Assembly: GCA_032718475.1 (NCBI GenBank)
Contig: JAUCBJ010000091.1
Span: 6,095-70,094, forward strand
From: Nemertoderma westbladi
Taxonomy: Eukaryota > Animalia > Xenacoelomorpha
Length of the DNA: 64,000 bases
Reading direction: 5' to 3'
A program made the translations under genes and the position numbers. Under the pieces are notes generated by a model. The model was not told where the DNA came from. It saw nothing but the letters and a program-made list of their open reading frames with translations, and ran no database searches. Positions 1 through 64,000 of the stretch are shown here, piece by piece (positions within the stretch are counted from its first letter, which is position 1; every line of letters starts with the position of its first letter).

Positions 1-40
1 AAAAAGGTCTCTGAAAATGTAAACACATCAAATTTCGTTT

Positions 41-520
41 TCATAGTTTCAAAAAAATCAGATATTTCGTGCTTACAGTATGAGCCGGTAGACTTTGGGT
101 ATTAACATGAAAAACTGAGAGAGATTTGGAATTATCTAAGTTGCTGAATTTTTTATCACATATTTCAGCTGTGAAATAATCTTGGGAAATTATGTTATTA
201 ATTAAATGAATGTCTGGATCGATATCATTAAATGCGGGATTAGTTAAGTCATTATCAAAGTTAATATTAAGATTTGCAGACTCACAGTAAAAGATATCAT
301 CATCGTCATCACTGACGCTTGCAAATGTAAATAATTTTATGTAGCAATATATGCACAAAAGATTATTGGGGTGGGATGTATTTATGAATTGATTTGCCTC
401 CTGCTGAGTAAGACAGGATCCACACTGAAAGTGGTAAATTAAATCACAAAGGTCGCATTTTAGTTTTAGGTCAGATATTGTGAATTTCGAGAAGCAAAAA
501 TCGCAGTTATTGTCATTCAT
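41..520 (-). mobile_element. 5' fragment of a CR1/L2-group LINE ORF (PHD finger followed by the start of an AP endonuclease), truncated
   Basis: PHD-like pattern CDFC..CDLCDLIYHFQC..CIYC, then DIDPD..YFT..SLSVFHVNTQSL, resembling the xxHxNxRSL start of LINE APE domains. Similarity stops near position 80. Confidence 0.55.
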
Positions 521-1066
521 AGTGTTAGAAGGGTTAGTATAGGGAGAGTGCTAGAGAATAAGTATAGAATATTAGGAGGGTAGGTTAAAAAAGGGGGTGG
601 GGGGGGGGGGGGGGGTGTGGGGTTGAGGTTGAGGTTGTGTTCTTACCTTACTTCTTATTGGTATTGCCCAAAAACGAGCGGCATATACCAAAAAAAACCC
701 GTAAGATTAAAAGTAATTATATATACGATATTATACACTAACTTATTGCTTTACTTCTTATTGGTAGCTTCTTACTGATAGCCAAGATAACAGCAGTAGA
801 GATACCGGTAGCATAGAAACTAAAATGTACATAAAAAGTCAAAACAAACGGACATAATGAGTGATTTAAACGGACAACAATAGTTATTCTCTTTTAAAAT
901 CGACTGTACTGCTATAGGTTCATTGTATAGTACAGTAGTAGGCCTACAGTAGTACATTGTAGTACCGTCACAGACTGACAGACGCCACAGACGGTATCGG
1001 TACCTATGTACCTGCTGCAGTGCTGATCTGTGGTTGTGATAAAATTGTACAAAGTGCAAAGTTAAC

Positions 1067-2800
1067 ATGTCCTTTACTAAACTCGACTCAAAAGATCTTC
1101 AAAAAGGGCGCGAGGAGCCCAAGAAACAATCTCGTTTGGAATGGAAACAGCAGAAAGAGTTGGAAGAGGCTCGGAAAGCGGGTACCGCGCCTGCAGAAGT
1201 GGACGAATTCGGCCACGACATCAACCCACACATCCCCCATTACATAGTCAGCTCGCCGTGGTACCTCCAAGCAAATGGGCCCACATTAGAGCACCAACGT
1301 GCTTTCAAAACCGCACAACGACAGCGACCCACCGCAGTCTCAGAAGAGATAGTAAAAACTGGCTACCTTCCCGGAGGGAGCGCTACTAAATACCGCAAGG
1401 GGGCGTGCGATAACTGCGGCGCGATGACTCACAAAAAGAAAGATTGTCTGGAGCGTCCGAGGAAGGTTGGGGCGCGGTACACCGGTTCGTTTATAATGCC
1501 GGACGAGCGAGTACTTCCGTCGCAATCGTTTACGTTCGATGGGAAACGCGACAGGTGGTGCGGCTACAACGCAGCCGATTACAAGGCCGTCATAGAGGAA
1601 CACGAGAAGGTCGAACTCGCTAAGAAACAGCTGAAATCGAAGCAACTCGAGGAAGAGTTGGTGCGAAGTGACGTCACAGTTAGTGATGACGTCGACGACG
1701 ACAAATACGCCGACCACGCCGATATGCCAGGGCAGAAGTTCGACTCGAAGATTCGGATCACCGTTCGGAACCTGCGGATACGGGAGGACACCGCCAAGTA
1801 CCTGAGGAATCTCGGGGATGGTTCGGCGCATTACGACCCCAAGACGCGCGCGATGCGAGAGAACCCGTACGAGGAGAGCGGTAGGGAGAAGGGCGACTTG
1901 GATTACGCGGGTGATAACTTCGTGCGGTACTCCGGTACTACTCGGCAGATGGGGCGCGCGCAGTTATTCGCGTGGGAGGCGGCCGAGCGGGGCGTCGACG
2001 TTCACATGGAGGGGGAGCCGACCCGAACCGCAATGGCCTTGCGGGAGTTCGAGGGGAGAGCCGGCCGCGCGGAAGAGGAGCGTAGAGAGCGAATCGTGGG
2101 GAAGTACGGGGAATTAGGGGTGGAAGGGGAGCGCGGATTGCTGTTGGGACAGACGGAAGAGTACAGGGAGTACAGCAGGAGTGGGGCCGTGATAAAGGGA
2201 AGGGATGTTGTTAAAGCGAAGTCGCGTTACGAGGAGGACGTTTACGTGAACAATCACAGTTCGGTTTGGGGTTCCTACTGGACAGGGTGTCTGTGGGGCT
2301 ACCGGTGTTGCAGGTCGACCGTGAGGAACTCTTACTGCGTGGGGGGCAGTGCTATGGAGCCGGAACTGCCCCCTGGGGGGTTGGGGGAAGGAGGGGGGGT
2401 GACTGAGGAGGGGGGGTCCCAGGGGATAGTAGTCGGGGAGAACGATCCAGGAGGGGACAACACCGAGGATAAACCAAAGTCATTATTGGAACTTCATAAG
2501 CAGAAGTTATTAAACTTAAAAAAACAGAGTAAAAAAAGGAAAGTTAGCGGATCGTCGTCTAGTGATTCAGATTCGCCAAGTTGCAATAAGAAACTCCACA
2601 AGGGAGACATTGAATCGGCGTTGCTACGACACGACATGGAGACCCGCAGAACGGAGGAGATAATCTCGATGGACGAGAGACAACGTCCATATAACTCTAT
2701 GTACGAAACCCACCAACCCACACAGGCAGAACTCGAAGTGTTTCGGTTGAAGAGACACCAAAAGGAGGATCCTATGTTTAAATTATTAGATAATAAATAA
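1067..2800 (+). CDS. SLU7: Pre-mRNA splicing factor SLU7, single uninterrupted ORF
   Basis: ELEEARKAGTAPAEVDEFGHDINPHIPHYI..PWY, zinc knuckle CDNCGAMTHKKKDC, DGKRDRW, VRNLRIREDTAKYLRNL, YDPKTRAMRENP, NNHSSVWGSYW..WGYRCC. 577 aa. AATAAA overlaps the stop codon. Confidence 0.96.
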   Translation: MSFTKLDSKDLQKGREEPKKQSRLEWKQQKELEEARKAGTAPAEVDEFGHDINPHIPHYIVSSPWYLQANGPTLEHQRAFKTAQRQRPTAVSEEIVKTGYLPGGSATKYRKGACDNCGAMTHKKKDCLERPRKVGARYTGSFIMPDERVLPSQSFTFDGKRDRWCGYNAADYKAVIEEHEKVELAKKQLKSKQLEEELVRSDVTVSDDVDDDKYADHADMPGQKFDSKIRITVRNLRIREDTAKYLRNLGDGSAHYDPKTRAMRENPYEESGREKGDLDYAGDNFVRYSGTTRQMGRAQLFAWEAAERGVDVHMEGEPTRTAMALREFEGRAGRAEEERRERIVGKYGELGVEGERGLLLGQTEEYREYSRSGAVIKGRDVVKAKSRYEEDVYVNNHSSVWGSYWTGCLWGYRCCRSTVRNSYCVGGSAMEPELPPGGLGEGGGVTEEGGSQGIVVGENDPGGDNTEDKPKSLLELHKQKLLNLKKQSKKRKVSGSSSSDSDSPSCNKKLHKGDIESALLRHDMETRRTEEIISMDERQRPYNSMYETHQPTQAELEVFRLKRHQKEDPMFKLLDNK

Positions 2801-3671
2801 AATCATTGTTTATATGTTTTAACAACCATGAGATTGTATAAATTATTAAATAATTCAAACAGGACTTAGGATTCAATCCCCGCTGGTGGCGAATTCATTT
2901 TTTCCGCTCCATTTGCTATAGAGTTGGATCATCATTGTTTAATGTTTGTTTATATAACTTTGGGGGGAATATAATAATTATTAGATATCCAACAGTAAAG
3001 TTTACAAATTCTATACTATTAATTATAAATTTTATTCTATAATTTTAATTCTTAATTTGAAATTCTACAATCGAGGTTTTCAAATGAAACATATGTCATA
3101 TTTGCACTTCATTGTTCACTTTTATTTCTATTCCAACTACGCTTTAAGGGTATTCTTAATTCCAAAACTCGTGATATTGAGTATTATATTTATTTCTAAT
3201 AGGATTAAAATTATTTAAAATACACTATACGTCATAGGCCTACTCAACTAAATAAATATACATATATATTTTTCTTTTTTTTCTATTTTTTATGTCTTGA
3301 TGGTTGCTATGCATTGATTCACTTAGCATTAAACGCGTAATCTAATAATATCCTCAATTTTTTAACATAAGTAAATCTGAGCATACCTAACCTAACCGTA
3401 ATCCTAAATAGACCTGAGCTAATTACGACAGAAACATCGCATATAAGTAATTAAACTATCTCTAGTTTGCTTGCAGGTTTTATCAAAACTAAAAGAGCCA
3501 ATATGAGTAACTCAGTACTTTACTACGATTATTTTTACTAGAGCCCCTTGGAGCTGAACCTAAAATTGGTTAATATCTATTTATTAAATGGGAAACAATA
3601 TAGATCGCGAAATTAGAGAAATAAGCTATTCATTTTTCAAATAATGGGCCTACCTAATTTTATTTCAGAAG

Positions 3672-3804
3672 ATTGCCTTTTCCACCTCCCCCTATTGCTT
3701 TCCCCACCTCCCCCCTATTGCCTTTTCCACCCCCCCCCCCCCCCCCCCATTGCCTTTTCCACCTCCCCTATTGCATTTTCCACCCCCCCCCCCCTCCCCT
3801 ATTG
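3672..3804. repeat. Short block of the TATTGCCTTTTCCACCTCCCCC satellite
   Basis: About 5-6 degenerate units, separated from the main array by about 280 bp of unique sequence. Confidence 0.85.
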
Positions 3805-4081
3805 TAGGGATACCAAGAACTCGCCCCACTATGTGGCTCGCCCCAGCAGTGTAGTCATACCATGGATTCGCCTTACTACGTGGCTCGCCCCAGAACACAG
3901 ACATTACTTTCAGACATTAATCCGCTCAGTACTGTAGCACGTAGCCTACTTATGCACCTTGTCTGCATGATACCAGTACAGCACTGCAGTCTCTTGGTAT
4001 TATATGTAGCACTGGTCGGTCAGATCTATTTCGGCATTTCCGCTCATCCCGCCCGGTCCCCTCATATCGCATATCCTTACA

Positions 4082-6077
4082 CCTATTGCCTTTTCCACCT
4101 CCCCCCTATTGCCTTTTCCACCTCCCCTATTGCCTTTTCCACTCCCCCTATTGCCTTTTCCACCTCCCCCTTTTGCCTTTTCCACCTCCCCCCTATTGCC
4201 TTTCCACCTCCCCCTATTGCCTTTTCCACCTCCGCCTATTGCCTTTTCCACCTCCCCTATTGCCTTTCCCACCTCCCCCATTGCCTTTTCCACTTACCCT
4301 ATTGCCTTTTCCACCTCCCCCTATTGCATTTTCCCCCTCCCCCTATTGCCTTTTCCCCCTCCCCCTATTGCCTTTTCCACCTCCCCTATTGCCTTTTCCT
4401 CCTCCCCCTATTGCCTTTTCCACCTCCCCCTATTGCCTTTTCCACCTCCCCCTATTGCCTTTTCCACCTCCCCCTTTTGCCTTTTCCACCTCCCCCTTTT
4501 GCCTTTTCCACCTCCCCCCTATTGCCTTTCCACCTCCCCCTATTGCCTTTTCCACCTCCGCCTATTGCCTTTTCCACCTCCCCTATTGCCTTTTCCACCT
4601 ACCCTATTGCCTTTTCCACCTCCCCCTATTGCCTTTTCCACCTCCCCCTATTGCCTTTTCCACCACCCCCCTATTGCCTTTCCACCTCCCCGTATTGCCT
4701 TTTCCACCTCCCCGCATTGCCTTTTCCACCTCCCCCTATTGCCTTTTCCACCTCCCCCATTGCCTTTTCCACCTCCCCTATTGCCTTTTCCACCCACCCT
4801 ATTGCCTTTTCCACCTCCCCCTATTGCCTTTTCCACCTCCCCCTATTGCCTTTTCCACCTCCCCCCCCCTATTGCCTTTCCACCTCCCCGTATTGCCTTT
4901 TCCACCTCCCCGCATTGCCTTTTCCACCTACCCTATTGCCTTTTCCACCTCCCCCTATTGCCTTTTCCACCTGCCCTATTGCCTTTTCCACCTCCCCCTA
5001 TTGCCTTTTCCACCTCCCCCTATTGCCTTTTCCACCTCCCCCTATTGCCTTTTCCACCTCCCCCTATTGCCTTTTCCACCTCCCCCTATTGCCTTTTCCA
5101 CCTCCCCCCTATTGCCTTTCCACCTCCCCGTATTGCCTTTTCCACCTCCCCGCATTGCCTTTTCCACCTCCCCCTATTGCCTTTTCCACCTCCCCCTATT
5201 GCCCTTTCCACCTCCCCCTATTGCCCTTTCCACCTCCCCCTATTGCCTTTTCCACCTCCCTCTATTGCCTTTTCCACCTCCCCCATTGCCTTTTCCACTT
5301 CCCCTATTGCCTTTTCCACCTACCCTATTGCCTTTTCAACCTCCCCCTATTGCCTTTTCCACCTCCCCCTATTGCCTTTTCCACCTCCCCCCTATTGCCT
5401 TTCCACCTCCCCGTATTGCCTTTTCCACCTCCCCGCATTGCCTTTTCCACCTCCCCCTATTGCCTTTTCCACCTCCCCCTATTGCCCTTTCCACCTCCCC
5501 CTATTGCCTTTTCCACCTACCCTATTGCCTTTTCCACCCCCCCCCCCCCCCCCCTATTGCCTTTTCCACCTACCCTATTGCCTTTTCCACCTCCCCCTAT
5601 TGCCTTTTCCACCTCCCCCTATTGCCTTTTCCACCTCCCCCTATTGCCTTTTCCCACCTCCCCCCTATTGCCTTTCCACCTCCCCGTATTGCCTTTTCCA
5701 CCTCCCCGCATTGCCTTTTCCACCTCCCCCTATTGCCTTTTCCACCTCCCCCTATTGCCCTTTCCACCTCCCCCTATTGCCCTTTCCACCTCCCCCTATT
5801 GCCTTTTCCACCTCCCTCTATTGCCTTTTCCACCTCCCCCTATTGCCTTTTCCACCTCCCCCTATTGCCTTTTCCACCTCCCCCCTATTGCCTTTCCACC
5901 TCCCCGTATTGCCTTTTCCACCTCCCCGCATTGCCTTTTCCACCTCCCCCTATTGCCTTTTCCACCTCCCCCTATTGCCCTTTCCACCTCCCCCTATTGC
6001 CTTTTCCACCTCCCCCTATTGCCTTTTCCACCTCCCCCTATTGCCTTTCCACCTCCCCGTATTGCCTTTTCCACCTC
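4082..6077. repeat. Tandem minisatellite/satellite, 21-22-bp unit (CC)TATTGCCTTTTCCACCTCCC, roughly 90 copies
   Basis: Directly visible. Extreme pyrimidine bias on the + strand and no + strand stop codons, which explains the three spurious Pro-rich ORFs. Confidence 0.97.
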
Positions 6078-6796
6078 ACTTTGCTCACCTTAAATATTGT
6101 ACCAAACAGCAGTGGTAAGATTCCGGGGTAACCATGTGTATTCATATAAACTTTGATTTTAGAAGGTTTGTAGTACCGGTAGACGTTGGCATTTCTGATG
6201 TACAGTATAATACAGGGGTGGGATGCCCGATATACGATGCCCAAATACCAGAAATTAAACGAAATACTGTTACAATTATAATTATACTATGACTTGGTAT
6301 ATAATATTCTCATATTGGCTTCCGACACACACTCACACTGACACCTACACGGACAGACTTGGAAAACGGCCATAGTATAATAATTTATTTAACTGACGAC
6401 ATGCCAACTTTAGGGCGTTCATATTTACTTAATTGGATAATGGTAAATAGCCTGATTTGTTTTATACAGGGTACCTAGCAACGCCAACTGCCAACAGCTG
6501 GATTAAATAGCAGTTGCCCTTAAAACAACTAGAGTCACTATTTCGGAAGCCCTTAAAACAACTAGAGGCACTATCCGGTAACACAGGGCCAGTGACCGAA
6601 CAAACAAGCAGCAGTTAAATTGACTAACACTGTGGGGCAAGCCACGAAAGTGAGCGTGCTTAGAATACGGGTACCAATCTCAACCTCTCGTCTGTCTAAC
6701 GTCTGCCTGTCGTTGGTTAGTCGCTCCGTCTACTCTTTGAATGCTAGTACAGTACAGTAACTCAGCGAATCTTTGATGGAATTATACCAAACGTAG

Positions 6797-7973
6797 TGTA
6801 AAAGCTTTTGCGTAATTAACCGGTTATTTTCCCGTAAAGTACTCTGTAGTTGGTTTACCAGGCATAAAAAGGCCGTGTCCTTACTGTACTGGTGTTTTAG
6901 AGGACATAAAAGTCATTTCTTCTGTATTTGTACTTTAGAGGACATAATCCGCAATCTCGTGACGCAATAAGCTAGATACTCTTGAAAACAGTGTCGCTAC
7001 CATGACGACGGCTAACAGCTGATATTGCCACGTCGACATTTCTTTGTTTCTTTGTTCTCTCGTTGTTCGGTCGACCAATCAGAGCGTTTTTTGTCTCTGT
7101 GTTGGAGGTGGATACAGAAACTCAGTAGTTCAGTGTTATGTTTTTGCCCAGAGCCTAAGAACACCGGCTTTTGGCACCTCCGTGTTTCAGTCTTTAGCTT
7201 AACATTAGTAGGCTTAATTATAGAGTGTATATCTGTTATCATACCAAAACTCAGTTATCTCAGTTAATAATCATAACATATCAAAACAAACCGCATCATT
7301 CATACCTTAACTTTACTGCTTTTACTGTCGGTTATTCATTATATTTGTTGATGAAATATTATATCGGAATACTGATCAATAGTCAGACACCCAACCTTCT
7401 TGATATACTAAAGGTTAGAGAGACCGGTTACAGATAAACGATTGCGACCTATGTTAAGTGGTTTGAAGTGAATCTAATGCTATTTCATAGGCCCGACATA
7501 AATTGTATGTTGCTCTCTTTATACGTGACCAAATTTAGTGAAGGTCGGCAGATTAGTGTGCAGTATTGTGCAGCATTGTGTATGATTGTAACTGATAACA
7601 AAGCATCTCCTAAAGAATGCGCCATATACATAACTCTATAGCCTTTTTGTTGTGTCTAGTTTAAGTCATAACTCTGTTTACATATTTAGAGCGCCACGTC
7701 CTAAAGGAACTGTTAATATTTCCCGAAAGTGAATAATATTTGTCAGAGATTATATATTACGATCAGTCGAATAATACGGTAGGCTTACACCATCAATCAT
7801 TAAGCTTCCGAATTCAGTCTCCCGGGTATATCCAGCGGGTGAATGATTGCGCATAGACTGGCTTCGGCTAATGTAGTGTATCAAATACTCGTCATAGGCT
7901 AAAGACTATATATCATCTAAAAGACATCCTAATTTGGCAGGTTAAACTGTCAAAGGTCTTAAAAGCGCAAACA
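6797..7973 (+). repeat. 5' LTR of outer element (1177 bp)
   Basis: TGTAAAAGC...GCGCAAACA. Same length as 36892-38068, with three substitutions noticed by eye. Confidence 0.96.
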
Positions 7974-7984
7974 ATAACAGATAT
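7974..7984 (+). promoter_or_regulatory. Non-tRNA primer-binding site ATAACAGATAT, complementary to LTR 7229-7239
   Basis: Abuts the LTR terminal CA. Exact reverse complement of ATATCTGTTAT at 7229-7239 (and 37324-37334). No TGG at the LTR boundary. Confidence 0.75.
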
Positions 7985-8272
7985 TGCTTCTGGATTGCGG
8001 CGTAAGCAATCAAGTCTAAAGTACCGGTACCGGTCGAACGGTAACCTGTACTGCTGTAACCAGTAGGCCTGACTGCCTGATCATCCGAACCGGTACTTAC
8101 AGTACAGGTACAGCAGTATTATTCGATTGTGGTATTGTATACCGGTAGGCTGTTTAAGAGATTAGGGACTGTACACCCCTTGTTTCTTTTGGGAGCTTAC
8201 TTATTTCTGTCAGTTTTATTTATTTGTAGGCCAGTATTGAGCAGAAGGCGTGTAAGCCTGCTCAGATTGTAC

Positions 8273-8850
8273 AGATAATTTGTAGGCTTGACTGTTGGCT
8301 AACTGTTGTTAAGTCTGAACAGATTGCAGTGTGTGTAGAGCATCTGTCCGATAAAGTGCTAGTTAGGAAAGTAGGGGCTTCAAGTGCTGTGAGGTAAACC
8401 CCCTGTGAAAGAATAAGTCGTACTACTGGGTTAGAATGCATACTAACTAATCATTTCGGAGTCTGCATATACTGTAGTGTATTTGGGCTTGATAGTAGTC
8501 TGCCATCGTTTGGTCTGTACTTTGTTTGTGTAGTCTGTACGGGTAGCGTATAATTTTATTTAGATAATTTGTAGGCTGGATAGTTGTTTGGCTGTTGTTG
8601 GGTTTGAGGAAATTTCGGTGTGTGTAGAGCATCTGTCCGATAAAGTGCTAAGTTAGGAAAGTAGGGGCTTCAAGTGCTGTGAGGTAAACCCCCTGTGAAA
8701 GAATAAGTCGTACTACTGGGTTAGAACGCATACTAACTAATCATTTCGGAGTCTGCATATACCGTAGTTTGTTTAGGCTTGATAGTAGTCTGTCAGTATT
8801 TGGTCTGCATTTTGTTTGAATAGTCTGTACGCGTAGCGTAATATTTATTA
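8273..8850 (+). repeat. Two tandem copies of an approx. 289-bp unit in the 5' leader of the outer element
   Basis: Units start AGATAATTTGTAGGCT at 8273 and 8562. A homologous pair lies at 18646 and 18933 in the inner element. Confidence 0.9.
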
Positions 8851-10188
8851 TTCAGAGTTTATGCGATTATTCGCAACATTCATTCCCCAAGTTTATTCCT
8901 ACAGTAATTGTGTTTGTTATACATACCGTTATAGTTAAACTAACCCCGGTACTACATCAGGGCTGCTCGGCGTAGGTAAAGACTGGAGATTTTATGCTTT
9001 GGTCACTCCGGCAGATACCGTGGTTCTTTTAGCTGTTCAAGTATTTTTAACTACCGATTATTTGTTGTACAAGTACTTGTACCTAATTTAGGGTTTAGTG
9101 TACAGTACTTTCCGAAGGTGATTAGTGTGTAGGCAGTGTATTTGTGTTGTAAAGTGGTTAATAGGCACGTTGGTTCTGGTAGACCGCGGTAATTAATCTC
9201 TAGGTAGGAACACTCCGTGATACATAACGTAGTACCTATAGCGATACGGTTATAGGTCGTCAGGCGGTGGTATTTTCCTATCTGGACAACGCAGTATATT
9301 TACTACTACTTATTATTTTCAAATACCGTAGTAACCTGTCCGTTGTAATAACCAGATATTCTAACCCTTTGTTAGGCTGGTTAGTAGACTTCTTGTAAAA
9401 ATACCCTAAAAAATTTGTATTTGTGTATTTGTAATTAAATTTTTGTGTTTATTTAGAGATTGTAATCTCTACCCGAATTGTACGTAACTTGTAGTATTAA
9501 GTAACTTAGGTAAATTAGAATTATTTGTTTTAGTGTCTAACAAGTAGCACTCCACTGAGAGCGCACAGCTTATGTGTAGTGACTCCCCCAGAAATAATAA
9601 CATTTATTTCAAACATTGACAAAAACCCATTTCAACGGGTATATATATATTATAAATCAACTCAAACGATTTATAAATAGTAGGCCTGCCATACAACAAT
9701 TAGGTCTCAATATCAGTTGGACTACTGCTTAAATAACAGTAATAAAGTAAGTTAAAGTAACCAAGTAACCCTTAAAATTCAGAAATTCAATTATTTAAAA
9801 TAATTGATATACCGGTATTTACAATAGGCTTACTATCTTTATTTTTATAAATATAGGCTGAAATTATACCGGTATTCTGTAATTAATTCTAGTCTGTAAT
9901 TGTACTTGTATTTTCACATTATAAGTGTAAGCTGTATACCGGTATTCAAGATAGGCCTATTATATATATAAACTTAGGCTGAAATAATACCGGTATTCTG
10001 CAATTAATTCTAGTTACTAATAATACTTATATATACTATAAGCATACCGGTATTCTAATATTATATATATATCACGCTACACTGAGTAGCAGTATCGGTA
10101 ATTAATTACTAGGTTAGCAGTTAATGCTGAATTACTAGACTTGCTTAGACTGTAATATAGCAGTAGGCATTCAACTGTGTAAACAAAC

Positions 10189-13100
10189 ATGTCTGATACT
10201 AAGCAGAACCTGTCAGACAGTTTATTAGATGCAACTATCTGCGACTCAGATAAGGGTGTAGAACCGTCTACACCTAAGTTCAGTTCACCTCCCACTGTGA
10301 GGAAGGTCATCCCTCCAGTAGTAATAACAGAACCTAGGCTGGTCCAACATCGTAGGTCTATCATAGGCACTCGAGCTCAGGTCAAACGGGACCAAGAAGC
10401 AGCGGAACAGCAACAACCCACGAGCCAAGAACTTATTTCTCAGCGGCCCGACAGCTCCAGTAGTGAGGATCTTGTAGAGCTGACACCCGAGCGCGGAGCA
10501 AAGATGACGGATGCGGTTTATTCGGATCCCCTTCTCATCCTGCCTGCAGCCGTACTCACTAGGATATTGATCGCGGTGGAAGAACACCAGATCGATTGGG
10601 CGAGAAGTCAGCAATCAACTAAAGATAGTTATGCGGGATACACAAAGGAAGAACTGAAATCTATTGTCGAGTCGCAATGGAACTTCCCCGGACCCGGACT
10701 CCCGTTTGATTTATCAGAAGCTGCCTGGGAAGACATACACCGGATGGGAGTAGCCAAAGAAACCATCGATCCAGCTGTGTGGAAGAGGTCCGCAGCCGGA
10801 TACGCACAGGGATTCTTCAGCTCTATGGAGCGACTAAAATAACAACTGTTTCAACAACCACAAGGACCTCAAGAGCAGGGACAACTGCTTTATCAAGTTA
10901 GAGAAAGAATTCTGCGAATCAAGCTAATCTTATCGGCCTTTGAAGAGGCTTCTAAAAGAAGACAAGACACGTCGTTGCAAGTTGCCGTAAAGACTTGGTT
11001 TCAGCGGGTGAGTCTCCAGGTTCAAGGAACGGCTCAGTGGAAAGCTCAGCTAGAGGAGCGCTCAACCCATGGAGAATCAACAGACGCTACTTTTTCCCAA
11101 GTGGAAAGTGAAGCGACGGCAGAGAACCCGCATAAGAGGGATGCCATTGATATCTATCTGTCAGACTATCAACGTTTCTTAGGTGATGAAGAGTTGAGGA
11201 GAAGGTTGGATGGACTTAACCCTAATAGTGAAGGAGCACAGCGTGTGCTGGATGCCATCGACGTGGATAGGTTAGCGGCGAACCAAGCTAAATTCGATGA
11301 ACAACTCCGCATCGCTAGAGTCCAAGAAGAACAGGTGAAGAAAAAACGTATAGAAGACAGAAAGAAAGCAACAGTAGCAGCTGCGGAAGCGGAAAGGAAA
11401 GCAGCCGAAGAGGAAAGTAAAGCAGCCGAAATGGAAAGAAAAGCGGCAGTGGCAGCGGCAGCGGCAGCGGCAGAGGCAGAAGCGAAAAGAAAAGCAGCTG
11501 AAATGGAAAGAAAAGTGGCAATGGCAGCGGCAGAAGCAGAGCGGATAGCGGCTGAAGAGATCGCCCAATTAGAATTGGAAAATATTCAGGAGAATCAAGA
11601 CTGCATAAATAAACAGTTAACAGCTAGTAATATGCAGATGATAAATCGATCTACTCCCAAAAGACAGGGATATACATCATCTGAGGAAGGCGATACCACC
11701 GATACTGAAGGCAAAGGAAATAGATCTCACCTAAGCAGACGTAAAAGAACATCCCACCGTCAGAAATTGCCTGATTTGCCTCCAGCTGTTAGAAGGCAAC
11801 TAAATAACACCAACTTGGGTAGTACAGAACCCACAGACCAAATAATTACAATAGAAAGACTCCCTACTATAGTAGATGAGCCTGAAATAATTAGGCCTGT
11901 TCTCGAAGCCACCCTTTCAGTGGTAGAGACACCTGTACTCCCTGAACCTACCTCTAAATTCCCTTTGCACAGTACCAAGCTACCTGTGCCCAGCAGAACA
12001 GCCCATGAGACAGTTCATGCCCTGGACCCCGAGCGAAATATTCATGATTTGTCGCCCGTTGTCCCTCGTCCGCCCGCTACAACGTTGGCGAATCCCGCTT
12101 CGGCGGTCGAATGGGTGGATGAGAGACGACGGGGGATGGATCTCCTGCTCGGACAGATGCAGGAGACTGTTCAGCAATTCAAGGGCACAGTAAGGGAAAG
12201 TAGGTTAGAGTTGCAAGAAGTGCAGCAAAGTATCGCGCTAGAACGCGATAAATTAGTAAATACACAAAAGGGTATACCACCACCCCCTGTAACAATGTGT
12301 CAACCTGTTAGGTCTGAAGTATCTCATGCGCAAGGTGTGGACCCTACACGCATCTATACTGCTAGCGAAGTAGAAACTCCTATAGTGAACCCTATTAAGG
12401 GTAATTATAGACCTGTTGATAATGATATTCCCTATAGACCGGATCATAATCCGAGAAATTTATATACCGATAACTCGATATTAAATAACACGATGGCCCA
12501 AGAAAGTTTTACGCGTCAAATGGCTAGAACCGAAGCCCGGCAAGCGGTAAAGGTGGGAGAGATCGTCAAGTTCAATGGAGATGAGATGAAATGGTTACCT
12601 TTTAATGAATATTACAAAGATAACATACAGAACTCTGTACTATCTAATGGAGAGAAACTTAGATTCCTCATCGAGTGCTTGGAAGGATCTCCCAAGTTAA
12701 TGGCGTTAAAGTTTATTGGACATCCAGATGGATTAAGACAAGTTTGGGATACACTAAACATCAGGTATGGTAATAGGAATAACATAGCTGGGTATTTGTA
12801 TGCAAAGTTGGTAGCGCCCCGAAAGTTTATTAGCAGCGGGATTATAGAGTTTTCCGATGAGATTCAGGAGATCTGCAGACAATTAGATTGGCTAGGTAAG
12901 TCTCATGAGTATCAGAGTGCTATGGTTATTAGAGCAGTGGCTTCTACTTTACCGAAGGGTGGAGTAGGTACACGCTGGGATAAGAAAGTGTTATATATGA
13001 TGGAACAACAACGACGAGACCCTACCATGGCTGATCTCATGTCATTCCTAGATGGAGAAGTGAAATTACAGCTCCTAAAACTGTCCAGAGAGAAGACCCC

Positions 13101-16100
13101 GGAAAACAAGGTAAGTGAAAAACCCGTCTCTAGGAGAAAGGTAACACCGGTGTGTTATACAGACGACGGCGAAAACCAGACTTCTCAAGGAGAAGATAGC
13201 GGGAAAGACACTGACAGATCTTATTATGTCAATAAAATGCCTAAAGATCAGGTAAGTAAATTCAAGTCTCGAACTAATGACAGGAGAGAACAGGTAAGAA
13301 AAACTCCTCCTACGTCTCCCAAGAGAATTCAGGTGAGAAAGCCCGAAGAAAAAACAAGTGTGCACAATGTTACGCAAAATAAGGTAAGTAACATCAAACC
13401 GAAATGTGCGCTATGTGATGGGACCCATCGCTTGAATACGTGTGATGAATTCCTAAAGAAATCATTAACTGAGAGACGTGAAGTCATGTGGGATAAGCGG
13501 TTGTGTTATAATTGCCTCAGACAAGGACACCAACGGCGAACCTGTTACTCTGACACAAGATGTGCCAAGTGCGGTGCGAAACATCATGTCTTGTTGCACA
13601 CTGAATTCGGCGAAATAGTCCGAGTCAGGTAAGTGATTCCAAATTACATGTCCAATTCAGTGATGTGAATGACACTGATCAATCTGAGATGGAAGGATTC
13701 TATACGGACGAGTTCTCCGACGAAAACGAATCCTATTACATGATAAATACCACAGTGTATTGAGCACTCACGTATGAAAAGGATACGGACAGCGACCTTA
13801 CCCTAGCTACTTCTGATCAACAACCATTTTGGAAAGCGCCAACTTCCAATGTAGGGATTAGAGAATTTCCTGTGGTACAGGTAAGGGTCCACGGACCAAA
13901 AAGGAATTATGTAGTGAACGCCCTCCTTGACTCCGGTAGTACAGGAACATTCATCGACAAAGAGCTAGCCGAAGACATATTTGCTGGACAACCCAAGTTC
14001 CGAACTAAGCTAAACATGTCAGGAATTATGCAGGTTTGGAAATCTACAGTAACAGCGGATTATTATGTAGGTGCGTTGTCCACCCCCCAGGATGAACTAG
14101 GAGAACATAGCATAAGGTCAGTGAAAATGGTGGCTATAAAGAACTTCGCTACTACTCAAGCAGACCTTTATAATTGGGACGAGGATGAGAGCATCCAACA
14201 TCTTAAGATACCTCGATTCCAGACTGATTATCCTGGAGTGCAAATACTCATCGGCCAAAACGCGCATGAGGCGCTCGAGACACTGGAGAAACGGCCTGCT
14301 CAACCGCAGCCACTACAAACCTATGCGGTAAGAACTAGAGTAGGTTGGTACTTTACTGGCCCTTCCCGTAGAACTCTCATGGAAAGATTACCGAAAGATC
14401 AGGTATATCAAGTGCGAGAATGGGAAGTTGAGAACAGTGAGTTCGACGATCCAACTGAGGGAACTCCATACTCCTCAGACAACGACGATATACATCAACT
14501 TTTCGATGAGGAGAATGCCATCGATCTCCTTAAGGAAAGCGAGACTTGGCAAAATCAAGTGAACTTATGTCAACTCCTTCTCCCATCCGAGCGAGACGAC
14601 TATAACGACGAGCTTAATGACGTCATTGAACGTTATAATGCCAAGACTCGGGATGAACACGCCGTAAGATTCTTTACTCAAGAGGTTGTAGAGCCCAACT
14701 CCTACGATAAGGCCCTATCGGTGGAGGAAGAAAGAGCCAAGCAGATCCAAGCGACAACTACTCGTTTTCTTAAAGATCAAGGTAGATATGAGATCGGTCT
14801 TCCTTTCCGAAAGCGAGAACCAAAGTTCATTAACAACAGACCTTTGGCGGAGAAAAGAATTGCTCAACTACATCGACGCCTTACGGCAAATTCTTCAGCT
14901 AAAGAAATGTATCAAACGCAGTTGAAGAAGTTTATTAGTAAGGGATATGCGGAGCTAGTACCGGAAGAAACACCTATAACTGAGAGAACGTATTATTTAA
15001 CTCACCATTACGTTCCCAAACCCGGTAAACCCCATGAAGTACGAGTGGTGTTTGACGGTTCCGCCCTTTATATGGGCCAATCTCTTAATTCTGAATTGTT
15101 ACCCGGACCCAACTTACTAGAATCCTTGTTCGGAATACTATTAAGATTAAGACAATATTCCATTGCTTTCGCCTCAGATATAGAAGGCATGTTCTTACAA
15201 GTCAAAGCGCTGGATAGGGATCGAGATAGCCTACGATTTTTGTGGTGGCCTGAAGGAGACCTCAACAAGAAACCGGTGGAGTACTGGATGACCATCCAAG
15301 CCTTTGGGATAATCTCGAGCCCTTCAAACGCCTGTTCCGTGGTGCGCACCACTGCGGATGACAACCGAGACGCCTTCTCTAAAGAGGTGATCGACAATAT
15401 CAAACGAAACATCTACATGGACGATAATCTGAAGTCCCTTCCATCAGTCGAAGAAGCCACTGCGGTCGCTGAAGGAACGGTAGAATGCTTAAAGAAAGGT
15501 GGATTTCGATTAACTAAATTCACTAGCAACTCCCGTGAGTTTCTGGAGTCGATCCCGGTAGAAGATCGAGGAGCAAAAGACCTAGATCTAATAAAGGATG
15601 ATCTCCCAGAAACTAAGACCCTTGGTTTGAAATGGGACACAGAAAGAGATATCCTGTTTTTCCAATTAAAACAGCGAGATAATCCAGTTCGGACTAAACG
15701 GATTTGTTTAAGTATCCTGAGCACTTATTTCGATCCATTGGGATTTATTAGCCCAGTTATATTGATTGCTCGGAGTTTAGTACAACAAATGTGGCTTGAA
15801 AACCACTCATGGGACGATCCACTTAAGGGAGAATTATTAAAGAAGTGGATGAAATGGGAAGATTCTCTACCAGCCATCGAAAACTTTATAATTTCCCGTT
15901 CATATTTTGGTCATGTTCTCCCTACGTATTCATATCAACTCCATGTGTTTGGAGACGCCAGCGATATGGGAATAGGTATAGTAGCCTACCTAAGGGTGGA
16001 AACTCCGGACGGAATCAAAGTCGCCTTGATTACCTCTAAGGCATTGATAAACAACAAGTTGAAGGTTCCTCGAGCGGAGTTAAAAGCGGCTCTATACGCT

Positions 16101-17111
16101 ACAGCCATCGGCCGGAATGTAACAGAACAGATCGACTATCCCCTGGAGAAAACTGTCTATTGGACCGACGCTTTACTCGTGTTGGAGTATATAACCAATG
16201 AAGTCTGTCAGTTCAGCGTCTTCGTTACCAACAGAGTAGCTATTATACTCAGTCGCACGACGATGGATCAATGGAGACATTGCCCCGGAACGATTAATCC
16301 AGCGGACATCGCTTCCAGGGGAGCAACTCCACAAGAACTGGTAGATACTCCAGACTGGTTAGGTGGACCCGACTTCCTCTACAAAGAAGAAGAAGAATGG
16401 CCTCCTCATCTTACTACAGCAGAAATTAGACAGGCCAAGGGAGCGGAGAAAGTCAAGCCTAAAACTCAGGCGAGTAAATCGAAGTTATTCAAACCCACAG
16501 TAGATCTGTCTGTCCTACATACTTCCGGAGACGACGCTTTGGATCAGAAACCCACAGCCACAAATAAACCCGTTGTGGAAATCCGTGATAAGGATTGGAA
16601 ATCTGGCATACCAGACGTCTCGCAAGGACTCTCACCTCTTCTGCAGAGAGCGATACATCACTACAGTTCCTGGAATCGGCTCTGTAAGGCCGTTACATAT
16701 TTAAAGAGATGTTTTCACCATCACTACTCTGGGATGAAAACAAAGGGTGATACCGCTCCAATCACATCAGTGCAGGTCCATGTTATTAAAGATCTTCCCA
16801 AACATAAGATACCCGACAGGTTTCTGAAGGAGAAGATCAGTTATCAGGAGCATGAAGAAACCAACAAACAGATGCTGAGACTCTTACAATGCTATGAAGA
16901 TTCCGATAAGTATTTCCTGTTGTTGAGAAATCCACAGATGCGCTTAAGGGATCGTTTCTCTAGCACAAGGATAGATGGGTTGATACGTGTTGGAGGAAGG
17001 TTAACGAATGCCCCATTATCCTTTGATACTAAGTTCCCCATACTCATTAGAAATCTTGAAATACAAGTCAAGATGATTGTAGATGTTCACAGCAAACTTT
17101 ATCATGCTGGT
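10189..17111 (+). pseudogene. Outer element gag-pol, 5' part (Gag, aspartic protease, RT, RNase H, start of integrase), disrupted
   Basis: Pao Gag FNGDEMKWLPF..KLRFLIECLEG; three knuckles CALCDGTHRLNTC, CYNCLRQGHQRRTC, CAKCGAKHHVLLH; protease ALLDSGS; RT VRVVFDGS, SLNSELLPGPNL, SDIEGMFLQV, YMDD; RNase H LHVFGDAS, PRAELKAA, WTDA, NPADIASRG. Relative to the inner copy it has TAA at 10840, a 1-bp deletion near 13609 and CGA>TGA at 13761. Confidence 0.93.
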
Positions 17112-18378
17112 TGTAAAAGCCTTTGCTGAATTGCCCCGTTATTTTTATTATCTTTTACATTAAAATACTCTGTAGTTGATTTAATAAGTGTAAGAGACCG
17201 TATTATTGCTGTATCGGTGTTTTTAGAGGATCTAAGACCTATTTCCTCCGTATGTGTACTGTGAAAGGCATATTTTATGATTCTATGGCAATTCGTGATG
17301 CAAAAGGGTGATAGCTACTCTTGAACAGTAGTTACTATGACTACGGTTAACAGCTGACATTCATACGTGTTGATTTCCTTTGTTCTACGGCGTCTCTCAG
17401 TTCAGTCAGCCAATGAGAGCGTTTTTGTGGCTCCTTGTACAGAAAATTTCCGAGAAATGACGCAATGCCTATGTGCAGTGTTTACATTCAGTCTTGAGCC
17501 AAATAAAGAACGGCTTGGAAGTATTTTTTGTGCTGTACTGCTTTTTAGTCGTACACTAGTAGGTTTAATTATAAAGGGCATATATCCTTTAACTGTAAAT
17601 ATCTCACTGCTGCAATTTAACATACCTAACGAATACTGCTGACTGATGATCATACATGCTGACTGCTGAAACATTGCAAACTCATAACAATCAGTGTTCA
17701 GTAGTTATTTTATACTGCTATTTACCGTCAGTTCTTCATAATATGGTTGATGAATTATTATATTTGGAATAACGATAAACAACCCCGAAACCCAATGTTC
17801 TTGATATACCGAAGGTAAGAGAGAAGGGTTACAGATAAACGATTGTGACTTATGTTAAAGTGGTTTGAAGTGAATCTAATGTTATTTGATAGACCCTACA
17901 TGAGTCAGCCTGTGTTCCTTTTATATGTGACTAAAATCAGTGAAGACTGGCAGATTAGTGTGCAGTATTGTGCAGCATTGTGTATGAGTGAGTCTGTTAA
18001 AGAAGCATTCCTAAAGAATGCGCCATATATGTGAATTATAATTAAGCCATATCGTTGTGAGTAGTTTAAGTCATAACTCTGTTTATATAGATAAAGCGCC
18101 ATGTCCTAAAGGAACTGTTAATATTACCGAAGGTGAATAATATTGTCAGAGATTATATAGTACTGTCAGTCGAATAATACATTAGGCTTACATAGCAATA
18201 AAAATTAAACCGTCGAACCCAATCTCCCGGGAATATCCAGCGGGTGAATGGTCGCGCACGGATTGGTTTCGACTAGTGTAGTGAATCAAATACTTGTCAT
18301 AGACTAAAAGCAGATTTAATATCTAGAAGACATCTTAATTTGGTGGGTTAAACTGCCAAAGGTCTGAAAGCGCGAACA
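17112..18378 (+). repeat. 5' LTR of inner element (1267 bp)
   Basis: TGTAAAAGCC...GCGCGAACA. Homologous to, but clearly diverged from, the outer LTR. Confidence 0.93.
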
Positions 18379-18390
18379 TTAAAGGATATA
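18379..18390 (+). promoter_or_regulatory. Non-tRNA primer-binding site TTAAAGGATATA, complementary to LTR 17581-17592
   Basis: Abuts the LTR terminal CA. Exact reverse complement of TATATCCTTTAA at 17581-17592 (and 28777-28788). Confidence 0.75.
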
Positions 18391-18645
18391 GCTTCTTTAT
18401 TGCAGTAAGCAATAAAGTCGAAAGTACCGGTCGACCGGTAACCAGTAGGCCTGACTGCCTGATCATCCGGACCGGTACCTACAGCAGTATTATTCGATTT
18501 TGATTGTTATATACCAGTAGGCCTTAATAATTAATCAGGGACGGCCGCCCTGATTTTTTATTGAGATTTTACTTATTTCTGTCAAGATTTATTTGTTTGT
18601 AGGCCAGTATTGAACAGAAGGCGTGTAAACCTGATCAGATTGTAC

Positions 18646-19220
18646 AGACAATTTGTAGGCTGAGCTGTTGTCTGATTGCTGTTAAGTCCGAACGAATTGC
18701 AGTGTGTGTAGAGCACTTGTCCGATTAAGTACGGTTAGGAAGTAGGGGCAGCCACGCTGTAAGGTAAACCCCCGACTAAAGAATAAGTCGCACTACTGGG
18801 TTAGAGCGCATACTCCCTAATCATTTCGGAGTCTGCATATACCGTAGTTTATTTAGGCTTGAGAGTAGTCTGCCATCGTTTAGTCTGTACTTTGTTTGTG
18901 TAAGTCTGTACGGGTAGCGTATAATTTTATTTAAATAATTTGTAGGCTGGATAGTTGTCTGGCTGTTATTAAGTCTGAACGGATTGCCGCGTGTGTAGAT
19001 CATCTGTCCGATTAAGTACGATTAGGCAGTAGGGGCAGCAACGCTGTAAGGTAAACCCCCAACTAAAGAATAAGTCGCACTACTGGGTTAGAGCGCATAC
19101 TCCCTAATCATTTCGGAGTCTGCATATACCGTAGTTTGTTTAGGCTTGATAGTAGTCTGTCAGTGTTCGGTCTGTATTTTGTTTGAGTAGTTTGTACGCG
19201 TAGCGTAATATTTATTATTC
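18646..19220 (+). repeat. Two tandem copies of an approx. 287-bp leader unit in the inner element
   Basis: Units start at 18646 and 18933; homologous to 8273-8850. Confidence 0.88.
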
Positions 19221-20533
19221 AGAGTTTATGCGATTATTCGCAACATTCAAGTCCCTAAGTTTGTTCCTACAGTAATTGTGTTTGTTATACATACCGTTAT
19301 AGTTAAATTAACCCCGGTACTACACGGGCTGCTCGGCGTAGGTAAAGACTGGTGATTTTGTGCATCGGTCACTCCAGCAGATGCCGTGGTTCTTTTAGCT
19401 GTTCAAGTATATTTAATTACTGATTATCTGTTATACAAGTACTCGTACCTAATTTAGGGTTTAGTGTATGGTACTTTCCGAAGTAATCATTGTAGGCATT
19501 ATATTTGTGTTGTAAAGTGGTTGATAGGCACATTCGATTAGCTCTATTAACTTCTAGGTAGGAACACTCCGTGATACATAACGTAGAACCTATAGCGATA
19601 CGGCTATAGGTCGTCAGGAGGTGGTATTTTCCTATCTAGACAACGCAGTGTATTTACTACTACTTATTATTTCAAATACCGTAGTACCCTGTCCGCTGTA
19701 ATAACCGGTTTTCTAACCCTTTGTTAGGCTGGTTTGTAGACTTCTTGTAAAATTACCCTAAAAATTCGTATTTGTGTTTTTGTAAGATTTTGTGTTTATT
19801 TAGAGATTGTAATCTCAACCCAAATTGTACGTAATTTGTAGTATTAAGTAACTTAGGTAAATTAGTATTATTTGTTTTAGTGTCCTGTACGTAACACTTC
19901 ACTGAAAGCGCACCGCTTTGTGTAGTGATTACCCCCAGAAATAATAACATTTATTTCAAACATTGACAAAACCCATTAAAACGGGTATATATATATTATA
20001 AATCAAATCTAACGATTTATAAATCGTAGGCCTACCATACAACCATTAGGCCTCAATATCAGTTGGATTACTGCTCAAATAACGGTAATAAAGTAAGTAA
20101 AGTAACCAAGTAACCCTAAAGTAACAGAAATTCAATTATTTGAAATAATTGATATACCGGTATTTACGATAGGCCTATTATCTTTATTTCTATAAATCTA
20201 GGCTGAAATTATACCGGTACTTGTAATTAATTCTATTTCAGAATTATATATCCTACAAACTGTAAGCTGTATACCGGTATTCAGATAGGCCTATTATATA
20301 TTTATATATATTTGTGCTAAAATTATACCGGTATTCTGTGATAAACCTAGTCTGTAATAATACTTATATAGTTATATATACTATAAGTATACCGGTATTC
20401 TAATATATTATATATATCACGCTATACTGAGTAGCAGTACCGGTAATTAATTACTAGACTAGCAGGTAATACTGAGTTACTAGACTTACTCAGACTGTAA
20501 TACAGCAGTAGACATTCAACGGTATACATAGTC

Positions 20534-23500
20534 ATGTCTGATACTAAGCAGAACCTGTCAGACAGTTTATTAGATGTAACTATCTGCGACTCAGATAGAG
20601 ACGTACAAACGTCTGGTCGTAAATCCAGTTCACCTCCCACTGTGAGGAAGGTCATCCCTCCAGTAGTAATAACAGAACCTAGGCTAGTCCAACATCGTAG
20701 GTCTATCATAGGCACTCGAGCTCAGGTCAAGCGGGACCAAAAGGCAGCGGAACAGCAACAACCCGCTAGTCAAGAACTTATTCCTCAGCGGCCCAGCAGC
20801 TCCAGTAGTGATGATACTGTAGAGCTGACACCCGAGAGCGGAGCAGAGATGACGGATGCGGTTTATACGGATCCCCTTCTCATCCTTCCTGCAGCCGTGC
20901 TTGCCGGGTTATTGATCGCGGTGGAAGAACACCAGATCGATTGGGCGAGGAGTCAACGGACAACTAGAGATAGCTACGCGGGCTACACTAGTGAAGAACT
21001 GAAGTCTATTGTCGAGTCGCAATGGAACTTCCCCGGACCCGGACTCCCGTTTGATTTATCCGAAGCGGCCTGGGAAGACATACACCGGATGGGAGTAGCC
21101 CAGGAAACCATCGATCCAGCTGTGTGGAAGAGGTCCGCAGCCGGATACGCACAGGGATTCTTCAGCTCTATGGAGCGAATAGAAAAGCAACTTTTTCAAC
21201 AACCTCAAGGACCTCAAGAGCAGGGATCGCTGCTTTATCAAGTTAGAGAAAGAGTTCTGCGGATTAGGCTAATCTTATCCGCCTTTGAGGAGGCTTCTAA
21301 ACGAAAGCAAGACACGTCGTTGCAAGTTGCCATAAAGACTTGGTTTCAAAGGGTGAGTCACCAGGTTCAAGGAGCAGCTCAGTGGAAAGCTCAATTGGAG
21401 GAGCGCTCAACCCATGGAGAATCAACGGACGCTATTTCTTCCCAAGTGGAAAGTGAAGCGACGGCAGAGAAACCGCATAAGAAGGATGCCATTGATATCT
21501 ATCTGTCAGACTATCAGCGTTTTGTGGGAGATGAAGAGTTGAGGAGAAGGCTAGAGGGACTTAGCCCTAATAGCGAAGGAGCCAAACTTGTGTTAGATGC
21601 GATTGATGTGGATAGGTTAGCGGCGAACCAAGCTAAATTCGATGAACAACTCCGCATCGCTAGAGAAAGGGAAGAACAAGTAAGGAAAAAGCGTATAGAA
21701 GACAGAAAGATAGCAGCAGTGGCAGAGGCAGAAAGAAAAGCGGCAGCGGCAGAGGCAAAAGCGGCAGCGGCAGCGGCAAAAGCGGCAGCAGTGGCGGAAG
21801 CAGAACGAACAGTGGCGGAAGCAGAACGAAAAGCGGCAGCGGAAGAGGCAAAAGCGGCAGCAGCAGAGGCAAAAGCGGCAGCAGTGGCGGAAGTAGAACG
21901 AAAAGCGGCTGAAGAGATCATCCAACTGGAGTTGGAAAATCTTCAAGAGAAACAAGACGACTTCAGTAAACAGTTAGCAGCTAGTAATATGCAGATGATG
22001 AGTCGATCTACTCCCAAAAGACAAGGGTATACCTCATCTGAGGAAGGCGATACCACCGACACTGAAGGCGGAAGAAATCGATCTCGCCTAAGCAGACGTA
22101 AAAGAACATTCCACCGGCAGAAATTGCCTGATTTGCCTCCAGCTGTTAGAAGGCAACTAAATAACACTAACTTAGGTAGTACAGAGCCCACAGACCAAAT
22201 AATTAAAATAGAAAGACTCCCTACTATAGTAGATGAGCCTGAAATAATTAGGCCTGTTCTTGAAATCACCCCTTCGGTGATAGACACACCTGTGCTCCCT
22301 GAAGCTACTTCTAAATTCCCTCTACATAGCACTAAGCTACCTGTGCCCAGTAGAACTGCCCAGGCGACAGTTCAGGTCCTGGACCCCGAGCGAAATATTC
22401 ATAATTTGTCGCCCGTTGTCCCTCGTCCGCCCGCTACAACGTTGGCGACTCCCGCTTCGGCGGTCGAATGGGTGGACGAGGGACGGCGGGGGATGGATAT
22501 CCTGCTCGGACAGTTGCAGGAGACTGTCCAGCAATTCAAGGGCACAGTAAGGGAAAGTAGACTAGAGTTGCAAGAAGTGCAGCAAAGTATCGCGCTAGAA
22601 CGCGATAAATTAGTAAATACCCAAAAGGGTATACCACCACCCTCTGTAACAATGTGTCAACCTGTTAGGTCTGAAGTATTGCATGCGCAAGGTGTGGAGC
22701 CTACACGCATATATACTGCTAGCGAAGTAGAAACTCCTATAGTGAACCCTATTAAGGGTAATTATAGACCTGTTGATAATGACATTCCCTATAGACCTGA
22801 TCATAATCCGAGAAATTTATATACCGATGACTCGATATTAAATAACACGATGGCCCAAGAAAGTTTTACGCGTCAAATGGCTAGAACCGAAGCCCGGCAA
22901 GCGGTGAAGGTGGGAGAGATAGTCAAATTCAATGGAGATGAGATGAAATGGTTACCTTTTAATGAATATTACAAAGATAACATACAGAACTCTGTACTAT
23001 CTAATGGAGAAAAACTTAGATACCTCATCGAGTGCTTGGAAGGATCTCCCAAGTTAATGGCGTTAAAGTTTATTGGACATCCAGACGGATTAAGACAAGT
23101 TTGGGACACGCTAAACATCAGGTATGGTAATAGGACTAACATAGCTAGGTATTTATATGCGAAATTAATGGCGCCCCGAAAGTTTCTTAGCAGCGGGATT
23201 ATAGAGTTTTCCGATGAGATTCAGGAGATCTGTAGACAACTAGATTGGTTAGGTAAGTCTCATGAATACCAGAATTCTATGGTTGTAGGAGCCTTAGCAT
23301 CTACTTTGCCCAAGGGTGGAGTAGGTACACGCTGGGACAAGAAGGTGTTATATATGATGGAACAACAACGACGAGACCCTACCATAGCTGATCTCATGTC
23401 ATTCTTAGATGGAGAAGTGAAATTACAGCTCCTAAGGCAGTCCAGAGAGAAGACACTGGAAAACAAGGTAAGTGAGAAACCCGTTTCTAGGAGAAGGGTA

Positions 23501-25498
23501 ATACCAGTATGTTATACCGACGACGGTGAAAGCCAAACTTCTCAAGGAGAGGACAGCGGGAAAGACACTGACAGATCTTATGTCAATAAAATGCCTAAAG
23601 ATCAGGTAAGTAAATCCAAGTCTCGACCCAATGACAGAAGGGAACCGGTACAAAAAACCCCTCCTACGTCTCCTAAAAGAATTCAGGTGAGAAAGCCCGA
23701 GGAAAGAACAAGTGTGCACCACATAGCACAGGTTAAAGTAAGTAACATCAAGCCCAAATGTGTGCTGTGCGACGGGCCCCACCGTTTAAATGCGTGTGAT
23801 AAATTCCTGAGGAAATCACTCGAGGATAGACGTGAAGTCATGTGGGATAAGCGGTTGTGTTATAATTGCCTCAGACGAGGACACCAACGGCGAACCTGTA
23901 ACTCCGACGCAAGGTGTGCAAAGTGCGGCGCAAATCATCATATCTTGTTGCACACGGAATTCGAACGAAACAGCCCGAGTCAGGTAAGTGAGTCCGAACT
24001 ACATGTCCAATTCAGTGATGTGAACGACACTGATCAATCTGAGATGGAAGGATTCTATACGGACGAGTTCTCCGACCAAAACGAATCCTGTTACCTAATA
24101 AACACCACCGCAGTGTATCGAGCACTCGTACATGAGAAAGACACAGACAGCGACCTTACCTTAACTACTTCCGATCAACAACCATCTTGGAAAGCGCCAA
24201 CTTTCAATATAGGAATCCGAGAGTTTCCTGTGGTGCAGGTAAGGGTGCACGGACCTAAACGGAGTTATGTAGTGAACGCCCTCCTGGACTCCGGCAGCAC
24301 AGGAACATTCATCGATAAAGAGCTAGCCGAAGATATATTTGCTGGACAACCCAAGTTCCAAACTAAGCTCAACATGTCAGGCATTATGCAAGTTTGGAAA
24401 TCTACAATAACAGCTGATTATTATGTAGGCGCGTTGTCCACCCCACAAGACGAACTAGGAGAACATAGCATAAGGTCAGTGAAAATGGTGGCTATAAAGA
24501 ACTTCGCTACTACTCAAGCAGACCTTTATAATTGGGACGAGGATGAGAGCATCCAACATCTTAACATACCTCGATTCCAGACTGATTATCCTGGAGTGCA
24601 AATACTCATCGGCCAAAACGCGCATGAGGCGCTGGAGACATTAGAGAAACGGCCTGCTCAACCGCAGCCACTACAGACCTATGCGGTAAGAACTAGAGTA
24701 GGTTGGTACCTTACTGGACCTTCCGGTAGAACGCTCAGGGAAAGACTGCTTCAAGATCGCGTCTGCCAGATGAGTGAATGGGAAGATGATACTAGTGAGG
24801 GAGACGACCCAACTGAGGGAACACCACACTCCTCAGATAATGACAATCTTAGCTCCAATGTAGATCAATGGAGATATTGCCCCAAGAAGTTTTATCCAAC
24901 GGACATCGCTTCCAGAGGAGCAACTCCTCAAGAACTGACAGATACTATAGACCGGTTAGGTGAACCCGACTTCCTGAGTAAGGAGAATGAATGGCCTCCC
25001 CATCTTACTCCGACTGAGATTAGACCAGCCAAGGGAGCGGAGAAAGTCGAACCTGAAACCCGGACGGGTGGATCGGAGTTATTTGAACCCGGGATAGATC
25101 TGTCGGTATTACATGTTGCCAGGGACGACGCCGTGGATCTGGGCCTCCCCTCCGCGAGTGGATCCTGCATGAAGATCAGAGAGAGCGATTGGAGCTCTGG
25201 AACATCAGACGTCTCGCAGGGACTCTCACCTCTCCTGCAGAGAGCGACGGACCACTATAGCTCCTGGAATCGGCTTTGTGACGCCGTCATATACTTTGAG
25301 CGATGTTTCTATCGTCACTATTCCAGGACGAAGAGGAAACCTGGAATTGTATTCAGGATACAGCGACTCAATCACCCAGTCGGTCGTTTGTGTTTATCGG
25401 AAGGGAATGGAGGACTCTCCGGAAACTGTGGAAGGCAAGATTCTCTTCCCACGACCACCTCCCTAATCCTTCAAACATCTAGGGACTCCATAACGTAA
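20534..25498 (+). CDS. Intact Gag-protease polyprotein of the inner element, with in-frame remnants of RNase H and integrase C-termini (1654 aa)
   Basis: Same Gag, knuckle and ALLDSGS motifs as the outer element. Jumps from the post-protease linker to DQWRYCP..DIASRG near 24850, and from HYSSWNRL..HYS to KPGIVF..RLC near 25335. No YMDD and no DDE core. Confidence 0.92.
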   Translation: MSDTKQNLSDSLLDVTICDSDRDVQTSGRKSSSPPTVRKVIPPVVITEPRLVQHRRSIIGTRAQVKRDQKAAEQQQPASQELIPQRPSSSSSDDTVELTPESGAEMTDAVYTDPLLILPAAVLAGLLIAVEEHQIDWARSQRTTRDSYAGYTSEELKSIVESQWNFPGPGLPFDLSEAAWEDIHRMGVAQETIDPAVWKRSAAGYAQGFFSSMERIEKQLFQQPQGPQEQGSLLYQVRERVLRIRLILSAFEEASKRKQDTSLQVAIKTWFQRVSHQVQGAAQWKAQLEERSTHGESTDAISSQVESEATAEKPHKKDAIDIYLSDYQRFVGDEELRRRLEGLSPNSEGAKLVLDAIDVDRLAANQAKFDEQLRIAREREEQVRKKRIEDRKIAAVAEAERKAAAAEAKAAAAAAKAAAVAEAERTVAEAERKAAAEEAKAAAAEAKAAAVAEVERKAAEEIIQLELENLQEKQDDFSKQLAASNMQMMSRSTPKRQGYTSSEEGDTTDTEGGRNRSRLSRRKRTFHRQKLPDLPPAVRRQLNNTNLGSTEPTDQIIKIERLPTIVDEPEIIRPVLEITPSVIDTPVLPEATSKFPLHSTKLPVPSRTAQATVQVLDPERNIHNLSPVVPRPPATTLATPASAVEWVDEGRRGMDILLGQLQETVQQFKGTVRESRLELQEVQQSIALERDKLVNTQKGIPPPSVTMCQPVRSEVLHAQGVEPTRIYTASEVETPIVNPIKGNYRPVDNDIPYRPDHNPRNLYTDDSILNNTMAQESFTRQMARTEARQAVKVGEIVKFNGDEMKWLPFNEYYKDNIQNSVLSNGEKLRYLIECLEGSPKLMALKFIGHPDGLRQVWDTLNIRYGNRTNIARYLYAKLMAPRKFLSSGIIEFSDEIQEICRQLDWLGKSHEYQNSMVVGALASTLPKGGVGTRWDKKVLYMMEQQRRDPTIADLMSFLDGEVKLQLLRQSREKTLENKVSEKPVSRRRVIPVCYTDDGESQTSQGEDSGKDTDRSYVNKMPKDQVSKSKSRPNDRREPVQKTPPTSPKRIQVRKPEERTSVHHIAQVKVSNIKPKCVLCDGPHRLNACDKFLRKSLEDRREVMWDKRLCYNCLRRGHQRRTCNSDARCAKCGANHHILLHTEFERNSPSQVSESELHVQFSDVNDTDQSEMEGFYTDEFSDQNESCYLINTTAVYRALVHEKDTDSDLTLTTSDQQPSWKAPTFNIGIREFPVVQVRVHGPKRSYVVNALLDSGSTGTFIDKELAEDIFAGQPKFQTKLNMSGIMQVWKSTITADYYVGALSTPQDELGEHSIRSVKMVAIKNFATTQADLYNWDEDESIQHLNIPRFQTDYPGVQILIGQNAHEALETLEKRPAQPQPLQTYAVRTRVGWYLTGPSGRTLRERLLQDRVCQMSEWEDDTSEGDDPTEGTPHSSDNDNLSSNVDQWRYCPKKFYPTDIASRGATPQELTDTIDRLGEPDFLSKENEWPPHLTPTEIRPAKGAEKVEPETRTGGSELFEPGIDLSVLHVARDDAVDLGLPSASGSCMKIRESDWSSGTSDVSQGLSPLLQRATDHYSSWNRLCDAVIYFERCFYRHYSRTKRKPGIVFRIQRLNHPVGRLCLSEGNGGLSGNCGRQDSLPTTTSLILQTSRDSIT

Positions 25499-27151
25499 CA
25501 ACATATGGAGTGGGTGTGTGACTCTATTATTTTATATTATTATTATTATTTTTATATTTATGTACGTATTACTATGTAATTTTATTATAATCGTTTTATT
25601 TAATTTAGTAGAATATTATTTAGCGATTATTTTGTAGAATAGTGCGATATATTCGTGTTTATTACGTACGTCATTACTTATATTATATTTAGTGCGACGG
25701 CGAAGAGATAATTACTTTTCTCTTTCCTTACTGTCCGTATTATACTATAAATACGTAACAACAGTAAGATGAAATGTCTGTACTTATTAAAGTACAATAA
25801 AGCCACTACTATATTTAAGTATTATTGGTAGGCAGAGTATTAGGAATGCAAAGTTCAGATCCTCGTGTCTCGGCTAAACCAAGCTCTGGGTAGACCTTGG
25901 AAACGACTTGCCTCTTCACACTGACATTGCTTCGTGCGATATTGCTCTCATACCGTATATTAAATAATACATATAGTAGCGTGATGTCCCTTTAACAGTA
26001 GCGTATAACGCAAAATAAATCTGTTAAACCCTTTGACCATCTGTAATTCTAGTCGATTAAGATATCGCGGCACCCACCGATATACTTGAAAGACAAATTC
26101 TAGAATCAGTGGTTAACGTCCCCAGACAAGTTCTGGAATAAATCGGTGCCCATCTCAAATATTAATTAATTAATATTTGCAAAATCTAATAAATCAAAAT
26201 CTGTAAAATTCAGATCCTTCAATAATTCTAGTCAATTAAGATATCGTAGTATTTACCGATATTCTTAAAAAGACAATTGTCATAGAACTAAGGATCTTGT
26301 GTCCCCAGACATGTTCTGGAATCAAAATATGTCCATTTAATTATCAAATAATAAAATTTCAGGGAATCAATTTAAATTCATGCCTTTTAATGAATTTAAT
26401 AAATTGCCATTTTTACGCAATTTATAAAGTTCCCAAAATTCCATTAATTAATAGATCAAGGGAGCGGAGATTTATCTTAGCATGCGTATGAGTGTGTGAA
26501 AGTCTCCCAAACATAGTCAATAGCCGATAAAATTCATAAAGTCATGTATAAAACAGAACATTGACTATTAAAGAATTACTATTAAATAACATCCCAGATC
26601 TGTATGCATTGGAATTACTCTAATTCTACCGCTAGCTTTGCATAATGTCACCATAGCAACAACCACGCTAGAATTAGAATTGAGTTAAACTAACAATAGA
26701 AAGCTTGTCCCATTGAATAACATAGGGAATAAATAGTGCACTGATAGTATCCAAGGATACATAATAATACAGTGACATTCTGGAAGGCATTGACTAACGG
26801 ACAAGTGACCCGAGTGTGTGTAATTTGTGACAAGTTGTGTGTGTGGTATTTGTGAGTTTATAGGTGAATGTTACTGCTAAGGTGTGTTTACAGTAGCTAG
26901 TCGCAATCGTAAAAGTAACCTAACTCTCCAAGGAAACCTGAAGTACATCTAAGCCTTTGGGACGGACAGTTGAGTGACTTGTGCCGGTTGTCGTTGTCGT
27001 TGTGCGGCTACGTCGTTGGCGAAAGTACAGCGGCTACGACACATCGGCGCTGAGGATCTCGTACTGTCCGGGGTTGATTGGGGTAGGCAGTGACGCCCGC
27101 TCGCCTAAATATAAACTCATTATAATATGGATAAACTCATATATAGCAGAT

Positions 27152-28229
27152 ATGACGGAGTTGATAGAAGATGGTCTTGTCATCCTATCGATTTACACAA
27201 TACGGACTATGTCGACTATATATCCTGCCCAGCGGAGTCGGAACCATAAACGGAAATTCGAATGCGAAAATTCTATTCGAAATCGACTCGAAAGAAAAGA
27301 CACTTAAGAAACAAATGGACGCGGTAACTCCAACGTATATTTGGAATTCTTGATAGAAGCATTGTAACAACAAATAAATATCACCCGCGTTTACCCTACC
27401 AGACGTGCGTCTTTGGTATTATTACGATAAATGCCCTAGACCCAACTAATAAACGGAAAGACATAAACATCCACGTAAACCGAAACTTGTTGACGTATCA
27501 CCTATGCTTACTCGACTCGAACGATCCTGGAGTAAACCTACGATCAGAGTCCCGGAATACTCGGTCAAACCTCCTCATTCCTTAGTTGGACCTCAGACCT
27601 GCGATCTTGATGGTGTCGCGGATCCTCGCGGACTGTATTCACTGTTCAAAGATCTAGTGCTACCCTAACAATTAATCGGTAACACTCCGACAGTGATTTC
27701 TAGCTAACCGCCCATCTTACCTAGCCGGATTGTGACGCGGACACCTAATATCACTATCCAACCGTATGGTCGTCCACGTTTAACGCGATACAACCCCTCA
27801 TCAAGGGGAAGGAGAGCGTTGTACGAAACGAGTTAAACGCTATTTTATAAAGATCAAAAAGGAAACCTGCGTTTGTTCAGATAAACGTAAGTTATAACAG
27901 TGAGTCCAATCGATACACGAATTGGCCTTATCTCAATTCGATTGGGAAATCCAGAATCTCTGAGAAGTTATCGAACTTGGACGATCCTATTCTCTGCGAG
28001 AGTTTTTGGATGAACGTATCCAGCTACGAGCGGAGGAAAATCAGCTCGAGGAGAAGCATATCGAAACGGCAGATACCTCGACCACAATCCTACACCTTCT
28101 GATGCAATCATATTGCACCCTTCACCCAGGAGTTATGGCCCTCCTAGTAAAGTGGCTCCCCCCAAAGAGAAAAAGACTCTTGCTAGCCTCAAAAAACTGC
28201 GTAAACGCCGTCTGCGTAAGAAAGACTAA
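27152..28229 (+). pseudogene. Decayed, internally deleted copy of the accessory 3' ORF
   Basis: Starts ATGACGGAGTTGATAGAAGAT (compare 32555) and ends ..CGTAAGAAAGACTAA (compare 36813). Many stops and indels; exonuclease and zinc-finger region deleted near 28065. Confidence 0.88.
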
Positions 28230-28307
28230 CTGTTTAGAGTATCTTTATGTTTTAGAAACTGTGATTTTTATATTTTATAGACTGAAAATCCCATTTTCTG
28301 GGAGCGG

Positions 28308-28954
28308 TGTAAAAGCCTTTGCTGAATTGCCCCGTTATTTTTATTATCTTTTACATTAAAATACTCTGTAGTTGATTTAATAAGTGTAAGAGACCGTATT
28401 ATTGCTGTATCGGTGTTTTTAGAGGATCTAAGACCTATTTCCTCCGTATGTGTACTGTGAAAGGCATATTTTATGATTCTATGGCAATTCGTGATGCAAA
28501 AGGGTGATAGCTACTCTTGAACAGTAGTTACTATGACTACGGTTAACAGCTGACATTCATACGTGTTGATTTCCTTTGTTCTACGGCGTCTCTCAGTTCA
28601 GTCAGCCAATGAGAGCGTTTTTGTGGCTCCTTGTACAGAAAATTTCCGAGAAATGACGCAATGCCTATGTGCAGTGTTTACATTCAGTCTTGAGCCAAAG
28701 AAAGAACGGCTTGGAAGTATTTTTTGTGCTGTACTGCTTTTTAGTCGTACACTAGTAGGTTTAATTATAAAGGGCATATATCCTTTAACTGTAAATATCT
28801 CACTGCTGCAATTTAACATACCTAACGACTACTGCTGACTGATGATCATACATGCTGACTGCTGAAACATTGCAAACTCATAACAATCAGTGTTCAGTAG
28901 TTATTTTATACTGCTATTTACCGTCAGTTCTTCATAATATGGTTGATGAATTAT
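28308..28954 (+). repeat. Truncated 3' LTR of inner element (647 of 1267 bp)
   Basis: Matches 17112-17758 with two substitutions noticed, then switches abruptly to pol sequence. Confidence 0.92.
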
Positions 28955-29726
28955 GGTAGATACTCCAGACTGGTTAGGTGGACCCGACTTCCTCTACAAA
29001 GAAGAAGAAGAATGGCCTCCTCATCTTACTACAGCAGAAATTAGACAGGCCAAGGGAGCGGAGAAAGTCAAGCCTAAAACTCAGGCGAGTAAATCGAAGT
29101 TATTCAAACCCACAGTAGATCTGTCTGTCCTACATACTTCCGGAGACGACGCTTTGGATCAGAAACCCACAGCCACAAATAAACCCGTTGTGGAAATCCG
29201 TGATAAGGATTGGAAATCTGGCATACCAGACGTCTCGCAAGGACTCTCACCTCTTCTGCAGAGAGCGATACATCACTACAGTTCCTGGAATCGGCTCTGT
29301 AAGGCCGTTACATATTTAAAGAGATGTTTTCACCATCACTACTCTGGGATGAAAACAAAGGGTGATACCGCTCCAATCACATCAGTGCAGGTCCATGTTA
29401 TTAAAGATCTTCCCAAACATAAGATACCCGACAGGTTTCTGAAGGAGAAGATCAGTTATCAGGAGCATGAAGAAACCAACAAACAGATGCTGAGACTCTT
29501 ACAATGCTATGAAGATTCCGATAAGTATTTCCTGTTGTTGAGAAATCCACAGATGCGCTTAAGGGATCGTTTCTCTAGCACAAGGATAGATGGGTTGATA
29601 CGTGTTGGAGGAAGGTTAACGAATGCCCCATTATCCTTTGATACTAAGTTCCCCATACTCATTAGAAATCTTGAAATACAAGTCAAGATGATTGTAGATG
29701 TTCACAGCAAACTTTATCATGCTGGT
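28954..29726 (+). repeat. 773-bp direct duplication of outer pol 16339-17111
   Basis: TGGTAGATACTCC...CATGCTGGT occurs on both sides of the inner element, with identical translation. Confidence 0.93.
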
Positions 29727-30914
29727 AGAGAACGAGTTCTTAGCGAAATTCGAACTCGCTATTATTTTTATAAACCCCGTAGAGCTCTGAACCAAGTTCT
29801 TAGGAACTGTATACCCTGTAGGAAAGCATTCAGTAGGCCTTTAACACAGAGAGAGGCAAAATTACCTAGGGAACGAGTAAGCTTTTATGAACCACCCTTT
29901 ACTAATACCGGTGTGGATTTATTTGGCCCTATTGAAGTATATCGTGCTAGGACTATAGTCAAGAGATGGTGTGTAATCTTTGTTTGTATGACTTGTAGAG
30001 CCATCCATCTCGATATGGTGAACGATTTATCTACCAACAGCTTTCTATTAAGCTTACGACGACAGATCGCTTGCTTTGGCACTAGTAACACGATGAGATC
30101 TGATAAGGGAACAAACTTCATTGGTGCCAACAATGAAATCAAAGCTTACGTCAAAGATTGGAACCAAAGACAGGTGGACGACCAACTACGAGTAACAGCG
30201 TCTAGTTGGACCTTCAACGCCGCCGACGCCCCTTGGTGGGGAGGAAGTTGGGAGAGATTAATAAGAAGTGTGAAGACAGCATTTCATTTTATAGTGCCTT
30301 GCCGCGCTTATCTCACCGACGAACTTTTGCGGACGTTAATGGAAGAAATCGCCGCCTATCTCAACGAGAGACCGCTTATGCCAGTCTCATCGAGTCCCGA
30401 TTCCCTGGAAGCGCTAACACCCGCGCACTTCCTACTGAAGAAACCTGTAGCCATGCTCCCACAATCGGAAATCACAGATGGAGACAAATACTGCCGACAA
30501 ACTTGGCAACTCATGCAGTTGTTATCCCGTCGTTTCACTGACCATTTCGAAAAACATTATCTGCCCACGCTACAACTTCGAACTAAGTGGTTTGCGCAGC
30601 AAGAAAACGTCAGCGCTGGAGACATGGTTCTTATTGTGGATGTAGATCTTCCACGTAAGCAGTGGCAGACAGGTCGTATAATCGAGACCCACATCTCGGA
30701 TGACGGTTTGGTGCGATCGGTAGAACTCGTCGTCATGCGACGTAACTTCAAGAAACCGGGAATTGTCTTCGAGACGCAGCAGCTCAATCGCCCAGTTGGT
30801 CGCTTATGTTTACTGGAAAGAGACAGAGAACTCTCCGGAAACTATGGGAGACAAGATACTCTTCCCACGACCACCTCCCTAATCCAACAAACATCTAGGG
30901 ACTCCCCAACTTAA
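29727..30914 (+). pseudogene. Outer element integrase (3' part of gag-pol; within ORF 28953-30914)
   Basis: H..LYHAG..CIPC zinc finger, PFTNTGVDLFGP, RAIHLD, SDKGTNF, PWWGGSWERLIRSVK, LNERPL, LTPAHFL, DDGLVRSV, RPVGRLCLL. Confidence 0.93.
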
Positions 30915-31466
30915 CAACGGCTGGAGTGGGTGTGTGACCATATTATTTTATATTTGTATTTGTTTTATTTTTATATTTATGTATGTATTATTATGTAATT
31001 TTATTTTAATCGTTTTATTTAATTTTATTTAGTAACATGTTATTTTAGCGAGCATTTAGTAGATTAGTGCAATATATTCGCATTTATTACGTAATTACTT
31101 ATATTATATATTTAGTGCGACGGCGAGAAATAATTCTTTTTCTCCTTCCTTACTGCCCGTATTACATTATAAATACGTGACTACAGTAAGATGAAATATC
31201 CGTACTTATTAAAGTACAATAACGCCACTACTATATTCAAGTATTATTGGTAGGCAGAGTATTAGGAATGCAAAGTTCAGATCCTCGTGTCTCGGCTAAA
31301 CCAAGCTCTGGGTAGACCTTGGAAACGACTTGCCTCTTCACACTGACATTGCTTCGTGCGATATTGCTCTCATACCGTATATTAAATAATACATATAGTA
31401 GCGTGATGTCCCTTTAACAGTAGCGTATAACGCAAAATAAATCTGTTAAACCCTTTGACCATCTGT

Positions 31467-31740
31467 AATTCTAGTCGATTAAGATATCGTGGCACCCACC
31501 GATATACTTGAAAGACAAAATTCTAGAATCAATGGTTAACGTCCCCAGACAAGTTCTGGAATAAACTGGTGCCCATCCTAAATATTAATTATTAATATTT
31601 ACAAAAATCTGTCAAATATCAGATCCTTTAAAATTCTAGTCGATTAAGATATCGTAGCACTTACCGATACTCTTAAAAGGACAAAATTCCTAGAATCAAG
31701 GATCCAAGTTCCCAGACACGTTCTGGAATAAAATTGTGTC
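31467..31740 (+). repeat. Duplicated unit (about 165-bp period) in the pol-to-accessory-ORF spacer
   Basis: AATTCTAGTCGATTAAGATATCG...CCAGAC..TTCTGGAAT at about 31467 and 31632; also at about 26045 and 26224 in the inner element. Confidence 0.8.
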
Positions 31741-32554
31741 TATTTAACATTAAATAATAAAATTTACGGGAATAAATTTAAATTCAGATATTTTAATGAA
31801 TTTAATAAATTGTCATTTTAGACAATTTATAACATTCCCAAAATTCCATTAATTAATAGATCATGGGAGCGGAGATTCACTCTATTAAGTGTATTTGTGT
31901 GCGAGAATCTCCAATGTATAGTCAATAGCCGATAAAATTCATAGAATCATGTATAAAGGGGATATTGACCATTAAAGAATTACTATTAAATAGCATCCCA
32001 GATCTGTATGCATGAGAATTACCCTAATTCTACCGCTAGCTTTCCATAATGTCACCATGGCAACAACCATGCTAGAATTAGAAGTGAGTTAAAAGAACAA
32101 TAGAAGGCATGCCCCATTGAATAGCATAGGGAATAAATAGCGCATTGCTAGTATCCAAGGATACATAATAAATACAGTGACATTCTGGAAGGTACTGACT
32201 AACGGACAAATGGCCCGAATGTGTGCAGTTTGTTGCAGTTGTGTTGAATTTGTGCGTTTGTAGGTGAATGTTACTACTAAGGTGTGTTTACAGTAGCGAG
32301 TCGCAATTGTGAAAGTAACCCTAACTCTCCAAGAAGAACCTGCAGTACATCTAAGCCTTTGGGACGGACAGTGAAGTGACTTGTGCCGGTTATCGTTGTC
32401 GTTGTGTAGCTACATCGTTGGCGAAAGCACAGCGACGACGGTACATCGGCGCTGAGGATCTTACACTGTCCGGGGGCAAAAGAGGGGTAGGCAGCGACGC
32501 CCGCTAGCCTAATATATATAAACTCATTATAATATTGATAAACTCATAGCAGAT

Positions 32555-35500
32555 ATGACTGAGTTGATAGAAGATGATCTTGGTATCAGGGAGCGATATA
32601 CTCTACCTTTACAAGCGTTTGTCGATAGCTTGATACGCGGCGACGCTGGTCCAACTACTACGGAGGATGATGGTCGTTATATCGAACCGCCAATGTCCCC
32701 GGAGCAACTTACGCGTGAATTGGATTATAGAAAGTTCACCGCTCGTTATACGCATCGTAATGGTACGTATATGGACTTCCTAACTACTGGCCACCCTATC
32801 GATTTACACGATACGGACGATGTGGATACCAAAAGGGAAATGGTTTTATTTAAATATCATACCCAGCGGAATCGGAACGATAAGCCAAGAACAGAACACG
32901 AGAACTCTATTCGAAACAGACTCGAAAGAGAAGACGTTGAAGAGCCGGATAAACGCAACGACTTCAACGATTATCTGGAATTCTTGAGAGAAACATACCT
33001 CAATATTGCCAGTCAACAAAATCTCGAAACTCGATATCCTCAAGGTATACATCATGATCCTATGATAGAACTCAAACGACTCTATTTCACTATGATGTAT
33101 CTTAGCGCCGATCGACCGCTACCTGTTGTCCCAGATAGCTTCGAACAGATGGAGGAATATTGTAAAACTGGAGAACGATCACCCGCGTTTCCTCTGCAGG
33201 ACATGCGTCTTTGGTATTACTGCGACGAATGCCCTAGACCCAATCAGCAAACGGAAAGACATAAACATCCGCGGAGACGTTGCGCTAAACACAGTTTTAC
33301 ACGATATACTTACGGGAGTTTCGAGCGAAACCTGTTCGACGTGTCCCCTGCGGTCGCTCGACTCAAGCGATCCTTGAACAAACCGATGATCAGAGTTCCG
33401 GAATACTCGGTCAGACCTCCGCATTCCTTAGTCAGACCTCAAACTCTTGACCCTAATAGTATCACGGATCCTCCCGAACTGTACTCACTGTTCAAAGATC
33501 TAGTGTTACCCGAACAGTTGATCGGTGGCACTCCGGTAGTAGGCTCACGGGACATTCGCCAACCCTACCTAGCTGGATTGGGACGTGGTCATCTAATATC
33601 GCCGTTTAACCCATACAACCGTCCCGGCTTCACCTCTATCCAACCCGTTATGGAAGTCGAAGAGAGCGTCGTACGAAACGCATTAGATGCTATTCGGCAG
33701 AAAATCGGAAAGGGAACGTACGATTGTTTGGAGAAGCGTAAATTGCAGCAACAAGTCCAAGCGGTGAAGGAATTAGCTTTACCCCAGTTCGATAGAGAAA
33801 TACAAAATCTCGAGGAGGACATCGAACGTGGACGAACCTACTCTTTACAAGAGTTTCTAGATGAGCGTCTACAACAACAAGCGGAGGAGAATCAGCTCGA
33901 GGAGAGACATATAGAACTGGATGAGAGAGAAGAAGCGGCTTTAGCTCAACCCGAAGCGCAAATCCTTATGACGGATCTCTACTCTAAAACCATTCTTCAT
34001 CCCTCGATGGTTCCCCATTTCGGAGACAAACTTTTTGCGATGGCACAACCCCAACCGGTTGATATCAACCTAAGATCTCGAGATCTTATCGCCGACGCTC
34101 CTCTGTTGCAGCGTCCGCCCATCGAATCCGCTCGTGTCGATGGTATACTCGTTGAACCTCCGGACAATAGAGCAGATCTTGTCCGTCGCATGGTACACGA
34201 TGTAAACATACGCGCTAGACCTTTACCGGACTCGTTTTACGGGATCAAAGATCACCCTTATTACGTCAATCTAAAACAATATTACATGGTAAAACCGGAA
34301 GATCCTACACATAGTCTGAAGTTTCTACCGCTAATAAATCCTCTCGATCTTGTCGAACTCGAACAACTGCAGAAACATCTGGATCAGTTAGTTAAAGTAA
34401 ACTCATTTCGAAAACCATATAATGTTTCCAGAATAGAGAAAGAAACAATACCTCCGTATAATCTTGATGGATTCATCAAAACTCGTTTAGTGCACTGGAA
34501 TCTTGATGTGTTATTCGAGGAGGAAAGAATACAACGATATGGAGATGAGGAAACACATACCACACAATATTTAAAGTATAAAGACCTGCCTAATGCTAGC
34601 GAATGCGCTACCTTGTGGCATCCTGTGGGAATGACACTAGAAAACGCCACAAAAGAGTGGAACGAAACTCTTAATGTTATCGAGATGTATGGAGTTGTCA
34701 CTTACGATAACGAAGGTAGCGTTCCGGTTGGAGAACTTGGAACTACGCGGATGATACATATACGAGGACTCGCTGGTTCTACCCACGTATTTACTCGAGC
34801 GTGTTCCGACGTTATTGATTATTCTTTTGAAACTCTTACTGAGACGCAAAAGAAACTCCGACATGGACAATTTGAACTCGCGCAGCATTACGTCACCGAC
34901 ACCGAGCGCAAACCGGCCATGGGTATCGATGGATCGATGTTACCCCAACCCGTGCTCGAGATGTTGTTTAACGAAGGAATCCTTAAAATCGGCTCAGCTG
35001 TTTATGGAGACCTACAGAACGACTTTCGGAATATGGAGAACATTCCATACCCCTTCGTTGACACTCAGCTGATTGCTCCTTGGGCAGAAGGCCGAGGTTT
35101 CTTCCGCACTATGTATGCCAATACACCCAGCGGAATTACTAAAGTACAACGAACCTCCATCGGACATCTTGCCTTTCAAGAATACGGATGGAATTTCAAG
35201 GTTGGAAATCCTATAAATTACCAACAAGTATACGGAGATCATTATTCTCGTTTATACTTTGATGGACCATTGACCGCACCTGGCGCCGTGTATAGCTTTA
35301 TGAGTGTTCCACTTCGTCCCTCCTTAGCTATATACACGATCTTTGAAAACGCAGCACTTGCCGGTTGGCTAGCCGATGTGTGCAGTCGTACCATACGCGC
35401 CCATCCCTTAATACTTGGAACCAAACTCGCCAAGTTAGATGAATACAATAAATTCATCCGCTTTGAATGTTTCAGGCGCTTTCTGACTCCGTTCCGTAAC

Positions 35501-36370
35501 ATTGATAGTCAGTTCAAAGACCACGCTCTGACCAAACTCAGCCTGAGAGACTCAGCGGCGGAGAAGCTAAACAGCGCGGGATTTGCCCTTTTTCAGGACA
35601 TTTGTATACAGAACTTACATTCATCTGTTATACAAAGACCCCGAATACCCACGGGTTATTCTGTCGTCGAAGTTCAGACAGTGGGTCCTCTTGCGGAGAC
35701 AGCCGCACCTACCTCAGCTATGCAATTGGAAGACGAACCAATATGCTTAGAAGCTGAAGCGATTCAACCTACAGCGCCCCGGAGCAGCGATAACGACTAC
35801 GTCTTAGAGTGGTATCAAGGTCCACAATGTCTCACTGCATACGATTATCGACACGCTAACTATGTTTCTCGAAAACGTTGTCGATTATGCGCATTGAGAG
35901 ACCATTTCACCCCTATGGACTCAGACGTACCCTGCTCCTATTTCCACGAACAACCGATGATGGAGATATATTGTGCGTATTGCAGACTTAATAACTCTCA
36001 TATTTTTGCAGTCTGCCCCCAATTTATGACTCAATGCCACCACTGTCAACTTAAAGGACATGCCAGTTATAATTGCCCCTTTAATCACGATTTAGAGAGC
36101 GTAGATGAAATGATTACCCTGCGCTACATCCGAGCTTGGGAAGCGAACGCGGATTTACATTGTGAGTCCCGTCATCGATACTACCCTGGACGCTCTTACG
36201 AGGGAGTTTACGCGTTCCATCCTTATTTATTAGCGTCTGTGGAACAAAAAACACGCATACCGAGTTACGAGCTAATGAAGCGTGTTGGTGAGTGTATTTC
36301 CACCAAATTTGTTCGAAGATATCTTAGGAACGTCAACCCGATCCTAACGATATTACTTCATACCATTTGA
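32555..36370 (+). CDS. Accessory retrotransposon ORF: N-terminal Cys/His motif, coiled coil, DEDDy (WRN/EXD/RNase D-like) 3'-5' exonuclease domain, C-terminal zinc fingers
   Basis: ExoI VVTYDNEG, LPQPVLEML, ExoII ILKIGSAVYGDL, FVDTQ, SIGHLA, and ExoIII-position YTIFENA. Then CRLCALRDH, CAYCRLNNSHIFAVC and the knuckle CHHCQLKGHASYNC. 1271 aa, inside the LTRs. Confidence 0.75.
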   Translation: MTELIEDDLGIRERYTLPLQAFVDSLIRGDAGPTTTEDDGRYIEPPMSPEQLTRELDYRKFTARYTHRNGTYMDFLTTGHPIDLHDTDDVDTKREMVLFKYHTQRNRNDKPRTEHENSIRNRLEREDVEEPDKRNDFNDYLEFLRETYLNIASQQNLETRYPQGIHHDPMIELKRLYFTMMYLSADRPLPVVPDSFEQMEEYCKTGERSPAFPLQDMRLWYYCDECPRPNQQTERHKHPRRRCAKHSFTRYTYGSFERNLFDVSPAVARLKRSLNKPMIRVPEYSVRPPHSLVRPQTLDPNSITDPPELYSLFKDLVLPEQLIGGTPVVGSRDIRQPYLAGLGRGHLISPFNPYNRPGFTSIQPVMEVEESVVRNALDAIRQKIGKGTYDCLEKRKLQQQVQAVKELALPQFDREIQNLEEDIERGRTYSLQEFLDERLQQQAEENQLEERHIELDEREEAALAQPEAQILMTDLYSKTILHPSMVPHFGDKLFAMAQPQPVDINLRSRDLIADAPLLQRPPIESARVDGILVEPPDNRADLVRRMVHDVNIRARPLPDSFYGIKDHPYYVNLKQYYMVKPEDPTHSLKFLPLINPLDLVELEQLQKHLDQLVKVNSFRKPYNVSRIEKETIPPYNLDGFIKTRLVHWNLDVLFEEERIQRYGDEETHTTQYLKYKDLPNASECATLWHPVGMTLENATKEWNETLNVIEMYGVVTYDNEGSVPVGELGTTRMIHIRGLAGSTHVFTRACSDVIDYSFETLTETQKKLRHGQFELAQHYVTDTERKPAMGIDGSMLPQPVLEMLFNEGILKIGSAVYGDLQNDFRNMENIPYPFVDTQLIAPWAEGRGFFRTMYANTPSGITKVQRTSIGHLAFQEYGWNFKVGNPINYQQVYGDHYSRLYFDGPLTAPGAVYSFMSVPLRPSLAIYTIFENAALAGWLADVCSRTIRAHPLILGTKLAKLDEYNKFIRFECFRRFLTPFRNIDSQFKDHALTKLSLRDSAAEKLNSAGFALFQDICIQNLHSSVIQRPRIPTGYSVVEVQTVGPLAETAAPTSAMQLEDEPICLEAEAIQPTAPRSSDNDYVLEWYQGPQCLTAYDYRHANYVSRKRCRLCALRDHFTPMDSDVPCSYFHEQPMMEIYCAYCRLNNSHIFAVCPQFMTQCHHCQLKGHASYNCPFNHDLESVDEMITLRYIRAWEANADLHCESRHRYYPGRSYEGVYAFHPYLLASVEQKTRIPSYELMKRVGECISTKFVRRYLRNVNPILTILLHTI

Positions 36371-36813
36371 TCAATTATATCCGTCAAGACCCTGAGTATG
36401 GTGATTTATTTATCAACTCGCACCCTGAGTTACAGGAAGTATCTCGACGGCCCTACGAATATCGAGCCCGAGAACGCGAGCTGGAAAGAACTATTAAACC
36501 AAGGAAGTTTCTCACCACTCACGGTCCACCTACCGCCGTTGTCCAGACGACCCGTCAAGGACCAGTAGGAGCTGCTGTCCTAAGACGCGCCTTAAAGGCC
36601 GTTAGACCTCGCTCCGCTGAAGTTGATATCGATCAACCAGGTACCTCGACCGGCGGATACACCGATCGCAATCCGAAACCTTCTGATGCAATTGTATTGC
36701 ACCCTTCACCCAGGAGTTACAGCCCTCCTAGTAAAGTGGCTCGCCCCAAAGAGAAATGGACTCTTGCTAGCCTCAAAAAACTGCGTAAACGCCGTCCGCG
36801 TAAGAAAGACTAA
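36328..36813 (+). CDS. Probable frameshifted C-terminus of the accessory ORF with basic tail KKLRKRRPRKKD
   Basis: Frame is open from 36328, has no ATG start and overlaps the end of the 1271-aa ORF. The homologous tail is joined to the ORF remnant in the inner copy. Confidence 0.6.
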   Translation, partial: ERQPDPNDITSYHLINYIRQDPEYGDLFINSHPELQEVSRRPYEYRARERELERTIKPRKFLTTHGPPTAVVQTTRQGPVGAAVLRRALKAVRPRSAEVDIDQPGTSTGGYTDRNPKPSDAIVLHPSPRSYSPPSKVARPKEKWTLASLKKLRKRRPRKKD

Positions 36814-36891
36814 CTGTTTAGAGTATTTTTATAATTTAGAAACTGTGATTTGTTATATTTTATAGACTTAAATCCCATTTTCTGGGAGCGG

Positions 36892-38068
36892 TGTAAAAGC
36901 TTTTGCGTAATTAACCGGTTATTTTCCCGTAAAGTACTCTGTAGTTGGTTTACCAGGCATAAAAAGGCCGTGTCCTTACTGTACTGGTGTTTTAGAGGAC
37001 ATAAAAGTCATTTCTTCTGTATTTGTACTTTAGAGGACATAATCCGCAATCTCGTGACGCAATAAGCTAGATACTCTTGAAAACAGTGTCGCTACCATGA
37101 CGACGGCTAACAGCTGATATTGCCACGTCGACATTTCTTTGTTTCTTTGTTCTCTCGTTGTTCGGTCGACCAATCAGAGCGTTTTTTGTCTCTGTGTTGG
37201 AGGGGGATACAGAAACTCAGTAGTTCAGTGTTATGTTTTTGCCCAGAGCCTAAGAACACCGGCTTTTCGCACCTCCGTGTTTCAGTCTTTAGCTTAACAT
37301 TAGTAGGCTTAATTATAGAGTGTATATCTGTTATCATACCAAAACTCAGTTATCTCAGTTAATAATCATAACATATCAAAACAAACCGCATCATTCATAC
37401 CTTAACTTTACTGCTTTTACTGTCGGTTATTCATTATATTTGTTGATGAAATATTATATCGGAATACTGATCAATAGTCAGACACCCAACCTTCTTGATA
37501 TACTAAAGGTTAGAGAGACCGGTTACAGATAAACGATTGCGACCTATGTTAAGTGGTTTGAAGTGAATCTAATGCTATTTCATAGGCCCGACATAAATTG
37601 TATGTTGCTCTCTTTATACGTGACCAAATTTAGTGAAGGTCGGCAGATTAGTGTGCAGTATTGTGCAGCATTGTGTATGATTGTAACTGATAACAAAGCA
37701 TCTCCTAAAGAATGCGCCATATACATAACTCTATAGCCTTTTCGTTGTGTCTAGTTTAAGTCATAACTCTGTTTACATATTTAGAGCGCCACGTCCTAAA
37801 GGAACTGTTAATATTTCCCGAAAGTGAATAATATTTGTCAGAGATTATATATTACGATCAGTCGAATAATACGGTAGGCTTACACCATCAATCATTAAGC
37901 TTCCGAATTCAGTCTCCCGGGTATATCCAGCGGGTGAATGATTGCGCATAGACTGGCTTCGGCTAATGTAGTGTATCAAATACTCGTCATAGGCTAAAGA
38001 CTATATATCATCTAAAAGACATCCTAATTTGGCAGGTTAAACTGTCAAAGGTCTTAAAAGCGCAAACA
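36892..38068 (+). repeat. 3' LTR of outer element (1177 bp)
   Basis: Near-identical to 6797-7973; followed by the TSD CGTAG. Confidence 0.96.
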
Positions 38069-39329
38069 CGTAGTAATCAAGTACAGTACGAGAATCAAAG
38101 ACCATTATCTTTTACAAATAATAGACAAAATTGTCAAATAATAGTCACAAACTAACCATTGCTTTCTATGGGTCTTTGGCTATTATTTTACACATTTGCC
38201 TTTTAAAGTCAAATCAAGGAGATCCGTTTGACTTTGCTTTGCATTTTCTGTGACAGTTTTGACTTTTTCTGATTTGACGTTTTAGAAATATTTGCCTTTT
38301 TAGTCAAATCTCGCCATCGGTGCTCAGTGGGAGATGAATATAAAATGGAGAGTTAATCGAAATTATTTTTTTTGGGGGGGGGGGGGGAGGATTGACCCAG
38401 TGTATTAGGGTGATCTGGAACCCTATGCTCTTTAATTGAAACTTTGAAAATAGTGATATATTTTTATACATTACATCTACTAGAAAAGTTAATTCCTGTT
38501 CTAATTAAGCCTATACATTGCATAAACATAATACCCTTAGTATAGCGCACTTTTATAATAATTTTTATTCCTTTCGCTGGATAAATATATTTTTACAAAA
38601 CACCGAAAGCTCCAATCTTTTACTGAAACATGTAAGACATCGATGAGGCGCGAGCGCTGATACAGTAGTAATCTCACTATACAATCCTTTCCCCCATGCC
38701 CAGCATATGTCAGGTTCGCATCAGCTCTTGGTGTCTCGAAGATATTAAGTAAAATATAGTTTTAGATGCAAACTTTATCATGTTATGTTATATTTACAAG
38801 ATGGAAAGTCAATGTGGTTTTGTTTTGAGAGTCTGAAATCTACTGCTGCTATTGGGTTAATTTTTCAAAGGAATGAATAATGTGGTGGAGGGAAATTTAA
38901 ACTAGATTTTAGTTCTTTTTAAAAAATTGTATTGTTTTTTTTATTTTAGCGTTTTATCGTAATTGAGGTACCTGATGTAATATTCACCTTAATAAGTACA
39001 ACCACAAATAAGTACTCTGATAGAGATACTGTAGAGCGTCATCGTGTATAGGGTTAGGTTAGTCCTATTGCCACATAACATAACAATTTTAATTAGGGTT
39101 TGGATCAGAGCCGCTAACTAAGTAAGTAAGTATTTATATTAATATTACAGTATAAACTACTGTTAATTTGAGTGGTTGTGGATCATGGTATGTTATTTGT
39201 TTTATTCCAAAATTGTAACATATTACTCAACGCCGTTAGTATTAACAGCGAGTTGTTATTTAGCACGTTACAACTTTAGAAGACATTACAGTATTGTATT
39301 GGCCTGTACCTTACTATTGTATTTGGTGT

Positions 39330-39420
39330 TATTGTTTACGTGGTAACCCATGACGGCGTTAAGTAATGTCCACTAAGGGGACATTACTTAACGCCGTCAT
39401 TGGATACCACGTAAATAATA
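39330..39420. repeat. Near-perfect 91-bp palindrome (42-bp arms, 7-nt loop)
   Basis: TATTGTTTACGTGGTAACCCATGACGGCGTTAAGTAATGTCC-actaagg-GGACATTACTTAACGCCGTCATTGGATACCACGTAAATAATA. Confidence 0.9.
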
Positions 39421-39904
39421 GGTGGAAATTTGCCTCATAGACAGATAGGCCTACTGCATTACCTACCGGTAGGCGGGGTATAGCTATTAATAACCAGTAG
39501 GGCCTATATCTATGAACATGGCTCCAAACGCCACCATAAATGTAAACTCTTTGGTATGATCAACCTGGAAGATTTCCTACACCTTAAAACTTGCGTTATT
39601 TACCTACAGCATCTTAAATAGTCCCAATAGAAAGGTTCTTTTTTTCTTTCATCATTTAATCTGTCTGCACCTTGCAGATTTGTCTTGTGCTTAGATATTC
39701 TTCCGTTATGGTGTCTCCGCATGGCACCTCGGTTTACCACGTTTGTCTTCTCTGAGTGTCTCCAGATACAGTTTCAAGGTCATACGGAATCGACATGGAA
39801 AATCTCAAGCCACCGAACTGAGTCCTGCTAGTCAGTATAAACTCTAATTTTATGGTACCATACTGAGTGGCACCACTGGCTCACATTGAGCTCGCCACTT
39901 AGTG

Positions 39905-42680
39905 GTAATGGACTTTTATAATCTTGATCCAACTGCACATGCAGCATTGGACAAAATAGACCAAATCTCTAACCGCATCATCCGTTGCCACTTCTCATGT
40001 TCTGGAAGACTGGCTAAGAAGTTTCCTAAGGTGGTTCTGATTGTGTGCTACTCTCCAACTAGTGTTGCCCCTGTAGAGGAGGTGGAAAATTTCTACCAGA
40101 ATCTACAAGCAGCTACTGATGGAGTGGATCAGCATGCATTCTTAACATTCTTGGGAGACTTTAATGCAAGTCTGCATCAATCACCTACATCGCCCTGGGT
40201 CTATAGCAATAGTGTTAACCGAAATTCCGTCCATCTTCAGGATTTTATCTCTGGAAATGGATTGTTTTCGGCTGGAACCCAGTTCAAGAAGCGAACTGGA
40301 AAGCTATGGACTCATAGTGGACCCAGTGGTCACAAGTCCCAGATAGACCATATCCTCTTTCGTAGGAAATACAGGAGCTCTATACAAGACTGTAATGCAT
40401 TTACACTACGACCCTTCTCCAGTGATCACCGCCTTATTGTGGCCAAGGTAAGACTTAGTCTGCGTGCTAGCAGAACAACGAAATCTGCCTTGCCGCGGCA
40501 TGACTGGTCCTCTCTGTTGCAACAGCCAAGTGTGAGATCCAGCTTCACATTACAGCTGAGCAACAGGTATGAGGCTCTTGCCTCTGAGGCGGCAGATCAC
40601 TGTGAGGGCTATACTGCCTTCACAGAGGCAGTTAAGTTAGCAGCTGCAGAAACAGTTCCTGTATACCCTCGAAACAGGAAACGGGCACCCTGGACTGACA
40701 ACAAAATTCAGAAGTGCCGAAATGACCTCTACAAGGCGCAGAAAGAGTCCCGACTCAAACAGACTACACAGCGGCCAAGAATGCAGTTAAGGCTGCATCT
40801 AGGTCCCTGAACAGGCAGTACTCTGTTAATTTACAGGAGCTAATAAACCAACAGGTTGATGCCATCAATGATGCTGACGACAGCAGGCAATCATCCCAGG
40901 CATGGAGATCGATCAACTTGCTTGCTGGTCGAAAAAGCCAACCAACCACCAAGGTTAAGGCTGAATCACCAGCCGATCGCCTCAATGGTTGGAAGGCCCA
41001 CTTTGAAAAGCTCCTCGATAATGACAGGGTATTGCCTGATAACTTTATAGAAGTAAAAGTGTCTGAGTCTGTACTCCCAGATATTCCCATTGGTGATATC
41101 TAGTTTGCAGAAGTGAAGGCTGCTGCAAAGAGCATTAAGACCAATCGTGCCAGTGGAGTAGATGGTGTTCCCCCTGAGGTCTTTAAAATACCTGAGTGTT
41201 TAAAGCTCATCTATCCCATCATAGTAGACATGTACCGTACAACAAGAGTCCCACAAGAAATGAAAACAAATAAGTTGGTACCAGTTCCCAAGAAGGGCAA
41301 CCTAACACTCTATGGTTCTTTTCGGGGAATCTCATTGATCTCGATTGCTGCAAAGCTATACAATAGAATTCTATTAAATCGCATCAGGGATCCCATTGAG
41401 AGACTGCTCCGTGGAAATCAGAATGGGTTCCGTAAAGGTCGTGGGACCATGGAGCCCATTTTGGCACTCAGAAGGATAATTGAAGAGTTATCAAAAAAGA
41501 AAGACAGGCATCTGGCTGTTATCTGTGTTGACTTCTTCAAGGCCTTTGATTCAGTCTCTCGCTCACGTATGTTCAGCATACTTTCATTATATGGGATTGC
41601 TGATGAAATTATTGCAGCAATCAGATCAGTACGATGGTTCGACAACATTTGTGTCTACTGTTGACGGTGACACAGAACCATTTGAAGTGTTATGGGGCGT
41701 CCTCCAGGGAGACACACTTGCACCATTCTTGTTCATAATTGTTGTTGACTATGTTCTACGCATGTCCTTAGATCGTCACAATGATGATGGGGTGATGATA
41801 ACTCCACCTACTGGCTCCAGAAGTCGAGGAAATCCTGCCAAGTACCTAACTGATCTAGACTTTGCTGATGACTTAGGAGTACTCTCAGAATCACTAGAGG
41901 GAGCTCAACGGCTCCTCAGCTCATTAGAACATGCTGCTTCTAGTGTTGGTCTTTTTATTAACTCCAGAAAGACCAAAATTTTGACAGTTAACTTTGAAAG
42001 TCCTCAGCAAGTCTCTGATCGGATGAGCATAAGATCAAAAGATGGTATGCTTGAGCATGTGGATGACTTCTGTTACCTGGGATCATGGATCCGGAAGTCA
42101 GGTGAGGACCTTCGAATACGTAAGGGAAAGGCATGGGCAGCCTTGAATAGGCTTTCCAGGATTTGGAAGTCACCGAGAATTAATCGGAAACTTAAGGTCC
42201 GGTTATTTAGAGCAGCAGTAGTTCCAGTACTCCTCTATGGGAGTCCATGCTGGGCTCTAACTGCTGAGGACACCAAATCTCTGGATGGCACATTCACAAG
42301 AATGCTACGCCGGGTTCATTGTGTCAAGTACAATGCACACATCTCCAACCAGACACTATATAACATTGGAGGTGTCTCATTGGTTCCCCCAAGCTTGACA
42401 CTAGAACAAAATCGCCTCCGCTTTGCAGGACATTGCTTTCGCCGTGAGGACCAGCCAGTGCATAATCTTGTACTTTGGCAGCCTCATGGAGTGAATAAGC
42501 ATGGTGGACAGCCCATGACTTTCTTGAGACGCATCTTAAAGGACACTGGCCTTGAAGATGCGGATGATCTAGCAAATGTCATGGGTGATAGGGAGTTGTG
42601 GCGGTGCAATTTTGTCGATAAGCCGGCACAGCATTCTTAAAAATGCAGCTGCAATGCAGCATGCCGATCCTAGTAGTAGT
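39905..42680 (+). mobile_element. Degenerate RTE/RTEX-type non-LTR retrotransposon (APE + RT), 5'-truncated
   Basis: APE motifs CYSPT, LGDFNA, SQIDHIL, SDHRLI; RT motifs NQNGFR, VDFFKAFDS, GVLQGDTLAPFLF, DFADDL, YLGS, RLRFAGHC. Frameshifts near 40770 and 41625, stop at 41101, (TAG)3 tail at 42671. Confidence 0.9.
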
Positions 42681-43374
42681 TTATAATCTTAATCAATAAT
42701 AATAATATCTATAAAAGTATAAGTATAATAAATAATACTTAATCAATAATACTCCTAATAATACGAGTTATTTTAACTGATATGATACTATTTGCTTTTC
42801 GGCCCTTACATGCCAAAACCGGCCGTTTTGTATTGTTATTGTATCTTGTTGTTGCTCTTATTTTGTGTTATTTTAATTAATTTGATGTTGCTAGACCATT
42901 TTACCAATAATAGCCGCCGGGGCGTAAGCCGGATGTTTAAATAAAAAAAAAGTGCTACTTTACACACACAGTATGTAAATAGTTATTACAGTTTTATAAT
43001 AGGATTTGAATAGAACGTAATTAATAATCTCATAATGAATAATATTCAACATACTGCCAGTTTAGACTGTTAGATCGGATAGGCCAGCCAGGCCTACCCT
43101 AAACTGGTAAACCTATTTCCTACAGGTACGAGCTACAGAGCTGAGGCAGTATAGTAATTAAGAAGTATACATCGCCTCGGGCCTCGCCGTACTGGCAGAC
43201 TGGTAGGCCCTAAATTATTATATTATTTGTGATACAGGCTCATTGTAGATAGCAGGCTGGCAGGAGAACCACTCAATCAAAGTAGATGCTGTGACTAATT
43301 CGCCCCGACTATTCCAAACAATTTGTTTAGTGTATTTAATATTTCAGTATCGGTGGTAGGACTATACGGTTGTT

Positions 43375-44355
43375 ATGGATACCGATTTCAGTACCCCGCC
43401 TTTCCTTAAATTAGTAACAGAAACAAAGAAGACTATTCTTCTAAAAGCTGTAATTGAGACAGGGCGTTTGGATATCACTATAACAGATGGCGCCACTGTC
43501 TGGAAAGGGAGAAGCCAGCCCAGCGAAGTTGAAGGCATGGCGAACGTTCTAGGCATGGACACTGGCGAGTATGTTAGCGAAATGAGACTGGCCATGTCGA
43601 CTATTAATGATATATATTTATATGATCTGAAAGACAACTCTTTTTCTTGGAAAAAGCAAGTTCCCACGGGAACATCTAAAATAAAAGTTACTTTTGGAAG
43701 CATCAACGTAGAGCCTTGTAAAGATTCCAGTGTAGAGTTGATCGATTTACTGACGGATTTATGCGATAAGATCGTTCTACTGAACCTGGAAGTCGGAGAA
43801 TTGGGTTGTCAGAAGAAACAGTTAGCAGCAGATAGACAGAAAGCCGTAGATTTCGTTAAAACTCGAGTCCTTTCTAAAGAGGAAATGGAAAATAATTTGT
43901 TATCTAAATTCCTTCTCGTGTTGAACGCCAAGAAAGAAAGAATTCGCGAACTTGAAAACGAGTTGGAATTACTTAAACGAGAAAATAAAACCGAGATGAA
44001 AGAAACTGAATCTACCGGTTCTCCGCGGACCGATTACGTTGCTAAGGAGACAGAATACCCCAGCGATTTTGATACAGACGACGAGAAAGAATCGGCCAGC
44101 ATTAAGTCTCGTCTCGCCGCCGCTGAAAGTCGCCCGTTCCAGGTTGGCAGCTCTGCTGTAGTAGACATTGTCCAATCAGGGTCAAGGGATATCGTTAAAC
44201 GTAAGAGAGTGAGAGTCTGTCCCCCAGCTGTAGCTGTTAGTCGCCGACAACCAATAGAAACTCAGCAACCACAGCCACAGACAATTAAGCAAATAGACCA
44301 ATCAACGGAGGATACATTGTGTCTATCTACCACCGACCTAATACACGATTTATAA
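43375..44355 (+). CDS. XRCC4: DNA repair protein XRCC4, single uninterrupted ORF
   Basis: ITITDGATVWKG, FSWKK..FGSI, ligase IV-binding helix KEEMENNLLSKFLLVLNAKKERIREL, acidic Y..DFDTDDE site, KRKRVR NLS. 326 aa. Confidence 0.9.
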   Translation: MDTDFSTPPFLKLVTETKKTILLKAVIETGRLDITITDGATVWKGRSQPSEVEGMANVLGMDTGEYVSEMRLAMSTINDIYLYDLKDNSFSWKKQVPTGTSKIKVTFGSINVEPCKDSSVELIDLLTDLCDKIVLLNLEVGELGCQKKQLAADRQKAVDFVKTRVLSKEEMENNLLSKFLLVLNAKKERIRELENELELLKRENKTEMKETESTGSPRTDYVAKETEYPSDFDTDDEKESASIKSRLAAAESRPFQVGSSAVVDIVQSGSRDIVKRKRVRVCPPAVAVSRRQPIETQQPQPQTIKQIDQSTEDTLCLSTTDLIHDL

Positions 44356-45920
44356 GGTTTCCCCAGGTAAACGGCTATGTTGAGCCTCTATAAACAATCT
44401 CCTACACTTAAAAAAGATGTGATAAATGAGTATAAAACTAGATATTTATATAAAATATTATTATTAAATTAAGTTAAATGTTGACAATATATTATTATTT
44501 TTAATTTAATTATGAAACTGTGGATATGCTTTTATTTTATCCTCGTGGGATTAATCAAGCTACTGTACTGTGTGCCTATGTGTCCAAGACAAAGTTATAA
44601 TATAAACCTAATATTAATGTATAACTGTATATTATTAATGAATTAAATGCTATTGAATAGTTTTTTAATAAAATATTAAGTAAATAAAAACAACAGAGTT
44701 ACTTATTAGAAGAATAAGGTGGCCGCTTTAATTTCTCTAAGAATAATGCAGTTCTTAATATAGACAGTTTGGGGATTTCGGTGCAGGGTTTGAAGTGGTC
44801 GCAATTCGTTGCAGGTAATCCACAAAGCCAGCATTTACACGAAGCTGTTGGTCGCCAACATTTACTCTGGTCACAGAGTTGTTGATGTTGGCCATTCGAA
44901 ATCAACCTTGCAGCTGCTCGTCGCCTTAAACCGGTTAATCTTCCAATAGGCCTAATGTCTGATTTTTTAATTATAAGGCGTTTGAACTTAATAAATGGCT
45001 TTCCTTATTGAAATTTTTGTGGAATTGCGTGTGAAATTAGCAATAATTATTATATTGACTCAGCGCGAAAACGTTGATGTTAGATTGAGTTACCACAGTG
45101 AATGACCAGTTTATCGTCAGGCAATTTAGAAACTCTGGTAAATCTAATTTAATTTAGATAGTTTAAAAGACTACAGCTATTATTACTTCGTTCTATCTTA
45201 TGTTATATTTTTTTCTCTGTGTCATTAGGACCTGAATCCTTGCGTCCTGTAAATGCGGTCCTTACCGGTATGTTAACTGCGTCGATAGGTCCCGTATCTG
45301 TCGACGCAGGACCTAACCCGCAAAGGACCAAATGGCGCGGTACCCTCCCTCCAGTTCTGTTCATGCATACAATAAATACAAGTACAATATCTGATTCAGG
45401 AAAAAAGTGGTGAAATATAAAAAAAACCGGCTTTGGCCGGAATTCCGGCCGGATTTTTTTTTACAAATCCGACTCCGTCCTGGCCGGTTTGAAAAAGGTC
45501 AATCCGGCACATCCCTAGTAATTATGTTTATTTAGGTCTGTAGTTTGTGCGAGGTATGGCGTGCGGCGGAGTGAGTGGGTCTAACCTTTATAGCGGAATC
45601 CGCAAAGAATCAGAAATTTCCGCCAATTCAGAATCGGCGGAATATTCACACGAACCTTTTACCCCTGTAGTAAGCTATTATTTGGAGATGTTGTATATAC
45701 TGTACAGTTTTTATTTAAGTGTCAGTTTTTATTGTTGTTTTATACGGTAAACTAGAAACGTTTGTAATTGGTTATAAGACCATCAGCCATACCTCGCGAC
45801 GATTCCTTACTATTGGTGAACTGTTATAATGTGCCTTTATTTTCAGTTATATATTTATATAATCGGCATGTCTGTATTGTTATGCCGGCTTAACAAACAA
45901 AATTGAGCTGCCATCACACA

Positions 45921-46032
45921 ATCGGCATACGGCATTGCAGCTTGCATTAAGAATGCTATACCGGCTTGACGACAAAATTGCGCCGCCACAATCCCATATC
46001 CCCCCATGACTTATCGCGAGATTATCTGCATC
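45921..46032 (-). mobile_element. Short 3'-end fragment of the same RTE family, inverted
   Basis: Reverse complement aligns with about 42557-42668 (..GTCATGGG..TTGTGGCGG.GCAATTTTGTCG..AAGCCGG..AGCATTCTTAA..GCTGCAATGC..ATGCCGAT). Confidence 0.8.
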
Positions 46033-47808
46033 ATATATAATTTTATGTTAAGGTTAACTAACTTGTGTTATGTAACTTATATAACTCATATTAAGTAACT
46101 TTGAGGAAGAGATGCAGTAGCAGCTAAGCTCGGAATTCCTCTCCGTAAAGCGAATTAAAGGACATTAATAATTGTTATAAATTAATAAACAGAGTTAAGA
46201 AAACCTCTCAGCGGGTTATTTTATTTCTCACGGTTATTTAATTTGTTTAATCAATAACAACATCATTTCTCAACTATGCTGTTATACCTACTTACGAATA
46301 TGATTATGTATATTGTTGAGTTGTAGCGATGGTTGGGCTGCAATGAGTTGACTATATCCAACGGACCTCAACCTCAATGGCGGACGGGAAATAAATAAAT
46401 AAGGCGATGATTTTTACAATAAACATGCAACAGCGTACCCTTAGCAGAGCAGCAGAGCAAACTGCTCGTTGGGGCAGTTTCCCAGGTTGCGGATAGGGAT
46501 AACATTTCACACATCGCACTAATTGTAATTTGTCTGCGTATACGACTGTGTATTACAATTAGACAGGAGGAAGTTTCTTTGGTTAATGCAAGTCATTCTT
46601 AGTTTGCATCTTCCAATCTCTGTTTCTTGGAGTCTGTGTCATATATGCTAGTTACGGCGGCGGAGACAGATTCCATCTTATACTGAGAGGTCAGCCTCGG
46701 GGCCACTCAGTATACGTGCAGGTTGGGGGTGCCGGCCTTACGAATAACAGAATCACTCTTGAATTTCACTAATTAAAATGGCCTTTTTAAGAGAGGATAC
46801 ACTGCAAGACTGCAAGGCTTACTAATTAATATGTTGTGAATAGTCGGTCTATATTGGTGGGGGGGGGGGGGGGGGGGGGGTGTCTCTCGATGCTGCAAAG
46901 GATACATCACACTCAGCAATATGTGGATTACCGCGGCAATAATACCCTAATTTCGTATTCATAATGTCATCAAAAACCCACGGCCAGATCTTTTATAACT
47001 CCAATAGTGTAACAACTACACGACACCTACAACCACCCCTAATATAAGTGAGAGTTACACGGCGTACCTGAAGCAAATCCAAGCTAACAATAACACAAAT
47101 TATAGTCTAATTTAAATTCTTTGTATTCTGAGATTATAAAGCAAAAAATAATAGTCGTTAATATAGTATATTGGCGATTAATTCATTTATAATCAGTAAT
47201 CAGATATGTAGAAAATTGTATCATCTAATACTCCCGCTTAGACATGCAGCAGTTGGCGAACAAATTATTTTGCAAAATGAATCTTGGGTGTGTCTGGAAT
47301 AAGCGAAGTGTGTGGAAATTATAACAAAATTAATGCGAAAAAGTTGTTTATTCCAATTATTTGACTAATAATGTAGAATTCCTTCATTATAGTCGTATGT
47401 TATATAAAGTTCAATAGCGTGTTATATAATTTTACTTTATATCACATTTACTGGGAGAGATGGAATTTTTCGAAAATGGGATTTTCTCTGCAAATATTAA
47501 TTCCAGAGGCGACACAAAGGTTAATGTAGGTAAGGATAGGGCGCCACAAATACCCCGAGGTTATCATATACTCACCGTATATTAATATCACGAACTGAAG
47601 CCCCGCCGCATATGGAGAAAAAATCAATAAATGTGGCGTTAAGCAATTAATGATTTTTTTTATGAATGACATTTAATAAAGATAATGTCAAATACATTAA
47701 TACATAAGGAACCAATAACTATATTACACGAATTCAAAAGAGTTCACTTCAATCAATAACAATAATCTATTGCTATGGTTACTGTATGATGAACACGCTT
47801 TGCTATGG

Positions 47809-50523
47809 TTACCGTTTCCAAGGGCGTTCGAGGTCCAAATCGTCGTCATCGTCTTCATCATATTCCTCGTCCCCCAGTAAGTCCCTCGCCAGATCGGCCA
47901 CTTTCGGCTCGATCGACTGGGGTTTAACCTGATGATGGGGCGACTGCTGATTGGCTGGGAGTTTGGGACTGAGGACCTCAGTGGGAACGTTCCACTGGAT
48001 CACCAACGGCTTACCCTGGAACACCCGGCCGTTCATCACGGCCGACTCGGCCTCGTGGCGCGTCGAGTAGGTTACCACGCAACGGCCGTCCTCCGCAGTA
48101 AAATGTTTCGATTCGATGACCCCGAACTGAGAAAAGTGGTCCTCTAAGTCGTCCTCAGTCGCGTTACCGGGGTAACCGCTGACGATAAAGGACTTGGGCC
48201 GGTGGTCTACCGTGGAGATACTGTTGAAGAGGAACCGAGCGCCCCTTGCGGATCTCCTACCTCGGATTCCCCGGCCACCACGACGACCCATATCGGGTAC
48301 CGCCAACCCCATCCTGGAGGCCTCCACTCTCATACTGTTAACCCGAAGTTTAAGATTCTTTGTGTCCTCGTCGGTTAGCTCCTTATTGAGGAGGTCCATC
48401 TCCGCGTCCAACAACTCCTTCTTCATTTCTATCTTATTTCTAGGTTTATTACTCGGTTTAACATTGCCATCGAGTTCTCTCTTTAGACTCGTTATAACCT
48501 TATCGAGTAGCTTTATGGCCCCGACAACCGTCACCTTCTCTTTCCCCTTTAGGTTCTTCGATTCTAGACGTTCCAATAATTTCTTCTGCTCAACGACTTG
48601 CCGCTCCAACAGCAATCGTTTCTGCCTCTTTATATCCAAAGACAATTTAATCGCGAGATTCTGTTTAGCGACTTTGTTATTCTTCTTCAGTTCGCTCGCC
48701 GGCGGTATCTTAGCAACGGCGAACGCAACCTGAGGCGGTCGGACGACGTCGCCGCCTCCCGGGGCCACGACAACCCGGTTGCTAGGCGGCAACGAATCAG
48801 TCACGGGCGTGGCGACCGCGGTGGTTACCGCGGGGTCTATCGAGGCGACGGTAACCGCGGTTACCGCGCTCTGCTCCTGAGTTCCCTGATGCCAAAAGAG
48901 TTTAATGAATCGGTTGCCCATGACTGCGTCGGCACAGGTGTAGGCTTGCCGCGCCTCCGAGTTGGCGTCGAACGCGACGAGCGCTGCGTCCGCCATCCCG
49001 CTGTACGAGGCGTCCACGCTCGTAACCGTGCCGAAACGCTCGAAGTATTCCCGGATCTTATCGACGGTGTTGAGATCCGACGGGATCCGTCGCATCTCTA
49101 GCTTGGTCCCCCCCGAATGCCCCCCTCGAAAGCCGCGGAAGCCCCCTCGGTAGTTTACCTGCCGAGGGGGGCGGTAGAAGGGGGGCTCCTGGGAAGGAGG
49201 GGGTCCCGCAGTGAGGTCGACCAGGTTGCGAGCGAGGGGGAACATATCGGGGGCGAACTGGGGGGGCAGGAACATCGGGGGCGGGTAGACGGAGGTATCC
49301 ATGGGGTAGAGGGGCGGGGGGTTGGGGGGCAGGAAGAGGGGGCTCCCCAGGGGGAACTGGGGGGGATCCATCCCGGGGGTCTCGGGGTTGTATCCGTCGA
49401 CCGGGGGGACGGGGGGCAGCGGTTGGTACATCGGGGGGGCGCTGGGGTACAGCGAGGGCGGGGGCATCGTGTAGATGGGGGCGCCGACCGGGGGCGGCAC
49501 AGGAGGGGGCCGGGGGGACGACTTGGACGGCTCCACCGTGATCGCATCCATCCCGTGGTCGTAGGGGCAGCCGTCGCCGCGGATACAGTAGCCCTTCTCG
49601 TCGAAGTCCGGACAGCGGAGCTCGGTGGTGGGGGCCCCGGGGTGCAGGGGGAGCATCGTGATGGTGGGGGACAATCCCCGGGTGTCCCTGTCCCGTAGTG
49701 GCGGGGACATCCTGTGGTTGGGACTGCGGGACCTCATGTGTCTGTGGTGCCGGTGTCCCGGGGACCTCCGTCGGTTGCTGCGCCACGGACTCCCCTTATT
49801 CCTGCGACTCGGGCTGTATCGACGGGTGCGACGACCAGCGGGGGACCGACGCAACTTCCCGGAGAACTTCCGACCGGAGTGTTTGGACGCCGTCTGGCGG
49901 CGTGGAGGGGAACCCTCATCACTCTCCGTGATAGAAGGGCTGCTCTGGGAACGAGTGCGTGGGCCCCTAGTCGGGGGGACGGCTAGACCCACAGGGGGCA
50001 GCGTGACGCCCCCTGCGGGGGCGGTTATTCCTCCAATCCCACCAACAGGGTCGGTAGTCGCCTCGGTCGGCGGATCCAACGGCTGAAACACGACGGGGTT
50101 TGGACGCATTGCTTCGTCGATGGAATGAGACGCAACCGAGTTGAATACCTCGTCGGGGATGAGGTTGGGAACAACCTCGGTGTCCAGGAAGGGGGGCGAG
50201 TCCATCGGGAATGGTGGCGAGTTCATGGGGTCCCCCGGGGTAACTTCAGGTTCCGGCGAGTATGGTTCGTCTAACGGGTTGTGCGCCATGTAGGATTTCG
50301 TGTCCAGAGCGACAAACAGCCGCTCCACAAACGGTTCTGTGTGATCTTGCAGGAAGACTTTGAGACATTCGGAACAGCTGTCTCGTATTGTCGCGCGGTC
50401 CTTATCCTTTTTGACAAGAGCGATAACGTACTTGGCCAATGCGACAGGATCCGCGTCGCATATCGGCTCCAACGTTCTCTCCAACCACGGTTTGAATAAA
50501 TCGACTCCCTCAATTGCAGGCAT
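47809..50523 (-). CDS. RBM26: RNA-binding protein 26/27, single uninterrupted ORF
   Basis: PWI-like N-terminus LEPICDADPVALAKYVIALVKKD, RS-rich region, CCCH finger CPDFDEKGYCIRGDGCPYDHG, YNPE motif, RRM ending AVMGNRFIKLFWH, coiled coil, VDHRP plus second RRM, acidic ERPWKR end. Confidence 0.94.
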   Translation of the reverse strand: MPAIEGVDLFKPWLERTLEPICDADPVALAKYVIALVKKDKDRATIRDSCSECLKVFLQDHTEPFVERLFVALDTKSYMAHNPLDEPYSPEPEVTPGDPMNSPPFPMDSPPFLDTEVVPNLIPDEVFNSVASHSIDEAMRPNPVVFQPLDPPTEATTDPVGGIGGITAPAGGVTLPPVGLAVPPTRGPRTRSQSSPSITESDEGSPPRRQTASKHSGRKFSGKLRRSPAGRRTRRYSPSRRNKGSPWRSNRRRSPGHRHHRHMRSRSPNHRMSPPLRDRDTRGLSPTITMLPLHPGAPTTELRCPDFDEKGYCIRGDGCPYDHGMDAITVEPSKSSPRPPPVPPPVGAPIYTMPPPSLYPSAPPMYQPLPPVPPVDGYNPETPGMDPPQFPLGSPLFLPPNPPPLYPMDTSVYPPPMFLPPQFAPDMFPLARNLVDLTAGPPPSQEPPFYRPPRQVNYRGGFRGFRGGHSGGTKLEMRRIPSDLNTVDKIREYFERFGTVTSVDASYSGMADAALVAFDANSEARQAYTCADAVMGNRFIKLFWHQGTQEQSAVTAVTVASIDPAVTTAVATPVTDSLPPSNRVVVAPGGGDVVRPPQVAFAVAKIPPASELKKNNKVAKQNLAIKLSLDIKRQKRLLLERQVVEQKKLLERLESKNLKGKEKVTVVGAIKLLDKVITSLKRELDGNVKPSNKPRNKIEMKKELLDAEMDLLNKELTDEDTKNLKLRVNSMRVEASRMGLAVPDMGRRGGRGIRGRRSARGARFLFNSISTVDHRPKSFIVSGYPGNATEDDLEDHFSQFGVIESKHFTAEDGRCVVTYSTRHEAESAVMNGRVFQGKPLVIQWNVPTEVLSPKLPANQQSPHHQVKPQSIEPKVADLARDLLGDEEYDEDDDDDLDLERPWKR

Positions 50524-50575
50524 TTTGACAAGGTTATTGATAAGTAATTACTATTCTTACTGCTGTCTGGCTGTA

Positions 50576-51969
50576 CCGTAATTCGGGGTGACTTGATACA
50601 GTTTTTGCCTTTAACTGTGAATATCTTCTGAAGTTTTTATCCTACACAGACTGACAGATGGAATAAAAAGAAAATTTTATAGTCGGGATGAGTACTACAC
50701 CACTAGACTAAAGCACTATTTCAGGTGCTTAGTCTAGTTGGTGTTTTTTTCTTAAAAACCAGCTATATCAAGTCACCCCACATAACGGGGTGACTTGATA
50801 CACAAGCAAATTTTCCGCAATAATACCACTCTGTGAATGAGTTTGGATCATATTGTAGGCTGTGGGGGTGACTTGATACATCTTGGAAATTTTAAAAAAA
50901 GAACGAAGTCACCACCTAACGGGGATATAAAATTATGGCTAAAATTAAAAATATCTCCATTTTTTATGGCAAAATATTTCATATTTAACAAGTTAAATTG
51001 CACTTTAAAAACGAAAAAGACCTTCATTGCATAGTGACATCCAGACACCAGTAAGTAAGACAATACATTTTAGAAAAAACTGGAAACTAAAACAATGATT
51101 TTATTTAAGCACAAATTTTGCAAAATTAAGGTTTAAGTAAAGATAAAATATTTTAGAAAATTTAACATATAACAATATTTAACAAGTTAAATTGCACTTT
51201 AAAAACGAAAAAGACTTTCATTGCATTGTGACATCCTGACACCAGTAAATAAGACAAAACATTTTAGAAAAAACTGGAAACTAAAACAATGATTTTAAGC
51301 ACAAATTTTGCAAAATTAAAGTTTAAGTAAAGATAAAATATTTTAGAAAATTTAACATAGGCCTATAACAATATTTAACAAGTTAAATTGGACTTTAAAA
51401 ACGAAAAAGACCTTCATTGCATAGTGACATCCTGACACCAGTAAGTAAGACAATACATTTTAGAAAAAACTGGAAACTAAATCAATGAATTTAAGCACAA
51501 ATTTTGCAAAATCGACGTTTAAGTCATAGGTAGTCACAGGTATCTGGGTATCAGAACATTTTTTCCTACATTATACCATATATATGTATCAATTCACCCC
51601 ATTTTGAGACACACTTTCAAAAAACGGGCACTCCACCCCCAATTCATATGAAAATTTGTAAATGCTCATAATATTCAAACTCATCTATTAGCATCTGTAA
51701 AAATATTTTTTGAACAACATTAACCCAAAGTGTCAAAAATTTGACCTATATTTTGACATTGAAAAAAAGTGAATTTTTGAAAAATGCATTTTTGGCTCTA
51801 GTGATCACAAATGCGAAGCAATGACAAAATTTATTTTACTATTTGATAGACAATTTATTCAGACATCTTCTAATATTTCAATTTTTATCATAACATCACG
51901 CAATCACCCACAATCCATTAAAGAAAAAAAGTGTAACTTGCTGTATCTTGCTGTCACCCCGAATTACGG
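50576..51969. mobile_element. Non-autonomous Tc1/mariner-pogo-type DNA transposon (1394 bp)
   Basis: TIRs CCGTAATTCGGGGTGAC / GTCACCCCGAATTACGG flanked by TA on both sides; subterminal GGGGTGACTTGATACA repeats; no transposase. Confidence 0.88.
50981..51522. repeat. Three tandem copies of an approx. 195-bp unit inside the DNA transposon
   Basis: ATATTTAACAAGTTAAATTG.ACTTTAAAAACGAAAAAGAC at 50981, 51175 and 51371. Confidence 0.9.
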
Positions 51970-52689
51970 TACTGTACTGTCTTATCACAGTTGTCAAATG
52001 TCAGTGTATTATCTATGTATAGGCCTATTACAGTATTACATTTACAGTAAGTACTGAAGTAGGCCTATTTCTGTATTTGGCCTAATCAGCTAATACGCAG
52101 AGCAGATGACGAACAGAGAGCAGGAGAGAGAGACACAGACGTTTGGACGTAGGGCAGTTGTAGGCCCTATGGCAGCGGCCCACGGCAGGGCCTGCTAGGA
52201 AAGGACATGGATTAAATTACACTCCACGATTACAAAGGACAATACTTTCATACACTGATAATATTTAATAAAATCATTTTACAAGACGTAATAAATTCGA
52301 TAATATACTATAATACTAATATATTCGACACTATAATGAAAAAGTAATGTTCTTCGATAAAAAAAAAGTATCGGAAAGAAACGCTTTTTTAACTAATTTT
52401 GATTGACCGAGGTTAAATGAAATTAGTGACAATGGATTTCTTTCCGGACACGTTTTTTTGATCGTAGACACTATTTTATCTGAAAAATTAATCGATTTAC
52501 CGGTTTACATTTAATATATATTTCGTTTTTTTTTTATCTACACCCCCATGCGGGGCAAATGGTTCCATTTAATAGTAAAATATTGTTAAAATTAATTATA
52601 AAAATACACACATATGACGTATAAAATATATAGTTATGATTATGAGTCATGAGTAGTTAAATAAAATATTTGCTATGAACCAAGAACGG

Positions 52690-53230
52690 ATAATGGAGGA
52701 CAGTGGTTGCAGGAGAGAGCGTGGTTTCGGTCTATATTTCTATGGCCACAAAATTTACATTCACAGGCCGTGTTATTGATATCGTGGAATGGTGTCAAGT
52801 CAAATGCACAGTTTATAATGGAAGCCGTGCACTGTAGCCCTTGTAATCAAATGGCGGTATCTTTGGTTTGAGTTTTTCCATGTTGTCGACTTGAAGGCCG
52901 GTCCTTAAGGCCGGTCTCCTGTACAAAGTTTAGTTCCCTTCCCATTCTGTATGAACGATATTCATTTAGCGCTTCCGTATTAAAGGGGTACTTGGTTGCG
53001 AGTTCTTCTACATATGACTGACATCCAATCAGTTTAAAAGCTAATGTTGTGGATGAATTTTAGTGAATATTTAGGAGCCGCTTTACATATCTGCCTTTAA
53101 TTTTATCAATTTCTTTGAGGTTGTTAGCGGTGAAATAAAGCGCAATTTCATGGAAAGCATAGGATAACATTGGATCAATTTTCATGTTAAATATTAGTAT
53201 TCCAGTTTCTATGGTTAATATATATTTAGT
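52690..53230 (-). mobile_element. Degenerate 3' fragment of a non-LTR retrotransposon ORF (post-RT region and C-terminal Cys/His finger)
   Basis: Minus-strand pieces KIKGRYVKRLL and YRHLITRATVHGFHYKLC..FH..CECKFCG..H..C, broken by frameshifts. Confidence 0.5.
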
Positions 53231-53434
53231 TAAACAGCAGTAATAATTATTGTCAATGATAGGCCTAGTATTTTTATGAATTATCATTAAAATATGGCGA
53301 ATACAAATTGTCATATGTTATATTATTTTTACGTATTATACTTCAAACAGTGTTATGCAAATTCTTATAATTAATGATGCATTGTCCAATTTGAATTATT
53401 TCGATTAACAAAAAAACACATCCATAGACATGGC

Positions 53435-54742
53435 GGGTAACAGACGTTTCGGTCTAAGACGTTTTGGCCTAGGACGTTTCGGCCCAATGAATGAAATACA
53501 AGATTTTCTTGTCGGACGTTTTGGCCCAAAGACTCACTTTACTCCCTTAAATAAACTATTAATAATAAGTTATTCAATATATTTGTTTTGTAGTTTTTTA
53601 CGTTCGTTACGAGGAACTGCTCCGACACGACACCTGTTTGAAAGTCGTCAAGATCGAAGTTCTACATTATATTTACAAATAATAACTAATGTAATATTAT
53701 TATTATTATTTATTTATATAAATTTACACCATACTGTAACTTAGAACAAAGATAACATATGCTGACAAATTAACTTTAGTTAATACAGTTAGATAGTTAA
53801 AAGTAAGTAATAGTAAAGGTAATAGGTAAAGTAATAAAGGTAAAGTAATAGTTAAAAACATACGTATTTTAAAATGTGAGTCAATAAATAAAGTACATTA
53901 AAATACACCGAATTAAAATTATTACTGTATTTTAATGTTAGACTTAAAAATATAATAGATAAGAAATATTCCATTAAAGGAGCATTGCTTTATGAGACAG
54001 GCTGGATGTCATATGGAATGAGATAAAATATATGCGTATTAAACTTAAATTTAGATGAAATATATGGGTATTAAATTTAAATTTAGAGGAAATATATGCG
54101 TATTAAAAGGACCAGAGTGGATGTGAAGTGAAATAAAATATGTATTAATAAAAGCATTATACGTCGTTATCTATGGGTATAAATCATCTATCATCGAGAT
54201 GAGAGTTATTGTTTCAACAGATCATTAAGACATTGCTGCATTACACTGTCCAGCTACAACAATTATCAATTGAGTAGGCCTAATGTTTAAACTAATGAAG
54301 TATCTCCAAAATAATCGATCAGACGCGATTATTTAAGCCCTAAATGGTTCGTGAAATTGATTCGCTTTAGTAGAATATTAGCAATGTGGTACTCGGTACC
54401 AAAAGTTTTGTTCTGACTTGCATTTTTTCGGCCGCAAAACATAATAGGGCAGAGCACCACATGCATAATGTTTATTTTATTTTGAAATAAATTAAATAGC
54501 CATTTCATGAAAGATATTTCATAAGTGTTTGTATATTATTGTGAAATAATTATAATTTTAATGAATAATTATTATCATATCACACAAGTTGGCCTTTTCA
54601 TTCGGTTACAGTTACAGTCAGGCCGAAACGTCCGGGCCGAATCGTCCGAGCCGAAATGTCCGGGCCGAAACGTCCTGGACCGAAACGTCCTAGGCCGAAA
54701 CGTCCTGGACCGAAACGTCCTAGGCCGAAACGTCTGTATACC
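53435..54742. mobile_element. Non-autonomous Mutator-like (MULE) element
   Basis: 9-10-bp TSD AGACATGGC(G) at 53426 and 54743; GG termini; inverted arrays of a 15-bp GGCCGAAACGTCC unit at both ends. Confidence 0.85.
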
Positions 54743-55020
54743 AGACATGGCGGTTAAAATGTCTGAATTTTATTATTTTACATAAACTAATTAATTATAA
54801 TAATTATTATATCTTTGCGACTCTCTGTGTTTATTTTATTAGTTTAACTACCATTTTACCAAGTTCGGGGTTTATCTATTACAATTTCAGTATTAAATAT
54901 CTGAATGTAGTGTGGGTTTTCCCGATTTAATCGCCATCTATGCAAATAAAGGCGGGGTATCTCAGTTGATTGCGCGTGTAGAATTTTCACCGATTAATGT
55001 GTTTACAGTGCTACATAAAA

Positions 55021-56090
55021 CAAGCTGGCAAGCCTGGAAGGTTCACGGTCCTCCTACTTAATCAGTACAATAATAATACGTTTTCGTTCGGGTAGGCCTA
55101 TGTTTCCTTTTCACTTGTTCCCATCGTAGGCGACCTCATGCTCCTGTGCTCATCCCACCACGACCACGACCACCAGTTACGAGTTGGGTAGGCGTCTACC
55201 GGCAACCGGTAAGTAATTACGCGCCACACGACGTCATCCCGCCATCCGCCAACATTTATACTGGTACGGTAAGCCTACCACCTACCGGCTGGCTACCATC
55301 GCACCGTAGGTCTACCGCCTACGCCTACCGGTCAACCGGTAACGGTAGGCTACCGCGTACCGGTACAGCGGTACTCAAAGTCGTACCGGTATTGTCGTAA
55401 TTGACAAATGCAGGATTAAACCGTAACCCGTTCCAGTACCGGTACCATATGCATCTGAACGACTGGACGGTTAATCTCATAGCATAGCTGCATAGGCCTA
55501 CTGGTAGTCAGTGCGAAGTCGCCTGCGAACATGGCGAAATATTATATTTACTGCTAGGGCTAGGCTAGGACCTACTGCTGTACTGACCTATGACAGTATG
55601 AAGATAGGCAGATAGGCCTACAGTGGTCAGGTAGTACCGGTCCGGTATGCCTACTACAGGCAGACAATCAGACAGTACTAGCAGTGCTAATTAATTACCT
55701 TAATTAAATCTTCAATTAGGTCATAATGTAGGTCCAAATTTAAAAATCGGCCTCCGTTAATCGATTTACAAATAATTCAGGTACCTCCATGCCAAATATC
55801 AGAATCATTCATTGCGTTCCCTATGACAAGATAGCTTTTTCCTAAACCATGCGAAAACACGCAAATATAGCGCTCACATCGCACAAATACCATCTCGACA
55901 CCCAATTTTTTGTATGAGCCTTCGCCATCCCTATATCTAACTTTTGTCCAAATTTTGTTTCGATTGATTAATAAATAACTGAGATATCGCTCTGGACACA
56001 CACACACACACACACACACACTAACACACACACACACACACATTACGGTAATAATGGTCACCTATGTCAAGGACCGTGAACCAATAAATG
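55021..56090. mobile_element. Possible Helentron/DINE-like non-autonomous element
   Basis: 13-bp inverted repeat GGTTCACGGTCCT (55040) / AGGACCGTGAACC (56070) with a (CA)n microsatellite at 55996-56042 near one end. Confidence 0.4.
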
Positions 56091-56094
56091 GGAA

Positions 56095-56720
56095 ATTAAG
56101 TAAAACGCCGGATGGTTTCCCTAGTTACAGGTGTTTGTAAAATTAGCACGTTGCTTAGCTGCCCTGCTATCGGTTATATTTAATATTTCGTTAATAACTC
56201 ATACCCTGCCATCATAGTGTGGTTAACAGCTATAATTGTGCCCTTATTTAAGAAAGGCGATCCCACGGACCAATATAATTACCGCCCTGTTTCTCTGACC
56301 TGTGTATCGTGCAAACTTAATGGAACTTTGTATAAAAAACGAACTATCTGATTATTTACTCATAAATAAAATTATATCGAAGGCGCAGCACGGTTTTGTG
56401 AAATGTAGATTGGATGTACTCAACTTTTGGAATGTTCAACTGAATGGTACAAGGGTTTAGACAAACGCTATACAGTTGATATTGTATATGTCGATTTAGC
56501 CAAGGCATTCGATTCAGTTGTTCACCGAAAGTTGATACATAAATTGGCCAGTTATGGGGTAACCGGTGATTTGTTGTGCTGGATTGAAGCTTTTCTCTGT
56601 AATCGTACTCAGAATGTAATTATTGGTAATAGTATTTCATCTTCCGTTAATGTTATCTCAGGAACGTTCCAAGGTAGTTTCTTGGGCCGCTATTATTTTT
56701 TCTTTATATCAATGAGCTAC
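56095..56720 (+). mobile_element. CR1-like LINE RT fragment, degenerate
   Basis: PLFKKGDP..NYRPVSLTC, QHGF, VDIVYVDLAKAFDSVVH, VISG..QGSFLG, with frameshifts. Confidence 0.85.
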
Positions 56721-57089
56721 CCGAGCTAATACCAAATGTATTTGTAATAAATGTATCGTGTAAATTTTTTGCGAATGACTTACTGTAAAGTTGCACGCGA
56801 GATCAGGCGATAGTGATTTGCAGCGCACTGCGTATACTGGAAAGCTGGACAGCCAATTGGCAACTAAACATAGCGGCTCATAAGTGCACTCACTCTTCTT
56901 CGTTTTGGTGTCAGTAAAGCTAATGTAGTTACAGAACAATTTATATATTATATATAATTTATATATATGTTATATATTAATATTTTCTAAACGGTCGGCA
57001 TTCCATCAAAGGAGGAACTAATGAGAACCGACATTTTTATTGCCCACCTGGAGACACTTCGTTCTGTCAATATAAACGCACTGGTGAGC

Positions 57090-57535
57090 TGCCGGTGGAC
57101 AAAAACCACTATCTTGACTATTCATTTATTGGATATATACATCCCTATCTACCGCCGCCTTACATCGAAAAGACTACTCATACGTGTCTGCCGGGTTTCA
57201 CCCAAAACCAATCTGAGTCTTTTAATTCTCTGGTCTGGCTTCGTGCTGCCAAACACAAGTTTTTTGGTACCACCCGTATCAAAAGCCTTGAGCGCCATAT
57301 TATATTATAATAATGGTGCCTCAGCCCGAGCTCTAATTCTAGAAAAACTCATTGTATGTGATGTGGACGGATCTATGATTATGGAGCAAAAACATATCAG
57401 AAAGGATTCCATGCGAATTGCTGACAGCCTGGAGAAAGTCAATAAGAAAGACCAGAGGAGACAGAGATACGAGTCCAAATTGGCGAAGTTGTCTAAGGAT
57501 TCCGACAAGGATTATTTACCCGGAGGCTACTACAG
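57090..57535 (+). mobile_element. C-terminal fragment of a Mutator-like/Kolobok-type transposase, frameshifted
   Basis: CLPGFTQNQSESFNSLVW..K..F.G followed in another frame by a basic helix and DYLPGGY, matching the TQNxNESxN..W and YxxGxF tail of this transposase group. Confidence 0.6.
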
Positions 57536-58596
57536 TAGGACTCGAGAACTTTCATTAGGCGCTGAGAATTACATTTATAATTATTATTAAAACATAACTG
57601 TTATTTTTATTTGGACCGCTAGATAGCCTGTATGCCTAATAGACGTGGTCAGTGACTCTCAAACCTGTCTAGTTAGATTCAGCACCATCGATTTAGTCAT
57701 AAAATATTTAAGATTTTTGTTAAACCTCATAAAATGGCTTTAAAATGTTGAAAAATTATGTTATTTAATTTTTAGTGTTTTTCTCGAAATGCACTTTTTT
57801 GAGCTTCAAAATGCATCTCCTCCGCCATTTTTGGGCATATCCTAGTTTTTGTTTTATTCGATGGGCAATCACATGCAGAACAAAAGTTATGCTTTTTATA
57901 ACTTCACTTTTTCCACTTCTTGCTTTATTAATGATTTTTTGTGGCAAAAAATGGTATTTTATGTTCTAGAAAGATAAAAATAGTGTAAAGTGACAATAAA
58001 TCTGTTTTTTGTTCAAAAAAGCATAACTATTATGTATTGGAGTGTGCTGAATCGATCCATCAATCTTTTGAAAAATTTTAATAAAAAATGAATGACTAGA
58101 TGTATTTTAAGTGAAACACATGTTTTTCAATATGGCCGCTAGAGGGCTAAATAAAAATATTTTTTCAAATTTTTGTTAAAATCCTCTTGTACTTGTGAAC
58201 TACAAAACACTCGATTGAAGCTATGATAAGCAATACAACAAATTTACACTTTAACACATACCCCCCCCCCCCCCCCCCCCCCCCCCCTAGGAGTAGCTAC
58301 GCAATAGTAAAATGACATCAAACTATTTAATACTCGTCACCCGCCGATATCTCAGCTATTTCTCAACAAACTAATAGTTATTTACTTATTTAGAATCGTT
58401 GCAACGACAGCTTTCCAATTCATCGAACCACTCACTAGAAGGACAAAGAATAACTGCGGTGCGACAGCGGTGCAAAATCAACAAAATTATTTATTAAACA
58501 ATTTCTTTTAATACAGTAAATTATAATAATTAGCATGATTTAAACACTAAAACTACACAGGCCTACAGTTGTAGGGGGCCTATTGTATTGTGAAAT

Positions 58597-58708
58597 ATAT
58601 AATACTTTATTTACCTTTTCGCGCTCGATCTGACATATTTACCTCTCTCACTGCGCTCGGTCGCTTACTAATAGATCTCGGGATGAACAGTAAATAAAGT
58701 ATATTATA
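58597..58708. mobile_element. Small inverted-repeat element; an inverted partial copy lies at about 59442-59516
   Basis: TATAATACTTTATTTAC ... GTAAATAAAGTATATTATA ends. 59442-59516 is the reverse complement of its right half (TTCATCCCGAGATCT..CGACCGAGCGCAG). Confidence 0.6.
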
Positions 58709-58978
58709 AACAAAATATTCCAGAATATTTTTTATTACATTACTGCAGTACACCTTGACCCGTCATATATTGTCATTTTCTGATGACACGGACCCCCCCC
58801 CCCCCCCCCCCCCCCACACACAAAAAAAAATTTCTACACATCTTATCATATTGCATGAAATTTGAAAAACAACTAGTTCCATTCACCGTGGTTGTTAAGA
58901 TGTAGCCGGAATTTTCGATTTTGGCTTTACATTTTTTTTATAGGCGTTTAAAAAAGTGTATTTGACGATTTAAAACCA

Positions 58979-59591
58979 TATTTTGGGAGTGGCGGTCCGA
59001 AACCCTAATTCAAAGTGGAAATGGAGGCCCAAAACCTTAATTAAAACTGCCAACTGTATGTGTTGTGTATAGCATACAGTAGGCATGGGTAAATTAATAT
59101 GTTTTCTGTGCAATATCTACTGTATATTAAAATCCTTTAATACTTTATGTAGGGCGAGGCGGTCTACCGTAGGTAAGTCAGTCTGTCTAAGACGGCTGTT
59201 TGATTATAGACGCTTATTCACCTAAATTATCAGTATCGTGTACTATGTATTGCGTATACTGCCTTCGTAGCCCTAATAAGGCTTAGAAGTATTTGTGAAT
59301 AAAAGAATTATCTTATCTTATCTTATCTTATCTTAGACACGCGATAGCATCAATATTGGAACGTCAATATTCTAACTCATTACAGTATAAAGTTAATTAT
59401 AATAACTACCGGTGGGGTACCTATTGTACTGTGAGGGAAGTATAATATGCTTTATTTACCGTTCATCCCGAGATCTGTTATTAAACGACCGAGCGCAGCG
59501 GGGAGGTAGATAAGTCCCCCTATTTTGGGAGTGGCGGTCCGAAACCCTAATTCAAAGTGGAAATGGAGGCCCAAAACCTTAATTAAAACTG
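58979..59591. repeat. 71-bp exact direct repeat (58979-59049 and 59521-59591)
   Basis: TATTTTGGGAGTGGCGGTCCGAAACCC...AATTAAAACTG occurs twice. Confidence 0.9.
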
Positions 59592-59624
59592 TCATGTAAC
59601 CCCAAACTTAAATATTTTGGATCT

Positions 59625-60060
59625 TAAATGCAAAGTATTTATCCAATAGAAAGAGTGCAACGTTACTTTACACGTAGACTATTTGATCGATGTGGACTCA
59701 GTAGCCGAAGTTATCTGGAACGTTTGCAATACTTAACTTTACAACCGTTAGAAGTTCGTAGGATTTTTTACAATTTAAAGACGCTTTATAGCATAATTAA
59801 CAATGTTGTTGATCTAGACTATGACTATGATATATTTTTCAAAAGTGCTAGTAGGCCAGGGTCGAGAGGCCATAATTAAAAACTGTTTCAACAATGTACC
59901 AGGCTCCAGATTACAGTAGTAAGTTCTCCTTTGTTAATCGAATAGTTAATATATGGAATAATTTACCGGTTGATGTCGTAAACTCGACGAACAAAGATAT
60001 TTTATTCGAAGGTAAAAAATGTTAATTCACTGAGGTATTGTAAATTTAATAGAGCTTTGT
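59625..60060 (+). mobile_element. CR1-like LINE 3'-end fragment
   Basis: IERVQRYFTRRL, SYLERL..L.L.PLEVRR, SRGHN*KL, FSFVNRIVNIWNNLP. Confidence 0.82.
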
Positions 60061-61295
60061 AAATATATTATACTGTATCACTAGTAGACCCTATTGTATG
60101 TAATTTTACCTGTAAATAAATATATTAATGCATTGAATTTTAATTGAGTTTTTATTTTATTCGTGTGTTTTTATGTGCATTCATTTGAGAAACGGAGTGG
60201 AATTCCTTGGCTAAAAGATTATCCCATTCATAATCGGATATTGTAAATACGTCATATTTATTTTTGTATATCGTACGTCATAATGAGACTATATCGTGAT
60301 CGCACACTGTATGTCATCGTCTTTATTTTCGTGTTTGCCAACATTCTGACATTCCAGCATGGTGGCAACAGAAACCTACTCATCCAATCACATCACACCA
60401 TCACTTTTCCATCCGCCTATCCGTATCTGCCGATTGGAAATTGGGTTAGTTTTCCCAGTCCTGCAGTCGTACAGCCTGTCAGCCTGTACAGCAGTACAGT
60501 ACGGTACCAGTTGACCAGGGTACCATACCATAAGCAGAGTACACAGTCAGACGCAGACCATGTAGCCATGGGACCTACTACACAGCTACATACTATGTCA
60601 GTATGTACGGTCACCTTGAGAGGCCTCTTGCTCTTACTGCTTCTGTGCTTACCATGACGCCAGTTTTTTTCAGTATTTTAACAGCCTGATACTGTGATAG
60701 CAGTTCTGCTCTGCAATTGCAATACTCCAATACTATCAGCATGGCCTACTGCTGTACTGCAGTACTGGCAGACTAGCCTACTAAAAACCTAGTCCGGTCT
60801 GCCGCTCAGCCGGTAGTCAGCTAGACCGCACGTTCAGCGTTCTCACGTTAGGCCTACTGAATACAGGAATAATGAATAGTCCTACCCCTACTGCCCTGCT
60901 AGGCTGCTTCAGCTAGGCAGCTACTCAGCTAGGCCCTACATACACGGTTGACGGTCGCTAGATGCTAGACTAGACTAGACTATGGACTAGACTGCACTGC
61001 AGCACTGCTAGATGCCGAGTCCGAGATGGTATCCTTATCCTACCCTACACCAGCCTGCCAGCCAGCGCCCCCTCCAGCCCTCTGCCTCTCGATTCAAAAT
61101 TTACTGAATTATGACTTATGAGACATTAAACAGTTAATCGGGCCAGGCTGCAGGCTGCAAACCACCACTGAACCGCGCACAACGCCTGCGCACAATTTTT
61201 CGGCGGCGCAATATTTGACAACATACCGCGCATGCACCGAAAAAAACGCGCACACCACATTTTAACAATGTAAACGAGAAACATACGCCAGGCCA

Positions 61296-61845
61296 GCGAA
61301 GCGAGCAAAACCTTTTCATTAACACTGTAACATTGCAAAATGAACAGATGAAAAAGAAACGCGAGCAAAACTCAATGCAGCAATGTGAGATAAATTTGTT
61401 CATTCTAACAGCTGAACAGTGCAAAATGATAAGATAAAGAAACGCGAGCAACAGCTCAAAGTGAGCGAAATTTTTTCCTTCTAACAGTGCAAAGTGAAAA
61501 AGAAACGAGAGCAAATCTCAAAGTGAGCGAAATTTTTTTCATTCTACATGTAACAGTGCAAATTGAAAAAGAAACGCGAGCAAAACTCAAAGTGTTCGAA
61601 ATTTTTTCATTCTAACAGTGCAAAATGAAAAAGAAACAAGAGCAAAACTCAAAGTGAGCGAAATTTTTTCATTCTACATGTAAAAGTGCAAAATGAAAAA
61701 GAAACGCGAGCAAAACTCAAAGTGTTCGAAATTTTTTCATTCTAACAGTGCAAAATGAAAAAGAAACGCGAGCAAAACTCAAAGTGAGCGAAATTTTTTT
61801 ATTCCACAGTGCAACATGCAAATAAACGCAAGCGAAGCGAGCGAA
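61296..61845. repeat. Minisatellite, about 62-69-bp unit, about 8 copies, bracketed by GCGAAGCGAGC motifs
   Basis: Unit AACAGTGCAAAATGAAAAAGAAACGCGAGCAAAACTCAAAGTGAGCGAAATTTTTTCATTCT; probably the interior of a non-autonomous DNA element. Confidence 0.85.
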
Positions 61846-62259
61846 TTTTTTTGTGGCAAATTATTTTTCACTTTGAATGCATGTAAACTTTTTTACACTT
61901 CATCCACCTGTCAGCCTGTACCGGTACGCGCACTTCACGACTTTGAATCTCTTGCACAGATTACTGCGCACTTTTGTTGTCTTTCCAGTATTTCCCCGTC
62001 TTTTTTCCTGCCTGCCTGCTATTTCCACGAGGAGACCGGGAAATTTGAGCAAAATATCAAAGTCTTTTCTTACATACGTACGCGTACGATGCAGTACTGA
62101 CTGGTAATTCTGACCGGAAATTCCCCAAATGATTATAAATAGGCATATCTTACCTGTGAGGTTTTATCAATTTATTTTTTTTTATGATAATGAAATTATA
62201 ATTATACTGTATAGGCCTAGTGTATAGGCCTACATGGTATAGCCTAACAAAACATCAAA

Positions 62260-63588
62260 ATGTTTAGTGGATTTAAGTCGAACAAACTGAGGGTCAATCT
62301 GAGACTCGCGATGCAAAGACTCAAAATGTTAGAAAAGAAACGGACAGAGCAGGCGCAGAAAGCGCGCAAAGAGATCGCAGAGTACCTCAAATGCGGCAAG
62401 GACGAGAGAGCTAGGATACGTGTGGAACACATCATAAGGGAGGATTACATGGTTGAGGCCTTCGAGATAGTAGAAATGTACTGCGACCTAATGTTGGCGA
62501 GAATCGGGCTCCTCGAGACCATGAAAGCCGTAGACGAGAGTCTGGAAGAGACGGTTAACGGACTTATATGGGTGGCGCCACGGATGCATTCCGACGTGGC
62601 CGAGCTCAAGATCATATCGGACATGTTATTCGGTAAGTACGGGAAGGAGTACGGACAGATGGCGCGAATCAACCAGTTTGGGAAGGTCAACCAACGACTC
62701 ATCGCCAAGATGTCCCCGGCAGCTCCGCCACGGTCGCTGGTCGAGAACTACCTGGTGGAAATCGCCAGGGCCTACGGCATCGTCTATGAGCCAGATCCGT
62801 CCGCACTGCAGGAGGTCGACGACCTCATAGAGATGGGACCTCCGCCGTCGCCCCCCGCCTTCTCAGGGGGAGGGAAGGGGGCATCCTTCCCCCCTGGGGG
62901 CGGCAGTGGGGCTTCCTTCCCCCCAGGGGGCGGCAGTGGGGGGCTCCCCTACCCCGCTCCAGGCTCCGAAACCTTCCCCACTCCCGCCCCCTTCTACCCC
63001 CCGAGCAACGAACCAGCCCATCGCCCCTTCCAGTATCCTAGTAGCCAGGCCCCCGTGGATTACCAAGCGCCGCCCCTCCCCAGTAAGCCCCCGGTGGGGG
63101 CGGCGGGAGGGGGCGGCAAGATATCCCCGCCCCCCGCTGTGCCCTCCTACGAGGAGCTCTACGGAGTGGACACCAAGCCCGCAGGCTCCGCCAACCAGGT
63201 CCTCCCCCCGTTCGCTAACCCGGGGTCCCAGTCGTCGGACCAGCCTGTGGTCCCACCGCGGCCCGCCAGCTGGGACAACCAACCCCCCGCTGAGCTCGCT
63301 CCCGAACCGAGCCACCCTCCCCAACCGGCTCCCAACGCCACCGGCTATCCTCCCCAACCGGCTCCCAATGACCCCGGCTATCCCCCGCAACCCGCACCCC
63401 GGTCTCACCCTGCCTTCCCACCCCCCGTATCCGGTCTACCCGATCTTCCATCTGTCCCTAACACTCTGGGAACCCCTCCATCCTCCAGTCGCCATCTCCC
63501 CGCGCCACAGCGGCCAGACGACACGTCTAGCGATGTGGACTTCGACGATTTGACGCGGCGATTTGAGGAGCTGAAGAAAAAGAAATAG
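62260..63588 (+). CDS. IST1: ESCRT-III-associated factor IST1, single uninterrupted ORF
   Basis: KLRVNLRLAMQRLKMLEKK, ARIRVEHIIRED, EMYCDL..R, KYGKEY, LVENYLVEIA, Pro-rich linker, LPDLPSVP (MIM2/3-like) and terminal MIM1 DFDDLTRRFEELKKK. Confidence 0.96.
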   Translation: MFSGFKSNKLRVNLRLAMQRLKMLEKKRTEQAQKARKEIAEYLKCGKDERARIRVEHIIREDYMVEAFEIVEMYCDLMLARIGLLETMKAVDESLEETVNGLIWVAPRMHSDVAELKIISDMLFGKYGKEYGQMARINQFGKVNQRLIAKMSPAAPPRSLVENYLVEIARAYGIVYEPDPSALQEVDDLIEMGPPPSPPAFSGGGKGASFPPGGGSGASFPPGGGSGGLPYPAPGSETFPTPAPFYPPSNEPAHRPFQYPSSQAPVDYQAPPLPSKPPVGAAGGGGKISPPPAVPSYEELYGVDTKPAGSANQVLPPFANPGSQSSDQPVVPPRPASWDNQPPAELAPEPSHPPQPAPNATGYPPQPAPNDPGYPPQPAPRSHPAFPPPVSGLPDLPSVPNTLGTPPSSSRHLPAPQRPDDTSSDVDFDDLTRRFEELKKKK

Positions 63589-64000
63589 CCCAAATAAATT
63601 AGCGGTAATTTAACATTTCGGCCAATGGCGATCTCTGTGCCTCTAATATTATTAATTATTAACTCAACAGATTTAATGTATATTTGATCATCAAATGATT
63701 CCGAATATATCAGCGTTGTAGAATTTAGATTTTATACTGTTTTTTTAGTTAATATTTACCTCAGTTTAAGTAAATAAATTTAACAAATACATTTCCGTAT
63801 CTTACCGGCTATTCCGTATCGTACGTACCGGCTATTCCCGTGGCACTTTATTTTTGTTATGAAGTTGGTGATTGATATATTTATAAATGCATTACAAGAA
63901 ACCAGAAAATGTATTCCCCTGACATCAGATACGAGGAGTTACCCTTCAACATGCTTTTTGTCTTTCTTTACCTTTTTTGTGATAGAATGTAGCATTACAC

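Follow-up and report, generated by a model that had tools for sequence, protein, structure and literature searches.

The ICTV describes the replication of the Belpaoviridae as poorly understood and primed by host tRNA, gives genomes of 4.2-10 kb and an 18-nt primer-binding site (PBS) to which either tRNA-Arg or tRNA-Gly anneals (PMC8742986), in agreement with the premise of a first-pass annotation of the DNA studied here that Bel/Pao elements are tRNA-primed. Self-priming has been described for the Tf1/sushi group and predicted for Tcn1 and for the copia TAR lineage (PMC6317226, PMC4600332). In Tf1, the RNA's first 11 bases anneal to the PBS, RNase H makes its cut after base 11 and before base 12 (PMC7175516), and about half of the Tf1 cDNA has the PBS copied as single-stranded DNA (PMC11042837). 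Tf1 and Tf2 of S. pombe, Tj1 of S. japonicus, Tf1/sushi elements in general and Tcn1, all of the Ty3/gypsy type, have a PBS directly after the 5' LTR that complements about 11 nt of their own LTR and no tRNA site (PMC7175516, PMC4600332, PMC6317226). Searches of openly available full texts yielded no precedent for self-priming in Bel/Pao elements, of which the first-pass annotation also knew none, one being possible in subscription papers, Repbase/GyDB or supplements; in the main texts of the Sinbad paper (PMC554778) and of a BEL/Pao survey (PMC3118150), PBS and tRNA occur zero times.

Here we compare these systems with a Bel/Pao locus in a stretch of 64,000 nucleotides from Nemertoderma westbladi (contig JAUCBJ010000091.1), the whole of which is called the window. 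Its primer site resembles that of Tf1, and the signature is shared with a wider set of Bel/Pao families.

A young Bel/Pao element and its nested relative

The outer element, at 6797-38068, is a young Bel/Pao element with a relative nested inside it. The main features of the two are as follows.

6792..6796 (+), target-site duplication CGTAG, 5 bp; right copy at 38069-38073
6797..7973 (+), outer 5' LTR, 1177 bp, TG...CA
8272..8856 (+), two tandem units of ~290 bp each in the ~2.2-kb leader; inner counterpart at 18650-19207
10183..13632 (+), outer gag with DUF1759 and two zinc knuckles, interrupted by stop codons
13764..17111 (+), protease-RT-RNase H part of outer pol with DSGS, YMDD and Peptidase_A17, split by the nested element
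17112..18378 (+), inner 5' LTR, 1267 bp
20501..25498 (+), inner gag-protease ORF, 1665 aa
28308..28954 (+), inner 3' LTR, which stops after 647 bp; two differences from the 5' copy
28950..30914 (+), outer integrase part with Integrase_H2C2 and DUF5641
36884..36891 (+), polypurine-tract-like GGGAGCGG just 5' of the outer 3' LTR; inner counterpart at 28300-28307
36892..38068 (+), outer 3' LTR, 1177 bp; three differences from the 5' LTR

The Bel/Pao identity proposed in the first-pass annotation is borne out by domain matches in the outer element to DUF1759 (E 8e-11), Peptidase_A17 (E 2e-36), DUF5641 (E 4e-20) and Integrase_H2C2. The Pol order is PR-RT-RH-IN, with DSGS preceding YMDD. PF05380 was present in all of the best 120 of 246 homologues, and among the matches listed the nearest proteins, with 28-42% identity, are Bel/Pao polyproteins from fish and from marine invertebrates. 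TG...CA LTRs, a target duplication and a polypurine tract are likewise Bel/Pao traits found here. The element is thus like Belpaoviridae (Semotivirus) in its LTR-gag-pol layout, domain order, Bel/Pao-specific domains and animal host context; it is unlike them in having no recognizable tRNA site, a length of ~18.7 kb excluding the nested copy and duplication, and an extra ORF that is not env-like. We assign it to Bel/Pao because its proteins fit, although it lacks the tRNA PBS trait given by the ICTV, a trait that the present finding calls into question.

The nested element (17112-28954) lies within outer pol and is non-autonomous, as the RT/RNase H region and integrase core are missing. Across 7.2 kb in the 5' half the two elements share ~87% identity, and their LTRs are 81% identical in the last 660 bp and 67% in the first 300 bp. 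An exact 773-bp duplication flanks the nested element (16339-17111 and 28954-29726) and an ordinary target duplication is absent, which may reflect a recent rearrangement that involved one copy with the insertion and one without it, or else a join made during assembly. The comparison within the family covers these two variants; a conserved 24-nt LTR word had no matches in metagenome and viral contigs, and protein scans of the viral contigs gave no further copy. Among the positions listed for contigs of the sequencing runs, none in the motif or PBS was variant, and no conclusion is drawn from this.

A splice-donor-like site is kept in the 3' part of both LTRs (AG|GTTAGA at 7414, AG|GTAAGA at 17815), and an acceptor-like site is present at 7659; they might give rise to a subgenomic RNA from which the extra ORF is expressed. 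Elsewhere in the window are a C-rich 22-nt satellite of ~91 copies (3672-6130), which ends ~700 bp before the outer element, and a broken non-LTR retrotransposon (39890-42640) with endonuclease and RT matches. The host genes Slu7 (1043-2800), XRCC4 (43360-44355) and Ist1 (62248-63588) are each a long single ORF, which suggests retrocopies or a host with few introns. Pairs of inverted repeats, 45-58 nt long, occur at 42583-46004, 53440-54737 and 58651-59498, the first of which brackets the XRCC4-like ORF and may mark a gene captured by a DNA transposon.

The primer-binding site pairs with the element's own LTR

The putative primer-binding sites and their LTR partners are the following.

7229..7239 (+), candidate self-primer in the outer 5' LTR, ATATCTGTTAT; second copy at 37324-37334
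7974..7984 (+), putative outer primer-binding site, complementary to 7229-7239; does not start with TGG
17581..17592 (+), candidate self-primer in the inner 5' LTR, TATATCCTTTAA; second copy at 28777-28788
18379..18390 (+), putative inner primer-binding site, complementary to 17581-17592; first TGG after the LTR at 18797

The observations on which the first-pass annotation built its case were all reproduced on recomputation. The 11 nt after the outer 5' LTR are the exact reverse complement of LTR positions 7229-7239, and 18379-18390 is the exact complement of 17581-17592; the two motifs occupy the same aligned place in the LTR, and PBS positions 1, 5 and 6 change together with their partners between outer and inner elements, giving the three covarying positions that had been claimed. 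Both PBSs begin at base 1 after the LTR-terminal CA, so that in each element the 3' base of the motif pairs with the base adjoining that CA. The motif occurs once per LTR (7229 and 37324; 17581 and 28777) and each PBS once in the window. The twelfth base pair of the inner copy may be incidental.

Among 5000 dinucleotide shuffles per LTR, a match of at least the observed length at offset 0 arose in four for the outer and one for the inner element; with offsets 0-5 allowed, the frequencies were 0.0038 and 0.0006. Four of the 9127 11-mers in the outer body have a complement in the LTR, that is, three besides the PBS, and in the inner body the PBS alone among 9917 12-mers does. The cognate duplexes have predicted energies of -10.5 and -11.6 kcal/mol, compared with -4.7 and -2.8 kcal/mol for the swapped outer/inner pairs, a loss of 6-9 kcal/mol.

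A TGG near the LTR end is not conserved: the nearest in the outer element is at 7991, and it is absent from the inner element, whose first TGG is the one noted above. No tRNA gene was found in the 64-kb window, and an Rfam search over 6700-10300 gave a sole match at E 0.28, far below threshold.

Sites of the Tf1 type are recognized by own-LTR complementarity of at least 10 nt starting 0-5 nt past the LTR, and the two window elements show 11 and 12 nt at offset 0. The same test (at least 10 bp, 0-5 bp past the LTR) has been applied to the TAR lineage of plant Ty1/copia elements, including Houba and Osr-1 (PMC6317226), which the window elements thus resemble in this respect; TAR differs in being a copia lineage of plants, and self-priming there is a prediction only. 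By its primer site the window element is predicted to work like Tf1, and it is not a member of Tf1/sushi, as its Pol is not of the Ty3/gypsy type. It is further unlike the Tf1 group in its Bel/Pao domains and its primer-PBS distance of 735-790 nt, and a primer consisting of the first 11 nt is here only a candidate. The outer PBS begins with ATAAC as that of Tf1 does (PMC11042837), which is probably chance because the inner PBS does not.

Conservation and promoter-like words around the motif

Three further features of the outer LTR are the following.

7075..7079 (+), CCAAT-box-like word with a putative promoter role; inner copy at 17410-17414
7190..7228 (+), conserved block upstream of the motif, with YTTTAG and a TATA-like word
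7240..7312 (+), hypervariable segment beginning right at the 3' edge of the motif; 39% identity between outer and inner elements

The CCAAT word sits 164-182 nt upstream of the motif end. The TATA-like word at 7219 (inner 17570) lies just 10-11 nt upstream of the motif. The usual spacing from TATA to transcription start is about 30 nt, so a start at the motif fits poorly; the position does not fit an upstream start either. The acceptor-like YTTTAG (7190-7197, inner 17541-17548) lies ~30 nt before the motif, and a canonical donor just upstream is absent; it is possibly a trans-splice acceptor or a relic of the LTR intron found in the clade and described below.

Between outer and inner elements, the 43 bases ending at the motif (7197-7239) are 71% identical, compared with 52% and 39% in the flanks. 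In contigs from sequencing run X1, summed depth, which is no measure of copy number, falls from ~126,000 at 7223-7250 to 225 at 7251-7278, and run contigs diverge at 7241/7244 and rejoin at 7313/7321 with different letters. Together the drop in identity and the fall and divergence of the contigs indicate that conservation in the family stops at the 3' edge of the motif. As the segment that follows is hypervariable, no conserved U5 stem like that of Tf1 is evident there.

In fold predictions the PBS-motif duplex is part of the minimum-energy structure for RNA 5' ends up to ~20-30 nt upstream of the motif, and for 5' ends 70-105 nt upstream it is 2.6-6 kcal/mol off the predicted minimum. The duplex also forms with a shuffled interior (14 of 25 and 24 of 25 trials) and so is not specific; folding indicates that it is feasible, and only that. 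Longer pairing upstream of the motif, as well as a local hairpin, appears in both elements in different registers and was not counted.

The signature recurs in distant Bel/Pao relatives

In 14 of the 64 parts of a metagenome contig collection, a pol-region profile retrieved 78 Bel/Pao loci (from the best 80 among 539 confirmed). Nineteen candidates with terminal repeats were examined. In eight of them the repeat did not fix an LTR end, being either an overlap of the assembly or located within the LTR or coding region, and these were excluded; the 11 two-LTR loci that were kept have 30-44% protein identity.

A site complementary to the locus's own LTR over 10-15 nt was found in eight of these 11, representing seven families (L020 and L027 are one family). 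For seven of the eight, the match runs across the junction of a GT-AG intron in the LTR (L001, 12 nt; L005, 15; L017, 12; L018, 11; L020, 10; L027, 10; L067, 12), the introns being 70-190 nt long with a pyrimidine tract; in L024 it is 11 nt and contiguous, the same form as in the window family. The match starts at the LTR end or within 4 nt of it in every case; in L017 it begins at the CA, and the terminal repeat ends 4 nt before that CA. The match of PBS and LTR that the first-pass annotation proposed to test in relatives is present in most but not all of them: L030 and L054, which have repeats without a final CA and stand outside the shuffle and cross-table tests, had no match longer than 7 nt and no junction match, and L076 carries TGGTAGCAGAGC, a tRNA-Met site (identified via PMC3587641), and is tRNA-type. 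In L058, a 12-nt own-LTR match at offset 6 past an LTR-like end, extended via a one-base bulge, was seen and not counted.

When each PBS was shuffled 2000 times, the observed length was reached at most five times (p no higher than 0.0025 for any site). A 10 x 10 cross table shows that the nine self-matching sites score 10-15 on their own LTR and at most 9 on the others, and the PBSs of different families share no sequence. A site at the position where a primer must anneal, specific to each family and always matching its own LTR, is best explained as a self-primer site.

Fifty-nine of the 78 loci were given to a blind scan, two of them too short and many of the contigs without an LTR. Splice-junction matches appeared in 9 of 57 upstream regions and 0 of 57 antisense controls, a lenient control because splice sites are strand-specific, and the scan adds L003, L008, L037 and L060. 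Contiguous matches lacking a proven LTR end were no more than noise (12 of 57 against 14 of 57 in controls). In L001, L003, L005, L008, L017, L018/L019, L020/L022/L027, L037, L060 and L064/L067, the exons on either side of a canonical GT-AG intron in the LTR join to form an exact complement to the PBS over 10-15 nt; the second exon usually gives 4-7 nt of the match, often ending AC. Such a junction primer does not appear to be described for Tf1 (PMC7175516, PMC4600332, PMC6317226). A splice-made primer was rejected for the window family, in which the motif has no internal acceptor and is followed by no donor.

In a quick RT/RNase H tree of 79 rows, built without named references (Pao, Sinbad, Dan, Flow, Tas, BEL, Suzu and Sailor are the named subgroups for placement), self-matching loci fall in several clades. 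The first-pass annotation had inferred that this lineage acquired self-priming independently, which is not supported: the same signature, in unrelated letters, is present in eight of 11 relatives across several clades, so that it is probably ancient within a part of Bel/Pao and not special to the window lineage. The window element sits on an end branch of 1.82 in no supported set, and for this reason the relatives may not share its mechanism. They also differ in primer-PBS distance, which is ~80-220 nt compared with 735-790 nt in the window elements.

A clear TATATAA was present in four of 13 relatives: 36 nt before the donor in L001, a Tf1-like placement, and 134-142 nt before the donor or primer end in L005, L024 and L067. 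Taken with the spacing of the TATA-like word in the window, the 134-142 nt in three of these four makes an internal primer at least as likely as a cap-proximal one.

Proposed mechanism of priming

Pairing, register, covariation, the missing TGG and the signature in relatives all favor tRNA-independent self-priming as the best reading, as the first-pass annotation had predicted, and self-priming of some form is, on the sequence evidence, very probable. The 5' LTR copy, released through a cut as in Tf1, appears to be the likely primer. The RNA would fold back over 735-790 nt so that the 5' LTR motif pairs with the PBS, and would then be cut after 7239 or 17592, at the 3' edge of the motif, probably by the element's RNase H as in Tf1. 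Reverse transcriptase would extend the cut end through U5, and the strong-stop DNA would transfer to the 3' copy of R, which lies beyond the motif on its downstream side. The PBS may also be rewritten when the plus strand copies the primer, which would keep the match exact; since Tf1 cDNA often carries a copied PBS, the matched changes may in part be due to primer copying rather than selection alone, and by either route they point to primer use. A primer that is the end of a longer 5' piece of RNA seems somewhat the better prospect, and one made of the first 11 nt is plausible but rather less so.

Splicing of the LTR intron would produce the primer in most relatives, the window family having the contiguous form. 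The intron persists in the DNA though the primer needs splicing, which implies a primer derived from the 5' copy, or from a different molecule, and a 3' copy that is read unspliced. We extend the 5'-copy part of this reasoning from the intron-bearing relatives to the contiguous form in the window.

The extra ORF and possible priming from the 3' LTR copy

The strongest competing account involves the following ORF.

32522..36370 (+), extra ORF of 1282 aa with a DEDD 3'-5' exonuclease-like region and C-terminal zinc knuckles

This ORF lies between pol and the 3' LTR. Language-model searches gave 0.88-0.90 to PF01612 clusters (DEDD 3'-5' exonucleases), and its sole convincing homologue among 1.84 billion representatives is P0124 (E 7e-5), which has the same two parts and itself matches PF01612 weakly (E 0.2); a second protein, P0125, was judged spurious. 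Pfam gave no match for the ORF, and no homologue at E 0.01 was found among proteins of 705-2244 aa, nor a solved structural relative. The bdelloid elements Juno and Vesta carry an ORF3 for a DEDDy exonuclease after pol that resembles it (PMC5408684); they belong to other LTR lineages, and the window ORF, at 1282 aa with zinc knuckles, has its exonuclease assignment as a lead only.

The 3' LTR copy (37324-37334) could self-prime if the 3' end of the RNA were shortened as far as the duplex, perhaps by the exonuclease-like protein. With a TATA-like word directly before it, the motif could fall in U3, which is present only at the RNA 3' end, the TATAAA at 17570 could double as a weak poly(A) signal, and the likeness of the extra ORF to 3'-5' exonucleases makes a role in trimming a 3' primer attractive, though weak. 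One of the four acidic catalytic positions that we take to be expected of a DEDD enzyme is not acidic in the two-sequence alignment, two structure predictions were of low confidence (pLDDT 32), and most of the ORF is lost from the inner element. In six of the eight self-matching two-LTR relatives, moreover, a long ORF, of gag-pol size in five of them, stops 58-275 nt short of the 3' LTR, so that there is no room for an extra gene; in L027 it ends 805 nt before. LTR introns in the relatives would be expected to vanish under priming by the 3' copy, and their retention disfavors a primer made from an RNA end near 37334, the end for which the first-pass annotation had proposed 3' RACE. We consider this route unlikely, and cleavage of the 5' copy is preferred to it.

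Other alternatives

A further account, about as unlikely or slightly more so, is that the pairing is real and selected but structural, acting in packaging, dimerization or a translation switch, with a host RNA such as an internal tRNA fragment displacing it and priming. Pairing by itself does not demonstrate priming, and half-tRNA priming is known in copia lineages (PMC6317226). The match, however, always starts no more than 4 nt from the LTR end, which is precisely the place that the end of a primer must occupy, and since the PBSs are unrelated between families, a site set by tRNA would need a different tRNA fragment each time.

It is improbable, in our estimation, that the primer acts in trans as another element-derived RNA, be it a further copy of the genome, an LTR transcript that is spliced or short, or a small RNA released from such a transcript. 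Two molecules would easily accommodate both the 735-790 nt distance and the combination in relatives of a spliced primer with an unspliced template; against this, an intramolecular duplex is thermodynamically feasible, though not specific, and Tf1 folds back within a single molecule.

Chance complementarity or an assembly artefact, for which one might cite AT-rich 11-mers, the three other outer-body 11-mers that match the LTR, unanchored contiguous 11-nt matches as common on the control strand and the odd 773-bp duplication, is very improbable and already largely refuted by offset 0 in both elements, a homologous partner site, three matched changes, presence of the motif in both LTRs of each element and recurrence in unrelated families.

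Implications

Returning to self-priming by a 5' piece of the RNA, we regard it as roughly an even chance that a large, old part of Bel/Pao works without tRNA, primed by an internal piece of 5' RNA that is mostly assembled by the spliceosome across an LTR intron, with the window family an intron-free form whose primer lies 735-790 nt away. The prediction is exact to the base, as RNA ends would fall at 7239 and 17592, and it is directly testable. If true, self-priming would be present in all three LTR superfamilies, Bel/Pao being the third, and this would account for the many marine Bel/Pao elements that have no recognizable PBS, a matter of consequence for annotation tools that use tRNA sites as a filter. 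These elements would likewise have no site of the kind used by 3' tRNA fragments to silence LTR elements (PMC7472051), and the splice-junction primers of the relatives would tie the initiation of reverse transcription to splicing in a new way.

Follow-up and report, generated by a model that had tools for sequence, protein, structure and literature searches.

What does an LTR retrotransposon carry where others carry an envelope gene, when the gene in that position encodes a protein with no evident membrane segment? The question is raised by a long open reading frame, ORF3, in a 64,000-nucleotide stretch of the Nemertoderma westbladi genome (GCA_032718475.1, JAUCBJ010000091.1:6095-70094; here, the window). 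A preliminary description, made from the sequence alone, had taken this frame to encode a DEDDy 3'-5' exonuclease with zinc fingers.

An unusually long BEL/Pao element

ORF3 is the third gene of an unusually long LTR retrotransposon of the BEL/Pao group (Belpaoviridae), element A (Table 1). The element measures 18.7 kb, about twice the 4.2 to 10 kb usual for the group (PMC3118150). It is young; its LTRs are 99.7% alike, with 3 differences between the 5' and 3' copies, and a 5-bp target duplication, CGTAG, flanks it at 6792-6796 and 38069-38073. The Pfam families DUF1759, Peptidase_A17, and DUF5641 all score above their curated cutoffs, and element A has the triple Cys-His box in gag, the LLDxG protease, and the order PR-RT-RH-IN by which BEL/Pao elements are defined (PMC554778). 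Its RT region is 30% identical to that of the one other BEL pol compared.

Both gag and pol of this copy are damaged. The frame is broken between gag and the first part of pol, and a nested 11.8-kb sister, element B, separates integrase from RT. Element B retains an intact gag-protease frame (20534-25498), and its LTRs show 2 differences in 646 shared bases. Two candidate signals stand in the spacer ahead of ORF3, an acceptor-like TTTGTAG (near 32256-32262) and a TATA-like box (32513), to both of which we provisionally ascribe a function; ORF3 would be expressed from its own promoter or from a spliced RNA. The host genes within the window are single long frames in which introns are not evident.

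Table 1. Features of elements A and B, with positions counted from the first nucleotide of the window
Feature	Position	Strand	Basis
5' LTR of element A, 1177 bp, TG...CA	6797..7973	+	LTR comparison, target duplication
gag of element A; in-frame stop at 10840-10842; triple Cys-His box near end	10189..13632	+	DUF1759, E 8e-11
pol of element A, first part: protease LLDSG, RT YMDD, Pao RNase H region	13764..17111	+	Peptidase_A17, E 2e-36
Nested sister element B: full 5' LTR, RT deleted, 3' LTR cut short	17112..28953	+	
Decayed ORF3 copy in element B, internally deleted, nuclease and knuckle regions missing	27152..28226	+	tblastn
pol of element A, integrase part: H2C2, DDE core, DUF5641	28953..30914	+	
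Exact 773-bp repeat of 16339-17111, flanking element B	28954..29726	+	
Noncoding spacer, 1.6 kb, ~87% alike in A and B	30915..32554	+	
ORF3, 1271 aa, soluble accessory protein	32555..36370	+	
N-terminal ~680 aa of ORF3, no assigned family	32555..34600	+	no family or PDB match
Predicted DEDDy-type 3'-5' exonuclease domain, aa ~690-945	34622..35390	+	profiles
Three CCHC-type zinc knuckles; first atypically spaced, third canonical CX2CX4HX4C	35879..36076	+	
Post-knuckle motif: WEANAD...R...GVY here, FE-x-A-D-x-G...R...GF in relatives	36137..36230	+	
161-codon open frame overlapping the ORF3 end, basic C terminus	36328..36813	+	
3' LTR of element A	36892..38068	+	

The ORF3 frame and its conservation

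The frame runs from an ATG between integrase and the 3' LTR, as the preliminary description had placed it. The absence of an obvious transmembrane helix or signal peptide, also noted there, agrees with hydropathy, the one measure applied: the highest 19-residue mean is 1.19, and the N terminus is acidic. Position after integrase is the only feature that would recommend ORF3 as an unrecognized envelope or membrane protein; with no hydrophobic segment, an N terminus that is not signal-like, and the nuclease and knuckle matches set out below against it, that idea is hardly credible.

A length of about 1420 amino acids had been suggested, on the view that a frameshift cuts off the end of the gene. 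A second frame does overlap ORF3 by 43 nucleotides and ends in the basic stretch that had been described. Judged from its sequence, this frame is probably the broken-off end of ORF3, but the longer product is not borne out by coding constraint on the tail, where dN/dS between A and B is 0.84 (95% interval, 0.23-4.4) over 53 codons. Programmed frameshifting was rejected: no slippery heptamer lies inside the overlap, and the sole candidate lies 5' to the stop codon closing the tail frame. The break is therefore read as a lesion or a sequence error. EAD2, a single subthreshold Pfam match, was likewise rejected as the identity of the tail.

The N-terminal part of ORF3 includes a Cys/His cluster (aa 223-243) and a coiled-coil-like stretch (aa ~395-460); two PDB sequence matches to this part (E 0.65-0.93) were dismissed. 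Purifying selection has acted here. Across the 217 codons common to A and B (aa ~209-454), dN/dS is 0.17 (95% interval, 0.11-0.25) in the ORF3 frame, and the two remaining frames give 0.95 and 1.14; synonymous divergence is 0.92. The copy in element B is a remnant that matches at 49 to 52% over ORF3 aa 101-487 and at 78% over tail aa 108-148, with the same start context as in A and with seven stops in comparison with 33179-33916. Element B thus lacks a functional ORF3 yet has an intact gag and near-identical LTRs, and so ORF3 is not needed in cis.

A predicted, divergent exonuclease domain

The ordered exonuclease motifs that had been read in ORF3 are all present: YDNEG (34703), KIGSAVYGDL (34985), FVDTQ (35054), SIGHLA (35156), and YTIFEN (35333). 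The K-[IV]-G...D-L...DF pattern is one that we take to be WRN/EXD2-like. Putative active-site residues are D718 (34706), E720 (34712), the ExoII Asp D819 (35009), Y927 (35333), and E931 (35345). The earlier observation that ExoIII reads YxxxE holds (Y927-x3-E931), whereas all 12 references have Y-x3-D. Y-x3-E is found as well in the nearest relative, P0003, and both proteins keep the P-L-x6-Y spacing of the references. Because the D-E-D-E site is common to the two, its last Glu is a family trait, and by sequence the nuclease is a DEDE variant, not a canonical DEDDy member.

Profile comparisons suggest that aa ~690-945 form a very divergent DEDDy 3'-5' exonuclease domain. With hhalign, a three-sequence family profile matched a profile of 12 RNase D/PolA exonucleases at a probability of 94.2 and E 1.1e-7; the score was 54, and none of 100 column shuffles exceeded 21.4. 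The ORF3 domain alone scored 27 (shuffle maximum, 21) and, when set against the reference HMM, took third rank among 1000 shuffles. NCBIfam RNase D models matched over ExoII (E 0.019 and 0.042), and an Atlas feature search (0.92) placed 24 of 30 matches in PF01612-labelled clusters, with a Pfam share of 38 to 51%. At ExoI, D718/E720 aligned to D62/E64 of P0003 in three of four MAFFT settings, although default tool runs disagreed, and to the reference DxE in hhalign, which was built on one of the agreeing MAFFT alignments; the N-terminal pairwise score between the ORF3 nuclease and P0003 is not significant alone (655 of 2000 shuffles).

Simpler searches gave less. A Pfam scan of ORF3 returned no family, a PDB sequence search with the nuclease domain alone returned no match, and neither an HRDC domain downstream of the nuclease (Pfam, E up to 1-10) nor Rrp6 was matched. 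A two-sequence profile drew four PDB matches with E values of 0.28-2.1. One, to RNase D (E 1.5), fell on ExoII; the remaining three were regarded as noise. AlphaFold gave the domain a pLDDT of 33 from the single sequence and 30 from a two-row alignment that was misaligned over ExoI. The proposal of a DEDDy fold joined to zinc knuckles in the env position thus stands on profiles, which predict both the fold and its four acidic residues, and gains no structural support.

A conserved knuckle module and its relatives

The three Cys/His clusters reported after the nuclease were recovered, and a profile of the knuckles found HIV NC, Air2, Lin28, and chain set 7C42, with E values between 6e-6 and 5e-3. 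The best-conserved part of ORF3 is this three-knuckle module with the FE-x-A-D-x-G motif, not the nuclease. The module is kept in five of five relatives, while the nuclease is intact in one (P0003), degenerate in one (P0004), and undetected in three (L002, L003, and L004). P0003, found at E 8.6e-7 among 1.84 billion representatives, matches at 30% over 150 aa and has the same order of nuclease, linker, knuckles, and motif; it also matches the profile of 12 RNase D/PolA exonucleases over ExoI, ExoII, and DTQ (E 1.7e-4 among 253 sequences). A BEL/Pao context was shown for one relative only, L003, in which a pol ~27% identical to that of element A lies 1.7 kb ahead of an ORF that carries this knuckle module.

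A word-indexed protein search with ORF3 aa 660-1000 gave no match and, with a three-sequence alignment, P0003 alone. An XRCC4-like neighbouring gene, searched in the same way, drew no match. Scans of viral contigs and prokaryote genomes found no relatives, tblastn against phages and plasmids gave no credible match, and PHROGs gave weak matches only (E 0.03-0.3). Another suggestion is that ORF3 is a recently captured host gene, a useless passenger. Host genes in the window are intronless-looking long frames, and a captured gene would look alike; however, ORF3 is present in two subfamilies at the divergence and dN/dS given above, its module recurs behind the distant pol of L003, and three large searches yielded no close cellular homologue, all of which makes the suggestion very improbable.

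With the module constant and the nuclease variable, weight moves from the nuclease to RNA binding. ORF3 might be a catalytically weak or dead adaptor, its fold only holding RNA ends, like EXD1 and Maelstrom, while it escorts or shields the element's own RNA, perhaps during nuclear export in the manner of Cer1 CERV. Replacement of the ExoIII Asp by Glu is consistent with this, as are the basic, NLS-like ends of the ORF3 tail, P0003, and L003. Inactive DEDD derivatives are reported still to bind RNA (PMC5408684), and a Cys-rich accessory protein has been shown to be required for the export of retrotransposon RNA (PMC10309623). However, four acidic positions and the Tyr are kept in ORF3 and P0003 at ~30% identity, conservation that is difficult to account for unless the site binds metal. 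We regard an adaptor of this kind as doubtful, though worth weighing.

Similarity to known systems

In the literature searched, we found no exonuclease as the third gene of a BEL/Pao element; the only accounts of a nuclease in the env position concerned rotifer elements, which belong to other groups. An older paper on nematode Cer elements reportedly mentions an accessory exonuclease-like ORF, which may bear on priority within BEL/Pao.

The rotifer precedent cited in the preliminary description is real: the bdelloid Juno and Vesta LTR retrotransposons and the Athena/Terminon elements carry a DEDDy exonuclease as ORF3 (PMC5408684). There, as here, a stand-alone RNase D-like exonuclease gene without a membrane segment occupies the env position, and the acidic tetrad is altered in both. 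The precedent does not extend to lineage or active site, since the rotifer elements belong to four lineages other than BEL/Pao and have the tetrad DEED, against D-E-D-E here (third Asp, fourth Glu). ORF3, at ~1270 to 1420 aa, also has a long N terminus and the three-knuckle module, whereas the rotifer account notes no more than a Cys-His-Cys motif, for two families. With ORF3, the occurrence of an exonuclease in place of an envelope, known from rotifer elements, extends to BEL/Pao, and the active-site variant differs. This suggests that retroelements have captured RNA-trimming enzymes several times, independently.

Trypanosoma brucei RNase D (TbRND, 7C42) resembles ORF3 in having a DEDDy exonuclease, then a linker, then tandem CCHC knuckles, although the knuckle profile match is weak (E 0.005); the top Atlas cluster for P0003 is a euglenozoan PF01612 plus zf-CCHC cluster (0.86). 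The knuckles of TbRND bind RNA and raise cleavage, and its fourth-tetrad Asp binds the A-site metal, with trace activity remaining on loss (PMC7797062). TbRND is a cellular mitochondrial enzyme with a canonical DEDD tetrad, four knuckles, and a linker of ~28 aa, whereas ORF3 has a linker of ~160 aa, three knuckles, and an extra motif afterwards. The two probably reached the same architecture independently.

Otherwise, element A is like BEL/Pao elements, including the env-bearing Cer7, Cer13, Tas, and Atlas, in its triple Cys-His gag, LLDSG protease, RT, Pao RNase H, integrase with DUF5641, TG...CA LTRs, and 5-bp target duplication. Its third gene encodes a nuclease/knuckle protein, in contrast to the fusion glycoprotein of those four elements. 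The host proteins EXD1, EXD2, WRN, and Mut-7 (Nibbler) have the PF01612-type fold predicted for ORF3.

Possible roles in the life of the element

We tentatively propose, with somewhat less than even confidence, that the ORF3 product is an RNA-binding 3'-5' exonuclease that would act in trans, most likely to weaken the surveillance of RNA by the host or the silencing of the element by small RNAs. In this scheme, single-stranded RNA would be held by the three zinc knuckles, from which its 3' end would reach the predicted active site of DEDDy type, active with Glu as the fourth ligand and with RNA as the substrate. The role against small-RNA silencing is plausible, as a candidate only.

Alternatively, the nuclease could aid replication, either by trimming primers, the 3' end of the RNA, or the ends of the cDNA, or as a proofreader for the 18.7-kb genome. 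Nidovirus ExoN provides the proofreading analogy for an unusually long genome. The size of element A fits this account, as do the resemblance of the knuckles to nucleocapsid and the occurrence of DNA proofreaders among DEDDy enzymes (PMC5408684). However, ORF3 is a separate gene, outside the packaged gag-pol polyprotein, the L003 element has a knuckle ORF in which a nuclease is undetectable, and element B moved without its own ORF3; we judge a replication role distinctly unlikely.

Beyond an exonuclease acting in trans on host silencing, one may imagine a widespread, as yet undescribed clade of oversized BEL/Pao elements encoding soluble anti-silencing proteins built on the three-knuckle and FE-x-A-D-x-G module, some with a fused DEDE exonuclease that actively trims host piRNAs/siRNAs or protective tails. 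This we consider unlikely; if true, it would reveal an enzymatic, transposon-encoded suppressor of animal small-RNA defense, shared in trans with nonautonomous sisters. As nuclease and knuckles lie in one unbroken frame, the role of ORF3, be it counterdefense, RNA escort, or replication aid, is testable on the isolated domain. The three knuckles and the conserved motif themselves form an unannotated module, absent from Pfam, by which accessory genes of distant BEL elements can be recognized.

The third gene of element A

Element A, the outer retrotransposon, contains between its LTRs gag (DUF1759, triple Cys-His box), protease, reverse transcriptase (YMDD), a Pao RNase H region (Peptidase_A17), and integrase (H2C2, DUF5641), which place it in BEL/Pao by the criteria of PMC554778. 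The LTRs have TG...CA ends, differ at three positions, and are bounded by a CGTAG target duplication. With the nested sister element B and a 773-bp repeat subtracted, element A measures 18,657 bp, larger than the 4.2-10 kb usual for the group (PMC3118150, available sections). The copy is young, yet not intact, with an in-frame stop in gag, a broken gag-pol junction, and B inserted in pol. The 2.2-kb leader includes a 290-bp tandem duplication and short AT-rich repeats, and no TGG, the usual start of a primer-binding site, directly follows the 5' LTR.

Features of the window and their coordinates
Feature	Position	Strand	Basis or remark
Slu7-like host gene	1043-2800	+	single uninterrupted frame, about full length
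C-rich tandem repeat	3672-6131	+	~2.4 kb of ~22-bp units, no stop codons on this strand
5' LTR, element A	6797-7973		1177 bp; self-comparison
Leader, element A	7974-10188
Tandem duplication in leader	8273-8856
AT-rich repeats in leader	9808-10072
773-bp repeat, upstream copy	16339-17111
Element B	17112-28953		nested in pol of A; self-comparison
Gag-protease frame of B	20534-25498		1654 aa
773-bp repeat, downstream copy	28954-29726		exact
ORF3	32555-36370		from ATG
Tail frame	36328-36813		161 codons
3' LTR, element A	36892-38068		1177 bp; self-comparison
Non-LTR retrotransposon fragments	39330-46004		fragments within this interval
Hairpin	39330-39420		91 bp
Endonuclease and RT frames	39890-42640		by inspection
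XRCC4-like host gene	43360-44355	+	single uninterrupted frame, about full length
Inverted copy of non-LTR element end	45921-46032		past XRCC4-like gene
Host gene	47809-50547	-	single uninterrupted frame, about full length
IST1-like host gene	62248-63588	+	single uninterrupted frame, about full length

The preliminary description had proposed a 1271-aa ORF here, with five exonuclease motifs, three Cys/His clusters, and no obvious membrane segment. The frame, motifs, and clusters are confirmed where they had been placed, and hydropathy (best 19-residue mean, 1.19) is consistent with the last point; the same test rules out an envelope protein. ORF3 of element A is broken before its tail, an open frame with a 43-nt overlap and a basic C-terminal stretch, and no slippery site was found in the overlap.

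ORF3 belongs to the element family as a genuine gene. Between A and B, dN/dS in its frame is 0.17 (bootstrap 95%, 0.11-0.25) over 217 aligned codons covering aa ~209-454 only, against 0.95 in one of the alternative frames and 1.14 in the other; gag has 0.20. The comparison leaves out the nuclease and knuckle regions, which B lacks, and the 53 comparable codons of the tail show no measurable constraint. Synonymous divergence is 0.92 in the ORF3 region, near saturation, versus 0.31 in gag, which suggests that the ORF3 piece of B derived from a more distant subfamily. Upstream of ORF3 lies a conserved spacer that holds a TATA-like box and an acceptor-like sequence, from which we infer expression.

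The rotifer precedent cited earlier stands: putative DEDDy exonuclease ORF3s have been described in Juno, Vesta, and Athena elements (PMC5408684), and PMC5718144, PMC6431247, and PMC6338049 cite them as the example. Their tetrad is DEED, whereas that of the window ORF3 is DEDE. The extra gene of BEL/Pao is env only in the available portions of PMC3118150, PMC554778, PMC9094657, PMC11662393, and bioRxiv 10.64898/2026.03.22.711591, and no exonuclease third gene in BEL/Pao was found in the openly available paper text searched. The observation is real; an exonuclease in the env slot is an already published idea, which here turns up in an apparently new element group, with a different active site and a knuckle module that lacks annotation.

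The nuclease domain

Direct scans found no Pfam family in the nuclease domain (aa ~690-945) or ORF3, and the domain had no PDB sequence match; NCBIfam RNase D models matched weakly over ExoII (E 0.019 and 0.042). Language-model features of aa 680-980 matched 3'-5' exonuclease clusters in 24 of 30 cases (0.92), the top match (0.93) being an unnamed fungal cluster. Exhaustive searching returned two relatives at E <= 0.001. The nearer, P0003 (648 aa), shares 30% identity with ORF3 across 150 aa that begin ahead of ExoII and reach ExoIII, and a second stretch of alignment covers the knuckles. A reference profile was made from 12 exonucleases (RNase D, polymerase-type, and giant-virus). P0003 matches it between ExoI and the DTQ motif (E 1.7e-4 in a set of 253 sequences); full ORF3 does not pass, and the nuclease domain of ORF3 taken alone comes third when ranked with 1000 shuffles. 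Profile-profile comparison gave a score of 54 for the three-sequence family (probability 94.2, E 1.1e-7; maximum of 100 column shuffles, 21.4) and 27 for the window domain alone, over ExoII only (shuffle maximum, 21.2). The fold is a profile result, since both structure predictions failed. The family-profile match supports the proposed DEDDy 3'-5' exonuclease; no Pfam family backs it, and ExoIII departs from Y-x3-D.

Placing ExoI at YDNE calls for an insertion of ~30 residues behind the third strand; three of four MAFFT settings gave this placement, and the default runs did not. Because the family profile was built on one of the agreeing alignments, its support for ExoI is only partly independent. 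The profile alignment does not reach ExoIII, which is placed by pairwise alignment and shared P-L-x6-Y spacing. As first noticed, it carries Glu: Y-x3-E-N stands in both the window and P0003, versus Y-x3-D in 12/12 references, and since P0003 shares it, the residue is inherited rather than a decay of the window copy. The matching Asp230 of trypanosome RNase D is a ligand of the A-site metal, and the D230A mutant retains trace activity (PMC7797062).

The knuckle module and its relatives

The constant part of the ORF3 family is the knuckle module, three CCHC zinc knuckles plus a post-knuckle motif. In an alignment of seven copies, 14 columns do not vary; they include the Cys/His positions of the second and third knuckles and the E, A, R, and G of the post-knuckle motif. 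With a module profile built without the window, ORF3 is the top match of 251 window frames (E 3e-7, the gag knuckles reaching 0.44) and scores 31.6, while 1000 shuffles stay at or below 8.9. In the PDB the profile matches HIV nucleocapsid, Air2, Lin28, and 7C42, none covering the post-knuckle motif.

A metagenome scan yielded four loci out of 141 pattern matches. L001 encodes P0004 (79-2025), whose nuclease-like N-terminus is degenerate and which carries the whole module twice in tandem; L002 is a fragment. L003 (5423-8212, 929 aa) and L004 (615-3329, 904 aa) encode mutually related, module-bearing proteins (E 2e-54; 25% identical across 778 aa), in which no Pfam family was found and no nuclease was detected (best E 0.88 among 255 frames). 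These proteins look to be a branch of this accessory-gene family that lacks the nuclease. In L003, BEL/Pao pol (Peptidase_A17 E 2e-44, DUF5641) is followed by a 1.7-kb spacer and the knuckle ORF, an order like that of the window, with pol identity of ~27%; among relatives, BEL/Pao context is established for L003 alone, not P0003, P0004, L002, or L004.

Element B and a possible function

In element B the gag-protease frame is intact and evolves under purifying selection (dN/dS 0.14-0.20), and RT is missing; integrase and ORF3 are likewise deleted or decayed, ORF3 having an internal deletion and the same start context as in A. B represents a non-autonomous family that may still provide its own capsid. 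Its 3' LTR is cut at 646 bp, the LTRs differing at 2 of 646 bases, and a 773-bp pol duplication flanks B where a 5-bp target duplication would be expected. The insertion could reflect an aberrant integration at one end, template switching, or an artefact of assembly.

Because B moved without its own ORF3, and because the module persists in distant BEL elements that have no nuclease, the ORF3 protein is likely a diffusible accessory factor rather than a core replication enzyme. Its nuclease-linker-knuckles order is that of trypanosome RNase D, whose knuckles hold single-stranded RNA and increase 3' trimming (PMC7797062, available text). On this model, the knuckles would grip RNA and the predicted DEDE site would trim its 3' end; host RNA surveillance or small-RNA silencing would be the likeliest target class. 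Nearly as likely, the protein is a non-cutting adaptor, a reading whose RNA-export version draws on PMC10309623 (available sections).

Genomic neighborhood

Many genes of the host seem to lack introns. The minus-strand gene we take to be RBM26/27-like, from its domain order. The C-rich repeat yields three spurious 700-aa frames.
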